Part shown: positions 1 to 57,447 of the stretch, one piece after another | Layout of the letters: every line of letters starts with the position of its first letter | Position numbering within the stretch: the first letter of the stretch is position 1 | NCBI GenBank assembly: GCA_023264765.1 | Contig: JAHFVC010000002.1 | Location: 1-57,447 of the forward strand | Source of the DNA: Mycobacterium sp. | GTDB taxonomy: Bacteria > Actinomycetota > Actinomycetes > Mycobacteriales > Mycobacteriaceae | Direction: 5' to 3' | Length of the DNA stretch: 57,447 nt | Translations under genes and position numbers: made by a program | Notes under the pieces: model-generated | Seen by the model: only the letters and a program-made list of their open reading frames with translations | What the model was told of the DNA's origin: nothing | The model's database searches: none

Positions 1-1012
1 CGACGGTCCTGCGATGGATGCTGTTGCTGCCCTGGCAGATTCGCTGCGCCGCGACGCCGTCGGCGAGGACGTCACGTTCGTCGTCAATCGCAATATCAAC
101 TTCACCAACATCTGCTACACGGGCTGCCGGTTCTGCGCGTTCGCGCAGCGCAAAGGCGACGCCGATGCGTACTCACTGTCCACGTCCGAGGTCGCCGACC
201 GCGCGTGGGAAGCGCATGTCGCCGGCGCCACCGAGGTGTGCATGCAGGGTGGGATTGACCCGGAGTTGCCGGTCACCGGCTACGCGGATCTGGTGCGTGC
301 GGTGAAGGCGCGGGTGCCCTCGATGCATGTGCACGCCTTCTCGCCGATGGAGATCTCCAACGGCGTCACCCGCAGCGGACTGTCGCTGCGCGAGTGGCTG
401 ACGTCGTTGCGGGAAGCCGGTCTCGGCTCCATACCCGGCACGGCCGCGGAGATCCTCGACGACGAGGTGCGCTGGGTGCTCACCAAGGGCAAGCTGCCCA
501 CCTCGGAGTGGATCGACGTGGTGACCACCGCGCATGAGGTGGGTCTGCGGTCGAGTTCGACCATGATGTACGGGCACGTCGACACTCCCAAACACTGGGT
601 GGGACACCTCAACGTGCTGCGCGGCATCCAGGACCGCACCGGTGGGTTCACCGAGTTCGTGCCGCTGCCGTTCGTCCATCAGTCTTCGCCGTTGTACCTG
701 GCCGGTGGCGCGCGCCCGGGTCCGACGCACCGCGACAACCGGGCTGTGCACGCGCTGGCCCGGATCATGCTGCACGGCAGGATCTCTCACATCCAGACGT
801 CGTGGGTGAAGTTGGGTGTCGAGCGCACCCGGGTGATGCTGCAGGGCGGCGCCAACGATCTGGGCGGCACCTTGATGGAGGAAACCATCTCGCGGATGGC
901 CGGGTCGGAGAACGGCTCGCAGAAGTCCGTCGAGGAACTCGTCGCCATCGCCGACGGCATCGGCCGCCCGGCCCGGCAGCGCACCACCACCTACACGCCG
1001 ATGGCTGCCTAG
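1..1012 (+). CDS. fbiC: FO synthase (bifunctional CofG/CofH), C-terminal CofH radical-SAM domain; 5'-partial
   Basis: Contains [19 protein letters not shown] (CxxxCxxC radical SAM), [10 protein letters not shown] and [19 protein letters not shown]. The frame is open from the window edge. Synteny with fadH/fdxC. Confidence 0.93.
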
Positions 1013-1022
1013 CGTTTCTTTC

Positions 1023-1087
1023 GCGAGCGGCCGTGTTTGCACAGGGACACGCCGCAACTCGTGGCATTTTGGGGACGTTCGCGGGCG
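1023..1087. repeat. REP-like palindromic intergenic repeat, copy 1
   Basis: GCGAGCGGCC...GGACGTTCGC has imperfect terminal inverted repeats. Its reverse complement nearly matches 13721-13783. Confidence 0.8.
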
Positions 1088-1107
1088 GTAGGTGCGACCC
1101 TCTGCCC

Positions 1108-1554
1108 ATGGACACGATTGCAGGGCTCCCGGCTCACCCGCTTTTCGTGCACGCCATCGTCGTGCTGGTGCCGCTCGTGGCGCTCTTGGAAATGCTCTGC
1201 GCGGTGTGGCCCGCCGCGCGGGAGCGTCTGGTGTGGCTGGTGTTGGCGCTGGCCGCCGTGACAGCTGCGTTGACGCCGTTGACCGTCGAGGCGGGGGAGT
1301 CGCTGATCGCGTCGTTCCCGAAGCCCACGGCGGTGCTGCAGGAGCATGCCGAACGGGGCGACTGGATGCCGTACATCGCCGTCGCCCTGCTGGTGGTGGC
1401 GGTGCTGCTGGCGCTGCTGCACTGGCGGTCCAGCCGCGGCCGCGGGGTGGCTGCCGTGGTGGCGGTGATCGCGCTGGTGGTCGGCGTGGCGGCGATCATC
1501 GCGGTGATCAGGGTCGGCGATTCGGGGGCACGGGCGGTGTGGGGTGGGGGTTAG
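1108..1554 (+). CDS. DUF2231-like four-TM membrane protein
   Basis: Starts MDTIAGLPAHPLFVHAIVVL; contains the AGE...HAERG motif and four hydrophobic segments. The ATG at 1108 is preferred over the ORF-track start. Confidence 0.75.
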   Translation: MDTIAGLPAHPLFVHAIVVLVPLVALLEMLCAVWPAARERLVWLVLALAAVTAALTPLTVEAGESLIASFPKPTAVLQEHAERGDWMPYIAVALLVVAVLLALLHWRSSRGRGVAAVVAVIALVVGVAAIIAVIRVGDSGARAVWGGG

Positions 1555-1644
1555 TCCCTGCGACGCGGAATGAATTCGGACCATAGTCCGTTTGCATGAG
1601 GTGAGGGTGTCGGGACGGCCGGCACCGAAAATCTAGGAGACCTC

Positions 1645-2193
1645 ATGACCGCAGCTGTAGCCACCGACCTGACCGCAGGCACCTGGGCCCTGGACCCCGT
1701 GCACTCCTCGGTCAACTTCTCCGTGCGCCACCTGGTGGTGAGCAAGGTTCGCGGTACGTTCGACAACTTCACCGGCGCGATCGTCGTCGCCGAGGACGGC
1801 ACTCCGTCGGTCACCGCGACCATCGACGTCAACTCCGTCAACACCCGTAACGAGCAGCGCGACGCGCACCTCAAGGCTGCCGATTTCTTCGACACCGAGC
1901 AGTTCCCGACGGCCACCTTCGCATCGACTTCCGTGCGTGCCGACGGCAACGACTACGTGCTGGACGGCGACTTCACCCTCAAGGGTGTCACCAAGCCGGT
2001 TTCGCTCAAGCTGGAGTTCAACGGTGTGAACCCCGGCATGGGGCACGGCGCCGTGGCCGGCTTCGAGGCGTCGGTCGTGTTGAACCGCAAGGACTTCGGC
2101 ATCAGCTTCGATGCACCCCTGGAGACCGGTGGAGCCGTCGTGGGGGACAAGGTGACGATCACGCTGGAGATCGAGGCGCTGCGCCAGGACTGA
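1645..2193 (+). CDS. YceI family polyisoprenoid-binding protein
   Basis: Motifs GTWALDPVHSSVNFSVRH, RDAHLKAADFFD, GDFTLKGVTKPV and NRKDFG. RBS AGGAG. Confidence 0.92.
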   Translation: MTAAVATDLTAGTWALDPVHSSVNFSVRHLVVSKVRGTFDNFTGAIVVAEDGTPSVTATIDVNSVNTRNEQRDAHLKAADFFDTEQFPTATFASTSVRADGNDYVLDGDFTLKGVTKPVSLKLEFNGVNPGMGHGAVAGFEASVVLNRKDFGISFDAPLETGGAVVGDKVTITLEIEALRQD

Positions 2194-2211
2194 GATAAGT
2201 ATTCACGATGA

Positions 2212-2247
2212 GCGGGTGCCACCCTATTGGTTGAGAGTGGCACCCGC
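2212..2247. terminator. Hairpin between convergent yceI and the giant gene
   Basis: 11-bp stem GCGGGTGCCAC ... GTGGCACCCGC. Confidence 0.65.
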
Positions 2248-2273
2248 GCAAGGTGCATTCAGTAATTGGTTGA

Positions 2274-5200
2274 TTAAGCGCCACCACCGGCTTGACGCAA
2301 GTCGTTCTTTACGGCCGTCCAAGCGGAATCCGTCGAGGCGTCGAATTGTGATCCAATGAGGATGTAGGTCGCGCGGTCGGTGTGAACGTTGATCGCATAA
2401 GTGTTTGATCCGACACCTGGCGGCACTTGAAATGGCGATTCGAGGACAACGCCGCCACTTCCGACATAGACCAGTCCGGCGTTGAAGTTGTTGTTCACTA
2501 CGCCGGTGAAGTCGTTGACGATGTTGAATGCTGCCATCGGCGGTACGGGGTCGGCCGGGTCGATGACGTGAACGGTGTGCACTCCAGGGATTGGGTTTTG
2601 CACGATGGGCGAGGCGAAGGTGATCAACGTCGTGACGTTATAGCCCAAGGAATTTGCGGCGGCTGCGACGTTCTGAGCATCCATACCGCCTTGGCTGTAA
2701 CCAATCAGAATGATCGGAGTGTCAGCATCGACACCGTTCAGTAGAGTCGCGGCCTTCCGTTGAATCAACCAGGCATTAGCTGCAGCGAGGCCCGCAGGTG
2801 ACGAGGCAGCCCCCTCCAGATACCACTGCGATGCTCCGGAAGCGTCAATCTGAGGTATCTCGTCATCGATTCCTAGCGCGGTGTCGATCGCGGCAACTTG
2901 CCATGGCTTTGGAGTGCCGTTGATGCCGATGAGATTTGTCAGGATGGGCTGGTTTCCATCCACCCAGCTGCTTGTGGTGCCGCCGAAGTACACGAAGAGA
3001 CGAGTTACGCTATCGGTGCCAACGACTCTTTCGATCACGATTCCGTCGCTATCGGCATCGGTGACGTCTCGTAGATGGTCGTACAGGCGACTCAGGGCCG
3101 TTGGCGAGGGACTTCCGTTTGACCCGGTAGTTGCAGTGCCCGTTCCATTTGCCTTCGCGTTGCCGCCGAAGCCTCCAACGCCTTGACGCATTAGATAGTC
3201 GGCCTTGGTTTGAGCCGAAGCGTTGGCCGCAGGGGTGTCGTAGGGAAGGCCGCCGTCACCACCTGCGCCGCCGGCGGCATTCTTCCTTCCGAGTGTCGTG
3301 GCATCGCCGCCGTGTCCTCCGTCGCCGCCGTAGTACCCTCGACCGCCAGCGCCTCCACGCCCGCCCGTGGCGGATGCGGTTGATGGACCGTTGCTGTCAC
3401 TGGTGCTGGCCCAGCCTCCGGCCCCACCCGATCCGCCGTGTGAACCAATGCCAGTTGTATTGCCGCCCGCGCCGCCAGCGCCGCCGGTTGCGCTGCCGGT
3501 GCCGTCGTTGCGGGCGTAGCCGCCGGCTCCGCCGGTACCTGCTGACGTGTTGCTGCCGTTGCCGTCAGCGCCGGAGCCGCCAGCTCCTCCAACAACATTC
3601 CCGGAACCTGAGGTTGAAGCGCTCCCGCCGTAGCCGCCGCTGCCGCCGGTGATTCCGCTACCCCCGCGCCCGCCGGCACCGCCGGTCGCAGACACCGTAG
3701 AGGCGGAGTTGACGATGGCAACGTCGCCACCATTGCCGCCGGTACCACCGAGCCCTGATGTGGTGTTCGCGCCGTTGCCGCCAGTACCACCGACGACACT
3801 TCCCTTTCCGGCAGTAGAAGCGTCACCGCCACTCCCGCCGTTGCCTGCGAGTGTCGATCCGGTCGCGCCGTCACCGCCCTGGCCGCCGATAGCGGAAGCT
3901 GTTGAGCTGCTGTTGTTTTGGATAGTGGCGTTACCGCCATCTCCGCCACTGCCGCCGTATCCGCCTTGGGTGTCGGAACCGCCCCTGCCTCCGGTCCCAC
4001 CGACAGCGCCGCCAGTGCCATACGCGTATGCGTTGCCCCCGGAGCCGCCGTCGCCACCGTGCTGCCCGTTGCCGGCTGCGCCATTCTGGCCGTTTCCACC
4101 TGTGGCGTTGCCTGATCCGTAGTTGTATGCGTTACCGCCCGAACCTCCGTCACCGCTGCCGGACCGGCTGTCGACGGTGCCAATGCCGCCTGTACCGCCG
4201 ACAGCGTTTGCGTGCGATCCAGCATTCAAGATGTAGGCGTCGCCGCCTCGCCCGCCATCGACTCCGCCGTAATAATTCACGCTGGAAGAGGTCTGACCGC
4301 CGCTGGCTCCTCCGTCCCCGCCTGTACCGCCGATGGCCGTTACCGTGGAGTTAGCGTTGTCGATGCGGGTGTCTCCGCCGCGTCCTCCGGCCCCGCCCGA
4401 GGTGCTGCCGTAACCGCCCGTTCCGCCGCGTCCGGCGGTCGGATTGGTAGTTCCTTGTGTCTTGACGTCTCCGCCGCGACCCCCTGCGCCGCCGTAGACG
4501 CCGGAACCGCCGGTGCCTCCGTTGCCAGCAATTGCTATGCCACTGGCAGTGAAAGCGCTTCCTCCGTTACCACCGCCGCCTCCGCGGAGCGTACCGCTGG
4601 TTCCTGCTCCACCGCTGCCCGCGTATGCGGCTCCCTTCCCGTAGTTATTGGCATTGCCTCCGGCTCCACCGGCGCCACCATTCGTTCCCGAGCCGCCCAT
4701 GCCCCCACGCCCGCCGACGGCATCGACGGTGGAGTTGACGTTGTTGATGGTGGTATTGCCGCCGGTACCGCCGGTACCGCCGGTACCGGTAGAAGCCGAG
4801 CCTCCGTTACCGCCTGTGCCGGCGGCGAGATTGCCTAGGCCGCTGTTGGCGGACGATCCCCCTGCGCCTCCGTCCCCGCCGTTGGCGCCGTTGCCGCCGT
4901 TGCCGCCGGTTCCGCCGGTGGCGGTTTGGGTGGAGGTGGTGTTGTTGATGTTGGCGGCCCCGCCGTCTCCGCCGCGGCCGCCGTAGGCGTTGGTGGTGTT
5001 GGTGGTGGCGTTGCCGCCGGTTCCGCCGGTGCCTGCGGTGAGTTGGCCTAGTCCGTAGGTGTTGGCGGTGCCGCCGTTGCCTCCGTCGCCGCCACCGGTG
5101 GTGCCGTCACCGCCACGCCCACCGGCTCCGGCGGTCGCTTTCCCGGTCGAGGTGGTGTTGGTGTAGTTGCCGTAGGTGCCGCCGTTGGTCTGTTGGTAGT

Positions 5201-8200
5201 AGCCGATGTAGGCGTTGCCGCCGGTTCCGCCGGAGCCGCCGTAGCCGCCGGCGGTGTTGGTGCCGCCGGCTGCTCCGTTGGCGGCGGTGGCGTTGCCGGT
5301 GCCGGAGTTGAAGGCGTCTCCGCCGCCACCACCAGTGCCGCCGAATCCGCTGACACCTCCCACTCCAGCCACTCCGGCGGTGCCGCCGGTGGCGGTGCCG
5401 GATCCGCGGTTGGAGGCGTCTCCGCCGGTGCCGCCGGTGCCGCTGCCGTAGCCGGTGCGGGTGCCTACGGTGGTGGTTCCGCCGGTGCCGCCGGTTCCGC
5501 CGATGGCGTCGGCGGTGGCAGTGGTGTTGTCGATGTAGGCGGCCCCGCCGGTGCCGCCGTTGCCGCCACCGCTGGTGGCGGTGCCGTAGTTGGGGTCGTA
5601 GCCGCCGGTGGTGCCGTCGCCGCCGTCACCACCTCGGGCGCCTCGGGCGGTGTTGGTGTTGATGGCGTTGTTGATTTGGGCGTAGCCGCCGTTGCCGCCG
5701 CGCCCACCGGCGAAGGTGAGCCCGTCCCCGCCGTCGCCGCCGGTTCCGGCGTTGACTTGTCCGGTTCCGGTGGTCGAGGCGTAGCCGCCGTAGCCGCCGC
5801 TGCCGCCGTAAGCGCCGGTGGCCCCGGCGCCGCCGGCTCCGCCGGTGGCTGTGGCGGTGGAGGCATTGTTTTCGATTCGGGCGTAGCCGCCGGATCCGCC
5901 TGCTCCGCCGTAGCCGTAGCGGCTGCCGGTGTTGGAGGCTGCGGTGCCGTCTCGGCCGTAAGCGCCGGTGGCGTTGCCGGTTCCGTAGTTGATGGCGTTA
6001 CCGCCGGATCCTCCGTATCCGCCTGCGGCGCCGGTGCCTCCGACCCCACCCAATGCGCCGACGGCGTTTCCGCTGCCGTAGTTGGTGGCCGAGCCGCCGG
6101 TGCCGCCGCCGCCACCGGAGTAGGCGCTGCTGGTGATGGTGGAGCTGCCGTTGCCGCCGTTGCCGCCGGTTCCGCCGGTGGCGGTTTGGGTGGAGGTGGT
6201 GTTGTTGATGTTGGCGGCCCCGCCGTCTCCGCCGCGGCCGCCGTAGGCGTTGGTGGTGTTGGTGGTGGCGTTGCCGCCGGTTCCGCCGGTGCCTGCGGTG
6301 AGTTGGCCTAGTCCGTAGGTGTTGGCGGTGCCGCCGTTGCCTCCGTCGCCGCCACCGGTGGTGCCGTCACCGCCACGCCCACCGGCTCCGGCGGTCGCTT
6401 TCCCGGTCGAGGTAACGACGCCCACGTTGAGCGTTCCGCGACCAGGGATGTACGCGGTACCTCCGATTTGGGCGGCACCTCCCGAACCACCTGCTCCGCC
6501 AACCCCAGCGGTGTTGGTGGCGCCAGCCGCACCGGCGCCACCGACGGCGTTGCCGGTGCCCAAGGTATAGGCGGCCCCACCGGAACCGCCCACACCGCCC
6601 GAAGTTCCAGCGCTTCCCCCGGCGCCTCCGTAGGCGCTACCAGGGCCGGTGCTGACTGCGTCTCCACCGGTGCCGCCGGAGCCCCCGGTCGGATGCGATG
6701 AGTTTCCGGCTGCACCGGCGCCGCCGTCGCCACCACGAACATCACCCGTCGACAGCGCACCGCTGGCACCTGCGACCCCAGCCACGCCACCGGTGCCACC
6801 GGTACCGGCTCTGCCCCCGCCGCCTCCGGCTCCGGCAGTGCCTGCAACGCCGCTGAAACCGCCATCGCCGCCGGCACCGTCACGGCCGCCGGATCCGGTC
6901 TTGCCCCACACGCCTGCCGTACCGGCGCCGCCATTGCCAGCAGACCCGGCAGTTCCGCCTTTGCCGCCGGCGCCACCGGCGCCATTCACGCCCAGATGGC
7001 CCGACCCGCCCGCCGCGACACCGCCAGCATTACCGCCAGCTCCACCACTTCCACCGGTACCGCCGTTGCCGCCGCTGCCACCTGTACCGCCGGCTCCGTT
7101 GCTGGTGCCCGCGATGCCGGTAGCTCCGGCCGCTCCGGTGCCACCAACGCCGCCGGAACCGCCTCTGCCGCCCAGCCCACCGGCACCGCCGTTACCCGAC
7201 ACTGAACCACCAAGTCCGCCTTGACCGCCGACGCCTCCAGCTCCACCGGTGCCACCCGTACCGCCGGCGCCACCCGAAACTGTCGCCGTAGCACCGGCCA
7301 CACCGAGCCCTCCGGTGCCACCCGCACCGCCAGCCCCACCGTCGCCGATCGCCCCCGCATCGCCGCCGCGGCCCCCGGAACCACCGGCCTGACCTGAAAG
7401 ACCAACGCCACCTATACCGCCCGCTCCACCGTCGCCGCGGAGTTGGCCGCCATGCCCGCCGGCGCCGCCCGCTTGGCCTGCGAGCCCGGCGCCACCATCG
7501 CCGCCGTCACCGATCAGCTCGGCGTCACCACCCCGCCCGCCGTTGAAACCGTCACCGCCGTCGCCGATCAGTGCGCTCCCGCCGCCATTACATGCGGCGG
7601 CCGCAGAGCACGATGCAGCCGTATAGCTGAATCCGTCGCCGAACAACAGCCCCGCGTTGGCATGTCCGGCAGTGCCGTTGGCGATCAGTACACCGGCGTG
7701 TCCGACCGAAGCCCCGACGCCGTCGTAGTCGTCGATGCGGCTGCTGAGGGCATCGTTGATGGTGCCTTGCCCGGATGCCGCAGCGAATGTGTGATCGGCG
7801 AAAACGGTCCCGGTAGCGGCGTCGATGACCGTCACCACGCCGTGGGCGTCGCCGCCATCCAGTGCCAGCCCGTTGACATAGATCCGACTACCGTCCGCGC
7901 TGACGCCGATATTCGAAAGCGGTCCGGGTGTCTGGAACGTATCGACGGCGATGGACTTCGAGATGGTGTTCGTTGCCGTATTGATCACGTGCACAACACC
8001 TATCGCGGCACTGTCATTGATGGCATCGAGAAGGGTGTCACCGACGGTGTAGACGTCGTCGCCGGGCAGATTGACCGCACTGACGAAGAGGTGCTGGCCG
8101 TCGGCACTGACCACGAGACCGGTGGGCAGCTCGGCGGTGCTTAGCTTCTTCGTCACGACGTAGGTGTGACCGTCGATGACGTAAACAGCGCCCTTGACCT

Positions 8201-11200
8201 GTGAGTTGGATTCAGCCACATATGCGCTGGCGTAGACGTGATTGCCGTCCTGGCTGACCGCGATTCCGGTGAGTACTTCCTGCTGATCGGGACTGTCGAT
8301 ATCAACAGTGGCCACAACGGCGTTCGTCGTGGCGTCGATAACGTAGACAGCCCCCCGAACGTTCGCGTTTCCGTCGGTGCCATCGGTCGCGAGGTACGCG
8401 CTCGCGAAGATGTGCAGGCTGTCCGAACTGACGGCAATCGCCGTGATGACTTCTTGGTCGGCATTCCCGACGGGAATGGTCCCGATCACCGTATTCGTGG
8501 TGGTGCTGATCACCTTGATCGCCGTCTGCGTATGCGTGCCGCTGTCGACGGTCGTGGTGGCGTACACGCGCTTACCGTCGGGGCTGACCGCGAGATAGGA
8601 CAGGCCAACCGGATAGTCCGACTGTGCCGAGTTCGGCTGGTACGCAGCACCTATGGCAATTGCCGCGAGTTCGGTATTGGTGGCGGTGTCGATAACGTGG
8701 ACGGTCGGCTGCACCTGGGTGCCGTTGAAGTAGCTGGTGGCATAGACACGGGTGCCATCCGGACTCACCGCAACACCGATGACGCCGTTGTAGGGAGAAT
8801 CCGGGCCGATTGCGATGGTAGTGATGGTCGCGTTGGTCTTCGCATCGATGACGAACACCGCTGGAGCATCACCGAACCCGCTGCCGGCATAGATCCGCTT
8901 TCCGTCGGAACTGACTGCGATGGTGGTGGGCAGCTTGTCGCCGAGATCGATGCTGTGATCGTCAGGGTTGGCCACGGTGGGGGAGATGGTCAACGACACT
9001 GCGCGAACCGTCGTTCCGCCTTTACTGTCGCTGACGGTGACGGTGAAGCCGTCGGTGGTCGGTCCACCCGCCGCGGCAGCCTGTCGCGCCGCGACTGACG
9101 GTGTATACGTGAACTGGCGGGTGGCCGGGTCGAAGGTGAAACTATCGGCCCGGGAGGGCATTTGGGTGATGGTGAAGGTCAACGGGTCGCCGTCGACATC
9201 GGTAGCGTCGACGTGTCCGGAGACCGTTCCGGTTGATGAATCTGGGTTGCCGACCGTCGCATTCACCACCGGCGCGTGATTGGTGGGAGTGGGGGAGACG
9301 GCCACCTTGACGCTGATGGTGCCCGTTCCGCCGTGGCTGTCGGTGTAGGTGACAGTCAGGGTGTCGGCTTTGGTGGCAGCGCTGGCTCCGGCTTTGGCGG
9401 CGTTGTCCCTGGCCGTTTGGGTAGGTGTGTAGGTCAGCACATTGCCGGTGACGGTGTAGTTGCCCTTGGTGGTGGACCCGTTGCCGAATATCACGGTGTC
9501 ACCGTCGATGTCTGCGGCCTTGAGTGTGACGACAACAGTCCCGGAGTTGGTATCGGGTTGGGCGACAACAGCCGTCACGGTCGGCTTGGTGTTCTTGGGG
9601 CTGATGGTCACTGTGATCGGTACGTCGAGTACCCCGCCGTGCCCGTCGTCGACGGTGACGGTGAAGCTGTCCGACGCCGCCCCGCCGGCGGCGTCATGTC
9701 GTGCCGCGGGTGTGGGGGTGTAGGTGTAGGCGCCCTTGGTGGTGATGGTGACGGCTCCGAGAGTCGCGGCGCTGACGGTGTAGGTGAGGGTGTCTTTGTC
9801 CTTGTCGGTAGCTGTCACGCTGCCGGTGACGACGCCGGTGGTCGAATTCGGTTTGCCGACAGTGTGTTTCTCGGTGGGGTCGACATTCGAAGGCAGGATG
9901 TCGACAGTGATGCTGCGGTAGATGATGCCGCGCCGACCGTCGTCGATGGTGACGGTGAAGGCGTCGCTGGTTGCGCCGGACGCGGCAGCATTGTGGCGTG
10001 CCGCCGCAGTAGGCGTATAGGTGAACGTGCCATCGGCGTTGAGGACGACGGTGCCGTTGGCGGGTTTGGTGGCGGTGATACTGAGCTTGTCGCCGTCATT
10101 GTCGTGGACTGTGACACTTCCGGTGACCACGCCGGCACTGGTCGGAGCGTTAACCGTCTGGCTGACCACAATGGGGAACTGGTTCAGCGGGGCAAGTGCA
10201 ATGAATTGCAGCCCGTCGGCGGTCAGTGTGTAGGCCTGCTGCCCGTCGGGTGAAATCGCGAACCCACCGAGAACGCCTGCGCTGGAATCGAACCCGGCAT
10301 AAGTGGCCAGTGTCTTGGCGTCCACGACAGAGATGCCTTCGTTGCCGCTGACCAGCAACAGGGTGCCGTCTTTGTTGACAGTCAAAGCCGACGGCGTTTG
10401 ATCGAGGGTGGTAAAGCCGACCACGGTGTACTTGGCGGTCTCTACCGAGTAGATCGTGGCGTCACTGCCGCTGACGTAGAGTCGCGTACCGTCCGAGCTG
10501 ACTGCGATCGCCAGGGGCAAGCTGCCGACCCCGTTGATCTGCGTGGCCTTGGAAGAACTGGAAGCGAAAGCGAAGACGTGGCCGGTCAGGGTCTCGCCGG
10601 TGACCGGATCCACTTGCGGGGAAGCGACGTAGATCTTCTTCCCGTCGGGGCTGACCATGATGCTCAGCGGCAAGGTCCCCACGTTGGATACGGTTCCGCT
10701 GGCTTTGAGGCTGCTCGTCGAGATCTTGGTGACCGTGCCCGCGACATAGTTGCCCTTCGCGTCCTTGGCCGGTTGGCCGTTGGAGTCCAGATAGGCGGTG
10801 CCGACGTAGATGGTCTTTCCATCCGGGCTCAAGACCAGAGCTGTAGGCGTCTTGTCGTCCAATGCAATGGTTTTGGTGATCGCACCGGTTACCGTGTCGA
10901 CGACGACGACACTGTGGCCGGTGAAGTTCGCGACGTAGAGCTTCGCGCCGTCTGGGCTCGCGGCGATACCGGTCGGCTTGCCCCCGATGGTGATCGGGTC
11001 GAGCAGAACACCCCGAATGGTGTCGATGACGGAAATCGTGCCGTCGCTCCAATTAGTCACGTAGGCGCGGGTATTGGTGACGGCCACATCGAATCCGCCG
11101 CCCGTACCGGTGGGAATAACACCCGTCGCGGACACCGAGACCGCGCTGATCGGAACGGTAACCTGCACCGGGGCAGTGGTTTTCCCGTCGGAGACGGTGA

Positions 11201-13415
11201 CACTGAATACCGCGGTAGTCGCCGCCGGGTTCAGTCCGGCCAGCACCCGTTGAGCCGCGGTGGGGGTGTAGGTGAACGCTCCCGTCGTTTTGTTGAAGGT
11301 GAAGGTGCCACCGGCCGGGCCACTGATCAGCGTGTACGTGAGTTTTTTGCCGGTGGCGTCGGTGACGGTTCCGCTGACCGAGCCGGTGACTGGGTTGGGG
11401 GTGCCGACGACAGGCGCAGGTATGGCGCGGGTAGTGCCCGCGGCCGCCAGCGAGACGACCTGCAGCGTGCCGTTGTCGGCGACGTAGCTGTATTCCCTAC
11501 CGTCGGGGGACATCACACCGACGGGGTGGTACCCGTCGGTGCGCACTCCGGTGGAGACCACCTTGATCGCGCCGCCGTAGTTCCCGCCGCTCGTCAGGTC
11601 GAACGCCACCACGGCGTTGATGTCGGTGTAGACCGCCACGAGCACCGACCCGTCGCCACTGATCGTGATACCGCCCAGGCCACCGCCGAAGTTGGTGAAA
11701 TCACCAGCCACGGCGTTGGTCGTGGTATCGAACGCCACGATCTTCCCGGCACCCGCGTCGTTGACGTACAGGCGCTTTCCGTCTGGGCTGATCGCCGACT
11801 CGACGAAGTTCTCCCCCTGAGCGACCAGGGTTGCGGACTTGGCCGTCGAGGTGAAAGTGAACAAGCCGGTACCCGCGGGCGGACCGCCCGGCGTCGTAGC
11901 CAGCGTGGCAACGACGTAGACCTTCTTGCTGTCGGGGCTGACCACCAGACCGCGCAACGACGTCACGTCGCTGTCCGCGCCGGTCAGCGCCACGGTGCCG
12001 GTGACCTTGTTGGTCGACGTCGAGATCTTGGTGACCGTTGCGCCTGCAGCCCCGCCGGTCAATGCGTACAACGTCTTGCCGTCGGCGCTGACGGTAAGTC
12101 CACCAAGATCGCGATCCTGCAATTGGATATACGAGGTGATCCCGTTGGTCGCGGTGTTCACCACCGTAATCGCGCTCGAACTCGCGGTGGTGACGTAGAG
12201 CTTCTTGCCGTCCGGCGTCAGCGCGGAACCCACGGCCGGACTGTCCAGTGTGATGGTGCCGATGACGGCGCGTTGAACGGTGTCGATGACCGTGATGGTG
12301 TTGTCACCGGAATTCCGCACGTAGGCACGGGTATTGGACACCACTACCCCGGATCCGGCGCTACCGAACTCGACGGTCCCGGCATCGCTGAGTGACAGGG
12401 GCGAGATGGGTACGTCCACGGACTGCTCGACGGTGTTGACCCCGTCGGAGACCCTAACGGTGAGGGTGGCGACCTGCGCTCCGGTGCCCACTGCGGAAAG
12501 GATCCGCTGCACGGCGGTGGGGGTGTAGGTGAAAGCCGCGGATTTGGTGTTGAACACCAGTCCGGGCGGCGCCGAACCGACCACCGCGTAGGTCAACTTC
12601 TTCTTCTCGGGGTCGATTGCGGTGAGCTTGCCCGTCACCACCCCGGTGTCAGGGTTGGGCGATCCCATCGTGGTGGTTACCACGGGGGCCAGGTTCGCCG
12701 CCGCCGCCGTCACCAGAGGCTGTGACGTCAACCTCTGCGCCGCCGGCACCGACTCCGTTCCGGCGTCCGACCCGATCTGGCGCCGAGCCGCAGCCAACAA
12801 GACCCATTCGGCGGGGGACTGCACCGGCACATCCGTGCCCGGTGCCACCAGCGGCGAGGTCAACGTCTCGAGCACCGCCGCCCCGGTGCCGGTGGCGGCC
12901 GAGGCCTTGACTTCGGGGACCGGATCGGGTGCGACCGTCTGGTTGGAGACCGTACTGACGGGGGAAGCCACACTCGGGCTCACGGTGTGGGCCGGCTTCG
13001 GTTCCGGCACTGACGGCGTCTCGTCGGTGGCGGGCTTGGAGGCCTTTGGTGTCGAGCTGGTATTCGCTGCTGATGCGGTGGACGCCTCCTTCCGGGTGGT
13101 CTTGCGTTTCGGCACATGGATCGTGGATCTCGTGGTCTTACTCGGACGCGAGGGCGACGACGAGGTCGATACTCCAGGCTCAGCGGCGGCAGCGTCTGAC
13201 GCGGCCGGTGTCGTCGATGTGGGATCGCTTGCCCTGTCCGCTGTCGACGGAGCCTCTGCGCCGGCAGAGGAGCTCGAGCCCCCCGATGTCGTCGATGACG
13301 TCGAGGAGTCAGTGTCGGTCGGTTGCGCCCACGCTGGAACTGCGGCGACTGCGGATCCGATTCCGAGCGCTACTGCCAACGCTCCGACGCGGCCCACGTA
13401 CCTAGCTGATCCCAT
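2274..13415 (-). CDS. Giant secreted/surface protein (~3713 aa): signal peptide, Ig-like (Big_9/VCBS-type) repeats, YVTN beta-propellers, PGRS-like Gly-rich region, C-terminal alpha/beta hydrolase
   Basis: Uninterrupted ORF. ATG at 13415 follows RBS AAAGGAG. Signal peptide [20 protein letters not shown]...PAWA. Six YTP(T/S) Ig-type repeats, SPDGKxxYV blades, GGxGGxGG repeats, and GYSQGG at 2685-2702. Confidence 0.88.
4887..5153. repeat. 267-bp exact direct repeat, copy A (in-frame, 89 codons) in the Gly-rich region
   Basis: Identical line by line to 6147-6413 (offset 1260 bp). Confidence 0.92.
6147..6413. repeat. 267-bp exact direct repeat, copy B
   Basis: Identical to 4887-5153. Confidence 0.92.
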
Positions 13416-13720
13416 TGCTGCACTCCTTTGCTGGACGCAAAGAAGCATGCTGAGTCCCGAGGGAACAACACGCACGCAGCCGGCGCCCAACTTCACAGTC
13501 ATCGTCCACAAGTAGGTGGCACCGGCTGCGAATGGCTTGGGTATCACCTGGTAACGCGCCGAACATTAGCAGAGAAAGTATGTGCGTATGGGCCCAAATC
13601 CGACGTCAATTTTGATTGCTGAACTCACATCACCTTGCGGTTTTTCGGGCAATACGCCGTTCGGGGGACAAATTCGGCTCGGAAGTATCTGTCAGGCGGG
13701 CCGAAGCTCTCTCCTCGCGC

Positions 13721-13783
13721 CCCGCGAGCGTCCGCAAAATGCCACCAGATGCGGCGTGTTGCTGTGCAAACACGGCCGCTCGC
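13721..13783. repeat. REP-like palindromic intergenic repeat, copy 2 (inverted relative to copy 1)
   Basis: CCCGCGAGCGTCCGCAAAATGCCAC...GTGCAAACACGGCCGCTCGC is the reverse complement of copy 1 with a few mismatches. Confidence 0.8.
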
Positions 13784-13799
13784 CAAAGGAAAAGGACCC

Positions 13800-16360
<2,561 letters not shown>

Positions 16361-16391
16361 GGCGGCAGCGTATGCGGTACCGATGGTTCTA

Positions 16392-16405
16392 TGCAACAAG
16401 TTGCA
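16392..16405. promoter_or_regulatory. Inverted repeat, probable PadR operator
   Basis: TGCAAC-AA-GTTGCA about 30 bp upstream of the padR start. Confidence 0.6.
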
Positions 16406-16606
16406 CTGACGTGACACTCGGGCCGCGTGGTGTCTAGTCGGGTGTATCTGCAACGGCTAGTATCAGTAACCACCGCGAGCCGGCGGCAAGTTAGGACACA
16501 CTTAGAGGCGCGCGCAGGTTGCGGCATCGCATACTTGCCGCAGACTCGAAGAGTCCCAACAGACAAATCCCGACCAGCAGCCCACTGGACGACAGGAGAG
16601 ACATCA

Positions 16607-16927
16607 GTGACGTACACCATTGCCGAACCCTGCGTTGACGTCAAAGACAAGGCGTGCATCGAAGAATGCCCTGTCGACTGCATCTACGAGGGCGCACGCA
16701 TGCTGTACATCCACCCCGATGAGTGCGTCGACTGTGGCGCCTGCGAACCGGTCTGCCCGGTCGAGGCGATCTACTACGAAGACGACGTTCCGGATCAGTG
16801 GAGTAGCTACACACAGAGCAATGCGGACTTCTTCTCCGAACTCGGTTCGCCCGGCGGCGCGTCGAAGGTCGGCCAGACCGACAACGACCCGCAGGCCGTC
16901 AAGGATCTCGAGCCCAAGGGCGAGTGA
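16607..16927 (+). CDS. fdxC: 7Fe ferredoxin
   Basis: [29 protein letters not shown]...[25 protein letters not shown]. Position matches Rv1177. Confidence 0.93.
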
Positions 16928-18030
16928 GCACGGTCCGCACCCCGAAGTCCGCGGCGCTGCCGGTATTCCCATGGGACACCTTGTCGGAGGCCGCGGCGAC
17001 CGCCCGCGCACACCCTGACGGCATCGTCGACCTCTCGGTCGGCACCCCCGTCGACGACGTCGCACCGGTGATCCGGGATGCGTTGGCCGCTGCCAGCGCG
17101 TCACCCGGCTACCCCGCCACCGCGGGTACCGCTGCGGTGCGGGCCTCCGCTCGCGAGGCTCTGCTGCGCCGCTACGGCATCACGGGGCTGGCTGAATCGG
17201 CCGTGCTGCCGGTGATCGGCACCAAGGAGCTGATCGCCTGGCTGCCGACGCTGCTGGGGCTCGGCGCCGCCGACACGGTGGTGATCCCCGAGTTGGCGTA
17301 TCCCACCTACGACGTCGGCGCGCGGCTGGCAGGTGCCCAGGTGCTGGCCGCCGATTCGCTGACGCAGCTGGGACCGCTGAACCCCGCCCTGGTGTACCTG
17401 AACTCACCGAGCAACCCCACCGGGCGGGTGCTCGGCGTCGACCACTTGCGCAAGGTGGTCGGCTGGGCGCGCGAGCGCGGCGCGATCGTCGCCTCCGACG
17501 AGTGCTACCTCGGGCTGGCCTGGGAGGCCGAACCGCTGTCCGTGTTGCATCCCTCGGTGTCCGATGGTGACCACACTGGTCTGCTGGCGGTGCATTCGTT
17601 GTCGAAGACGTCGTCACTGGCGGGTTATCGCGCGGGATTCGTCGCGGGCGATCCGGCCCTGGTGGCCGAACTGCTCGAGGTCCGCAAACATGCCGGGATG
17701 ATCGTCCCGACGCCGGTGCAGGCGGCCATGGTCGCAGCGCTGGACGACGACGCGCACGAGGCCGAGCAGCGCGAGCGCTACGCCCGTCGCCGCGAGGTGT
17801 TGTCGGCTGCTGTCCGTAAGGCGGGTTTCACCATCGACCACTCCGAGGCCGGCCTGTACCTCTGGGCGACCCGAGGGGAACCGTGCCGGGCCACCGTCGC
17901 CTGGCTGGCCGAACTCGGCATCCTGGCCGCACCCGGCGAGTTCTACGGCCCCGCCGGCGCGCAGCACGTTCGAATCGCGCTGACCGCCACGGATGAACGT
18001 ATAGACGCAGCGGTGCAGCGATTGAGCTGA
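16924..18030 (+). CDS. dapC: N-succinyldiaminopimelate aminotransferase
   Basis: PLP class I/II motifs [13 protein letters not shown] and [14 protein letters not shown]. Translationally coupled to fdxC. Confidence 0.9.
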
Positions 18031-18034
18031 CGGC

Positions 18035-18961
18035 TCAGCTCACGTCGAGGTGCTCGGGCACCACCGAAGACAATGCCTTGCGACAGGCCACGATTGCCGG
18101 GGTGCTGCTGATGGCGGCCCTCGTCGCGGTGAAGACAGAACGGCGTCGCGAATCCACGTCTACGACCCGCACGCGCGGCCGGCGGCGCACCCGCATGAGG
18201 TCCGGCAGGATCGCCACCGCGTTCCCGTTCTCGATCAATGCGATCTGGGCTTCGAGATCGTCGGTCTCGAATCGGATGTCGGGTTCGAATCCGGCTTGCC
18301 TGCACAGCTGTTCGGCCCAGTGCCGCGAGGCGGTGCCGACCGGTTCCATGGTCCACGGGAGGCCGGCGGCATCCTTCACCGACGTGATGTGACGCCAGGG
18401 GTCGCCGGTGGGCGGCACGGCGAGGCGGAGCAGGTCGGTGGTCAGCGGCTCGCGATGCAGATCGGGATACGCGCGGGCGGCGTGTCCCGGATACTCCTCG
18501 GCGATCACCAGGTCGAATTCGCGCATCCACGTCTCGTAGAGCGCTTGTTCCGGTTCGCGCTGCGACATCGTGACCCGTAGCCGGGGATGCCGCGTCGCCA
18601 GCTCGGTGAGCATCTGCGGCATGAAGGCCGACGCGGCCGACTGAAAAACGGCCAGGCGGACGGTGCCCGAGGCCTGGTCGCTCTGCACCGCGACGTCGGA
18701 GGCAGCCAGCTCGAGCCGCGCCAGGATGGCGGCGGTGTGTTCGACGAGCACCTCGGCGGCAGGGGTGAGTCGCAGGCGTCGGCCGACCTTCTCCAGAAGG
18801 GGTACCCCGACTTCTCGCTCTAGCTGGTTGAGCGCCTGGGACACCGACGACGGGCTCTGATGCAGGGCGTCGGCGACGTCGGACAGCGTCCCGCGCAGGC
18901 TCAGCTCGTAGAGCAGGCGCAGACGACGGGTGTCCAGGAGATCCGGCCGCTGATGTTTCAT
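18035..18961 (-). CDS. LysR family regulator, divergent from putA
   Basis: N-terminal HTH (SPSSVSQALNQLEREVGVPLLEKVGRRLRLT) followed by a substrate-binding domain. Confidence 0.92.
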   Translation of the reverse strand: MKHQRPDLLDTRRLRLLYELSLRGTLSDVADALHQSPSSVSQALNQLEREVGVPLLEKVGRRLRLTPAAEVLVEHTAAILARLELAASDVAVQSDQASGTVRLAVFQSAASAFMPQMLTELATRHPRLRVTMSQREPEQALYETWMREFDLVIAEEYPGHAARAYPDLHREPLTTDLLRLAVPPTGDPWRHITSVKDAAGLPWTMEPVGTASRHWAEQLCRQAGFEPDIRFETDDLEAQIALIENGNAVAILPDLMRVRRRPRVRVVDVDSRRRSVFTATRAAISSTPAIVACRKALSSVVPEHLDVS

Positions 18962-19030
18962 ATCTACTTAAGTTTTTATATCAGAAAACATCACTTTATT
19001 TTAAGGGTCTGCGGCACTCATCATGGGTAG

Positions 19031-22000
19031 ATGACCCAGGTGAGCAGCGAGAAGAATCTCCTGACGGATGTGGTGGCTCTGGTCCGGACCTGGCTCGACG
19101 AGGCCGCAGGGCAACCGGTCGCACCCGCGGCGCGACGGCTGGCCGACGTGTTGCGCGACCCGAGGGGGTTGGACTTCACCGTCGGATTCGTCGACCGTGT
19201 GATCCGGCCCGAGGACGACCGCGTCGCGGCGGCCAACTTGCGCGATCTCGCCCGCAACGCTCCCGGCTTCCTACCTTGGCACCTGCGCCTGCTGGTCAAA
19301 CTGGGTGCCCTGGTCTCGGTGATCGCGCCGGGCCTCGTCATCCCGATCGCGCAGCGGGCGCTGCGCCGGATGGTCGGCCATCTCCTCGTCGACGCGAGCG
19401 ACGCGCGGCTGGGCCGTGCCATTGCCCGCATCCGGGACCGCGGCGTCGGACTGAACATCAACCTGCTCGGCGAGGCCGTCATGGGTCGGCGCGAGGCGGC
19501 CCGCCGGCTGACCGGCACCGAGCGGTTGGTCGCACGCCCGGATGTCGACTACGTATCGATCAAGGTGTCGGCCACCGTACCGCCCCATTCGCCATGGGCG
19601 TTCGAGGAGGCGGTCGACCATATCGAGCAGAATCTGTTGCCGCTGTTCAGTTTTGCGGCGAGCTCACCGGCCAGGAAGTTCATCAACCTGGACATGGAGG
19701 AGTACCGCGATCTGGACTTGACCATCGCGGTGTTCACCCGGCTGCTCGACCGGCCCGAACTGCTCGGCCTCGAAGCCGGCATCGTGTTGCAGGCCTACCT
19801 GCCGGATGCGCTGAATGCGATGATGCGCCTTCAGGATTGGGCGCGGACGCGTCGCGAACGCGGCGGCGCCGGGATCAAAGTCCGGCTGGTCAAGGGTGCC
19901 AACCTGCCGATGGAGCAGGTGGAAGCGTCGCTGCACGACTGGCCATTGGCGACGTGGCCGACCAAGCAGGACACCGACACCAACTACAAACGGGTGCTCA
20001 ACTACGCGCTGCGGCCCGAACACACGGCGAACGTGCGACTCGGGGTCGCCGGTCACAACCTGTTCGACATCGCCTACGCGTGGACGCTCGCAGGACATCG
20101 CGGAGTCCGCGATCGCGTCGAGTTCGAGATGCTCCTGGGCATGGCGGAAGCGCAGGCCGAGGTGGTGCGGCGCACGGTGGGCGGCCTGCTGCTGTACGTG
20201 CCGGTGGTGCACCCGAAGGACTTCGACGTGGCGATTGCCTATCTGGTCCGACGCCTGGAAGAGGGTGCCAGTAAGCAGAACTTCATGTCGGCGGTCTTCG
20301 AGTTGCACAGCGACAGTGCGCTGTTCGAGCGCGAACGGGACCGGTTTCTCGCATCTGTGGTGGACCTCGACGACTCCGTGCCCGCGCCGAACCGCCGCCA
20401 GGACCGACGTGTCGACGATCCGGGTGGTGCGATGTGTTCGGCCGGAACGTTCGCCAACGTGGCCGACACCGACCCGTCGTTGTCCGGGAATCGACGGTGG
20501 GGCAGGGCGATCACCGAACGAATTGCGCAGTCCACGGCGGGATGTTCTCTCGTCGCCGAATACACCGTCCACGACGCAACATCGCTGGAGCACGTGATCG
20601 CCTGTGGTGTCGCGGCGGGCGCCGCGTGGTCGGGGCTCTCCGGCGCCCAGCGGGCCGGCATCCTGAGACGCGCCGCCGGGACACTGGCATCCGCCCGCGC
20701 CGTCCTGCTGGAGGTGATGGCCGCCGAATGCGGGAAGACCCTCGACCAAGGTGACCCCGAAGTCTCCGAGGCGATCGACTTCGCGAACTACTACGCGACG
20801 CTGGCCGAAAACCTGGATGCCGTCGACGGTGCCGTCGCCGTCCCGGCGGGACTGACGGTGGTCACCCCGCCGTGGAACTTCCCGGTCGCGATTCCGGCCG
20901 GTTCGGTCCTGGCCGCGCTGGCCGCGGGCAATCCGGTCATCATCAAACCGGCCACCCAGGCCCGCCGGTGCGGATCGGTGATGGTGCAGGCGCTCTGGGA
21001 TGCCGGCGTGCCGCGCGATGTCCTGCAACTGGTGCACCTCGACGAGCGTGACCTCGGTTCGCAACTGGTCTCCGATGACCGTGTCGGGCGACTGATTCTC
21101 ACCGGGGCGTTCGAGACGGCCGAACTGTTCCGCGGCTTGCGGCCCGACCTGCCGCTGCTGGCGGAGACCAGCGGGAAGAACGCCATCGTGATCACGCCAC
21201 ACGCGGATATCGACCTGGCGGTGAAAGACCTGGTGTATTCGGCCTTCGGGCATGCCGGCCAGAAATGTTCGGCGGCTTCATTGGGCATCCTCGTCGGTTC
21301 GGTCGCCCGGTCCGCGCGGTTCCGGGATCAACTCGTCGACGCCGTCACTTCTATGAACGTCGGCTATCCGACGGACCCGACGGTACAGATGGGGCCGATC
21401 GTCGAGCCCGCTGCCGGAAAGCTGCTGCGCGCCCTGACACAGCTGGCGCCGGGGGAGGCCTGGCTGGTGGAGCCCCGCCGGCTCGACGACACCGGTCGGC
21501 TGTGGTCGCCCGGTGTGAAGACCGGCGTCCGGCGCGGCTCGGAGTTCCACCTCACCGAGTATTTCGGTCCGGTGCTCGGACTCATCGCGGCCGACGACCT
21601 GGACCAGGCAATCGAGATCCAGAATCAGGTCGACTACGGACTGACCGCCGGACTGCACAGTCTGGACCGCGACGAGATCGAACGCTGGGTCGCCCGCGTC
21701 GAGGCTGGAAATGCCTACGTGAACCGGACTACCGTCGGGGCGATCGTGCGGCGCCAACCCTTCGGCGGCTGGAAGAAATCCGCGGTCGGGGCCGGGGGTA
21801 AGGCGGGCGGCCCGAACTACCTCGTGGGGCTCAGCGACTGGCGGCCCTCGACGGCGACCAGGGGTGCCCGGATTGCTCCTGATGTCCGTCGATTGGTCGA
21901 TGCTGCAACGCATTTCGGCCTGGCCGGCGAGGAGGTCGCCTTCCTCGATCGGTCGTTCGCCTCGGATGCGCTGGCCTGGGCGGAGGAATTCGGTGTCGCC

Positions 22001-22462
22001 CGCGACGTGTGCGGTTTGATGGCGGAGAAGAACGTGTTCCGGTATCTGCCGCTGCCCGTCACGGTGCGTTCCGAGGACGGCGACACCGCGGCCTTGCTGC
22101 GAATAGTGGGGGCAGGCGTTCTCGCCGGTGGGCCGGTGACCATATCCAGCCCGGAGCCGTTGGACCCCGCGATCGTCGACGCGCTGCGGGCGGCACACGT
22201 GACATATCTGGTCCAGGATCCGACGGCGTGGCAAAAAGTCTTGCGCGGCAACGCTCCTGCTCGGGTCCGCCTGCTCGGCGGTAGCCGGGCGGGGTTCGCC
22301 CACGCGAGCAACGGCCGGGCGGACATCGCCCTGTACGCGCAACCCGTTGTCGAAGCGGGCCGGGTGGAGCTGCTGACCTTCCTGCGGGAGCAGGCGGTCG
22401 CGGTGACCGCGCATCGGTTCGGGTCGCCGACCCCGCTGGCCGAGGGCCTGTTTCAGGGCTAG
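19031..22462 (+). CDS. putA: Bifunctional proline dehydrogenase / P5C dehydrogenase
   Basis: PRODH motifs NLDMEEY, VRLVKGAN and YLVRRLEE. ALDH motifs PWNFP, AETSGKN, AGQKCSA, EYFGP and QPFGGWKKS. Confidence 0.93.
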   Translation: MTQVSSEKNLLTDVVALVRTWLDEAAGQPVAPAARRLADVLRDPRGLDFTVGFVDRVIRPEDDRVAAANLRDLARNAPGFLPWHLRLLVKLGALVSVIAPGLVIPIAQRALRRMVGHLLVDASDARLGRAIARIRDRGVGLNINLLGEAVMGRREAARRLTGTERLVARPDVDYVSIKVSATVPPHSPWAFEEAVDHIEQNLLPLFSFAASSPARKFINLDMEEYRDLDLTIAVFTRLLDRPELLGLEAGIVLQAYLPDALNAMMRLQDWARTRRERGGAGIKVRLVKGANLPMEQVEASLHDWPLATWPTKQDTDTNYKRVLNYALRPEHTANVRLGVAGHNLFDIAYAWTLAGHRGVRDRVEFEMLLGMAEAQAEVVRRTVGGLLLYVPVVHPKDFDVAIAYLVRRLEEGASKQNFMSAVFELHSDSALFERERDRFLASVVDLDDSVPAPNRRQDRRVDDPGGAMCSAGTFANVADTDPSLSGNRRWGRAITERIAQSTAGCSLVAEYTVHDATSLEHVIACGVAAGAAWSGLSGAQRAGILRRAAGTLASARAVLLEVMAAECGKTLDQGDPEVSEAIDFANYYATLAENLDAVDGAVAVPAGLTVVTPPWNFPVAIPAGSVLAALAAGNPVIIKPATQARRCGSVMVQALWDAGVPRDVLQLVHLDERDLGSQLVSDDRVGRLILTGAFETAELFRGLRPDLPLLAETSGKNAIVITPHADIDLAVKDLVYSAFGHAGQKCSAASLGILVGSVARSARFRDQLVDAVTSMNVGYPTDPTVQMGPIVEPAAGKLLRALTQLAPGEAWLVEPRRLDDTGRLWSPGVKTGVRRGSEFHLTEYFGPVLGLIAADDLDQAIEIQNQVDYGLTAGLHSLDRDEIERWVARVEAGNAYVNRTTVGAIVRRQPFGGWKKSAVGAGGKAGGPNYLVGLSDWRPSTATRGARIAPDVRRLVDAATHFGLAGEEVAFLDRSFASDALAWAEEFGVARDVCGLMAEKNVFRYLPLPVTVRSEDGDTAALLRIVGAGVLAGGPVTISSPEPLDPAIVDALRAAHVTYLVQDPTAWQKVLRGNAPARVRLLGGSRAGFAHASNGRADIALYAQPVVEAGRVELLTFLREQAVAVTAHRFGSPTPLAEGLFQG

Positions 22463-22953
22463 GGGGCAGGGAACGCGGCCACCGGCATCAGGACATTGCC
22501 GCGGCAGGCGTCGCTGAGGATGTCGGTGTACCAACTGCCGCGCAAGGAACCGTCGGGTTGCGGCGCGTAGGTCACCCAAGACGTGGCCGGGCTGTACACC
22601 CGTGGGTACTCCTCGCCGCGGAAGCACTCCCACTGCCAGTCGTAGCTGAACGACCACTTGGCGCCGTCCCAGGTGTAGCGCTGGGGTTGTGGGATGGTCG
22701 GATTCGACGGGGCCGGCCCGTCGATGACTGTCGCCACGCAGCTGCTGCCGCAGGCCGTAGAGAAGGTGTAGACGGCACCGAAGTCCGGTTCGGCCTGTCG
22801 CGCCGCGATGCTGGTGCCGTTCTTCTGCGAGGCGTAGCTGATCACCTGGTAGCGGCCATTGAGTGGTTGGCCTGCGGCAGCCGCCTGCGGCGTGACACCC
22901 AGACAGGCAACCAGGGCGAGCGGTACCGCGACGCACACGCGACGGACAAGCAT
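22459..22953 (-). CDS. Secreted Rv2253/PknI-sensor-like protein
   Basis: Signal peptide, LNGRY, four conserved-looking Cys and aromatic beta-rich motifs (YTWDG, GSWYTDI). Confidence 0.65.
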   Translation of the reverse strand: MLVRRVCVAVPLALVACLGVTPQAAAAGQPLNGRYQVISYASQKNGTSIAARQAEPDFGAVYTFSTACGSSCVATVIDGPAPSNPTIPQPQRYTWDGAKWSFSYDWQWECFRGEEYPRVYSPATSWVTYAPQPDGSLRGSWYTDILSDACRGNVLMPVAAFPAP

Positions 22954-23149
22954 CTCTCTTCCTACTTCTCTAAAGCTTCGACGAGCCCACGGTAGGGGCG
23001 AGCACCGACAACCCAGCGACCCCACAGCACGCCGGCGTCAATTAGTGATCACATCGTGACGCGACGGTATCTGGGTCATCTATCAGCGAGATGGAAATGA
23101 TGACAAACGTTCGTTGGACGAGATGGTCTTTGGCTGCTCGAATGGAGCT

Positions 23150-23767
23150 ATGACGACGCTAACCCGATCGACGGCCCTGTCGGGCTGGAAGGTGACCTGG
23201 CTACTGGTTGCCGCTGTGGCGATCATCTCGACCGTCGCGGCCTCGTGGGTGGGCGGTGCCGCCGGCGCCAATCTCGGCATCCGCATCACCGCACGCACCT
23301 CGGCGATCCTGTTCCTGCTGGCCTTCACCGCGTCGTCGCTCTATCAGTTGTGGCCTACGACCACCACCCGATGGATTCGCCGGAACAGGCGTTACCTCGG
23401 CGTCGCCTTCGCCGGATCCCATGTGGTGCATGCCTTTTTCATCGTCGCCACCATCGTGCTCAACAAGCCGCGGTTCGACACCGGCGTCGAACACACGCCG
23501 CACGGGGTCTATGTCATCGACTTCATCGCGTACGGCTTTGTCATTGCGATGACGATCACGTCGTTCGACCGGATCGCCCACCGCATGCGCTACGAGGTCT
23601 GGCACCGCCTGCACCTGACCGGAAGCTATGTCATCTGGTTCGCGTTCTTCATCGCCTACTGGCGCCGCGGCGTGACCTATACGGAGTTCTACGGACCGTT
23701 CCTGCTCATCGTGCTGGCCGCGCTGGTCGTCCGATTCGTCGCGAAAGCGAAGCGCCCCGTGAGGTGA
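23150..23767 (+). CDS. Ferric-reductase-like (MsrQ-type) heme membrane protein
   Basis: About six TM segments. RRYLG..SHVVH and WHRLH..Y histidine motifs. RBS GGAG. Confidence 0.7.
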   Translation: MTTLTRSTALSGWKVTWLLVAAVAIISTVAASWVGGAAGANLGIRITARTSAILFLLAFTASSLYQLWPTTTTRWIRRNRRYLGVAFAGSHVVHAFFIVATIVLNKPRFDTGVEHTPHGVYVIDFIAYGFVIAMTITSFDRIAHRMRYEVWHRLHLTGSYVIWFAFFIAYWRRGVTYTEFYGPFLLIVLAALVVRFVAKAKRPVR

Positions 23768-23787
23768 GCCGTCGTACGCTCAACGCG

Positions 23788-24813
23788 ATGCCTGAGATTC
23801 GTTTCCTGCCGCTGGGCTCCCGGCGCGTGGCATACGAGCTGCGCGGCGACGGGCCTGCCCTCGTCGCTCCGGCGTGGTGGGTCAGCCACCTCGAACTCGA
23901 CTGGCAGAACCCGGGTGTGCGGCAGTTCTGGGAGGGCGTCGCGCGCGGGCACACGCTGATCCGCTACGACCGGCTCGGCGCGGGCATGTCGGATCGGACC
24001 GTGCGCGATACCGATCTGACCCTCGACGGTGAGGTCGCGGTGCTGCGGGCGCTGCTCGACGAACTCCAGCTCGACCGGGTGTCATTGGTCGGTGGATCCT
24101 CGGGCAGCTGCACCGCCGTCGCCTTCGCCGCGGCGTATCCGCAGCGGGTGGAACAACTGGTGCTCTATGGCTCCTACCCTGACGGCGCTGCGCTGACCCC
24201 ACCCGGTGTCGCGGAGGCCATCGTCGCGGCGGTCGGGGCGCATTGGGGCTTGGGTTCACGTGTGCTCAGCGACATCTTCCTCAGTGGCGCCGACGCCGCC
24301 GAGCACGAGCATTTCGGTCGGCTGCAACGGGAGTCGGCCGATGCGGAGGTCGCCGCATCGTTGCTGCGGCTGGTCTATCGACTCGATGTCCGTGACTATC
24401 TGCCCGGCGTTCGGGTGCCGACGACCGTCGTGCATCGTCGGGATGATCGCGCCGTGCCCTACGAGTGCGGGCGCGAGGTCGCTGCTGCCATCCCCGGCGC
24501 GACATTCGTTCCGCTGCAAGGTAGTTCACATTTTCCATGGCACGGTGACATCGATTCGGTGGTGCGCGCCTGTCGGCACGCGCTGGCGCCTCAATCGCCG
24601 CAAGAGGAGCCGAGCGGGCCGATTCCGCTGTCCGAACGCGAGCGGGAAGTGCTGCGCTGTGTGGCCCGCGGTTTGAGCGATCGCGAGATCGCCGAGCAGT
24701 TGCGGCTCAGTGCCCACACCGTCCACCGCCACGTCGCGAACATCCGCCGCAAGTTGGGAAGTCCGTCGCGCACTGCGGCGGTCGCAGAGGCGTCCCGGCT
24801 CGGTCTGCTGTAG
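23788..24813 (+). CDS. Alpha/beta-hydrolase-fold + LuxR HTH fusion regulator (alternative GTG start at 23764)
   Basis: RYDRLGAGMS, GGSSG elbow, and C-terminal LSEREREVL...GLSDREIA..L.LS.HTV.RHV.NI.RKL. Confidence 0.88.
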   Translation: MPEIRFLPLGSRRVAYELRGDGPALVAPAWWVSHLELDWQNPGVRQFWEGVARGHTLIRYDRLGAGMSDRTVRDTDLTLDGEVAVLRALLDELQLDRVSLVGGSSGSCTAVAFAAAYPQRVEQLVLYGSYPDGAALTPPGVAEAIVAAVGAHWGLGSRVLSDIFLSGADAAEHEHFGRLQRESADAEVAASLLRLVYRLDVRDYLPGVRVPTTVVHRRDDRAVPYECGREVAAAIPGATFVPLQGSSHFPWHGDIDSVVRACRHALAPQSPQEEPSGPIPLSEREREVLRCVARGLSDREIAEQLRLSAHTVHRHVANIRRKLGSPSRTAAVAEASRLGLL

Positions 24814-24814
24814 C

Positions 24815-24859
24815 TGGCCGGATCGGGCCATTGCCCGAAGATGGCCGGATCGAGCGATG
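24815..24859. promoter_or_regulatory. Tandem TGGCCGGATCG boxes, probable LuxR-fusion operator
   Basis: TGGCCGGATCG occurs at 24815 and 24842. The first copy forms the near-palindrome TGGCCGGATCGGGCCA. Confidence 0.55.
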
Positions 24860-24892
24860 CGGACACCGGCGGTCGGCTCGTAGTTTCGCGGC

Positions 24893-25546
24893 ATGACCGA
24901 GCTCACCTGTGTCGAATCGCGCCCGGCGCAGTCGTTGTGGCTGCGCATCATGGCCGTGCTGTACGACCCGTTCCTCTGGACCGGCGAAATCGTCGGGATG
25001 CGGCGACGCAGGCGAAAGCTGCTGGCGAACGCGCGCGGTCGGGTCGTCGAGATCGGCGCGGGAACCGGGCTCAACATCGCGCACTATCCGGAGGGCCTCG
25101 ACGAGTTGGTGCTCACCGAACCCGAACCAGGTATGCGCCGCAAACTTGTTCGGCGCCTTGACCGCAACGGTGGCGCGGCTACCGTTTCCGGTGCCTCTGC
25201 CGAACGCCTCCCGTTCGCCAACGAGTCGATCGACACCGTCGTCGCGACGCTGGTGCTGTGCACCGTCGACGACCCCGAGCGAGCACTGGCCGAGATCGCA
25301 CGGGTGCTGCGGCCCGGCGGTCACCTCCTGTTCATCGAACACATCCGGTCGAGTTGGCGGCCGCTGGCGTGGTACCAGAACATCTTTGAGCGGCCCTGGC
25401 GCAGCTTCGCCGGCGGCTGCGTCTGCAACCGTCCGACGCTGGAGTTGATGCGCGCTGCCGGCTTCACCGTCGAAGCCAAGGATGCGGTGTGGAGCGGGAT
25501 GCCCACGATCGTCTATCCGCTGGCCGTGGGCCGGGCCACCCGGTGA
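24893..25546 (+). CDS. Class I SAM-dependent methyltransferase (Methyltransf_11)
   Basis: Motifs VVEIGAGTG, AERLPF and EIARVLRPGG. Confidence 0.9.
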   Translation: MTELTCVESRPAQSLWLRIMAVLYDPFLWTGEIVGMRRRRRKLLANARGRVVEIGAGTGLNIAHYPEGLDELVLTEPEPGMRRKLVRRLDRNGGAATVSGASAERLPFANESIDTVVATLVLCTVDDPERALAEIARVLRPGGHLLFIEHIRSSWRPLAWYQNIFERPWRSFAGGCVCNRPTLELMRAAGFTVEAKDAVWSGMPTIVYPLAVGRATR

Positions 25547-25569
25547 TGGCCGAGTGCCGGCGGTCGTGA

Positions 25570-26325
25570 CTACGCGAGAGAATCCAGCGCCTCGATGATC
25601 GCCGGGACATCGGTGCTCTCGGCTGCCTGGATATGACGGACCACCGACCTGATCGGCTCGGCGGGCGTGGCGATCACCCGCCCCAGCAGCTTGGTCCGGG
25701 CGTCGAGCGTGTCCACCAGCAGGGGGCGGATGCTGCCCGGGGTGTTGGCAACCAGTGTCCCGGCTCGCCACGCTTCATCGCGGGCCGCTCCGACACTGAA
25801 CTGCAGGGTCAGTTCCACCTCGGGCCCACCGAGCGCGATGAGCTCGGACAGGCGGGGCGAAAACCTCTCAACCGTGTTGCGGGCCAGTGGGATCAGGGAC
25901 GCAAGGATGTCGTTGATCCGGTTGAAGTCGTCGTGGAAGTCGTTCAGCTTGGACGGGGCGAACGCGGTGCCGGTGACCACGCCGAGGTCCAGATTGATGT
26001 GGGCGTTGATGGCCAGCAGCAGGTCCTGCAGGATGATGGTGTCGTCCGACCGGGTGAGGTCGAACGCCAGCTTCCATGCGCGGCTGGGAGTTTGGTGGGC
26101 CCGATACTGCTCGTAGGCCGTGAGGTAGGCATTGGCGAACCGGGCGTCGAACCGAGACATCCGCGATCCATCGTCGAACGCCCCGTCGGAGATGCCCTGC
26201 TTCACCCGCAGCGTGACCTGGCGGTAGAGGGCGGCGAAGTAACCCAGCGGATCGCGTCGCCGCTTCGTGTCGGCGATGATCGCCGCCAGAGCGGTCAGTA
26301 CCGAGTCGATATCCGCTGCCGGCAT
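25570..26325 (-). CDS. DUF5995 family protein
   Basis: GYFAALY, F...FAN.Y and INAHINLDL motifs. RBS AAGGAGG. Confidence 0.75.
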   Translation of the reverse strand: MPAADIDSVLTALAAIIADTKRRRDPLGYFAALYRQVTLRVKQGISDGAFDDGSRMSRFDARFANAYLTAYEQYRAHQTPSRAWKLAFDLTRSDDTIILQDLLLAINAHINLDLGVVTGTAFAPSKLNDFHDDFNRINDILASLIPLARNTVERFSPRLSELIALGGPEVELTLQFSVGAARDEAWRAGTLVANTPGSIRPLLVDTLDARTKLLGRVIATPAEPIRSVVRHIQAAESTDVPAIIEALDSLA

Positions 26326-26384
26326 GTGGCACCTCCTTGACGCCAACTGTCGGGGCGGCGCGGGCGCTCGGCGCGAGTATTCGG

Positions 26385-26936
26385 CTACCCGTTTTCCCGG
26401 TGCAGGCGGAGCAGCATCCACGCCGCCAGCGTCTGCGCATCGGTGATCACGCCGTCACGGATCATCTGGTCGATCTGCGCACCGGTGAACCACTCGCTGT
26501 GCATGTCCTGCTCTTCGTGTTCGCGTTCGTGTTCGCCTTCGGTGATGCCGGTGGCCAGGAAGGCCCAACCGCGCTGGCTGCTCATTCCCGGCGCGACATC
26601 GAGGCGCCCCAGGACGTGCCACGACGCGGCACGCAGGCCGGTCTCCTCCCGGAGTTCCTGCTCGGCCAGGGCCGCAGGCTCCGGTTCGTCGCCGCCGAGG
26701 CTGCCGGGCGCGGTGCCCTGGACAAATTCCCAGCGCCGCAGGCCGATTGGGTAGCGGTATTGCTCCACCATGCGGTACCGGTCGCCGTCCTGGGCGATCA
26801 CCAGGGCATACGACGGTTTGACGACGACCCCGTAGATCCCGAGGGAGCCGTCGGGGCGGCGGATATCGTCCTCTCGGACCACCATCCAGTTGTTGCGGTA
26901 CACCTCACGACTGGCCAGTCTTTCGATCGGGTCCAC
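26385..26936 (-). CDS. NUDIX hydrolase (ADP-ribose pyrophosphatase-like)
   Basis: EQYRYP and Nudix box A..ELREETG. Confidence 0.88.
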   Translation of the reverse strand: MDPIERLASREVYRNNWMVVREDDIRRPDGSLGIYGVVVKPSYALVIAQDGDRYRMVEQYRYPIGLRRWEFVQGTAPGSLGGDEPEPAALAEQELREETGLRAASWHVLGRLDVAPGMSSQRGWAFLATGITEGEHEREHEEQDMHSEWFTGAQIDQMIRDGVITDAQTLAAWMLLRLHRENG

Positions 26937-26959
26937 CCGCCCAGAGTAGCCTCACCAGC

Positions 26960-28357
26960 GTGTTGTTGACTTCGCTCGACCCCGCAGCCGTGGCCGCCGG
27001 ACATGATCTCGCCGAGGCGGTACGCATCGACGGTGTGACCCTGAGCCGCAGTGACCTGGTGGGCGCGGGCACCTCCGTCGCCGAACGGGTGTCGGTGGCG
27101 CGCCGTGTCGCGATTCTGGCCACGCCCTCGGCCACCACCGTGCTGGCCATCACCGGATGCCTGATCGCCGGCGTGCCGTTCGTGCCGGTGCCCGCCGATG
27201 TCGGTAAAGCCGAACGCGCGCACATCCTCACCGATTCCGGCGCCCAGGCGTGGCTGGGTGAACTGCCCACCGAAACCGAAGGGCTGCCGCATATTCCGGT
27301 GCGGATGCATGCCCGGTCGTGGCATCGCTACGCCGAACCGTCACCCGATTCACCGGCGATGATCATCTACACGTCGGGGACCACCGGCTTGCCCAAGGGT
27401 GTCGTGGTCAGCCGCCGCGCCGTCGCCGCCGATATCGATGCCCTGGCCGACGCATGGCAGTGGACATCCGAGGACACCCTGGTGCACGGCCTGCCGTTGT
27501 TCCATGTGCACGGCCTGGTGCTGGGGCTGCTCGGTTCGTTGCGTATCGGAAATCGGTTTGTGCACACCGGAAAACCGACTCCCGAGGCGTACGCCGAGGC
27601 AGCCGGGTCGCTGTACTTCGGGGTGCCCACCGTCTGGTCGCGGGTGGTTGCCGACGAGGCATCTGCTCGTGCGCTGGCATCGGCCCGACTGCTCGTGTCG
27701 GGCAGCGCGCCGTTGCCGGTACCGGTGTTCGAGGGCCTGGTCCGGCTCACCGGACACGCGCCCATCGAACGGTATGGCAGCACCGAGTCCCTGATCACCA
27801 TCAGCACACTGGTTGACGGCGAACGGCGCCCCGGCTGGGTCGGCGTGGCGCTGCCGGGCGTGCAGACCCGTCTCGTCGACGACGACGGTGCCCCGGTGCC
27901 GCACGACGGCGAAACCATCGGACGCCTGCAGATCAAGAGCCCCACCGTGTTCAGCGGCTATCTCAACCGCCCGGAAGCCACGGCAGAGGCTTTTGACGCC
28001 GATGGCTGGTACCGCACGGGGGACGTCGCGGTGATCGACGCCGGCGGGATGCATCGCATCGTCGGGCGCGAATCGGTCGACCTGATCAAGACGGGTGGAT
28101 TTCGGGTGGGCGCCGGCGAGATTGAAACGGTACTGCTCGGGTATCCCGGGGTGGAAGAAGTGGCCGTGGTCGGTGTGCCCGACGACGATCTAGGGCAACG
28201 CATCGTCGCGTTCGTGGTCGGAACCGTTGCTCCGGATGAGGTGATCGATTTTGTCGCACAGCAGCTTTCGGTGCACAAACGGCCCCGAGAGGTGCGACTG
28301 GTCGAGGCCCTGCCACGAAACGCGATGGGCAAGGTACTGAAGAAGGAGCTGATGTGA
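26960..28357 (+). CDS. fadD36: Acyl-CoA synthetase (Rv1193 ortholog)
   Basis: Motifs YTSGTTGLPKG, ERYGSTE, WYRTGD and LPRNAMGKV. Synteny. Confidence 0.85.
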   Translation: MLLTSLDPAAVAAGHDLAEAVRIDGVTLSRSDLVGAGTSVAERVSVARRVAILATPSATTVLAITGCLIAGVPFVPVPADVGKAERAHILTDSGAQAWLGELPTETEGLPHIPVRMHARSWHRYAEPSPDSPAMIIYTSGTTGLPKGVVVSRRAVAADIDALADAWQWTSEDTLVHGLPLFHVHGLVLGLLGSLRIGNRFVHTGKPTPEAYAEAAGSLYFGVPTVWSRVVADEASARALASARLLVSGSAPLPVPVFEGLVRLTGHAPIERYGSTESLITISTLVDGERRPGWVGVALPGVQTRLVDDDGAPVPHDGETIGRLQIKSPTVFSGYLNRPEATAEAFDADGWYRTGDVAVIDAGGMHRIVGRESVDLIKTGGFRVGAGEIETVLLGYPGVEEVAVVGVPDDDLGQRIVAFVVGTVAPDEVIDFVAQQLSVHKRPREVRLVEALPRNAMGKVLKKELM

Positions 28358-28701
28358 CTCTTACCTACTCGGAGATCTGCATCGACGCGCGAGACCCGCA
28401 GGCGTTGGGAGCGTGGTGGTCGCGAGTCCTGGGTTGGCCGCACCAGGTCGACGCCGACGGCGACGTGGTGCTCACCGCGCCTCCCGGCGCCGGGCCCGAC
28501 TGGCTGTTCCTGGCCGTGCCGGATGACAAGGTGGTGAAGAACCGCCTGCATTTCGACTTCACACCGGACGACCAGGGCGCCGAGGTCCAGCGCGTGGTGG
28601 GGCTGGGCGCGCGGCACATCGATATCGGGCAGGGCGAGCAGAGTTGGGTGGTGCTCGCCGACCCGGAGGGCAACGAATTCTGCATCCTTGCCGCCAAATA
28701 G
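28354..28701 (+). CDS. VOC / glyoxalase-like protein
   Basis: KNRLHFD and WVVLADPEGNEFC. Confidence 0.9.
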   Translation: MTLTYSEICIDARDPQALGAWWSRVLGWPHQVDADGDVVLTAPPGAGPDWLFLAVPDDKVVKNRLHFDFTPDDQGAEVQRVVGLGARHIDIGQGEQSWVVLADPEGNEFCILAAK

Positions 28702-28705
28702 GCGG

Positions 28706-29272
28706 CTACTCGGATCGACGATCGGTTGGTTCGTCTGCCAAGTGTTTCCCACTGTCCGCGTCGGTGGTGATCTGCATGTCCAACTCGGCCGGGTTCAGGC
28801 CAAGGGTCGCCAGCGTCGACGTCGCGGTATCGACGGCCTCACGTTCACTGATATCCCGGCCTCCGGCAAAGACTTTGGTGGTATGCGCATAGGCAGTGGT
28901 GCCGTTTGAGCGGCGGAGAAACGCCACGCGTCGAACACTGGTCGCTGTCTGTGGTGGGCCGGTGAAGGTTCCCGTCGTATCGAACTGGTTGACCACCGCC
29001 ACCGAAGCGCCGTTGTCGGTGATGAGTTCGAAATGCAGCTCGGTCAGATCGGAGGCCACGAGCGTGGGTCCGTTCACCGTGATCGTCGCCCCGCCGACAA
29101 CTGCGGTGCGAATCAGCCCGTAGCTGCGGAACATCGGGTTCGGACCGAGGTTCGAGTTGAATTCCATGTGCAGCGCCAGCGCCGATTGGGCGACGACAGC
29201 GCGCGAGGGGTGCGAATAATGCACGGTGGCCGAATAGCCCCAGGTTTGCACGGTGTCTGTCAGGACGATCAC
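28706..29272 (-). CDS. Hypothetical protein (start uncertain)
   Basis: Fills the gap between the VOC and GH27 genes with protein-like composition. No recognised motif. Confidence 0.55.
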   Translation of the reverse strand: MIVLTDTVQTWGYSATVHYSHPSRAVVAQSALALHMEFNSNLGPNPMFRSYGLIRTAVVGGATITVNGPTLVASDLTELHFELITDNGASVAVVNQFDTTGTFTGPPQTATSVRRVAFLRRSNGTTAYAHTTKVFAGGRDISEREAVDTATSTLATLGLNPAELDMQITTDADSGKHLADEPTDRRSE

Positions 29273-29360
29273 CGGTGCAATTGTTGCAGTTGCGACCTCC
29301 GATTTCCACGAAAAGGTGCGTCCACATGCTGCTCCCAGACTGTGCTGCCACCATGGCCGG

Positions 29361-30608
29361 ATGCGTGCACTGGCCTGCCTTGTGGCGTGTGTCCTGGTGC
29401 TCGCCGGATGCACGTCGGGTTCCCCGCCGCAGGCGCTCACACCGCCGATGGGCTGGAATTCCTGGAATTCCGGGATCGCACTGACCGAGCAGAGCGTGCA
29501 GCAGATCGTCGACGCGATGGTGTCCTCGGGTATGCGCGACGCCGGCTACCACTACGTCAATCTCGATGCCGGCTGGGCGGCACCTACCCGCGATGCCGAC
29601 GGTCACCTGCAGGCCGACCCGGACCGATTCCCGCACGGGATCGCGGCGCTGGCGCGTTACGCCCACGACCGCGGCATGCTGCTCGGGATCTATCACAGCC
29701 CGTTCAACCAGGGCTGCGGCCAGGATCCGCGGATCGGCGGCGCGGGCCACGAACAAGCCGACGCTCAGACGTTCGCGGACTGGGGCGTCGACTACCTGAA
29801 GTACGACTGGTGCCGTCTGGCGGCCACGCACGATGACCAGGTCAAGTACTTCACGGCGATGCGTGACGCGCTACGGTCCACCGGCCGGCACATCATCTAC
29901 AGCATCAACCCCAACAGTTCGGGTGACCCGGGTGCCGGCATGGAGTACGACTGGTCTCACACGTCCGACATCACCCGAAACGCAGTCGATCTGGTGCCGG
30001 CGTGGGGTGATTCAGCACTGTGGTCGGAGGGGCTGGCCGGGGTGAGCCAGGCGTTCACCGAAGCCGGGGCGGCCGCATCACACAGCGGGCCGTCGCACAT
30101 CAACGATCCCGACATGATGGTGATCGGACTGGGCTGGCAGGAGTTCGTGGTCGGGCATCCGACCATGGCGATGGGCGCATCCCGCCCCGACCTCACCGCC
30201 GATGAACAGCAGACGCACTTCTCGCTGTGGGCGCTGCTGGCTGCACCACTGTTGGCGGGCAACGATATTCGGCACATGTCTGATCAAACGCGGGCGTTGC
30301 TGACCAACCGCGAAGTGATCGCCGTCGACCAGGATCCGTTGGTGAAACAAGCCCATGCACTGTCGAGCGATCCTCGGGTGCTGGTCAAGCCGATGGCCGA
30401 CGGATCAGTGGCCGTCGGGCTGTTCAATCAGGCTGACGACACCGTGCGCTTGAGCACCTCACTGAGGGCCATCGGGCTGGAAGACGGAACGTGTCATACC
30501 GTCCGAGATCTGTGGCAGCACAACGACTCCACCACCGCCGGGTCTGTCGAGGCGTCCGTGCCCCGGCATGGGGTGGCGCTGTTGCGGGTCACACCCTGCC
30601 GAACGTGA
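29361..30608 (+). CDS. GH27 alpha-galactosidase, predicted lipoprotein
   Basis: Lipobox LAGC. Motifs TPPMGWNSWN, YVNLDAGW, WGVDYLKYDWC, NDPDM and LLAGND. Confidence 0.9.
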   Translation: MRALACLVACVLVLAGCTSGSPPQALTPPMGWNSWNSGIALTEQSVQQIVDAMVSSGMRDAGYHYVNLDAGWAAPTRDADGHLQADPDRFPHGIAALARYAHDRGMLLGIYHSPFNQGCGQDPRIGGAGHEQADAQTFADWGVDYLKYDWCRLAATHDDQVKYFTAMRDALRSTGRHIIYSINPNSSGDPGAGMEYDWSHTSDITRNAVDLVPAWGDSALWSEGLAGVSQAFTEAGAAASHSGPSHINDPDMMVIGLGWQEFVVGHPTMAMGASRPDLTADEQQTHFSLWALLAAPLLAGNDIRHMSDQTRALLTNREVIAVDQDPLVKQAHALSSDPRVLVKPMADGSVAVGLFNQADDTVRLSTSLRAIGLEDGTCHTVRDLWQHNDSTTAGSVEASVPRHGVALLRVTPCRT

Positions 30609-30644
30609 GCTTATGGCGCGCGGCCGCGCACAAGCTCACGTTCG
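30600..30644. terminator. Hairpin/REP-like palindrome between convergent GH27 and dapD
   Basis: 13-bp perfect stem CGAACGTGAGCTT ... AAGCTCACGTTCG. Confidence 0.7.
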
Positions 30645-30650
30645 CGGTGC

Positions 30651-31595
30651 CTAGTTGGCGTGTAGCGCGTCGTTCAGCGTGATGCCGGTGCCGTCGCGCT
30701 TGACCACCTCGACAGCGCCGGAGATCGAATTGCGGCGGAACAACAGGTTGCTGCCGCCGGAGAGTTCCTTCGCCTTCACCGTCTGGCCGTCGGCCGTCGT
30801 GACCTTGGTACCGGCGGTGATGTACAGCCCCGCCTCGATGACGCTGTCGTCGCCCAACGAGATGCCCAGGCCGGCGTTCGCGCCGAGCAGGCACCGCTTG
30901 CCCACCGAGATGACTTCCTTGCCGCCGCCGGACAGGGTGCCCATGATTGACGCGCCGCCACCGACGTCGGAGCCGTCACCCACGACTACGCCCGCGGAGA
31001 TGCGACCCTCGACCATGGAGGTGCCCAACGTGCCGGCGTTGAAGTTCACGAATCCTTCGTGCATCACGGTGGTGCCCTCGGCCAGGTGGGCGCCGAGCCG
31101 GACCCGGTCGGCGTCGGCGACCCGGACACCCTTGGGCAGGACGTAGTCGACCATCCGCGGGAACTTGTCCACGCCGTAGACGGTGACGGCGCCGCGGCGA
31201 CGCAGCTTGGCGCGGACCAGCTCGAAACCGTCGACCGCGGCGGGACCGAAGTTCGTCCACACGACATTGGTCAGCAGACCGAAGATGCCGTCGAGGTTGG
31301 CCTGATGCGGCTTGGTGAGCCGATGCGACAGCAGGTGCAGCCGCAGGTAGGCGTCGTAGGTGTCTGCTGGTGCGTCGTCCAGGTCGGCGATGGTGGTCCG
31401 CACCGCCACCACCTCGACGTCACGGTCGGTATCCGGGCCGGTCAGGGCGGCGAAGGTGTCGGGAATCTCGGCTACCGACAGGCGGGTTGTTCCGGATGCC
31501 CCGTCGCCGGTCAGCTCGGGTGCGGGAAACCAGGTGTCCAGGACGGTTCCGTCGGCGGCGATGGTGGCCAGGCCGAAGCCAGATGCAGCAGTCAC
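30651..31595 (-). CDS. dapD: Tetrahydrodipicolinate N-succinyltransferase
   Basis: [21 protein letters not shown], and hexapeptide repeats. Confidence 0.95.
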
Positions 31596-31629
31596 GTTGG
31601 CCTAGGTTACTGGACTAGCCTCGGTGGTC

Positions 31630-32697
31630 ATGGGGCTAGACCTGCGTTCCGATCCGATCGCACTGACCGCCGCATTGGTGGACATTCCCAGCGAGTCGCG
31701 TCACGAACAGCGCATCGCCGACGAGATCGAAGCCGCGCTCCGCACCCAGGCGCCGTGGTTCGAAGTGATCAGAAACGGCGACGCCGTGTTGGCCCGCACC
31801 CACCTGGGGCGGTCGTCGCGGGTGCTGCTGGCTGGGCACACCGACACCGTGCCGGCTGCGGACAACCTGCCCAGCCGCGTCGTCGACGGCGTGATGTACG
31901 GCTGCGGCACTTCGGACATGAAGTCCGGGGATGCGGTATTCCTGCATCTGGCCGCCACCCTCGCCGAGCCCAGCCACGACATCACTTTGGTGATGTACGA
32001 CTGCGAGGAGATCGAGTCCAGCGCCAACGGGCTGGGTCGTATCGAACGGGAACTGCCCGATTGGCTGAGCGCCGACGTCGCGATCCTGGGTGAACCGTCC
32101 GGTGGGTTCATCGAGGCCGGCTGTCAGGGCACCATTCGGGTTGTCGTCAGCGCCGCTGGAACCCGCGCGCATTCCGCGCGATCCTGGTTGGGGGACAACG
32201 CCATTCACAAACTCGGTGCTGTTCTGGATCGGCTGTCGGCGTATCGGCCTCGCAACGTGGACATCGACGGCTGCGTGTACCGGGAGGGGCTCTCGGCGGT
32301 GCGAATCGATGGCGGCGTCGCGGGCAACGTGATTCCCGATGCGGCGTCGGTGACGGTGAACTTCCGGTTCGCGCCGGATCGTTCAGTGGCGCAGGCCGTC
32401 GACCACGTACGCGAGGTGTTCGACGGACTCGATGTGTCGCTGGAGGTCACCGATGCGGCCGCCGGGGCTCTGCCAGGCCTGGCCAACCCAGCAGCGGCGT
32501 CGCTGGTGGCGGCCTCCGGCGGGCAGGTACGGGCCAAATATGGCTGGACGGATGTATCGCGGTTCGCCGCGCTAGGTATCGCGGCGGTCAACTACGGGCC
32601 GGGTGATCCGAATCTGGCGCACAAGGTCGACGAGCACGTCGACGTCGCGGCCATCACCGCGACGACCGAGACGCTGCGGGCATATTTAACCGCTTGA
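31630..32697 (+). CDS. dapE: Succinyl-diaminopimelate desuccinylase
   Basis: M20 motifs [22 protein letters not shown] and AH...E. Divergent from dapD. Confidence 0.95.
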
Positions 32698-32706
32698 CCA
32701 TTTCGG

Positions 32707-32766
32707 TACAGTGATCTTCGTGCTGTGAATCGATGACACCCAGGTAGCCCCTTGCCGTCATCTTTT
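32707..32766 (+). promoter_or_regulatory. Putative attenuator leader of the ABC-F gene
   Basis: -10 TACAGT, mini-ORFs GTG-CTG-TGA and ATG-ACA-CCC-AGG-TAG, and a GATGAC/GTCATC stem followed by TTTT. Confidence 0.4.
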
Positions 32767-32777
32767 GGAGTTCGCGC

Positions 32778-34325
32778 ATGTCTATTGTCTGTTCCCATCT
32801 CTCATTCTCCTGGCCCGACAACACCCCGGTGTTCACCGACCTGTCCTTCGCTGTCGGGGCGGGGCGTACTGGTCTGGTCGCGCCCAACGGCTCCGGTAAG
32901 AGCACCCTGCTGCGGCTGATCGCCGGGGTCCTATCGCCTACGTCGGGCAGCGTGTCGGTCGACGGTGTGGTGGGCTATCTGCCGCAGGACTTGCCGTTCC
33001 TGGCTGAACAGACAGTGGCCGATGTTCTCGGTGTCACTGCGACTTTGGCGGCGCTGGACGCGCTGGCGGCCGGCGATGCGAGCGAGGCCGTGTTCGCCGC
33101 GATCGGGGATGATTGGGATATCGAGGAGCGACTGCGCGCGCAGGTGGGTGATCTCTCGCTGGACCGCGCTCTCGGCTCGCTCTCCGGTGGGCAGGTGGTG
33201 TCGCTGGGACTGACGGCGCAGCTGTTGAAGCGGCCGGACGTGCTCCTGCTCGACGAACCGACCAACAATCTGGATTCGGCTGCCCGACAACGGCTCTACT
33301 CGTCACTGGATGGCTTCGGTGGCACGTTGGTGGTGGTGAGCCACGACCGGGAACTGTTGGACCGGATGGATGCCATCGCGGAGTTGCGCGCCGGTGAGGT
33401 GTCGTTGTTCGGTGGCGGGTTCACGGCTTACGAGTCGGCCGTCGCTGCGGCACAACAAGTCGCGGAAGGAAACGTCCGCAATGCCGAACAGCAGTTGAAG
33501 CGACAGAAGCGGCAGATGCAGGAGGCGCGTGAGCGTGCTGACAAACGGGCATCGAATGCCGCGCGTAACGTCAAGGACGCCGGTCTCCCGAAAATCATTG
33601 CGGGGAAACTGAAAAGGAATGCCCAGGAGTCCGCGGCCAGGGCCGACGATGTGCACGGTCGTCGAGTGGGCGATGCGCGGTCGCGTCTGGATGAGGCCGA
33701 GCGGGCGTTGCGCGACGACGACGTGCTGGCGCTGGATCTGCCTTCTTCGGAGGTTCCTGCGGGGCGGGTGTTGTTCTCTGCGGCTGGTTTACGGTCGCTA
33801 GCGTTCGACGGTGTGGACCTGGATATCCGCGGCCCGGAGCGGATCGCGCTGACGGGGCCGAACGGGTCCGGGAAGTCGACATTGCTTCGGCTGGTGGTGG
33901 CGGGTGCGCAGGTTCCGGTGGCGTACTTGTCGCAGCGGCTGGACTTGTTGGATTCGTCGTCGACAGTGCTCGAGGCTCTGACGACATTCTCCCCGGCTCT
34001 GTCGGTGACTCGCCGGCGGCATGTGTTGGCGCAGTTCCTCTTTCATGGTGACATGGTGGATCTTCCGGTGAGTGCGCTGTCCGGTGGCGAACGGTTGCGG
34101 GCGACGCTGGCGTGCGTGTTGTTCGCCGAACCGGCACCGCAGTTGCTCTTGCTCGATGAGCCGACCAACAATCTCGACCTGGTCAGCATCGGGCAGTTGG
34201 AGTCCGCGTTGAATGCTTATCGTGGTGCGTTCGTCGTCGTCAGCCACGATGAGCGGTTCCTGGACAACATCGGAGTGCAGCGACGGTTGGTCTTGGATCA
34301 GGGCGTGCTCATGCCTTCGCCGTGA
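32778..34325 (+). CDS. ABC-F family ATPase (ribosome-associated, possibly ARE type)
   Basis: Two NBDs ([26 protein letters not shown]) joined by a long helical linker. No TM segments. Confidence 0.9.
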
Positions 34326-36609
34326 CGTCGGCTTGGGCTTCGGTGAGTAGGTCGTACTGGTGTAGCCAGTAGAGCCAGTCGGCGATGGCGGCGCGTTGGT
34401 CGGCGGTTTCGGTGGCGCTGTGGGCGCGGTAGAGCGCGAGGTCGGCGGAGTGTGCGGCGTACAGAACAAAGGCATTGAGGTGGGCGATTTCTCGTCCGCT
34501 GGCGATACTCATCAAGGGCTTCATCACGTCGAACCACAGCGTGAACGTCTCGTTGGCCGGCGGAGTGTTGTCCGCTTGGGCGGGCGGCAGTTGGGCGATG
34601 AGGTCGGCATCTCTGACCGCGGCCAATTTGGTTGCGGCGTCGGGGGACAGGATCTCCAGACGGGTACGGCCGGTCATCTTGCCGCTCGGCGGGATGTCGT
34701 CGTCCTCAAGCAGCACCTTGTGCGCCCCGGGGTCGATGCCTTCGAGATGGGTCTTCGCGCCGATCACTGCGCGCAGCGTCTTTTCATGCGCCTGAGCCCA
34801 AGCTGTCAGCGCGGCAACGGGGTAGGTCGCCCAGCGAGCCCGCTCGGTGGGAGGAATCGACGTATCGGCGCTGGCCATCTTCACCTGCTCGGGCAGGTTC
34901 ACCCCGTCGGGAATGTAAGCGATGCCGTAGCTGTTGGCGACGACGATCGTGTCGTCGGCGGTGAGTCCGACCAGCCAGAAGAAGCCGATGTCGTTGAGGC
35001 GCGACATGTCAGGTGCGTTCAGTGCGGCAGCGATCCGGCGAGCCACGCTCAATGGATCATTGCCGCCCATCTTGCGCTTCAAGGCGCCCGCTGCGGCCGA
35101 CGAGGCAATCAGGTCGCGTTCGGCGCGAGCTGTGGAGACCGGAATCGGTGCTGCCGCAGCCCCTCCGGGTTGGGCGTTGTTCGTGGCCGCGGGTAGGACG
35201 GGTGGTCCTGCCGCTGGAGCCACGGGCGCGGCCGGTGGCGGGGTGGCCGGGGCACCGAGTGGCATCGGGGGTGTCGGTGACGCGGGTGGTGCCGCGGGCG
35301 CGGACGGTGGCGCGACATTGCCGGTCGGGACAGCAGGATGTGTCGCCGCGGGTGCTGTCGGTGAACTGGCGGCTTGCTCGATGGGAGCGGCCGGCGCAGT
35401 GAGTGGTGTCGCGGGTGTCGCATTGCTCAGTGGTGCGGACGGAGGCTGGACTGGTGCCTGCATGCCCGTGGGCTTGGGACCTGTTGCGCCGGTTGCAGAT
35501 TCAGGTTTGGCAACTTGCGCGGCCTGTGGGGTTTGTGGCCCCTGAGCTGACTGGCCGGTCTGCGGGGATGTGGGGCTGCCCGGAGTGCCGCCTCCGCCGG
35601 GGGACGACATGGGTGAGGCGGGTGTGCCGCTGGGGCCGCCAGGGGTAGCGGGTAGGCCGGGCTGTCCGCTCGGACCGGGTGCAACTGGTCCTGCGGGCGC
35701 AGGTCCCGTCGGAGCGGTGGGGTGTGAGTTTGGAGGTGAGAGAGGGGCAGATGGTGCTGGTGGCGCGGCGCTGACGTCTTGGCGTCCCCCACCTAGCGGC
35801 GCCGCCGGAGGTGGATCACCCGGAGCTGGAGGGTTGACGACTGGCTTTGGTTTTGGTGCTTCGGCTACGGTGTCTTGCCTCCCGCCACCGATTGATGTCG
35901 TTTCTGTCTGGCCCGGCAAAGTCGGATTCTGTGGTGTCTCCACTGATCGCGGCGGCGCAGCCGAAGGCACTTGGCGAAGCCCACTAAGCCCAGTCGGGGG
36001 AATAGGCGGTTGGCCAGGTGTTGGCGTCGCCGGGGCTGGCTGGTCCCCGGCAGCGGGAAGATGCTGACGAAGCAGTTGATCCACTGCGTTAGCAGGTGGT
36101 TTCCACGTGTTAGTCGACGGAACCTGCGCACTCGTGCTTGCTATGACGCCTAGGTTAAGTGCGTGGTATGTGTTGACCACATTGTCGATCGCTTGCTTCC
36201 TGCTGTCGGCAGTGTCGTTTGGCTCGTTCGAGGCTTCTATCTCTGCGATCAACTCTTGAGCTTCTCGCACGTTGTTGGTTATGAGCGTCTTCGCGTTCAC
36301 CACCATGCCGGCGGCGTGGCTGTTCCATGTTGCGGCCGCCACGAGGTAATTCTGCAGTTGGGAGAACGCAACGGCATACGTTCCAGCCTTGCCGCTCGCG
36401 GCGCCAGCTGCACTCCCGATCCACACCCCGCCGTCAAATGTCTGATTGCGCTCGCGCGCCCAAGGCTCTGCAGATCTGAAAGTGAGTTCTTGCAGTGCTC
36501 GGGTACACGCAGTTGCGCAGTCGTAAAGGGAGTCTTCGTCGACATCAGGCCACGCGCCTGGAGAAAGTAGTCGGTCCGCGTATGGGCCGCCCGGCCGGCC
36601 TATGCCCAT
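34309..36609 (-). CDS. EspK-like type VII secretion-associated protein
   Basis: N-terminus [22 protein letters not shown] with WIG (WxG) and WKPP. Pro-rich linker. C-terminus [31 protein letters not shown] resembles Rv3879c as recalled. Confidence 0.85.
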
Positions 36610-36612
36610 CGG

Positions 36613-37734
36613 CTAGCTTCCTGCAGTGTTGCACGCGCCCAACACAATGCCCGGAGTCAGTAGTGCAACCTTGTAGAGGTGGAGGTCCGGTTGCGTATAA
36701 GTCGGGATTGCATTTACGAAGGCGCGTTGATATTGGGCTGAGAGCGTTGCGAGGTCTTCGAAAATCGCGTTGCCACTAGTCCTGCCAAGCTTGTCTAGCT
36801 CGTCCGCGAGAGATGTCAGAAGCGGCAGTACGGCGTCGTTGGCAGCCTTCTGCTCGGGGGACCATTGGCTCGCTGGTGGATTGGAATCGGTGGCGACCCA
36901 AGCCACGATCGCGGGGTTCGTGTCGTTTCTGTCGAGGGCCGCCTTCCAGTCCGAACAGACGGGATTCGGCTGCGAAAGGAATCTAGCTGGCTTGTTTGGG
37001 CTGCCGAGTGGCGCAACAGATGTCGGTGGTTGAGCCATCGCGGTCAACGGGGCGCGGGCTGCGGCGGACCCGTACGTGATGGCTTGGCAAATGTGGCTTA
37101 AGACTTGGCTGGCTCCGATCGCAGTCAGTGCCAATTGATCGTCGGGTGCCGTGTACAGCGGGATCCGATCCGCGTATGCCCGTGCGTAAGCAATGAACTG
37201 TTCGTAGAGTTCGCGCATCACCCTATGAGTTGTCAGCTTCACAAGGGGTACCGTTTGGTCTGCTGCAGCCCGCATGGCCTTCCCCACGGCCTCATACTGC
37301 GAGCGCAATTCTGGCCCCCAAACGTCAGCTGGCAAGGATGAGTCGCGCTGCAACCAGCCGCTTGGTTGGCTATTCGCGTAAGTGGTAAGAATCGGCATCC
37401 ACGGCGCACACGACGGATCCTCGGTGATCACCGATACCGGTCCGGTGTCATTCGCACTGGCGAAATCTGACGCAGGCGCACCGCTCGTTGTCGGTGCGGC
37501 AGTTGGTTTTTCAGTCCCGCCGCTGCTTTTCGTGCATGACACCGCAATGACAGCCGTGACGGCGATGACTGCTATCAGCGCGACCGCTCCGATGATCCAC
37601 TTCGCAAAGCTGCGCTTCGGCGGGGGCGGAGGCGTCTGCGGCCACCCCTGTTGCGGATTCCACTGTGGGCCAGGCTGTCCGCCCGGATAGCCTGGTGGCC
37701 ATCCAGGGCCCGGCGGTGGGGGCGGCTGAGTCAC
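36613..37734 (-). CDS. Single-pass membrane protein with Pro-rich N-terminus and two tandem Cys-bounded helical domains
   Basis: PPPPP/PQQGW N-terminus, TM WIIGAVALIAVIAVTAVIAV, and an internal duplication (CAPW...HIC and CSDW...GAC). GTGA overlap with the upstream gene. Confidence 0.8.
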   Translation of the reverse strand: MTQPPPPPGPGWPPGYPGGQPGPQWNPQQGWPQTPPPPPKRSFAKWIIGAVALIAVIAVTAVIAVSCTKSSGGTEKPTAAPTTSGAPASDFASANDTGPVSVITEDPSCAPWMPILTTYANSQPSGWLQRDSSLPADVWGPELRSQYEAVGKAMRAAADQTVPLVKLTTHRVMRELYEQFIAYARAYADRIPLYTAPDDQLALTAIGASQVLSHICQAITYGSAAARAPLTAMAQPPTSVAPLGSPNKPARFLSQPNPVCSDWKAALDRNDTNPAIVAWVATDSNPPASQWSPEQKAANDAVLPLLTSLADELDKLGRTSGNAIFEDLATLSAQYQRAFVNAIPTYTQPDLHLYKVALLTPGIVLGACNTAGS

Positions 37735-38489
37735 AACACACTCTCCGGCGACGGGCTGGGCGACGCATGACGGTGTGGATCTTCGGGCGCTCGTTCGGAC
37801 GGTGTCGTTCCCGGCGCAGCACCGGCCGGCTCCGCCTCGTCGGGAGAATCCTCGCGGCGGTGCTTACCCTCGTGGTGCTTCTCGTCCTCCGACTTGTCTT
37901 CTGGCTTCTCGCCGCCGCCAGCCTTGCCGGCAACCTGGCTGACCTGCTCGGCGATCTGCTGCACTCCTTGCATCGCGGTCTGCGGCAGCTGTCCCGCCAT
38001 GCCCATCACCTGTTGCGGAAGCTGCGCGGCTTGGCTCGCGATCTGCATCGGCACTTGCATCATCTGCCCGAGCTGACCGGCTCCTTGAGACGCTGCGCCG
38101 GCCGCACCGGATCCCGATCCGCCGACCCCGGCAGCCACGCCGGACGCGGCACTCGCGGCGCCGCCCCCGCCTGCACCACCGCCACTACCGGAGCCGCCGA
38201 CCTGAGCAGACAACTTGCTGTGCAACTGGGCGTCTGTCGCCGCGTAGCGCTCGGCAACGGTCTTGATGTTCTGTGCGAACTGATTGGTCTCGGCCTTCAG
38301 TAGCGGCAAGCCGGACACGATCGGCGCCAGAAACTGCGGTGCCAAGCTGGCGATCACCGTCGACAGGGGGTCGGATCCGCTCGGTGTGTAGCCCGCCGGT
38401 GCCTGTGGGATGGCGTTGGAGGCCGTCAGAAAGTTCTCCCCGGCACGCGCCAACGCGGTCGTGTCGACCTTCAGATTCTCAGGCGCCAT
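37731..38489 (-). CDS. EspJ-like type VII secretion substrate
   Basis: LKVDTTAL...PQAPA...SGSDPLS...GLP...YAATD (YxxxD) resembles Rv3878 as recalled. Gln-rich middle region. Confidence 0.75.
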   Translation of the reverse strand: MAPENLKVDTTALARAGENFLTASNAIPQAPAGYTPSGSDPLSTVIASLAPQFLAPIVSGLPLLKAETNQFAQNIKTVAERYAATDAQLHSKLSAQVGGSGSGGGAGGGGAASAASGVAAGVGGSGSGAAGAASQGAGQLGQMMQVPMQIASQAAQLPQQVMGMAGQLPQTAMQGVQQIAEQVSQVAGKAGGGEKPEDKSEDEKHHEGKHRREDSPDEAEPAGAAPGTTPSERAPEDPHRHASPSPSPESVL

Positions 38490-38773
38490 GACCGTGCATT
38501 CCGTCGGACATCACCCGAACCCCCGAGATCCCCACGACTCGGCACGGCGCCACGGCCTCAAATAGCATCGATATTCCCCTCCGCATGCCTCAGCTAAGAC
38601 AGTACCCAACCTAGGAGGGGCTTCACTGCACAACATTCCGGCGTCTTCGCAGCTCAACAATGGCTCCACTGGGGCCTCATCTGTTTGCTGCGAATACGCC
38701 TACCAGTAAGACGCAGAAGGTGAACGGCACGGCACCGAGCTCATCTGCTCTGCCAGAACAGCATTGGAACGGC

Positions 38774-39499
38774 TCAATCCGCCTGCGGACGAGTGGCTGC
38801 AGGCCGTTGTTTGGGCGCGGGTGTCTCCACCGGCGCTCGCTCGGACGGCACCGCCGAACCGGCCCCGGCCCCGCGCTCGTCAGGCTTGTCGCGCTCCTTG
38901 TCGCGATCATCCTTCGATTTCGCTTCAGGACGACGGTCCTTCTTCTCGTCCTCCGCGTCGGGAAGGTCGCCCACCCGTGCTTGGGACGCCTGCTGCACAC
39001 CCTGCATGATCTGCTGCGGAATCTGCTGCAACCCTTGAGCGAGGCCCTGCAACGGCTGGGCGATCGACTGCGCCATCTGGCCCACCTGCTGACCGACCTG
39101 GCCCAGGATCTGCCCCAGCTGTCCGGAGGTATCTCCGGCCGCCGCGCCGCCCGATGGCATCGCGGAACCACCGGGGGAGTCTTTGCCCTCCAACACCTCC
39201 GCCGCGGCGGTGAACCGCTGGGCGTCCTGCTCGTCGCCACGGGCATACGCGTCGGCGGCCTTCTGCAGGAGGTCCGAGATAGTGCTTGCCGTCGTCGACG
39301 TGGCCCCGAGTGAATCCCGTCGGTTGTTCAGGACACCAGAAAGTGCCATGCTGACCGCTGAGGCGATGGGTCCGTGACTCGTATCGACACCAGCTCCGTC
39401 CTCACCGAGGAGACCGGACAGGTTCGCGGCGACATCCGCGTGTGTCTGCGCGAACCTCCGCAAACCGTCGGTCTGTACGTCGAGCGGATCGGTGGTCAT
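38774..39499 (-). CDS. EspC/EspF-family type VII secretion target with extended C-terminus
   Basis: L.V..DGLR.FA..H, SHGPIAS, and LQKAADAYARGD (YxxxD). Confidence 0.8.
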   Translation of the reverse strand: MTTDPLDVQTDGLRRFAQTHADVAANLSGLLGEDGAGVDTSHGPIASAVSMALSGVLNNRRDSLGATSTTASTISDLLQKAADAYARGDEQDAQRFTAAAEVLEGKDSPGGSAMPSGGAAAGDTSGQLGQILGQVGQQVGQMAQSIAQPLQGLAQGLQQIPQQIMQGVQQASQARVGDLPDAEDEKKDRRPEAKSKDDRDKERDKPDERGAGAGSAVPSERAPVETPAPKQRPAATRPQAD

Positions 39500-39526
39500 C
39501 GGCCCCCATTCGAATCGAAGCCAATC

Positions 39527-40687
39527 CTATTGCTGCGCTTCACCGCCGTCGGGCACCAATTCCTCGACCTGGCGCGCCGCGTCGGCCGCGGCTGCACCGA
39601 AACCCAAACCGGACCACTCCTCGGAGACCGCCGCCAGGCCGATGGCGTCGCGCCCAGCCAGCGCACGGGCATGCGATGCCGTCACCCGCGCGAAGACGCA
39701 CCGAATCGGCAGGCCTTCGAGTGAAACCGCCGCCCGAACATCGCCCAGCCGCACCCCGTCGTGTGCCGCGCGCAACGCCACCGCCGATTGCCCACCGCGG
39801 TCGGCCGCGCGAAAGGACTCCCGCGCCGCCCCGACCGCGCCGATGGAATCCTTACGCGCCCAGCAGGTCCATGCTCGTGCCAGGGCGAGCTCAGGTGCGA
39901 ACAGCATCGACTTCAACCCATGGCGGGACTCCGCCCGCCCCAAAGCCTTTGCCGCCGCGACCGTCGACCCTTGCTGCCCGAGCGTCTGCGCCAACAGCAT
40001 CCATGCCAGCGGCGTCCACGAATATCCGGTGGGTGCCAAACTGTCTGCGGCCGAACGCAACAGGCCCACGGCGTCGTCCAGTTCGCCGCGAAACGTCAGC
40101 ACCTCGGCGATCAACAACTGCCCGATCGAATGCCCGGGGCCATCGTCGGCTGTCAGCTCTCGGGCCACCGACTCGGCTTGGTCCAGATCGCCTCCAAACA
40201 CCGCTGCGAGCACCTGTCCGTAACCGGAGGTGTAGCGCAGCAATCCCGGGTGCCCGGCCGAGACGGCACGTGACGCCAATGAGTCGACCGGTTCGAACTC
40301 GCCCATCCGCGCGTGCGCCAGCGCTGCCGCAGACGCCGCCCAGCCGACCGCTTGATCAGTGGCCTCGACAGAAGTCAGCACCGAATCCGACAACTCGCGC
40401 GCACGGTGCAGGTCGCCGGCGTTCATCGCGAACGTGCCCAGCAACGCGTCCACCGTGGCGTCGGAGGAGACCCGGCCGCGCAGTGCCCGCAGGAACGCCG
40501 TCGCCCGCTCGGGCTCGTCGAGCATCCAGAACTGGTTGGCCGCGCGCGGCAACGCCCACGCCATCAGGTCCGCTTCGTCCAAAGAGGCCGGGTCCACCGC
40601 GGCGAGCACCTCGTCTGCATCGCGACCGCGGCCCTGCCACGCCAGGTCCTGTGCCCGCGCCAACAGCGACGACAACGACTCAGCCAC
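39527..40687 (-). CDS. TPR-like helical protein homologous to the C-terminal part of Rv1204c plus Rv1203c; no ATPase domain
   Basis: WALPRAANQFWML, TGYSW.PL and SMLFAPELALARAW. TACACT -10 lies 6 nt before the GTG. Divergent from LOG. Confidence 0.75.
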   Translation of the reverse strand: MAESLSSLLARAQDLAWQGRGRDADEVLAAVDPASLDEADLMAWALPRAANQFWMLDEPERATAFLRALRGRVSSDATVDALLGTFAMNAGDLHRARELSDSVLTSVEATDQAVGWAASAAALAHARMGEFEPVDSLASRAVSAGHPGLLRYTSGYGQVLAAVFGGDLDQAESVARELTADDGPGHSIGQLLIAEVLTFRGELDDAVGLLRSAADSLAPTGYSWTPLAWMLLAQTLGQQGSTVAAAKALGRAESRHGLKSMLFAPELALARAWTCWARKDSIGAVGAARESFRAADRGGQSAVALRAAHDGVRLGDVRAAVSLEGLPIRCVFARVTASHARALAGRDAIGLAAVSEEWSGLGFGAAAADAARQVEELVPDGGEAQQ

Positions 40688-40734
40688 CGCCGCAGTGTAT
40701 GGCCGGCACCCTTCCGTCGGTTACGTTTTCCACC

Positions 40735-41298
40735 GTGGCCGAAACCCCTTCCTGGGCGGTGTGCGTGTACTGCGCCTCCGGCCCTAAGCACCCGGAACTG
40801 CTCAAGCTCGCCACCGACGTGGGTCATGCGATCGCCGACCGCGGTTGGACGCTGGTGTCCGGCGGCGGCAACGTCTCGGCGATGGGGGCGGTCGCCGACG
40901 GCGCGCGCCAGCACAGCGGCCGCACCATCGGCGTCATCCCGAAAGCGCTGGTGCACCGCGAACTCGCCGACGTCGAGGCCGACGAACTGATCGTCACCGA
41001 CACCATGCGGGAGCGTAAGCAGGTCATGGAGGACCGCGCCGACGCGTTCATCGCCCTGCCCGGCGGCATTGGCACGCTCGAAGAATTTTTCGAGGCGTGG
41101 ACCGCCGGCTACCTCGGCATGCACCACAAGCCGATCGTCATGCTCGACCCGTTCGGACATTACGACGGCCTGCTCACCTGGCTGCGCAGTCTCGTCGACA
41201 CCGGATACGTCGGAGACACCGCCCTGGATCGGTTGGTCGTGGTTAACAACGTCGACGAGGCGATGGCCGCATGTGCCCCCGGTGAGATCCCTCACTAG
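40735..41298 (+). CDS. log: LOG family cytokinin-riboside phosphoribohydrolase (Rv1205)
   Basis: VCVYCAS, MRERK and PGGIGTLEE. Confidence 0.92.
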   Translation: MAETPSWAVCVYCASGPKHPELLKLATDVGHAIADRGWTLVSGGGNVSAMGAVADGARQHSGRTIGVIPKALVHRELADVEADELIVTDTMRERKQVMEDRADAFIALPGGIGTLEEFFEAWTAGYLGMHHKPIVMLDPFGHYDGLLTWLRSLVDTGYVGDTALDRLVVVNNVDEAMAACAPGEIPH

Positions 41299-41309
41299 GG
41301 TTGACGCTC

Positions 41310-43085
41310 ATGAGTGACGACACATCCCGCGCCAGCGTCGGACTGCTTGACATCGCCACCCAACTGCCAGGGGTTCTGGCTGACGCCCCCGCCATCGTGC
41401 GTGGGCTCGTCACCGGGTTCGGAGCGCGGCCGACGGCCAAGACCTCGATCGGCAAGGTCTTCCAGGACCGAGCCGCCCAGCACGCGGACAAGGTGTTCCT
41501 CAAGTTCGAGGACCAGCAGTTCACCTATCGGCAAGCCAACGAGACCGTCAACCGGTACGCCGCGGTGCTGGCCGCCAAGGGCGTGGGCCACGGCGACGTC
41601 GTCGGCATCATGCTGCGCAACTCGCCGGACGCCGTGCTGCTCATGCTGGCCACCGTCAAGTGCGGTGCCGTCGCGGGCATGCTCAACTACCACCAGCGCG
41701 GCGACGTGCTGGCGCACAGCTTCGGCCTGCTCAAGGCGAAGGCCGTGATCGCCGAGAACGACCTGATCGACCCGATCGGCGAGAGCGGCGCCGAACCCGA
41801 AGGCCTGCTGACCGTCGACGATCTGCGGCAGCTGTCGCTCACCGCGCCGACCACCAACCCGGCGGTCACCTCGGCGGTACTGGCCAAGGACAAGGCCTTC
41901 TACATCTTCACCTCGGGCACCACCGGGCTGCCCAAGGCCAGCGTCATGACCCACTACCGGTGGCTGCGCGCACTGGCCGGCTTCGGGGGCCTCGGACTGC
42001 GTCTGAACAGCAGCGACACCCTGTACTGCTGCCTGCCGCTCTATCACAACAATGCGTTGACGGTGGCCACCGGATCGGCCATCAATGCGGGCGCCGCACT
42101 GGCCCTGGGCAAGTCGTTCTCGGCATCGCGGTTCTGGGATGACGTCATCCGCTACGAAGCGACCTCGTTCGTCTACATCGGCGAGATCTGCGGCTATCTG
42201 CTCAACCAGCCGCCCAAGCCGACCGATCGGCAGCACAAGATCCGCGTCATCGGCGGCAACGGGTTGCGCCCTGCCATCTGGGACGAGTTCACCAAGCGAT
42301 TCGGCATCCCGCGGGTCTGCGAGTTCTACGCCGCCAGCGAGGGCAACACCGCCTTCCTCAACGTCTTCAACCTGGACAAGACCACCGGCATCTGCCCCAG
42401 CCCCGTCGCCTTCGTCGAATACGACCTGGACACCGGCGAACCGGCCCGCGGCAACGACGGCAAGCTGCGCAAGGTCAAGCGCGGACAGCCGGGCCTGTTG
42501 CTGAGCAAGGTGTCCAGTTTCCAGCCCTTCGACGGCTACACCGACAAATCCGCCAGCGAGAAGAAGCTCGTGCGCAACGCCTTCAAGGACGGTGACGTCT
42601 GGTTCAACACCGGCGACTTGATGCGCTCGCAGGGCTTCGGCCACGCCGCGTTCGCCGACCGGCTCGGCGACACCTTCCGCTGGAAGGGCGAGAACGTCGC
42701 CACCACCCAGGTGGAAGCCGCGATCTCCGCCGACAAGCAGATCGAGGAGGCGACAGTCTTCGGCGTCGAGGTGCCCGGCTGCGGCGGTCGCGCCGGCATG
42801 GTTGCCGTGCAGATGAAAGAGGGCATCGAGTTCGACGGCGCCGCCCTGGCCAAAGCCGCCTACGCGAGCCTGCCGACCTACGCGGTGCCGCTGTTCGTGC
42901 GCGTGGTCAAGGAACTCGCACACACCTCGACGTTCAAGAGCCAGAAGGTCGAGCTGCGCAAGCAGGGCTTCGGATCCGACATCGACGACCCGATCTTCGT
43001 GCTCGCCGGCCGTGAGGAAGGCTACGTGCCGTTCTACGACGGCTACACCGACGAGGTGAAGGACGGCAAGCGCCCCAAGTCGTAG
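41310..43085 (+). CDS. fadD6: Long-chain acyl-CoA synthetase, FATP-like
   Basis: YIFTSGTTGLPKA, WFNTGDL and DRLGDTFRWKGENV. Confidence 0.93.
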   Translation: MSDDTSRASVGLLDIATQLPGVLADAPAIVRGLVTGFGARPTAKTSIGKVFQDRAAQHADKVFLKFEDQQFTYRQANETVNRYAAVLAAKGVGHGDVVGIMLRNSPDAVLLMLATVKCGAVAGMLNYHQRGDVLAHSFGLLKAKAVIAENDLIDPIGESGAEPEGLLTVDDLRQLSLTAPTTNPAVTSAVLAKDKAFYIFTSGTTGLPKASVMTHYRWLRALAGFGGLGLRLNSSDTLYCCLPLYHNNALTVATGSAINAGAALALGKSFSASRFWDDVIRYEATSFVYIGEICGYLLNQPPKPTDRQHKIRVIGGNGLRPAIWDEFTKRFGIPRVCEFYAASEGNTAFLNVFNLDKTTGICPSPVAFVEYDLDTGEPARGNDGKLRKVKRGQPGLLLSKVSSFQPFDGYTDKSASEKKLVRNAFKDGDVWFNTGDLMRSQGFGHAAFADRLGDTFRWKGENVATTQVEAAISADKQIEEATVFGVEVPGCGGRAGMVAVQMKEGIEFDGAALAKAAYASLPTYAVPLFVRVVKELAHTSTFKSQKVELRKQGFGSDIDDPIFVLAGREEGYVPFYDGYTDEVKDGKRPKS

Positions 43086-43137
43086 CGACTTGTGCACGTG
43101 CACCGGCGGTTGGCGCCGCTGAACGTGCACAAATCGC
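43085..43137. repeat. REP-like palindrome / hairpin after fadD6
   Basis: Imperfect inverted repeat GCGACTTGTGCACGTGCA ... TGAACGTGCACAAATCGC. Confidence 0.65.
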
Positions 43138-43157
43138 CACGACGCTAGCCTGGGGGC

Positions 43158-44033
43158 GTGCAGTCGACTTTCCTGGGCCGCCCGGTCGCCGGCGACCGGG
43201 CCATGATCATGGCCATCGTCAACCGCACCCCGGACTCCTTCTACGACCGCGGCGCCACCTTCGATGACCAGGACGCAAAAGACGCCGCACATCGCGTCAT
43301 CGCCGACGGTGCCGACGTCATCGACGTCGGCGGGGTGAAAGCGGGCCCCGGCAGCACCGTCGATGCCGACGAGGAGATCGCCCGTGTCGTTCCGTTCATC
43401 GAGTGGCTGCGCGGCGCGTATCCGGATCAGCTCATCAGCGTCGACACCTGGCGGGCCAGCGTCGCCAAGCAGGCCTGTGCTGCCGGTGCGGACCTGATCA
43501 ACGACACCTGGGCCGGGGCCGACCCGGGCCTGCCCGAGGTGGCCGCCGAGTTCGGGGCGGGGCTGGTGTGTTCACACACCGGCGGCGCCGTCCCGCGCAC
43601 CCGCCCGTTCCGGGTCAACTACGGGATCACCGAACACGGTGTCGTGGACGCGGTCATCGCCGAGGTGACCGCGGCCGCCGAGCATGCGGTGGCGGTCGGC
43701 GTCGGCAAAGACGCCATCCTGATCGATCCGACCCACGATTTCGGCAAAAACACTTACCACGGCCTTAGTTTGTTGCGCCATGTAAAAGATCTTGTAAATA
43801 CGGGATGGCCGGTCCTGATGGCCCTCAGTAACAAGGATTTCGTCGGGGAGACTCTGGGTGTGGGCCTCACCGAACGTCTGGAGGGGACACTGGCGGCGAC
43901 CGCCCTGGCGGCCGCCGACGGTGCCGCGATGTTCCGGGTACATGAGGTGGGACCCACTCGGCGCGTGCTGGAAATGGTCGCGTCGATCCAAGGGGAGCGT
44001 CCACCGACGCGGACCGTGAGGGGACTGGCATGA
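43158..44033 (+). CDS. folP2: Dihydropteroate synthase paralog
   Basis: NRTPDSFYD, DVGGVKAGPG, SNKDF and FRVHEV. Directly upstream of gpgS. Confidence 0.92.
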   Translation: MQSTFLGRPVAGDRAMIMAIVNRTPDSFYDRGATFDDQDAKDAAHRVIADGADVIDVGGVKAGPGSTVDADEEIARVVPFIEWLRGAYPDQLISVDTWRASVAKQACAAGADLINDTWAGADPGLPEVAAEFGAGLVCSHTGGAVPRTRPFRVNYGITEHGVVDAVIAEVTAAAEHAVAVGVGKDAILIDPTHDFGKNTYHGLSLLRHVKDLVNTGWPVLMALSNKDFVGETLGVGLTERLEGTLAATALAAADGAAMFRVHEVGPTRRVLEMVASIQGERPPTRTVRGLA

Positions 44034-44971
44034 CGCTAACGCCTGAGATGGCCACCGGAATCAACGGCCACCCGTGGCTCACCGATCACAGCTGGAGTCG
44101 ACCCATGTGGACGATCGCCGAACTGGAAGCCGCCAAAGCCGGCCGCACGGTCTCGGTGGTGCTACCGGCACTGAACGAGGAGGACACCGTCGGCTCGGTG
44201 GTGGAAACCATCGCGCCGCTGCTCGGCGGGCTGGTCGACGAGCTGATCGTGCTGGACTCCGGGTCCACCGATGACACCGAGATCCGGGCCGTCGCCGCGG
44301 GCGCCCGGGTGATCAGCCGCGAGACCGCGCTGCCGGAGGTCGAACCGCAACCCGGCAAAGGTGAAGTGTTGTGGCGCTCGCTGGCCGCCGCCACCGGCGA
44401 CATCATCGCCTTCGTCGACTCCGACCTGATCGATCCCGACCCGATGTTCGTACCCAATCTGCTGGGCCCGCTGCTCACCACGGATGGCGTGCACCTGGTC
44501 AAGGGCTTCTACCGGCGCCCGCTCAAGGTCAGCGGCGCCGAGGATGCCAACGGTGGCGGCCGCGTCACCGAATTGGTGGCCCGGCCGCTGCTCGCCGCGT
44601 TGCGCCCAGAGCTGACGTGCCTGCTACAGCCCTTGGGTGGCGAGTACGCAGGCACCCGAGAACTGCTCACCTCGGTACCGTTCGCGCCGGGCTACGGGGT
44701 CGAGATCGGCCTGCTGATCGACACCTACGACAAGCTGGGGCTGGACGCGATCGCCCAGGTCAATCTCGGGGTGCGGACGCACCGCAACCGCCCGCTGACC
44801 GAGCTCGCGGCCATGAGCCGGCAGGTGATCGCCACCCTGCTGTCGCGGTGCGGCATCCCGGACTCCGGCGTCGGGTTGACCCAGTTCTTCGCCGACGGCG
44901 ACGACTACACCGCCCGCACCTCCTCGGTCAGCCTGGAGGACCGACCGCCGATGAACACGCTGCGCCCCTGA
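44030..44971 (+). CDS. gpgS: Glucosyl-3-phosphoglycerate synthase
   Basis: VLPALNEE, GKGEVLW, DSD, GGRVTEL and QPLGGEYA. Confidence 0.95.
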   Translation: MTLTPEMATGINGHPWLTDHSWSRPMWTIAELEAAKAGRTVSVVLPALNEEDTVGSVVETIAPLLGGLVDELIVLDSGSTDDTEIRAVAAGARVISRETALPEVEPQPGKGEVLWRSLAAATGDIIAFVDSDLIDPDPMFVPNLLGPLLTTDGVHLVKGFYRRPLKVSGAEDANGGGRVTELVARPLLAALRPELTCLLQPLGGEYAGTRELLTSVPFAPGYGVEIGLLIDTYDKLGLDAIAQVNLGVRTHRNRPLTELAAMSRQVIATLLSRCGIPDSGVGLTQFFADGDDYTARTSSVSLEDRPPMNTLRP

Positions 44972-45002
44972 CCTTGTCGGTGGGGTAGGGCAAAATCGAG
45001 GC

Positions 45003-45356
45003 GTGACCCTGATCCTGCTCTACCTGGTCGTGCTCGTTCTGGTCGGCGTGGTCTTGTTTGCCCTGGGCAGTGTGCTGTTCGGTCGCGGCGAGTCTCTGCC
45101 GCCTCTTCCGCGCGGCACTACTGCCACGGTGCTGCCGGCCTCCGGGGTGACCGGCGCCGATGTCGACTCGGTCAAGCTGACGCAGACCTTCCGCGGCTAC
45201 AAGACCAGCGAGGTCGACTGGGTACTCGACCGGTTGGGTGCCGAGCTGGATCTGGTGCGCGGCGAATTGGCCGCGGTGCGGGCGGCGCACGGAATCCCCG
45301 AGGAGTCTGAACCGATCGAGCATGAGGCGGCGCATGCCCGCGCCGACGAATCGTGA
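45003..45356 (+). CDS. DivIVA-domain membrane protein (Rv1209)
   Basis: N-terminal TM followed by FRGYKTSEVDWVLDRL. Confidence 0.88.
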   Translation: MTLILLYLVVLVLVGVVLFALGSVLFGRGESLPPLPRGTTATVLPASGVTGADVDSVKLTQTFRGYKTSEVDWVLDRLGAELDLVRGELAAVRAAHGIPEESEPIEHEAAHARADES

Positions 45357-45937
45357 GCGAGTTGCCGGCTGAGGACAACCTGGTCCGGTGTGGCTGGGCG
45401 CCAACAGATTCCAAACCGGACTCGGTGCTCTACCGCAACTACCACGACACCGAATGGGGACAGCCGGTACGCGATTCGGCCGCGCTCTTCGAACGGGTCA
45501 GCCTGGAGGCCTTCCAGAGTGGGCTGTCCTGGTTGGTCATCCTGCGTAAGCGGGACAACTTCCGTCGGGCGTTCAAGAAGTTCGACGTGGCGAAGGTGGC
45601 CCGCTTCACCGAACGCGACGTGGAGCGCCTGCTGACCGACGAGGGCATCGTGCGCAACCGCGCCAAGATCGAGGCCACCATCGCCAATGCCAAGGCCGTC
45701 GCGGACCTCGATATCGAGCTGGCCGACCTGTTGTGGTCGTTTGCGCCGGAGTCGCGCATACGCCCCGCCGACATGGCCTCGGTGCCCGCCGTCACGCCCG
45801 AGTCCACGGCAATGGCCAAAGAACTCAAGCGCCGCGGGTTCCGTTTTGTCGGGCCGACGACGGCCTACGCCCTGATGCAGGCGACCGGCATGGTGGACGA
45901 CCACATCGCCTCCTGTTGGGTGCCGGCAGCGACCTGA
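45353..45937 (+). CDS. tagA: DNA-3-methyladenine glycosylase I
   Basis: RCGW, YHDTEWG, LEAFQSGLSW, FVGPTT and DHIASC. Confidence 0.95.
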   Translation: MSELPAEDNLVRCGWAPTDSKPDSVLYRNYHDTEWGQPVRDSAALFERVSLEAFQSGLSWLVILRKRDNFRRAFKKFDVAKVARFTERDVERLLTDEGIVRNRAKIEATIANAKAVADLDIELADLLWSFAPESRIRPADMASVPAVTPESTAMAKELKRRGFRFVGPTTAYALMQATGMVDDHIASCWVPAAT

Positions 45938-46091
45938 ACCGATCACGGTCCGGTGCCATCGCCGGGTCTTTTCACACCTAAGCGGTTGGATAGGGAACAA
46001 TAGGGTGAGTTCAGTACCAATCTCGAGCCGGCGACGCCGGCCATGAACGGGTCCGCCCACAGCGGGCCGGCTCACGCGGAGGGAGCACACG

Positions 46092-46259
46092 ATGGCGGCG
46101 ATGAAGCCCCGGACCGGTGACGGTCCACTGGAAGCGACCAAAGAGGGGCGCGGCATCGTGATGCGAGTACCACTGGAGGGTGGGGGGCGACTGGTCGTCG
46201 AACTCACCCCGGATGAGGCCGCCGCACTCGGCGACGAACTCAAAGGCGTGACCAGCTAG
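46092..46259 (+). CDS. DUF3117 small protein (Rv1211), 55 aa, missing from the ORF track
   Basis: Hand translation MAAMKPRTGDGPLEATKEGRGIVMRVPLEGGGRLVVELTPDEAAALGDELKGVTS. RBS GGAGGGAG. Confidence 0.92.
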   Translation: MAAMKPRTGDGPLEATKEGRGIVMRVPLEGGGRLVVELTPDEAAALGDELKGVTS

Positions 46260-46272
46260 ACCCCATCAGGAC

Positions 46273-46301
46273 ACAGCGCTGACCCCCAGGGTCAGCGCTG
46301 T
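46273..46301. terminator. Bidirectional hairpin between the Rv1211 ortholog and glgM
   Basis: 13-bp stem ACAGCGCTGACCC-CCA-GGGTCAGCGCTGT. Confidence 0.75.
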
Positions 46302-47455
46302 ACCTTGCGGTAGATCTCCAGGGTCTGCTCGGCGATATGCGCCCACGAGAACTCCTCGATACAGCGTTGCCGCCCGGCCACTCCGTAGCTGCGCGCGCGC
46401 TCGGGTTCGGCCACCAGCGCGTTGACCGCATCCGCGAGACGCTGCTCGAAGAACGCGGTGTCCTTCGCGTCGTAGTGCACCAGCAGGCCCGTGCTGTGGT
46501 CGGCTACCACCTCGGGAATGCCCCCGACATCGGACGCGACCACGGCCGTCCCGCACGCCATCGCCTCCAGGTTGACGATGCCCAGCGGTTCGTACACCGA
46601 GGGGCATACGAAAACCGATGCTGCGGACAGAATTTCGCGGATCTTGCCGATCGGCAGCATCTCGCGCACCCAGAACACACCGGTACGGCTGCGCGCCAGC
46701 TCAGCAACGGCGGCACCGATCTCCGCGGCGATCTCCGGGGTATCCGGCGCTCCCGCGCACAGCACCAGCTGCACATCCGGATCGAACTTGTGGGCCGCGG
46801 CGACCAGATGCGCGACGCCCTTCTGCCGGGTGATACGCCCGACGAACGCGACGATCGGCTTGTCCAGGTCGACACCCAGTTCCGCCAGCACGGACTCGCC
46901 GGGGACCGGTGGGGCCGGATACCAGACCGTGGTGTCGATGCCGTTGCGCACCACGTGCACCTTCTCGGGATCCAGCGCCGGGTAGGTGCTCAGCACGTCG
47001 TTGCGCATCCCTGAGCTGACCGCGACGACCGCGTCGGCGGCCTCGATCGCCGTCTTCTCCACCCACGACGAGACCCGGTAGCCACCGCCGAGTTGCTCAG
47101 CCTTCCACGGTCGCAACGGTTCCAGCGAATGTGCCGTCAGCACGTGCGGGACGCCGTACAGCTGCGCGGCCAGGTGTCCGGCCATCCCGGTGTACCAGGT
47201 GTGCGAATGCACCACGGTGGCGGTCGCGGCGTTGTTGACCATCACCAGGTCCGCCGACAGTGTGGACAGCGCGGCATTGGCCGACGCGAGTGCCGGGTCG
47301 GGCTGGGCGACGATGGCGGTGTCGCGGGGCGCGCCCATGCAGTGCACGTCGACCTCACACAGATGTCTGAGTTGGGTGACGAGTTCGGTGACGTGTACGC
47401 CGGCACCGCCGTACACCTCAGGTGGATACTCCCGCGTCATCATCGCCACCCGCAT
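46292..47455 (-). CDS. glgM: Alpha-maltose-1-phosphate synthase (GT4; often annotated glgA)
   Basis: [25 protein letters not shown] and [13 protein letters not shown]. Confidence 0.93.
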
Positions 47456-47597
47456 GGTGTGCACGGTAGTGGGCGGCGGTTCGTGGCGCACCGTTGCGGT
47501 CAACCTTTTGCGCGCGAGAGCGAAATGTCTTGACCAGCATGCGCCAATAGGGGCGATTGACTGGCTCTGTTGCGGTATCGCCGATAGGTTGGCAAGC

Positions 47598-48812
47598 ATG
47601 AGGGAAGCGCCACACGTGCTGGGCATCGTCCTGGCCGGCGGAGAAGGGAAACGCCTCTACCCGTTGACAGCCGACCGTGCCAAACCCGCGGTGCCCTTCG
47701 GCGGTTCCTATCGCCTCATCGATTTCGTGCTCTCCAACCTGGTCAATGCCCGATTCCTGCGGATTTGTGTTCTCACGCAATACAAATCGCATTCGCTCGA
47801 TCGACACATCTCGCAGAACTGGCGGTTGTCCGGTCTGGCCGGCGAATACATCACCCCCGTGCCCGCCCAGCAGCGGCTGGGCCCGCGCTGGTACACCGGC
47901 TCGGGTGACGCGATCCTGCAATCGCTGAATCTCATCTATGACGAGGATCCCGACTACGTCGTCGTGTTCGGTGCCGACCACATCTATCGGATGGATCCCG
48001 AGCAGATGCTGCGGTTCCACATCGAGAGCGGTGCGGGCGCCACCGTCGCCGGCATCCGGGTGCCGCGCGCCGAGGCATCGGCCTTCGGCTGCATCGACGC
48101 CGACGAATCGGGCCGGATCCGAGGTTGGGTGGAGAAGCCGGCCGACCCGCCGGGCACCCCCGACGACCCGGAGCAGACGTTCGTCTCGATGGGCAACTAC
48201 ATCTTCACCACTAAGGTCCTCATCGACGCCATCCGCGCCGACGCCGAGGACGACCACTCCGACCATGACATGGGCGGCGACATCATCCCGCGCTTGGTGT
48301 CCGACGGCATGGCCGCTGTCTACGACTTCAACGACAACGAAGTGCCCGGTGCCACCGAGCGCGACCACGGCTACTGGCGTGACGTCGGCACCCTCGACGC
48401 GTTCTACGACGCGCACATGGACCTGGTGTCGGTGCACCCGATCTTCAACCTCTACAACAAGCGCTGGCCCATCCGCGGCGGCTCGGAGAACCTGGCACCG
48501 GCCAAGTTCGTCAACGGCGGATCCGCCCAGGAATCCGTCGTCGGGGCGGGCAGCATCATTTCCGCGGCCTCCGTGCGCAATTCGGTGCTGTCCTCCAACG
48601 TCGCCATCGACGACGGTGCCATCGTCGAGGGCAGCGTGCTGATGCCCGGTGTGCGTATCGGTCGTGGCGCGGTGGTGCGCAGGGCGATTCTGGACAAGAA
48701 CGTCGTCGTCGGACCCGGCGAGATGGTGGGCGTGGACCTGGACAAGGACCGTGAACGGTTCTCGATCAGTTCCGGGGGAGTGGTGGCTGTGGGGAAGGGC
48801 GTCTGGATCTGA
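47598..48812 (+). CDS. glgC: Glucose-1-phosphate adenylyltransferase
   Basis: [30 protein letters not shown] and YWRDVGT. Confidence 0.96.
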
Positions 48813-49380
48813 CCCGGCGTCGCCACCGCCACACCTGGACGATCACCGCGGCCAGCACCACCAGCGCCACCAGGACCAGCGCGGGCACCAGGATGGCGCT
48901 GAAAACCAACCCGACGCTGACGACGTCTTCGGCGGTACTGAGCACCGGCGCGGCCATCCCGGCGGTGCCGATGTTGGCGACGGGCCGCACCGCCGATTTG
49001 GTCAGTGACACCACCAGCGCGGTGACCACCCCGATCGCCACCGCCACCCACTGACCGGAACTGGCGAATGCGCCCGGGTCTGTCACGGCCGCGGTCTGCG
49101 CCGCGGTGCCCGAGCCGAACACGATGCCGCCGGCGGTGGGCCGCACGAAGGTCTGGATGGTGTCGTTGACGGAATCCAGGGCGGGCACCTTGTCGGCGAT
49201 CACCTCGACCACCAACAGCACCGCGACGATGAGCAGCACCCAGCCGTTCTCCAGCCATGCCCACCCGGACGGCAGGCTCACCAGGTCGGTGAACCGGGAC
49301 AGCAGCCCCAGCGCCAGGAGGGGGATGTAGGCGTTCAGCCCCGCCGCGGTGGCCAGCCCGAATCCGGTCAGCAACTCCAC
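48766..49380 (-). CDS. DUF4126 membrane protein
   Basis: [18 protein letters not shown] and S.AED motifs. Confidence 0.82.
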
Positions 49381-49384
49381 GTCG

Positions 49385-49588
49385 TCAGTATGCGGTGCGC
49401 CGCTGCTTGTGGTCGTCGCTATGCGGCCGGTCGTGTGCGGGAACTTTGGGCGTATCGCGAGGACCGCGGCCCTTGCCCGCGATGGTGCTGAGTGCGCGGC
49501 GGCAGCGCGGGCACACCGGATTCCCGTTCTTGTCCACGGCCCAGGCCTTGCCGGCACCGGGACATGGCGTTGCGCGGGGACTGGGCAT
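49385..49588 (-). CDS. Small basic Cys/His protein (67 aa), possible Zn-binding
   Basis: CPGAG...CPRC...PAH. Fits exactly between co-oriented genes. Confidence 0.5.
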   Translation of the reverse strand: MPSPRATPCPGAGKAWAVDKNGNPVCPRCRRALSTIAGKGRGPRDTPKVPAHDRPHSDDHKQRRTAY

Positions 49589-49614
49589 CTCCTGATCCTA
49601 AGTCGGCGCCGCGC

Positions 49615-50289
49615 TCACCAGACATAGGGCACCACGCGGTACGGCACCGCGTGGATGTAGTCGGCGTATCCGGTCAGTTCGGTGCGCAATAAGGACTCCT
49701 CGTCGAGGATGCGCAGCACCAGGATCGGCACGGCCAGCGCGGTGACGAGCAGACCCCAGTACGAGTCCAGCGCAAGCGGGGTGCCGAACATCATGATCAG
49801 CGCCCCCGCGTACATGGGATGGCGTACCACGCCGTACAGGCCCGTCGAGACCAGCGGTTGCTCGCCCTCGACGCGGATGCTGGCGCCGGCGAAGTTGTTC
49901 TGCAGCACCACCACCTGGGCGAGAACCAGACCGATCACCACCAGGACGTTGCCCAGGATGATCATCGCCGTGGGCACGTGGGACCACCCGAAGCGGTGAT
50001 CCAGCGCGCTCACCACCGTCAGCACCACCACGGAAGCGAACGTCGCCGTGATGATGATCTTCTGCAGCGGTCGCGTCTCGGCAGTGGGGCCGCCGTGCAT
50101 CCGCCGGGCCAGGGTGGCCGGGTTCTTCACCGCGAGGTAGACGTTGGGCACCAGGGTGGTGGCCATGAACACCGCGATGAAAACCCACGCCTGCCAATAG
50201 TTCACTGTGCCCGCGGGCAGGAACAACAGCACGCCGAAGAACACCAGTCCGAAGAATCCGGAGACGACTGCCTGGGCCATGAGCTTCAT
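49615..50289 (-). CDS. Isoprenylcysteine carboxyl methyltransferase family protein (Rv1216c)
   Basis: STGLYGVVRHPMY and RILDEE..L...L.GY. Confidence 0.9.
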   Translation of the reverse strand: MKLMAQAVVSGFFGLVFFGVLLFLPAGTVNYWQAWVFIAVFMATTLVPNVYLAVKNPATLARRMHGGPTAETRPLQKIIITATFASVVVLTVVSALDHRFGWSHVPTAMIILGNVLVVIGLVLAQVVVLQNNFAGASIRVEGEQPLVSTGLYGVVRHPMYAGALIMMFGTPLALDSYWGLLVTALAVPILVLRILDEESLLRTELTGYADYIHAVPYRVVPYVW

Positions 50290-51911
50290 CGGACGTCCCT
50301 GCGCCGGAAGGCGAAGAGCCCCAGTGCGATCAGCGCCGCGTCGATCGCCGACAACCACACCAGCGGGGTCACGGTGAAGGCGCCGGGTCGCGGGATGTGG
50401 GTGAACGGTTCCAGATCCAGCAGCAACTGCGGAAAGCCGGACAGCGACCCCAACAGGAACAGCGCGATGAATCCGATCAGCACACCCCATGCCAGCGGCG
50501 CGAAACGTGGTGCCAGACCGAACAAGGCGACGGTCACGGCCACCAGCAGCCACACCGCGGGCAGTTGCACCGCCGCGGCGGCCAGCACGACCGCCAGCTT
50601 GCCGCCGACATCGCCGGCCGCGGCGCCGTAGGACAGCCCCGCCACCACACCGGCGATCAGCAAGGCACCCGCCGATCCGACGACAGCCGGCAGGAGATGG
50701 CTTGCCATCCAACGTGTTCGGCTCACCGCGCCGGCCAGCACCGCCTCGGCGTGCTGGCCGGACTCCTCCTGGTGCAGGCGCAGCGTCAGGGATATCGCGA
50801 ACGCCGACGTGATCATCGCGAGCATGCTGAATGCCACCGCCACGAACGCCTCTTCCATTGCGGTACTGCCGCCGAGTCGCACGACGACATCACGGGCCAC
50901 CTCGCTGTTGCCGACCTCGTCGGCGATGCCGTGCACCACACTGCCGATCAGCAACCCGTAGAGACACAGCCCGACGGTCCACAGCAGCAGTGCGCCGCGG
51001 TCCAGTCGCAGCGCCAAGCCCACCGGGCCGCTCAGACCGGCACCGGCCGCGGGCGGTCCGGGCCGCTCGGCGAACAGCCCTGCGCCGATGTCGCGGCGAG
51101 CCAGCAGTCGGTAGGCCAAGGCGGTCAGCGCGACGCAGAGCACCAGATGCAGCAGCAGCACCCACCAGCGGTCACCGGCGAATGGGCGGACCTGCAGCGA
51201 CCAGCCCAGCGGGGAGAGCCAACTCAGCGGGCCGCCCGCGATGCCGGACGCGTCGCCGACCGCGCGCAGGGTGAATGCGACCGCGAGGGCGGAAAAGGCT
51301 GCGCCACGGGCGAATCGGGCACTCGAGGACAGCTGCGCGGTGACGGCCGCGGCGGCGGTGAACACCAGGCCGGAGGCGGCCAGTGCGGCACCGAAGGCGA
51401 GGGATCCGGCCGGCGGGATGTCCAGCGTCAGCAGGCCGGCGGTGGCCAGGACGCCGGTGAGCAGCGCCGCCGAGCCGGTGAGGACCAGTGCCGCGGTGAG
51501 GGCGGCGTAACGGCCGATGGCGGTGGAGTCGAGCAGTTCGGTGCGCCCGGATTCCTCGTCGCCCCGGGTGTGCCGGATGACGGTCAGGATGACGGCCACC
51601 GCGATCAGCAGGTGGAACATCCCGGCTTTCCACACACCCACCGCTCCGACGGATTCGTTGTAGATGTTGCCGTAGAGGGCGCGTTGCGCTGGGCTGGCCA
51701 TGATCGTGGCGGCGAACGACGCGCGGTCGGCGGCGGTGGGGTAGACGGCCTCGGTGCTGCCGACGTAGACGGTGGCCACCGGGACCGACAACAGCAGCAC
51801 CCACAACGGCAGCGTCACCCGGTCACGGCGCAGGTAAAGGCGAAGCAGTCCAACGGTTCCGGTGAAGTTGGACGACCGGACGGGGCGGCGATCCATGACG
51901 GCGGTGGTCAT
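50286..51911 (-). CDS. Tetronasin-type ABC exporter permease (Rv1217c)
   Basis: [32 protein letters not shown] and many TM segments. Confidence 0.9.
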
Positions 51912-52804
51912 GAGTGCACCACGTCGTAGTGCTGCAGGAACAGGTCCTCCAGGGTGGGGGGCTGACTGACCAGGCTGCGCACGCCCGCATCGCCGAGCAC
52001 CTTGATCACCCGGCCGAGGCTCTCGCTGTCGACCTGTGCGCGCAGGGTCGCTCCGTCGAGGCTGATGTCCTCGACGCCGGGGATGAGGCTGAGATCGCCC
52101 GGGTTGCCGATCATCTCGGCGGTGATCGAGGTGCGGGACAGGTGCCGCATCGAATCCAGGGTGCCCGTCTCGACGGTGCGCCCGGCGCGGATGATGGTCA
52201 GCCGGTCGCAGAGGGCCTCGGTCTCGGCGAGGATGTGGCTGGACAACAGGACCGTCGTGCCGCGGTCGTTGGCCTCGCGCACGCACTGCTGAAAGATGTT
52301 CTCCATCAACGGGTCCAGGCCGCTGCTCGGTTCGTCGAGCAATAGCAGCCGGGCATGCGAAGCGAAGGCGGAGATCAGGGATACTTTCTGCCGGTTGCCC
52401 TTCGAGTAGGTGCGGGCCTTCTTCGTCGGATCCAGGGCGAAGCGTTCGATGAGTTCGGCGCGCCGTCCGGCATCGATATCACCGCGCATCCGGGCCAGCA
52501 GGTCGATGGTCTCGCCGCCGGTGAGTGACGGCCACAGCGTGACATCACCTGGCACATAGGCGATGTCGCGATGCAGCTCGACGGCGTCCGACCACGGGTC
52601 ACCACCGAGCAGGCGCACGGTGCCCGCGTCGGCGCGGACCAGGCCCAGAAGCGTGCGGATGGTGGTGGACTTGCCGGCCCCGTTGGGGCCGAGGAATCCG
52701 TGCACCTCGCCGGCGGCGACGGTGAGATCGAGTCCGTCCAGGGCTCGCGCCGAGCCGAATTTCTTGACCAGGCCGCGGATTTCGATGGCGTTCTGCGTCA
52801 TCAT
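51908..52804 (-). CDS. ABC exporter ATP-binding subunit (Rv1218c)
   Basis: [17 protein letters not shown] and LLLDEP. Confidence 0.92.
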
Positions 52805-53460
52805 GGGTTTCCTTCCGAAGAGGTGACGACCGGCAGTCCTTGTTCGTCTCGGGCGACGAAGGCGTCGTACATCGTGGAGTCGGTGAGCAGCCCCTGGGTG
52901 TAGACCTCGAGGGCCGGCAGCACCATTTCCTGCGCGTAGTCGTGCAGCACGGCCTTGACGTCGGTGGGATTCTCGTGCAGCTGCACGTACATCAGGAAGG
53001 CGCCGCCGCCGGCCATGGCCAGGAATCTGGCGCGCGCCTTGGGGTTTCGGCTCGGCTTGACGGTGCCGGCGCGAACGCCCTCCTCGATGTACTGCTCCAC
53101 GTTGTCGAGCATCCTGCGCCACAACTTGTTCGACAGCTCGCCGCCGGTCTGCATGGACCGCACCAGGTAGGCCATCGCGGGTGCGAACGCCTCGATCTCG
53201 GCCATCTGGGCGAACCAGCTGGCCGGATCGGTGCTCTGGATGGATTCCGTCTTGGCTTCCAGGATCGATTCGGCGATGAAGTCGTCACACGCCTGGCGCA
53301 GCTTGTCCTTGGAACCGAAGTGGTGGATCACCAGACCGGGGCTCACACCCGCCGCGGTGGCGATGGCCCGCACGCTGGTGCCGAAGCCGTGCTGGCCGAA
53401 CTGTTCGATCGCGGCGTCGCGGATTCGTGCGGCGGCGGTCAGATCATCGACTGAACGCAT
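52801..53460 (-). CDS. raaS: TetR family regulator RaaS (Rv1219c)
   Basis: [18 protein letters not shown]...[14 protein letters not shown]. Heads the Rv1219c-1216c operon. Confidence 0.88.
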
Positions 53461-53486
53461 GTTCAGTAGATTAAACGCGTGTTCAG
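53451..53486. promoter_or_regulatory. RaaS operator (two imperfect palindromes)
   Basis: CTGAAC-GCAT-GTTCAG and TTAAAC-GCGT-GTTCAG; the first overlaps the raaS start codon. Confidence 0.75.
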
Positions 53487-53502
53487 CTCGCCGTCAAGGG
53501 TG

Positions 53503-53529
53503 GGTTTGGAATGCGCGGTCCGGTGGTAC
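53503..53529 (+). promoter_or_regulatory. SigF-like promoter for csbD
   Basis: GGTTT-N16-TGGTAC versus the consensus GGWWT-N16-GGGTAY. Confidence 0.5.
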
Positions 53530-53589
53530 TCCGGGACAGGCTCAGCGTGGAGCCGATTACGCAGAACTCAAGTTCGAACCGGAGGAATC

Positions 53590-53760
53590 ATGGGCGTCGC
53601 AGACAAGGCCAGCAACAAGATCGAAGATCTGGGCGGTAAGGCTAAAGAAGCGGTCGGTCGCGCGACCAATGATCAAGGCACCGAGAACGAAGGCAAGGTG
53701 GACCAGGCGAAGGCCGGCATCAAGGATGCCGTCGAGAAGGTCAAGGACGTTTTCAACTAA
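53590..53760 (+). CDS. CsbD family stress protein
   Basis: NKIEDLGGKAKEAVGRAT.D...ENEGK.DQ. RBS GGAGG. Confidence 0.9.
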   Translation: MGVADKASNKIEDLGGKAKEAVGRATNDQGTENEGKVDQAKAGIKDAVEKVKDVFN

Positions 53761-53771
53761 GCCGCCACGCT

Positions 53772-53812
53772 CGAAGCCAGCCCGCCGGGAACAACCTGAC
53801 GGGCTGACTTCG
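53772..53812. terminator. Hairpin between convergent csbD and the O-methyltransferase
   Basis: CGAAGCCAGCCCG ... CGGGCTGACTTCG. Confidence 0.65.
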
Positions 53813-53823
53813 TCGAAGGAGGT

Positions 53824-54471
53824 TTAGTCCCGCGCCGCGGCGAGCAGTCCGTCGCCCAGCGGCACCAGCACGGGGGTGAAGCGCTCGTCCTCGGCGATCA
53901 GGCGGGCCGCTTCGCGCACGGCACTCACCTCGGGGTCATTGGCGGTGGCGTCGCCGGCGCGCCCGCCCAGTGCGGCGCGGTGCACGATCACCGCCCCGCC
54001 GGGACGCAGCAGCCGGACAGCCTCGGCCACATATAGCGGCTGATCCGTCGGCGCGGCATCGATGAACACCAGGTCATAGGACTCATCGGCCAGCCGGGTC
54101 AGCACTTCCTGAGCCCGTCCGCCGATCAACCGGGTGCGCGAGGGTCCCACGCCGGCTTCGGTGAAGGCCTGCTTGGCCAGGCGCTGATGCTCGGGCTCGA
54201 TGTCGATCGTGGTGAGCACGCCGTCCTCGCGCATCCCGGCGAGGAGCCACAGCCCGCTCACGCCGGCCCCGGTCCCCACTTCCACGACGGCTTTCGCGCC
54301 GGTCAGGCGGGCCAACACACTCAGCAGGGCTCCAACGGCGGGGGTGACGGCACCCGCGCCGGAGTCGACGGCGCGTTCGCGCGCCGCGGCGGTGACGTTG
54401 TCCTCGGTGATCGACCCCTCGGCGTGCGAGACGATCGCCTGGGCACGGTGCGCGTCGTCGGTGCTGGCCAT
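53824..54471 (-). CDS. O-methyltransferase (Rv1220c)
   Basis: [12 protein letters not shown] and YDLVFIDA. Divergent from sigE. Confidence 0.92.
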
Positions 54472-54587
54472 GCCCGCAGCGTAGAGCGAACCCGGACCCG
54501 GCTGCGCAGCGACACGCCCGCCTCGGAGTTCAGGATCACATCGATTTCCGCGAGGTTTTGCCTGGTCGAGTATCGGGTAACAAGCTT

Positions 54588-54604
54588 TCTCAGGAAGAGT
54601 TCAG
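54588..54604 (+). promoter_or_regulatory. MprA box upstream of sigE
   Basis: TCTCAG-N5-GTTCAG hexamer repeat. MprA regulation of sigE is established. Confidence 0.65.
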
Positions 54605-54648
54605 TTTTCTTCTATGTCTGGCTTATCGCGGTGGGCGAACGTACTGGC

Positions 54649-55410
54649 ATGAACATCGGCGGAAGCTGGCACTCGGGGAATAGCGACATCGACGGTCGCG
54701 TTCCCCATGGCACCGAGCAGTCGGCGGAAACGGCCGGCTGTTCCACCGATACGGAGGATCTGACGAACACCACAACGCGCCTGGCCACCCCGGTCTCGAT
54801 GCCCCATCTGGAGCAGTACGCGGACGATTGGGTTGAACCTTCCGACGAGCTGTCCGGAACGGCTGTCTTCGACGCCACCGGCGACAAAGCCGCCATGCCT
54901 TCGTGGGACGAGCTCGTACGCCAGCATGCCGACCGGGTGTACCGGCTGGCCTACCGCTTGTCGGGTAACCAGCAGGACGCCGAGGACCTGACGCAGGAAA
55001 CCTTCATCCGGGTGTTCCGCTCGGTGCACAACTACCAGGCCGGCACCTTCGAGGGCTGGCTGCACCGCATCACCACGAACCTGTTCCTGGACATGGTCCG
55101 CCGCCGCGCCCGCATCCGCATGGAGGCGCTGCCAGAGGACTACGACCGGGTGCCCGCCGAGGATCCCAACCCCGAGCAGATCTTCCATGATTCGCGCTTG
55201 GGTCCGGACCTGCAGGCCGCCCTGGACTCGCTGCCGCCGGAGTTCCGCGCCGCCGTCGTCCTGTGCGACATCGAAGGGTTGTCCTACGAGGAGATCGGCG
55301 CAACCTTGGGCGTCAAGCTGGGCACCGTGCGCAGCCGCATCCACCGCGGACGCCAGGCGTTACGCGAATATCTGGCGAAGCACCCCGAGACGCTGACGAC
55401 GTCCGCCTGA
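54649..55410 (+). CDS. sigE: ECF sigma factor SigE (shorter downstream starts likely)
   Basis: [34 protein letters not shown] and [15 protein letters not shown]. Confidence 0.95.
54677..54702 (+). promoter_or_regulatory. SigH/SigE-type internal promoter of sigE
   Basis: GGAAT-N17-CGTT inside the N-terminal extension, as for the known internal sigE promoter. Confidence 0.65.
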
Positions 55411-55498
55411 GCGTCGTACGTGTGGGGTACAGCTTCCCGCGCTACATTCAAAAGAACAGTGTGCGCGTCTGACGCGATGGCCAGAGAGGAGCTGGGTG

Positions 55499-57447
<1,949 letters not shown>

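What the first reader, a model, noticed from the sequence alone, without database searches (positions are those of the whole stretch)
2274..13415. Giant mosaic surface protein: Ig/beta-propeller body + PE-less PGRS-like stalk + serine-hydrolase tip
Seen: a single ~3713-aa ORF ordered signal peptide, Ser/Thr/Pro linker, Ig1, propeller 1, Ig2, propeller 2, Ig3-6, propeller 3, ~1500-aa GGxGGxGG region (~3130-7700), then a ~280-aa alpha/beta hydrolase. Known: classical PGRS domains follow PE domains and are exported by ESX-5 in slow growers, and M. tuberculosis has the small Rv1174c in the fbiC-fadH interval. Inference: this is a Sec-type adhesin that displays an enzyme at the end of a long polyglycine rod (contact-dependent lipase/toxin or biofilm enzyme). 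I do not recognise this architecture as characterised.
Basis: partly seen in the sequence, partly recalled or inferred. Interest (0 to 1): 0.8.

Follow-up and report, generated by a model that had tools for sequence, protein, structure and literature searches.

The report
Giant stalked lipase with swappable tip
A mycobacterium encodes one protein of at least 3,713 residues with Ig and propeller domains, a glycine-rich stalk predicted to fold into a ribbon and likely longer than assembled, and a predicted lipase whose family also occurs on likely type VII secretion cargo, a combination I found in three other assemblies but in none of the papers my searches returned.

Summary
The ORF is real (minus strand, 13415-2274, 3713 aa) and the domain order is as reported. 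Public contigs bridge body-to-stalk and stalk-to-tip, and the same order occurs in three other assemblies (P0017, G207, G343), so it is not a chimera. Three corrections. (1) The stalk is predicted to fold as a polyproline-II/beta ribbon (pLDDT 93), not an extended rod. (2) A 1260-nt unit in the stalk is probably a collapsed tandem array, so the true protein is likely longer. (3) The tip belongs to a class-3-lipase-like Ser-Asp-His family carried mostly by stalk-less Ig/propeller proteins and by WXG100 proteins of FHA-EccC Esx clusters. There it lies beside a DUF6777 membrane-protein gene (18 of 19 short ORFs), which is never beside the long carriers (0 of 28) and was not found in this genome. 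Paralogues with the same leader or body end in other enzymes. Best reading: a likely Sec-exported surface protein presenting a lipid esterase on a length-variable spacer; a partner-free toxin is the minority reading. Export, expression and activity are untested. New variant of a known kind; interest 0.5.

The parts
13326..13415 (-). Leader, residues 1-30: conserved [13 protein letters not shown] motif, hydrophobic core, AWA-Q; predicted Sec signal peptide
   Evidence: Hydropathy peak 1.99 at residue 10; related leaders on 12 ORFs of this genome by pattern; RBS upstream
12696..13325 (-). Ser/Thr/Pro/Ala-rich linker, residues 31-240
   Evidence: Composition; no Pfam or NCBIfam family
11436..12695 (-). 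Ig domain 1 and beta-propeller 1, residues 241-660
   Evidence: TYTP at 295; propeller families
10191..11435 (-). Ig domain 2 and beta-propeller 2, residues 661-1075
   Evidence: TYTP at 714; 71-79% DNA repeats with Ig1/propeller 1 at about 1.3 kb spacing
8961..10190 (-). Ig domains 3-6 (Big_9/cadherin-like), residues 1076-1485
   Evidence: Big_9 E 3e-34, four stretches
7761..8960 (-). Beta-propeller 3, residues 1486-1885, a subtype shared with other stalk-bearing proteins
   Evidence: 66% identical to P0017 and 63% to the G207 protein
6666..7760 (-). PGRS-like entry segment with two Cys (1936, 1942) and classical Gly-Gly-X repeats, residues 1886-2250
   Evidence: Pfam PGRS below cut-off; entry segment 73-74% identical to P0017 and G207
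3126..6665 (-). Polyproline-II/beta ribbon stalk, residues 2251-3430, period about 34 residues
   Evidence: Model of residues 3126-3395: pLDDT 92.8, pTM 0.88; best match PPII bundle 7jjv, Z 15.7, rmsd 1.8, 124 aligned; spacing
4887..6413 (-). 1260-nt (420-aa) unit plus a 267-nt identical partial copy; probably a collapsed tandem array
   Evidence: over-represented in runs X2, X3, X5, X6; simulations
2274..3122 (-). Class-3-lipase-like alpha/beta hydrolase tip, residues 3432-3713; predicted triad Ser3574, Asp3622, His3678
   Evidence: Invariant in 19 of 19 aligned sequences; model pLDDT 77.6; Z 11.7 to 1uwc and 2qua
2195..2275 (.). Strong hairpin between this gene's stop and convergent yceI; likely a shared terminator
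   Evidence: -34.5 kcal/mol, z -6.6, 0 of 200 shuffles as stable

Best explanation
This is a likely Sec-exported modular surface protein whose Ig and propeller domains would bind it to a surface, while a glycine-rich stalk, predicted to fold as a stiff ribbon and likely variable in length, would hold a predicted lipase away from that anchor to hydrolyse lipid esters. Shown: the reading frame, domain order, conserved triad, recurrence of the order in three other assemblies, exchange of tips between carriers, and lack of a partner gene. Predicted: the two folds. Inferred: Sec export, surface retention (no lipobox, LPxTG or second hydrophobic helix was found, so the anchor is unknown), binding by the body, the multi-copy stalk unit, and a feeding or surface-modifying role on outside lipids such as glycerides, phospholipids or waxy esters.
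For: Single N-terminal hydrophobic stretch with AWA-Q, and no YxxxD/E, WxG or twin-Arg motif near the N-terminus. Triad invariant in 19 of 19; a GxSxG motif in 149 of 149 best relatives. The top 13 structural matches are lipases, a feruloyl esterase, phospholipase A1 and EDS1-type lipase folds, Z 9.6-11.7; profile hits to cutinase and Burkholderia lipases. Paralogues in this genome with a related leader or body end in a PecA-type aspartic protease, an M4 peptidase, a beta-helix, an Abhydrolase_3 or a GH5 after a PGRS repeat, mostly degradative enzymes. 13 of 400 genus genomes carry the tip only in long ORFs and none of the 13 has a DUF6777 match. Same order in P0017 (3960 aa), G207 (4929-aa frame, two tips) and G343 (3162-aa frame).
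Against: No expression, export or activity data. The tip's relatives include WXG100 proteins in Esx clusters (24 of 149), which points to a conflict role for the family. Residues 88-125 of the tip model are low-confidence, so the substrate pocket is not modelled. Tip identity to solved enzymes is only 12-19%. Only 270 of about 1,480 stalk residues were modelled, with an alignment of repeats. How a protein over 350 kDa would cross the mycomembrane after Sec export is unexplained.
Confidence: 0.5

Rival explanations
1. Partner-free weapon: the tip is an Esx-effector-type phospholipase moved onto a Sec-type carrier and held out on the stalk to damage membranes of cells that touch the bacterium (competitors, Saccharibacteria epibionts or grazers); distance or the mycomembrane, not an immunity protein, would protect the producer.
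For: Same domain on WXG100 proteins in FHA-EccC clusters with WXG100-CHAP neighbours. DUF6777 adjacent to 18 of 19 short tip ORFs and 0 of 28 long ones. Tips are exchanged between carriers; patchy distribution, 32 of 400 genomes. Precedents: lipase toxin TslA with immunity lipoprotein (PMC10730906, abstract); Esx defence against epibionts with a glycine-rich effector (PMC13622651, sections 7 and 9).
Against: No partner gene here. DUF6777 is more conserved than the lipase (63% against 42% mean column identity), lies upstream in some clusters and occurs in 51 of 400 genomes, many without the tip, so it may be an Esx component and not immunity. In the tree the window's tip groups with stalk-less Ig/propeller carriers (97/97), not with WXG100 carriers.
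Confidence: 0.2
2. Sail model: the glycine-rich part lies along the outer membrane as proposed for PE_PGRS proteins and ferries the esterase over the cell's own envelope, remodelling its lipids; it is not a projecting spacer.
For: PMC9436101 (main text read) proposes flat PGII sails that ship C-terminal enzymes such as PecA. The stalk model is a PPII bundle. A PecA-type domain and a PGRS-GH5 protein occur in this genome on related carriers.
Against: That model needs an edge rich in Phe/Trp; residues 2251-3430 hold 0.5% Phe+Trp, although two PE-less PGRS controls hold only 1.3-1.6%, so this is weak. Most tips of this family sit on bodies with no glycine-rich part (74 against 4 of 149).
Confidence: 0.2
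3. The gene is a recent recombinant with little function, or its middle is mis-assembled so that body and tip belong to different genes.
For: Not found at this site in 12 of 12 relative loci; the yceI-fadH gap is 80-844 nt in the 5 with the same arrangement, against 11.6 kb here. No listed contig spans the repeat. A G036 relative ends just after the PGRS entry.
Against: Open frame over 11 kb with RBS, intact triad and terminator. X1 contigs cover 2074-4916 and 6384-12939 with 0 and 1 differences and end 30 bases inside the two repeat copies; the unit occurs nowhere else in the assembly. The same order occurs in three other assemblies.
Confidence: 0.07

Closest known systems
PE_PGRS proteins with an enzymatic C-terminal domain (PE_PGRS35/PecA) and LipY
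   Same: Gly-Gly-X repeats predicted as a PPII bundle, followed by a unique C-terminal enzyme. LipY's lipase domain is reported behind a PE domain, a PPE domain or a signal peptide depending on species (PMC7550000, passages), the same tag exchange seen here.
   Different: No PE domain, no literal GRPLI; signal-peptide-type leader; a 1,650-aa Ig/propeller body before the repeats; most of the stalk has beta-bridging spacers nearly absent from two classical PGRS controls (2.6 against 0.1-0.2 motifs per 100 aa); the tip is class-3-lipase-like.
PGRS proteins of non-pathogenic Mycolicibacterium
   Same: PMC11939664 (section 2.2 read) reports PGRS-domain proteins in M. smegmatis and relatives whose PE domain and localisation are unsettled.
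   Different: That section describes neither the leader family, the Ig/propeller body, the hydrolase tip nor the beta-bridged stalk.
Type VII lipase toxins (TslA with immunity TilA) and mycobacterial Esx toxins (EatA with EatI)
   Same: Lipase-type domain on a helical type VII tag with an adjacent membrane-protein gene describes the WXG100-carried relatives of the tip (PMC10730906 abstract; PMC13444075 passages).
   Different: This protein has no WXG/LXG tag and no partner gene. Homology of the tip to TslA was not tested.
YVTN/Big_9 'Ig-like domain-containing' proteins of mycobacteria
   Same: Same leader, linker, Ig and propeller modules; about a dozen paralogues in this genome; databases name them only by domain.
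   Different: Adds a stalk of about 1,480 aa; in this assembly it alone has the long stalk and this tip.
Family I.3 lipases (Serratia LipA) and the MARTX alpha/beta-hydrolase domain
   Same: Lipase joined to glycine-rich repeats (recalled); LipA is a joint top structural match, Z 11.7, rmsd 4.6, 208 aligned.
   Different: RTX beta-rolls and type I secretion (recalled) against a PPII ribbon and a Sec-type leader; 12% identity; the MARTX match was marginal (E 0.008).

Membership tests
PE_PGRS | N-terminal PE domain | tested here: not met
   No PE match in P0001 or at this ORF among 10 PF00934 matches in the genome
PE_PGRS | GRPLI linker motif | tested here: not met
   The corresponding stretch reads GVLIANG; PF21526 scores 17.1 and 19.8 bits against a cut-off of 27
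PE_PGRS | Gly-Gly-Ala/Gly-Gly-X repeat region | tested here: met
   38-50% Gly over residues 1946-3430
PE_PGRS | Polyglycine-II sandwich fold | tested here: met
   Predicted only, 270 residues: pLDDT 92.8, best match PPII bundle 7jjv, Z 15.7, rmsd 1.8, 124 aligned
PE_PGRS | Export by ESX-5 | not testable with these tools
   No YxxxD/E in the first 120 residues and no WxG in the first 150; export itself needs an experiment
Class 3 lipase-like serine hydrolase | GxSxG nucleophile elbow and Ser-Asp-His triad | tested here: met
   Ser, Asp and His invariant in 19 of 19; triad geometry in the model was not measured
Class 3 lipase-like serine hydrolase | Lipase-type alpha/beta-hydrolase fold | tested here: met
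   1uwc Z 11.7, rmsd 3.7, 173 aligned; top 13 rows are lipase-type folds
Class 3 lipase-like serine hydrolase | Pfam Lipase_3 membership | tested here: inconclusive
   No Lipase_3 match for this tip; PGAP1 24.9 bits against cut-off 24.3; Atlas look-alikes of homologue P0004 carry PGAP1, Lipase_3 and Abhydrolase_8
Class 3 lipase-like serine hydrolase | Ester hydrolysis | not testable with these tools
   Needs an assay
Polymorphic toxin / type VII lipase toxin | Exchangeable C-terminal domain on an export carrier | tested here: met
   P0017 shares 66-74% in propeller 3 and the entry segment but 31% in the tip; one clade of four stalk-borne tips rejected, p-AU 0.0001
Polymorphic toxin / type VII lipase toxin | Adjacent immunity gene | tested here: not met
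   Hairpin and convergent yceI follow the stop; no DUF6777 match in the 92%-complete genome
Polymorphic toxin / type VII lipase toxin | WXG100/LXG helical tag | tested here: not met
   No such Pfam or NCBIfam match in P0001; present on relatives
Polymorphic toxin / type VII lipase toxin | Toxicity to target cells | not testable with these tools
   Needs an experiment
YVTN/Big_9 secreted modular proteins of mycobacteria | Conserved leader, Ser/Thr/Pro linker, Big_9 Ig repeats and YVTN propellers | tested here: met
YVTN/Big_9 secreted modular proteins of mycobacteria | Signal peptide cleaved and protein exported by Sec | tested here: inconclusive
   Hydropathy and AxA motif only; no SignalP, no experiment

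The most novel reading that the evidence does not exclude
Non-ESX-5 mycobacteria run a signal-peptide counterpart of the PE_PGRS system: a conserved leader carrying shuffled Ig, propeller and PGRS modules and exchangeable enzyme tips. This member carries an Esx-effector-type lipase on a polyproline-II/beta ribbon whose length is set by a 1260-bp tandem array, giving an adjustable-reach, immunity-free contact weapon against epibionts or competitors.
Probability: 0.17. Interest if true: 0.82.

Novelty: new variant of a known kind. Interest (0 to 1): 0.5.

Why it matters
How PGRS-bearing proteins of non-pathogenic mycobacteria are exported and what they do is described as unsettled (PMC11939664, section 2.2). 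This gene and its paralogues give a testable answer: a shared signal-type leader stands where PE stands in slow growers, and carries the same kind of cargo (PGRS repeats, a PecA-type protease, lipases). It also defines a lipase family shared between likely Esx substrates and likely Sec carriers, with DUF6777 tracking only the former, and a predicted hybrid PPII/beta ribbon small enough per repeat for structure determination. Practically, it shows a short-read assembly likely under-reporting the length of a giant gene. If the tip proves a plain nutritional lipase, it is one unusual member of a large, already annotated class.

Tried and rejected
Complex prediction of a WXG100-carried tip with its DUF6777 neighbour gave no answer (runs 0.00, 0.52, 0.10); not used either way. 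No RNA holder was listed; not evidence on expression. Run X4 has no listed cover over the repeat unit, X7 shows no excess there and X8 only partial pieces; X1's unit contig was not among the half of that run that was read, so the most direct depth ratio is missing. The 6146-to-4887 joint by itself proves nothing, since 255 letters fit either side. An excised 1260-bp circle was considered; it should not outnumber the chromosome. GC bias was considered; neighbouring stalk DNA of 68-75% GC is not enriched in X5 or X6. A near-length search with the tip found nothing among 2123 candidates although P0017 exists, so that search is insensitive. ORF 1953-2258 was rejected as a partner gene: it overlaps yceI antisense, runs through the hairpin and has no family match. 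The MARTX hit was marginal and not confirmed by structure search. No PGRS structure was listed in the fold searches, which excludes nothing. Rfam found nothing in the window. Earlier findings of the scan: none. Literature searches with no paper; some searches listed papers, none of whose titles or abstract openings describe this architecture. The library omits most subscription papers, and I read no supplements (S1 Table of PMC9436101 lists C-terminal domains of PE_PGRS and may bear on novelty).
Full report
Observation. The window is contig C112 of a 6.7-Mb, 586-contig, 92%-complete genome. The minus strand holds one frame from ATG 13415 to stop 2274, 3713 aa, between fadH upstream and a convergent yceI, with fbiC beyond. 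AAAGGAG precedes the ATG and a strong hairpin follows the stop (z -6.6). The order is leader (1-30), Ser/Thr/Pro linker, Ig1, propeller 1, Ig2, propeller 2, Ig3-6, propeller 3, glycine-rich region (about 1946-3430) and a 282-aa hydrolase. Named relatives of the tip are mostly Mycolicibacterium or Mycobacterium; that the host is a rapid grower is my inference.

Is the assembly right? In run X1, which may be the source, one contig covers 2074-4916 with no difference and one covers 6384-12939 with one. They bridge tip to stalk and stalk to body, and both end 30 bases inside a 267-nt exact repeat (4887-5153 = 6147-6413). The same order occurs in P0017, 3960 aa, in a 4929-aa frame of G207 with two stalk-plus-tip blocks and in a 3162-aa frame of G343. 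A chimera is unlikely.

The length is probably wrong. Runs X5 and X6 (one study) each hold the 1260-nt unit as a closed 1290-nt contig at depth 4.8 and 5.0 with no differences, and their share of words over 2300-9500 is 0.18, about the unit alone. X6 also has two short exact pieces elsewhere at depth 2. In X2 and X3 the unit contig has depth 5.2 and 6.0 against 2.5-3.9 and 2.5-3.1 for the other listed pieces. In a simple simulation with one copy, 0 of 4000 draws at each of ten settings gave a complete unit with 5% or less of the rest. So four of the eight runs laid, from three studies, one of them the study of the possible source, point to several copies. The tool warns that contig depth is no copy number, and my simulation ignores library bias; I estimate three or more copies but cannot fix the number. 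Each extra copy adds 420 residues in frame.

The stalk. Residues 1946-2250 are classical Gly-Gly-X repeats. Residues 2251-3430 alternate such runs with Ser/Thr/Asn/Tyr-rich spacers at a period near 34. A model of residues 3126-3395, from 13 aligned repeats, has pLDDT 92.8 and pTM 0.88 with a short strand each period. Its best match is a polyproline-II bundle (7jjv, Z 15.7, rmsd 1.8, 124 aligned), well above the beta-solenoids that follow at Z 10.5 or less. The spacer motifs occur at 1.3-2.6 per 100 residues in the stalks of P0001, P0017, G207, G343 and L051, against 0.1-0.2 in two PE-less classical PGRS proteins. At 0.48 nm per turn (recalled beta spacing) the assembled part would be about 17 nm, plus 6 nm per extra unit. 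It is thus a folded ribbon, closer to the PGRS sail of PMC9436101 (main text read) than to an extended rod.

The tip. Nineteen aligned members keep Ser, Asp and His invariant. The model (pLDDT 77.6; residues 88-125 poor) matches lipase-type folds in its top 13 rows, best Z 11.7. The family is found in 32 of 400 genus genomes and has 169 representatives at E 1e-30. Of the best 150, I dropped one repetitive false hit; of 149, 74 sit on Ig/propeller bodies without glycine repeats, 24 on WXG100-like N-termini, 4 on proteins with glycine repeats, 31 on other and 16 on short sequences, and 142 are C-terminal. The long-stalk form is therefore rare and the stalk-less form common. Tips move between carriers: P0017 is 66% and 74% identical in propeller 3 and the entry segment but 31% in the tip. 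The careful tree joins this tip and P0002 to stalk-less L030 and P0003 at 97/97, and one clade of four stalk-borne tips is rejected (p-AU 0.0001, simpler model, 28 rows; the group was named after I had seen). The trees are unrooted, so no donor is claimed.

The Esx link. In the four clusters mapped that show it whole or split, WXG100-carried tips lie behind an FHA-bearing FtsK/EccC gene and a small WXG100 gene, often near vWA, PP2C and kinase genes. A DUF6777 gene with an N-terminal hydrophobic helix is in the locus of 10 of 13 WXG100 carriers and 0 of 20 other carriers among named loci, and within 2 kb of 18 of 19 short tip ORFs and 0 of 28 long ones in the genus sample; the two sets overlap, kin are not independent, and only some short ORFs were checked for WXG100. 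None of the 13 genomes with only long carriers, this one included, has a DUF6777 match, and this genome's best match to that EccC is 26%. Whether DUF6777 is immunity is open: it is more conserved than the lipase and no paper in the library names it.

The carrier family. Twelve ORFs of this genome match the leader patterns. Of eight paralogues scanned, ends include a PecA-type protease (E 3e-93), an M4 peptidase, a beta-helix, an Abhydrolase_3, a GH5 after a PGRS repeat, DUF1214, a propeller, and one without a family; the first two ORFs are cut at contig ends, so their leaders were not seen. The gene was not found in 12 of 12 yceI loci of relatives; five keep yceI and fadH convergent, 80-844 nt apart, so it is a lineage-specific insertion or loss elsewhere.

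Mechanism. Most likely (0.5) the leader sends the chain through Sec, the body binds a surface, and the ribbon spaces a lipid esterase from it; only sequence features are shown. A partner-free weapon (0.2) rests on the Esx link, with precedents in PMC10730906 (abstract), PMC13444075 (passages) and PMC13622651 (abstract, sections 7 and 9). A sail on the cell's own envelope (0.2) rests on PMC9436101. Artefact or decay is 0.07.

Comparison and verdict. It is not a PE_PGRS (no PE, no GRPLI) nor a member of a toxin-immunity system (no tag, no partner), though it works like a PE_PGRS with an enzyme tip. The principles are known: tag exchange on LipY (PMC7550000, passages) and PGRS domains in non-pathogens with unsettled export (PMC11939664, section 2.2 and passages). 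The combination, the tip family's dual carriage, the beta-bridged stalk and the probable array were not found in ten searches of an open-licence library. New variant of a known kind; interest 0.5.

Noticed in passing
L046:4984-16044, L049:4828-15664, L038, L057, L052: Conserved Esx-like cluster: FHA-FtsK/EccC, WXG100, WXG100-lipase, DUF6777, often WXG100-CHAP and a vWA-PP2C-kinase trio on the other strand. DUF6777 returned no paper in the library.
   Followed up: partly
L124:5354-19999 (G207:C7): A 4929-aa frame with two hydrolase domains of this family, only 29% identical to each other, each behind its own glycine-rich block; suggests cassette addition.
   Followed up: partly
L058:3866-10618; L127:2590-9846; L128:5836-13371; L145:229-2817: PE-less PGRS proteins behind signal-type leaders, one ending in this tip, one in GH5, one with propellers between PGRS blocks.
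   Followed up: partly
L141:325-3048 (G000:C64): Ig/YVTN body ending in a PecA-family aspartic protease domain (NF038019 E 3e-93), with no PGRS; N-terminus cut by the contig end.
   Followed up: partly
window 34309-39499, minus strand: Four-gene ESX-type group away from any EccC gene: EspC-like (PF10824 E 9e-16), PE-like (E 2e-4), a membrane-anchored protein, and a 766-aa proline-rich protein that looks EspK-like by eye.
   Followed up: no
window 1500-19000 against runs X1-X8: Near-identical DNA (0-3 differences per piece) in runs recorded as groundwater, soil, wastewater and rhizosphere at low depth; a widespread strain or a shared laboratory-water contaminant would both fit.
   Followed up: no
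L053:770-10495: Two neighbouring long genes, each ending in a tip of this family.
   Followed up: no
window 13326-13415: The leader is conserved in sequence across paralogues and species, unusual for ordinary Sec signals (recalled); it may be read by a dedicated factor.
   Followed up: partly
L126:40-3102 (G036:C42): Relative with the same leader and propeller 3 whose frame ends just after the PGRS entry near the contig region fetched; truncated or mis-assembled.
   Followed up: no

What the first reader, a model, noticed from the sequence alone, without database searches (positions are those of the whole stretch)
34309..39499. Orphan type VII secretion substrate cluster: EspC-like, EspJ-like, membrane protein, EspK-like, with no ESX machinery nearby
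Seen: four co-oriented genes between dapE/ABC-F and LOG. The last three are tightly coupled (GTGA overlap at 37731-37734; 3-bp gap at 36610-36612). YxxxD signals occur in the EspJ-like (38232-38246) and EspC-like (39233-39247) proteins, and WxG occurs in the EspK-like protein (36415-36423). The stretch ~35850-37600 looks more AT-rich. Known: espJ and espK reside in the ESX-1 locus in convergent orientation, and T7SS substrates are exported as YxxxD/E + WxG heterodimers. Inference: a stand-alone EspJ-EspK pair plus a cognate membrane partner that plugs into ESX-1 in trans, possibly for kin recognition, conjugal mating identity or interbacterial interaction.
Basis: partly seen in the sequence, partly recalled or inferred. 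Interest (0 to 1): 0.78.

Follow-up and report, generated by a model that had tools for sequence, protein, structure and literature searches.

The report
Relocated mycobacterial self-identity gene cassette
These genes are an environmental mycobacterium's only assembled copy of the known 'mating identity' trio (espJ, mid, espK), sitting far from its secretion-machine locus and swapped between relatives as a variable block, and a structure model predicts that the trio's membrane protein binds its neighbour's secreted domain, which would explain how these bacteria likely tell self from non-self before exchanging DNA.

Summary
The last three genes are the mycobacterial mid (mating-identity) module espJ–Msmeg0070–espK. 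The membrane protein matches the self-identity determinant of Clark et al. 2022, and EspK's C-domain matches PDB 8AKO (E 3e-83). They are not an extra set: this is the only full espK and the only mid found in the assembly. ESX-1 is split exactly where they normally sit, here and in four close relatives. Displacement was noted in passing in print; here it covers about half of sampled modules (29 of 59 full-length loci), at four or more recurrent sites. The AT-rich stretch is a ~1.7-kb block (Mid ectodomain plus EspK N-domain) that is synonymously saturated between close relatives, consistent with allele swapping. New lead: a complex model has the Mid ectodomain binding the EspK N-domain (0.78 against best control 0.00). 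This suggests that recipient-secreted EspK is read by the donor's cognate Mid, which would fit the published 'mid–esx1 paradox'. Covariation tests were inconclusive, and the modelled interface is not hypervariable. The first gene is a tailed EspC/F-family gene lacking its usual EspA/E neighbour.

The parts
38774..39499 (-). Gene A: EspC/EspF-family (PF10824) N-domain with YxxxD, plus a Gln-rich/acidic tail like that of B; its usual EspA/E-type neighbour is absent here
   Evidence: Pfam E 8.6e-16; tail 35% identical to B over 101 aa, E 4e-9; an EspA/E+TPR_23 gene lies within 2.5 kb of 5 of the 8 other long-tailed A-like ORFs
39233..39247 (-). YxxxD (YARGD) secretion-signal motif of A
37731..38489 (-). 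Gene B: espJ (Msmeg0069) homologue, PE-like N-domain of about 100 aa plus a disordered tail
   Evidence: Weak PE match below cut-off; B and its profile hit the gene directly after eccD1 in slow-grower ESX-1 loci L048, L049, L057, L058; msmeg_0069 = espJ per PMC8262963 passage
38232..38246 (-). YxxxD (YAATD) of B; Y and D invariant in 40 of 40 homologues
36613..37734 (-). Gene C: Mid (Msmeg0070) homologue. Pro-rich N-tail, one hydrophobic segment, ectodomain of two tandem four-helix repeats with four invariant Cys
   Evidence: Shared motifs with Fig S2 of PMC9040860; 1097 homologues, precomputed PF27060; invariant C109, C216, C260, C368; AF2 model mean pLDDT 81.6; internal repeat 27% over 113 aa, E 1e-13
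37540..37596 (-). Predicted transmembrane helix of Mid (about aa 47-65), preceded by K/R residues (N-in, C-out inferred)
   Evidence: Kyte-Doolittle 19-residue maximum 3.0 at aa 47
37303..37335 (-). Mid loop aa 134-144, the main predicted contact with the EspK N-domain (also aa 189-195)
   Evidence: model only
34309..36609 (-). Gene D: espK (Msmeg0071) homologue. PPE-like N-domain, Pro-rich linker, EspB-binding C-domain
36055..36609 (-). EspK N-domain (aa 1-185) with WxG at 36415-36423; predicted Mid-binding face aa 29-36, 93-108, 171-185
   Evidence: AF2 pLDDT 95.5; top four Foldseek rows are PPE chains, best E 0.11, prob 0.99, TM about 0.5, none at E<=0.001
34333..35058 (-). EspK C-domain (aa 518-759), conserved, EspB-binding in the solved homologue
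   Evidence: 8AKO chain B, E 3e-83; PMC9811218 passages
35700..37400 (.). Hypervariable, AT-richer allele block spanning the Mid ectodomain and the EspK N-domain and early linker (edges approximate)
   Evidence: Nucleotide identity to L066 is 0.47-0.67 inside against mostly 0.79-0.93 outside; GC is low in all four aligned alleles; synonymous sites saturated
39527..40687 (-). Upstream flank: TPR-like gene, co-oriented, 28 bp before A; not part of the module
   Evidence: conserved flank in L065, L066, L069
32778..34325 (+). Downstream flank: ABC-F protein, convergent, 17-bp overlap with espK

Best explanation
Genes B-C-D are this genome's only assembled espJ-mid-espK module, lying apart from a split ESX-1 locus, and they likely work as a self/non-self check in which EspJ and EspK are likely exported as a pair by ESX-1 in trans and the membrane-anchored Mid ectodomain is predicted to bind the EspK N-domain. 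Steps: (1) shown: gene identity, single copy, split ESX-1, and a variable block holding both predicted partners between conserved anchors. (2) From papers: EspJ, EspK and EspB are ESX-1 substrates in M. marinum; EspK's C-domain holds EspB monomeric; Msmeg0070 confers self-identity in M. smegmatis. (3) Predicted: the Mid ectodomain binds the EspK N-domain while EspJ is present. (4) Inferred: a recipient delivers EspJ:EspK (possibly towing EspB) to a contacting cell; a cell with the same mid allele captures it and the signal that starts distributive conjugal transfer is blocked, while a non-cognate cell does not capture it and transfer proceeds. (5) Inferred: homologous recombination in the conserved anchors swaps cognate pairs together and creates new identities. 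Gene A is likely an orphaned export partner of an EspA/E-type protein that is present beside it in relatives. Confidence: identity and relocation about 0.9; function in self-identity about 0.75; the recipient-ligand/donor-receptor mechanism about 0.45.
For: Identity. Single copy and split ESX-1; in G044 eccE1 and eccD1 lie 387 kb apart on one contig. Swap block: against L066, flanking genes are 90-95% identical (synonymous difference 0.33-0.43), the Mid ectodomain 61% (0.76), the EspK N-domain 53% (0.85), but Mid aa 1-90 89% and the EspK C-part 95%; L065 against L069 gives the same pattern. This is the pattern reported for M. smegmatis (0070 35%, 0071 N-part 27%, C-part 93%). Complex model: score 0.78, best of 3 controls 0.00; the mark was reached by 116 of 157 solved complexes and 2 of 215 mismatched pairs (these counts hold only roughly for a three-chain job with my own alignments); runs agree in at least 97% of contacts; partner pLDDT at least 92. 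No solved fold like Mid was found, so a pass from memory of a like complex is not evident. Mid lies directly upstream of espK in 75 of 100 fetched EspK-N loci. The published genetics fit: donor 0070 is needed for exclusion while donor 0071, eccCb1 and esxBA are not, and esx1 and mid gene mutants cannot act as recipients.
Against: Covariation over 123 non-redundant Mid/EspK pairs did not single out the interface. MI-APC mean z was 0.06 over 23 contacts, p 0.37. Inverse covariance gave p 0.035 uncorrected for kinship, with 0 of the top 200 inter-chain pairs in the interface block (about 1 expected); power was low. Among five close alleles the modelled interface is more conserved than the rest (EspK 0.69 vs 0.55; Mid 0.61 vs 0.57), which is not what a lock-and-key site predicts. 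L085/L107 differ strongly in Mid (48%) but less in the EspK N-domain (79%). 48 of 80 Mid-like loci have no adjacent espK. Two relatives (G041, G043) lack eccB1 and the ESX-1 core yet keep the cassette. The loss of recipient ability in a 0070 mutant needs an extra assumption (polarity or a role in cis). EspK has no recognisable toxic domain. Conjugation, secretion and binding were not tested in this organism.
Confidence: 0.55

Rival explanations
1. Same displaced mid module, but self-recognition is homotypic Mid-Mid contact between cells. EspJ/EspK serve only ESX-1 secretion (EspB chaperoning), and the EspK N-domain varies because it hitch-hikes in the recombining block.
For: Donor espK, eccCb1 and esxBA are dispensable for exclusion in M. 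smegmatis; 48 of 80 Mid-like loci lack espK; the cassette is retained in two genomes without an ESX-1 core; covariation is inconclusive; Mid can change without the EspK N-domain following (L085/L107).
Against: The complex model passes strongly against controls. Mid and espK stay adjacent through repeated relocation. Partial correlation of Mid and EspK-N identity given the EspK C-domain is 0.40 over 34 loci, although linkage alone could give this.
Confidence: 0.22
2. Mid binds its own cell's EspJ:EspK in cis, as a periplasmic chaperone or anchor that displays or escorts the pair. Identity is read from other, variable surfaces of the complex by a partner not yet identified.
For: The modelled interface is relatively conserved among close alleles; recipient 0070 mutants cannot receive DNA; the complex model fits binding in cis equally well; Mid-like genes without espK often sit beside PE-PPE-esx genes.
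Against: It does not by itself explain why donor Mid is needed for exclusion while donor EspK and donor ESX-1 are not.
Confidence: 0.16
3. One reading: an extra, stand-alone EspJ-EspK set in addition to canonical copies at ESX-1.
For: The assembly is 92% complete in 586 contigs, contig C155 ends inside espB, and espL is not found in the assembly. A distant EspK-N/EspJ-like pair exists on C348, and a weak EspK-like gene on C441.
Against: eccD1 is followed by non-ESX genes. In the 5 relatives read, espB-espL is followed by non-ESX genes and EspK is single. The C348 pair lacks the EspK C-domain and Mid.
Confidence: 0.04
4. A decaying or neutral relic of a broken ESX-1 locus.
For: A has lost its usual neighbour, and a 184-aa EspA/E-like remnant lies on C404; some relatives have lost the ESX-1 core.
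Against: All four frames are open. Signal residues and cysteines are invariant, dN is far below dS in the anchors, and the site is conserved in 3 named relatives with full flanks. An independent run carries the same allele.
Confidence: 0.03

Closest known systems
M. smegmatis mid locus, Msmeg0069-0070-0071 (Gray 2013 PMC3706393; Clark 2022 PMC9040860)
   Same: Same gene order and tight coupling. About 380-aa Pro-rich single-TM Mid with shared motifs and Cys pattern. Polymorphic Mid and EspK N-part, conserved EspK C-part. Clark et al. already state that in some species 0069/0070 orthologues are absent from esx1 and colocated elsewhere, and speculate that 0069 and the 0071 N-part may interact and coevolve with 0070.
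   Different: Here the whole trio including espK lies outside a split ESX-1 at dapE/ABC-F and is preceded by a tailed EspC/F-family gene. EspJ is mostly conserved within this clade rather than ~28% identical. No mating phenotype is known for this organism.
ESX-1 substrates EspJ, EspK, EspB of slow growers (PDB 8AKO, PMC9811218; Group II substrates, PMC13203967)
   Same: EspK C-domain E 3e-83; PPE-like N-domain with invariant WxG; EspJ with invariant YxxxD; espB, eccE1, mycP1 and the ESX-1 core present elsewhere in the genome.
   Different: Slow-grower loci fetched here have espJ and espK convergent inside ESX-1 and no Mid.
EspA/EspC and EspE/EspF pairs (PF18879 / PF10824)
   Same: A is a PF10824 member with YxxxD; relatives encode a 794-aa PF18879+PF23275 protein just upstream.
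   Different: A carries a 141-aa EspJ-like tail, and its EspA/E neighbour and the following lipoprotein-like genes are missing in the window and in L066.
T7SS toxin-immunity systems such as EatA/EatI (PMC13444075, abstract only)
   Same: A T7SS-exported protein plus a cognate protective partner acting between mycobacteria (works-like resemblance).
   Different: No catalytic toxin domain in EspK; the variable part is N-terminal; the partner gene lies upstream; the known readout is conjugal exclusion, not killing; ESX-1 rather than ESX-4.

Membership tests
mid locus (Msmeg0069-0071) | Co-oriented, tightly linked espJ, 0070 and espK homologues | tested here: met
mid locus (Msmeg0069-0071) | Middle gene: ~380 aa, Pro-rich, one N-proximal TM helix, homologous to Msmeg0070 | tested here: met
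   373 aa, 47 Pro, hydrophobic peak at aa 47; six short motifs picked by eye from the MKD8 row of Fig S2 are all present. No M. smegmatis sequence was retrieved by a tool, so there is no E-value against Msmeg0070 itself.
mid locus (Msmeg0069-0071) | Mid and EspK N-part highly polymorphic, EspK C-part conserved | tested here: met
   (between close species; within-species polymorphism not shown)
mid locus (Msmeg0069-0071) | Located inside esx1 after eccD1 (canonical; exceptions already noted in print) | tested here: not met
   hence filed as a displaced variant
mid locus (Msmeg0069-0071) | Confers self-identity in distributive conjugal transfer | not testable with these tools
   needs mating assays
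EspK | WxG helical N-domain, Pro-rich linker, EspB-binding C-domain | tested here: met
EspJ | PE-like N-domain with YxxxD, homologous to the gene after eccD1 | tested here: met
   (direct BLAST 33%/90 aa, E 8e-7 to L049)
EspJ:EspK export heterodimer | The two N-domains pair and are exported by ESX-1 | tested here: inconclusive
   Both were in the model with pLDDT 87, but only Mid was scored; export not testable here
EspC/EspF with EspA/EspE partner | PF10824 domain with YxxxD | tested here: met
EspC/EspF with EspA/EspE partner | Adjacent PF18879 partner gene | tested here: not met
   PF18879 matches only on C328, C404 and C469
Polymorphic toxin-immunity pair | Toxic domain in the exported protein | tested here: inconclusive
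   No Pfam or NCBIfam family in D; domains are PPE-like and EspB-binding
Polymorphic toxin-immunity pair | Cognate partner binds the exported protein allele-specifically | tested here: inconclusive
   Binding predicted; specificity not shown

The most novel reading that the evidence does not exclude
Mid and the EspK N-domain are a cognate receptor-ligand pair encoded head-to-tail in one swappable 1.7-kb block. The recipient's ESX-1 delivers EspJ:EspK (towing EspB) to a neighbour, and a neighbour with the matching Mid neutralises it and is spared, while a non-matching one is triggered to give up DNA. The trio behaves as a free-moving identity module that has left ESX-1 repeatedly across Mycobacterium and can outlast the ESX-1 core. 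This would resolve the published mid-esx1 paradox and recast distributive conjugal transfer as a recipient-driven, immunity-gated process.
Probability: 0.35. Interest if true: 0.85.

Novelty: new variant of a known kind. Interest (0 to 1): 0.6.

Why it matters
How Msmeg0070 confers self-identity, and why mid sits in esx1 although donor ESX-1 is dispensable for exclusion, are stated open questions (PMC9040860). The finding gives a named partner, a residue-level predicted interface and natural allele series (123 non-redundant pairs), so the question can be tested directly by pull-downs and allele swaps in M. smegmatis. It also shows that ESX-1 annotation by locus misses espJ/espK in roughly half of Mid-bearing loci sampled, and that an AT-rich dip can mark an identity-allele block. 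The gene identities themselves are known, and displaced copies were mentioned in print, which caps the score.

Tried and rejected
Pfam and NCBIfam gave no family for C or D; the Vmc-like lipoprotein-signal match to C (E 4.5e-4) was set aside because that Cys is absent in the M. smegmatis rows. Fold searches for Mid found nothing clear: Foldseek had no match at E<=0.001, and the best VIA Z was 6.8 (rmsd 3.3, 111 aligned) among generic four-helix bundles. This shows neither a new nor a known fold. The promoter/terminator scan was at chance level (1 vs 0.6; 6 vs 4.1). No RNA holder was listed, so expression is untested. Run X4 lacks cover over the variable block, but no contig joins across it, so this is not taken as evidence of another allele. 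Two covariation methods were inconclusive. A homologue search with B aa 1-110 returned 8 unnamed or hypothetical proteins. The tblastn step failed (python not on the shell path) and was rerun. Table S2 of Clark et al. held only SNV counts; supplements 1 and 3 were not read. PMC11302016 and PMC7916490 passages added nothing on Mid. Earlier scan findings: two look-ups, nothing returned. Literature searches returned no paper that tests Mid-EspK binding or surveys displaced mid modules beyond Clark's sentences; subscription journals are largely outside this library. Rejected readings: extra paralogous set, decaying relic, foreign island as the cause of the low GC (only the internal block is AT-richer, and it is so in every allele).
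Full report
1. Observation. The four minus-strand ORFs, both junctions and the three motifs are at the stated coordinates. The motifs are conserved across homologues: WxG in 46 of 46 EspK N-domains, and the Y and D of YxxxD in 40 of 40 EspJ-like domains. The AT-richer stretch is real (GC 0.600 vs 0.667). A co-oriented TPR-like gene 28 bp upstream of A was overlooked. The stretch is spanned by one contig of run X1 (possibly the source) and largely covered by run X2 of another study at more than 99% identity.

2. Gene identities. A is PF10824 (EspC family; E 8.6e-16) with a tail resembling B's. D aa 518-759 matches EspK in PDB 8AKO at E 3e-83. Its N-domain folds confidently (pLDDT 95.5), and its nearest solved folds are PPE chains, though only at E 0.11. 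B matches the gene after eccD1 in slow-grower ESX-1 loci. C has 1097 homologues, named sources all mycobacterial among the 120 listed, marked PF27060 (family name not given). Clark et al. 2022 (PMC9040860; I read parts 1-5 of 7 of the text and supplements 2 and 4) show that Msmeg0070, a ~380-aa Pro-rich single-TM protein between Msmeg0069 and 0071, confers self-identity in distributive conjugal transfer. C shares long motifs and the four-Cys pattern with their Fig S2 alignment; this comparison is by eye and by six motifs I chose because they matched. A passage of PMC8262963 equates msmeg_0069 with espJ and msmeg_0071 with espK. So B-C-D is the mid module. The AF2 model of C shows a disordered N-tail, a hydrophobic helix and two tandem four-helix repeats, without a clear solved match.

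3. Sole copy, split ESX-1. The window is contig C112 of a 6.7-Mb, 586-contig, 92%-complete genome. ESX-1 genes (named by Pfam hits and by gene order, partly from recall) lie on C328 (espE to eccCa1), C140 (eccCb1 to eccD1) and C155 (mycP1, eccE1, espB cut by the contig end). eccD1 is followed without gap by phosphoribosyltransferase, PNPOx-like and maltokinase genes. Only one EspK C-domain and one Mid are found; espL is not in the assembly, so a gap remains behind espB. The same A-B-C-D order between the TPR gene and ABC-F/dapE occurs in M. canariasense (L065), an M. cosmeticum MAG (L066) and M. sp. 120266 (L069), and A-B-C-D(part) on a short contig of M. sp. J2 (L067). In 5 of 5 genomes searched EspK is single, and espB-espL is followed by non-ESX genes. 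In G044 the two ESX-1 arms are 387 kb apart. Clark et al. mention in one sentence that 0069/0070 orthologues lie outside esx1 in some species.

4. How common. Of the best 80 loci found with C (of 102 confirmed), 28 have co-oriented espJ-mid-espK: 19 without an ESX-1 core gene in view (12 with over 7 kb on both sides) and 9 with. Four have mid-espK without an adjacent upstream espJ, and 48 have a Mid-like gene alone. In a draw of 300 scored genus genomes 137 had an EspK-N match. I fetched 100 of the 150 listed matches, leaving out my own genome, genomes already read and most top-scoring matches (of the 30 short loci for the best matches only 3, one my own, had Mid nearby). Of the 100, 75 have Mid directly upstream: 41 without and 34 with ESX-1 core genes in the stretch; 29 and 30 when only stretches of 18 kb or more are counted. 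Of 15 genomes with an apparently displaced module, 13 have exactly one EspK C-domain, one has two part-matches and one none. In G005, G024 and G062 EspK lies 0.5-2.7 Mb from eccB1 on the same contig. Flanks group into at least four shared sites (dapE/ABC-F; pafA-pafB; O-methyltransferase/zinc dehydrogenase; DUF255/prenyltransferase) plus singletons. On an EspK C-domain tree of 42 rows (4 unlabelled) the displaced/in-ESX-1 label needs 7 changes, at least 5 forced by supported branches. Caveats: one short contig is labelled displaced, the root is arbitrary, and the gene can recombine. Repeated relocation is likely; its direction and order were not tested.

5. The AT-rich stretch is an allele block. 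Against L066, flanking genes are 90-95% identical with synonymous difference 0.33-0.43, Mid aa 1-90 89%, EspK aa 491-766 95%, but the Mid ectodomain 61% (0.76) and EspK aa 1-190 53% (0.85); B's N-domain is also raised in this pair (76%, 0.72). L065 against L069: flanks 91-95%, Mid ectodomain 54%, EspK-N 55%, EspK C-part 97%. Nucleotide identity drops between about 37400 and 35700, where GC is low in all four alleles. Saturated synonymous sites point to replacement by old, divergent alleles rather than fast point change alone (inference). Not every close pair swaps: L084/L093 keep 87% and 86%.

6. Mechanism. I folded EspK(1-190), EspJ(1-100) and the Mid ectodomain with Mid as the scored partner. 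The score was 0.78 with the best of 3 controls at 0.00; the mark was reached by 116 of 157 solved complexes and 2 of 215 mismatched pairs, counts that hold only roughly for this three-chain job; contacts agree at least 97% and partner pLDDT is at least 92. Confident contacts join Mid aa 134-144 and 189-195 to EspK aa 29-36, 93-108 and 171-185; none with EspJ was listed. The model supports binding but does not show it. Both partners lie in the one swap block. Clark's genetics show donor 0070 needed for exclusion, donor 0071, eccCb1 and esxBA not needed, and recipients needing esx1 and mid genes. A recipient-exported EspK read by the donor's Mid accounts for this asymmetry, which the authors call the mid-esx1 paradox; they themselves speculate that 0069 and the 0071 N-part may interact with 0070. 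EspJ, EspK and EspB are ESX-1 Group II substrates in M. marinum (PMC13203967 passages), and EspK's C-domain keeps EspB monomeric (PMC9811218 passages), so EspB could be the cargo whose action is gated (speculative). Against: covariation across 123 non-redundant pairs (from 136 usable of 140) is null by MI-APC (p 0.37) and marginal by inverse covariance (p 0.035, uncorrected; 0 of the top 200 pairs in the interface; low power); the interface is more conserved than the rest among five close alleles; 48 of 80 Mid-like loci lack espK; and G041 and G043 keep the cassette while lacking eccB1 and showing an espG1-espI fusion that removes the ESX-1 core. Homotypic Mid recognition and an in-cis chaperone role remain live rivals.

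7. Gene A. All 9 long-tailed A-like ORFs seen (including the window's) lie in Mid-EspK loci, though all loci were chosen for Mid or EspK. Five of the other 8 have an EspA/E-type gene within 2.5 kb. L065 and L069 carry a 794-aa PF18879+PF23275 gene and one or more ~300-aa lipoprotein-like genes between the TPR gene and A; the window and L066 do not. A is likely an orphaned export partner.

8. Comparison and verdict. Same as the M. smegmatis mid locus in genes, order and polymorphism; different in location, in the added EspC-family gene, and in lacking any measured phenotype. It works like a cognate exported-protein/partner pair (cf. EatA/EatI, PMC13444075, abstract only) but no toxic domain is evident, so it is not filed there. 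Other papers seen as passages only: PMC3706393, PMC10906988, PMC11302016, PMC7916490. Unread supplements of Clark et al. (1, 3) and papers outside the library may bear on the novelty claim. Verdict: new variant of a known kind; interest 0.6, carried by the testable Mid-EspK hypothesis and the extent of relocation.

Noticed in passing
L152:4464-6505 (G041) and L153:14867-16911 (G043): An espG1-espI fusion ORF follows espF and precedes eccD1, and no eccB1 orthologue is found (best 36%): a natural deletion of the ESX-1 core in M. canariasense and M. sp. J2, which still keep the mid cassette.
   Followed up: partly
L065:3623-8104, L069:3643-8036, L115:13334-16449, L117:15098-18291: 740-800-aa EspA/EspE+TPR_23 proteins with divergent C-termini followed by ~260-300-aa lipoprotein-like genes (tandem copies in L069) beside mid modules; the layout looks like a polymorphic effector with immunity genes.
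   Followed up: partly
G000:C348:1701-3581: A distant second pair: EspK-N-like 374-aa ORF without the C-domain followed by an EspJ-like 249-aa ORF; the EspJ-like gene is matched in four relatives too.
   Followed up: partly
G000:C404:18983-19537: A short (184 aa) EspA/E-like ORF, 45% identical to the N-part of the 794-aa protein of L065; possibly a remnant.
   Followed up: no
L026 (G000:C441):98-13158: An ESX locus of apparently plasmid type with a distant EspK-like 827-aa gene preceded by a Pro/Gly-rich 216-aa membrane-like gene; the genome has 9 EccB matches on 8 contigs, i.e. several extra ESX systems.
   Followed up: no
L121, L130, L118, L098 and similar: Mid-family genes with an acidic N-tail and no espK lie next to PE-PPE(-esx pair) clusters in Mycolicibacter and other slow growers; three such genomes searched had no EspK or EccB1 match.
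   Followed up: partly
L045, L046, L138, L144, L347, L354: Two or three Mid copies in one locus, as would be expected for accumulated receptor or immunity alleles.
   Followed up: no
L051-L054, L058 (G010): One genome carries five EspK copies at scattered sites, mostly beside EspB-like genes, with no Mid in the fetched stretches.
   Followed up: no
window 32778-34325: ABC-F protein best matching the ribosomal-protection-like family NF000355 at 335.7 bits, below the 380 cut-off; overlaps the espK end by 17 bp.
   Followed up: no
window 2274-13547 (-) and about 1250-2250: A 3757-aa ORF, and a stretch as AT-rich as the mid block near its end.
   Followed up: no
window 34483 and 35283: Runs X1, X2 and X3 all read another letter at these two places in espK, so the window letters may be rare variants or assembly errors.
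   Followed up: no
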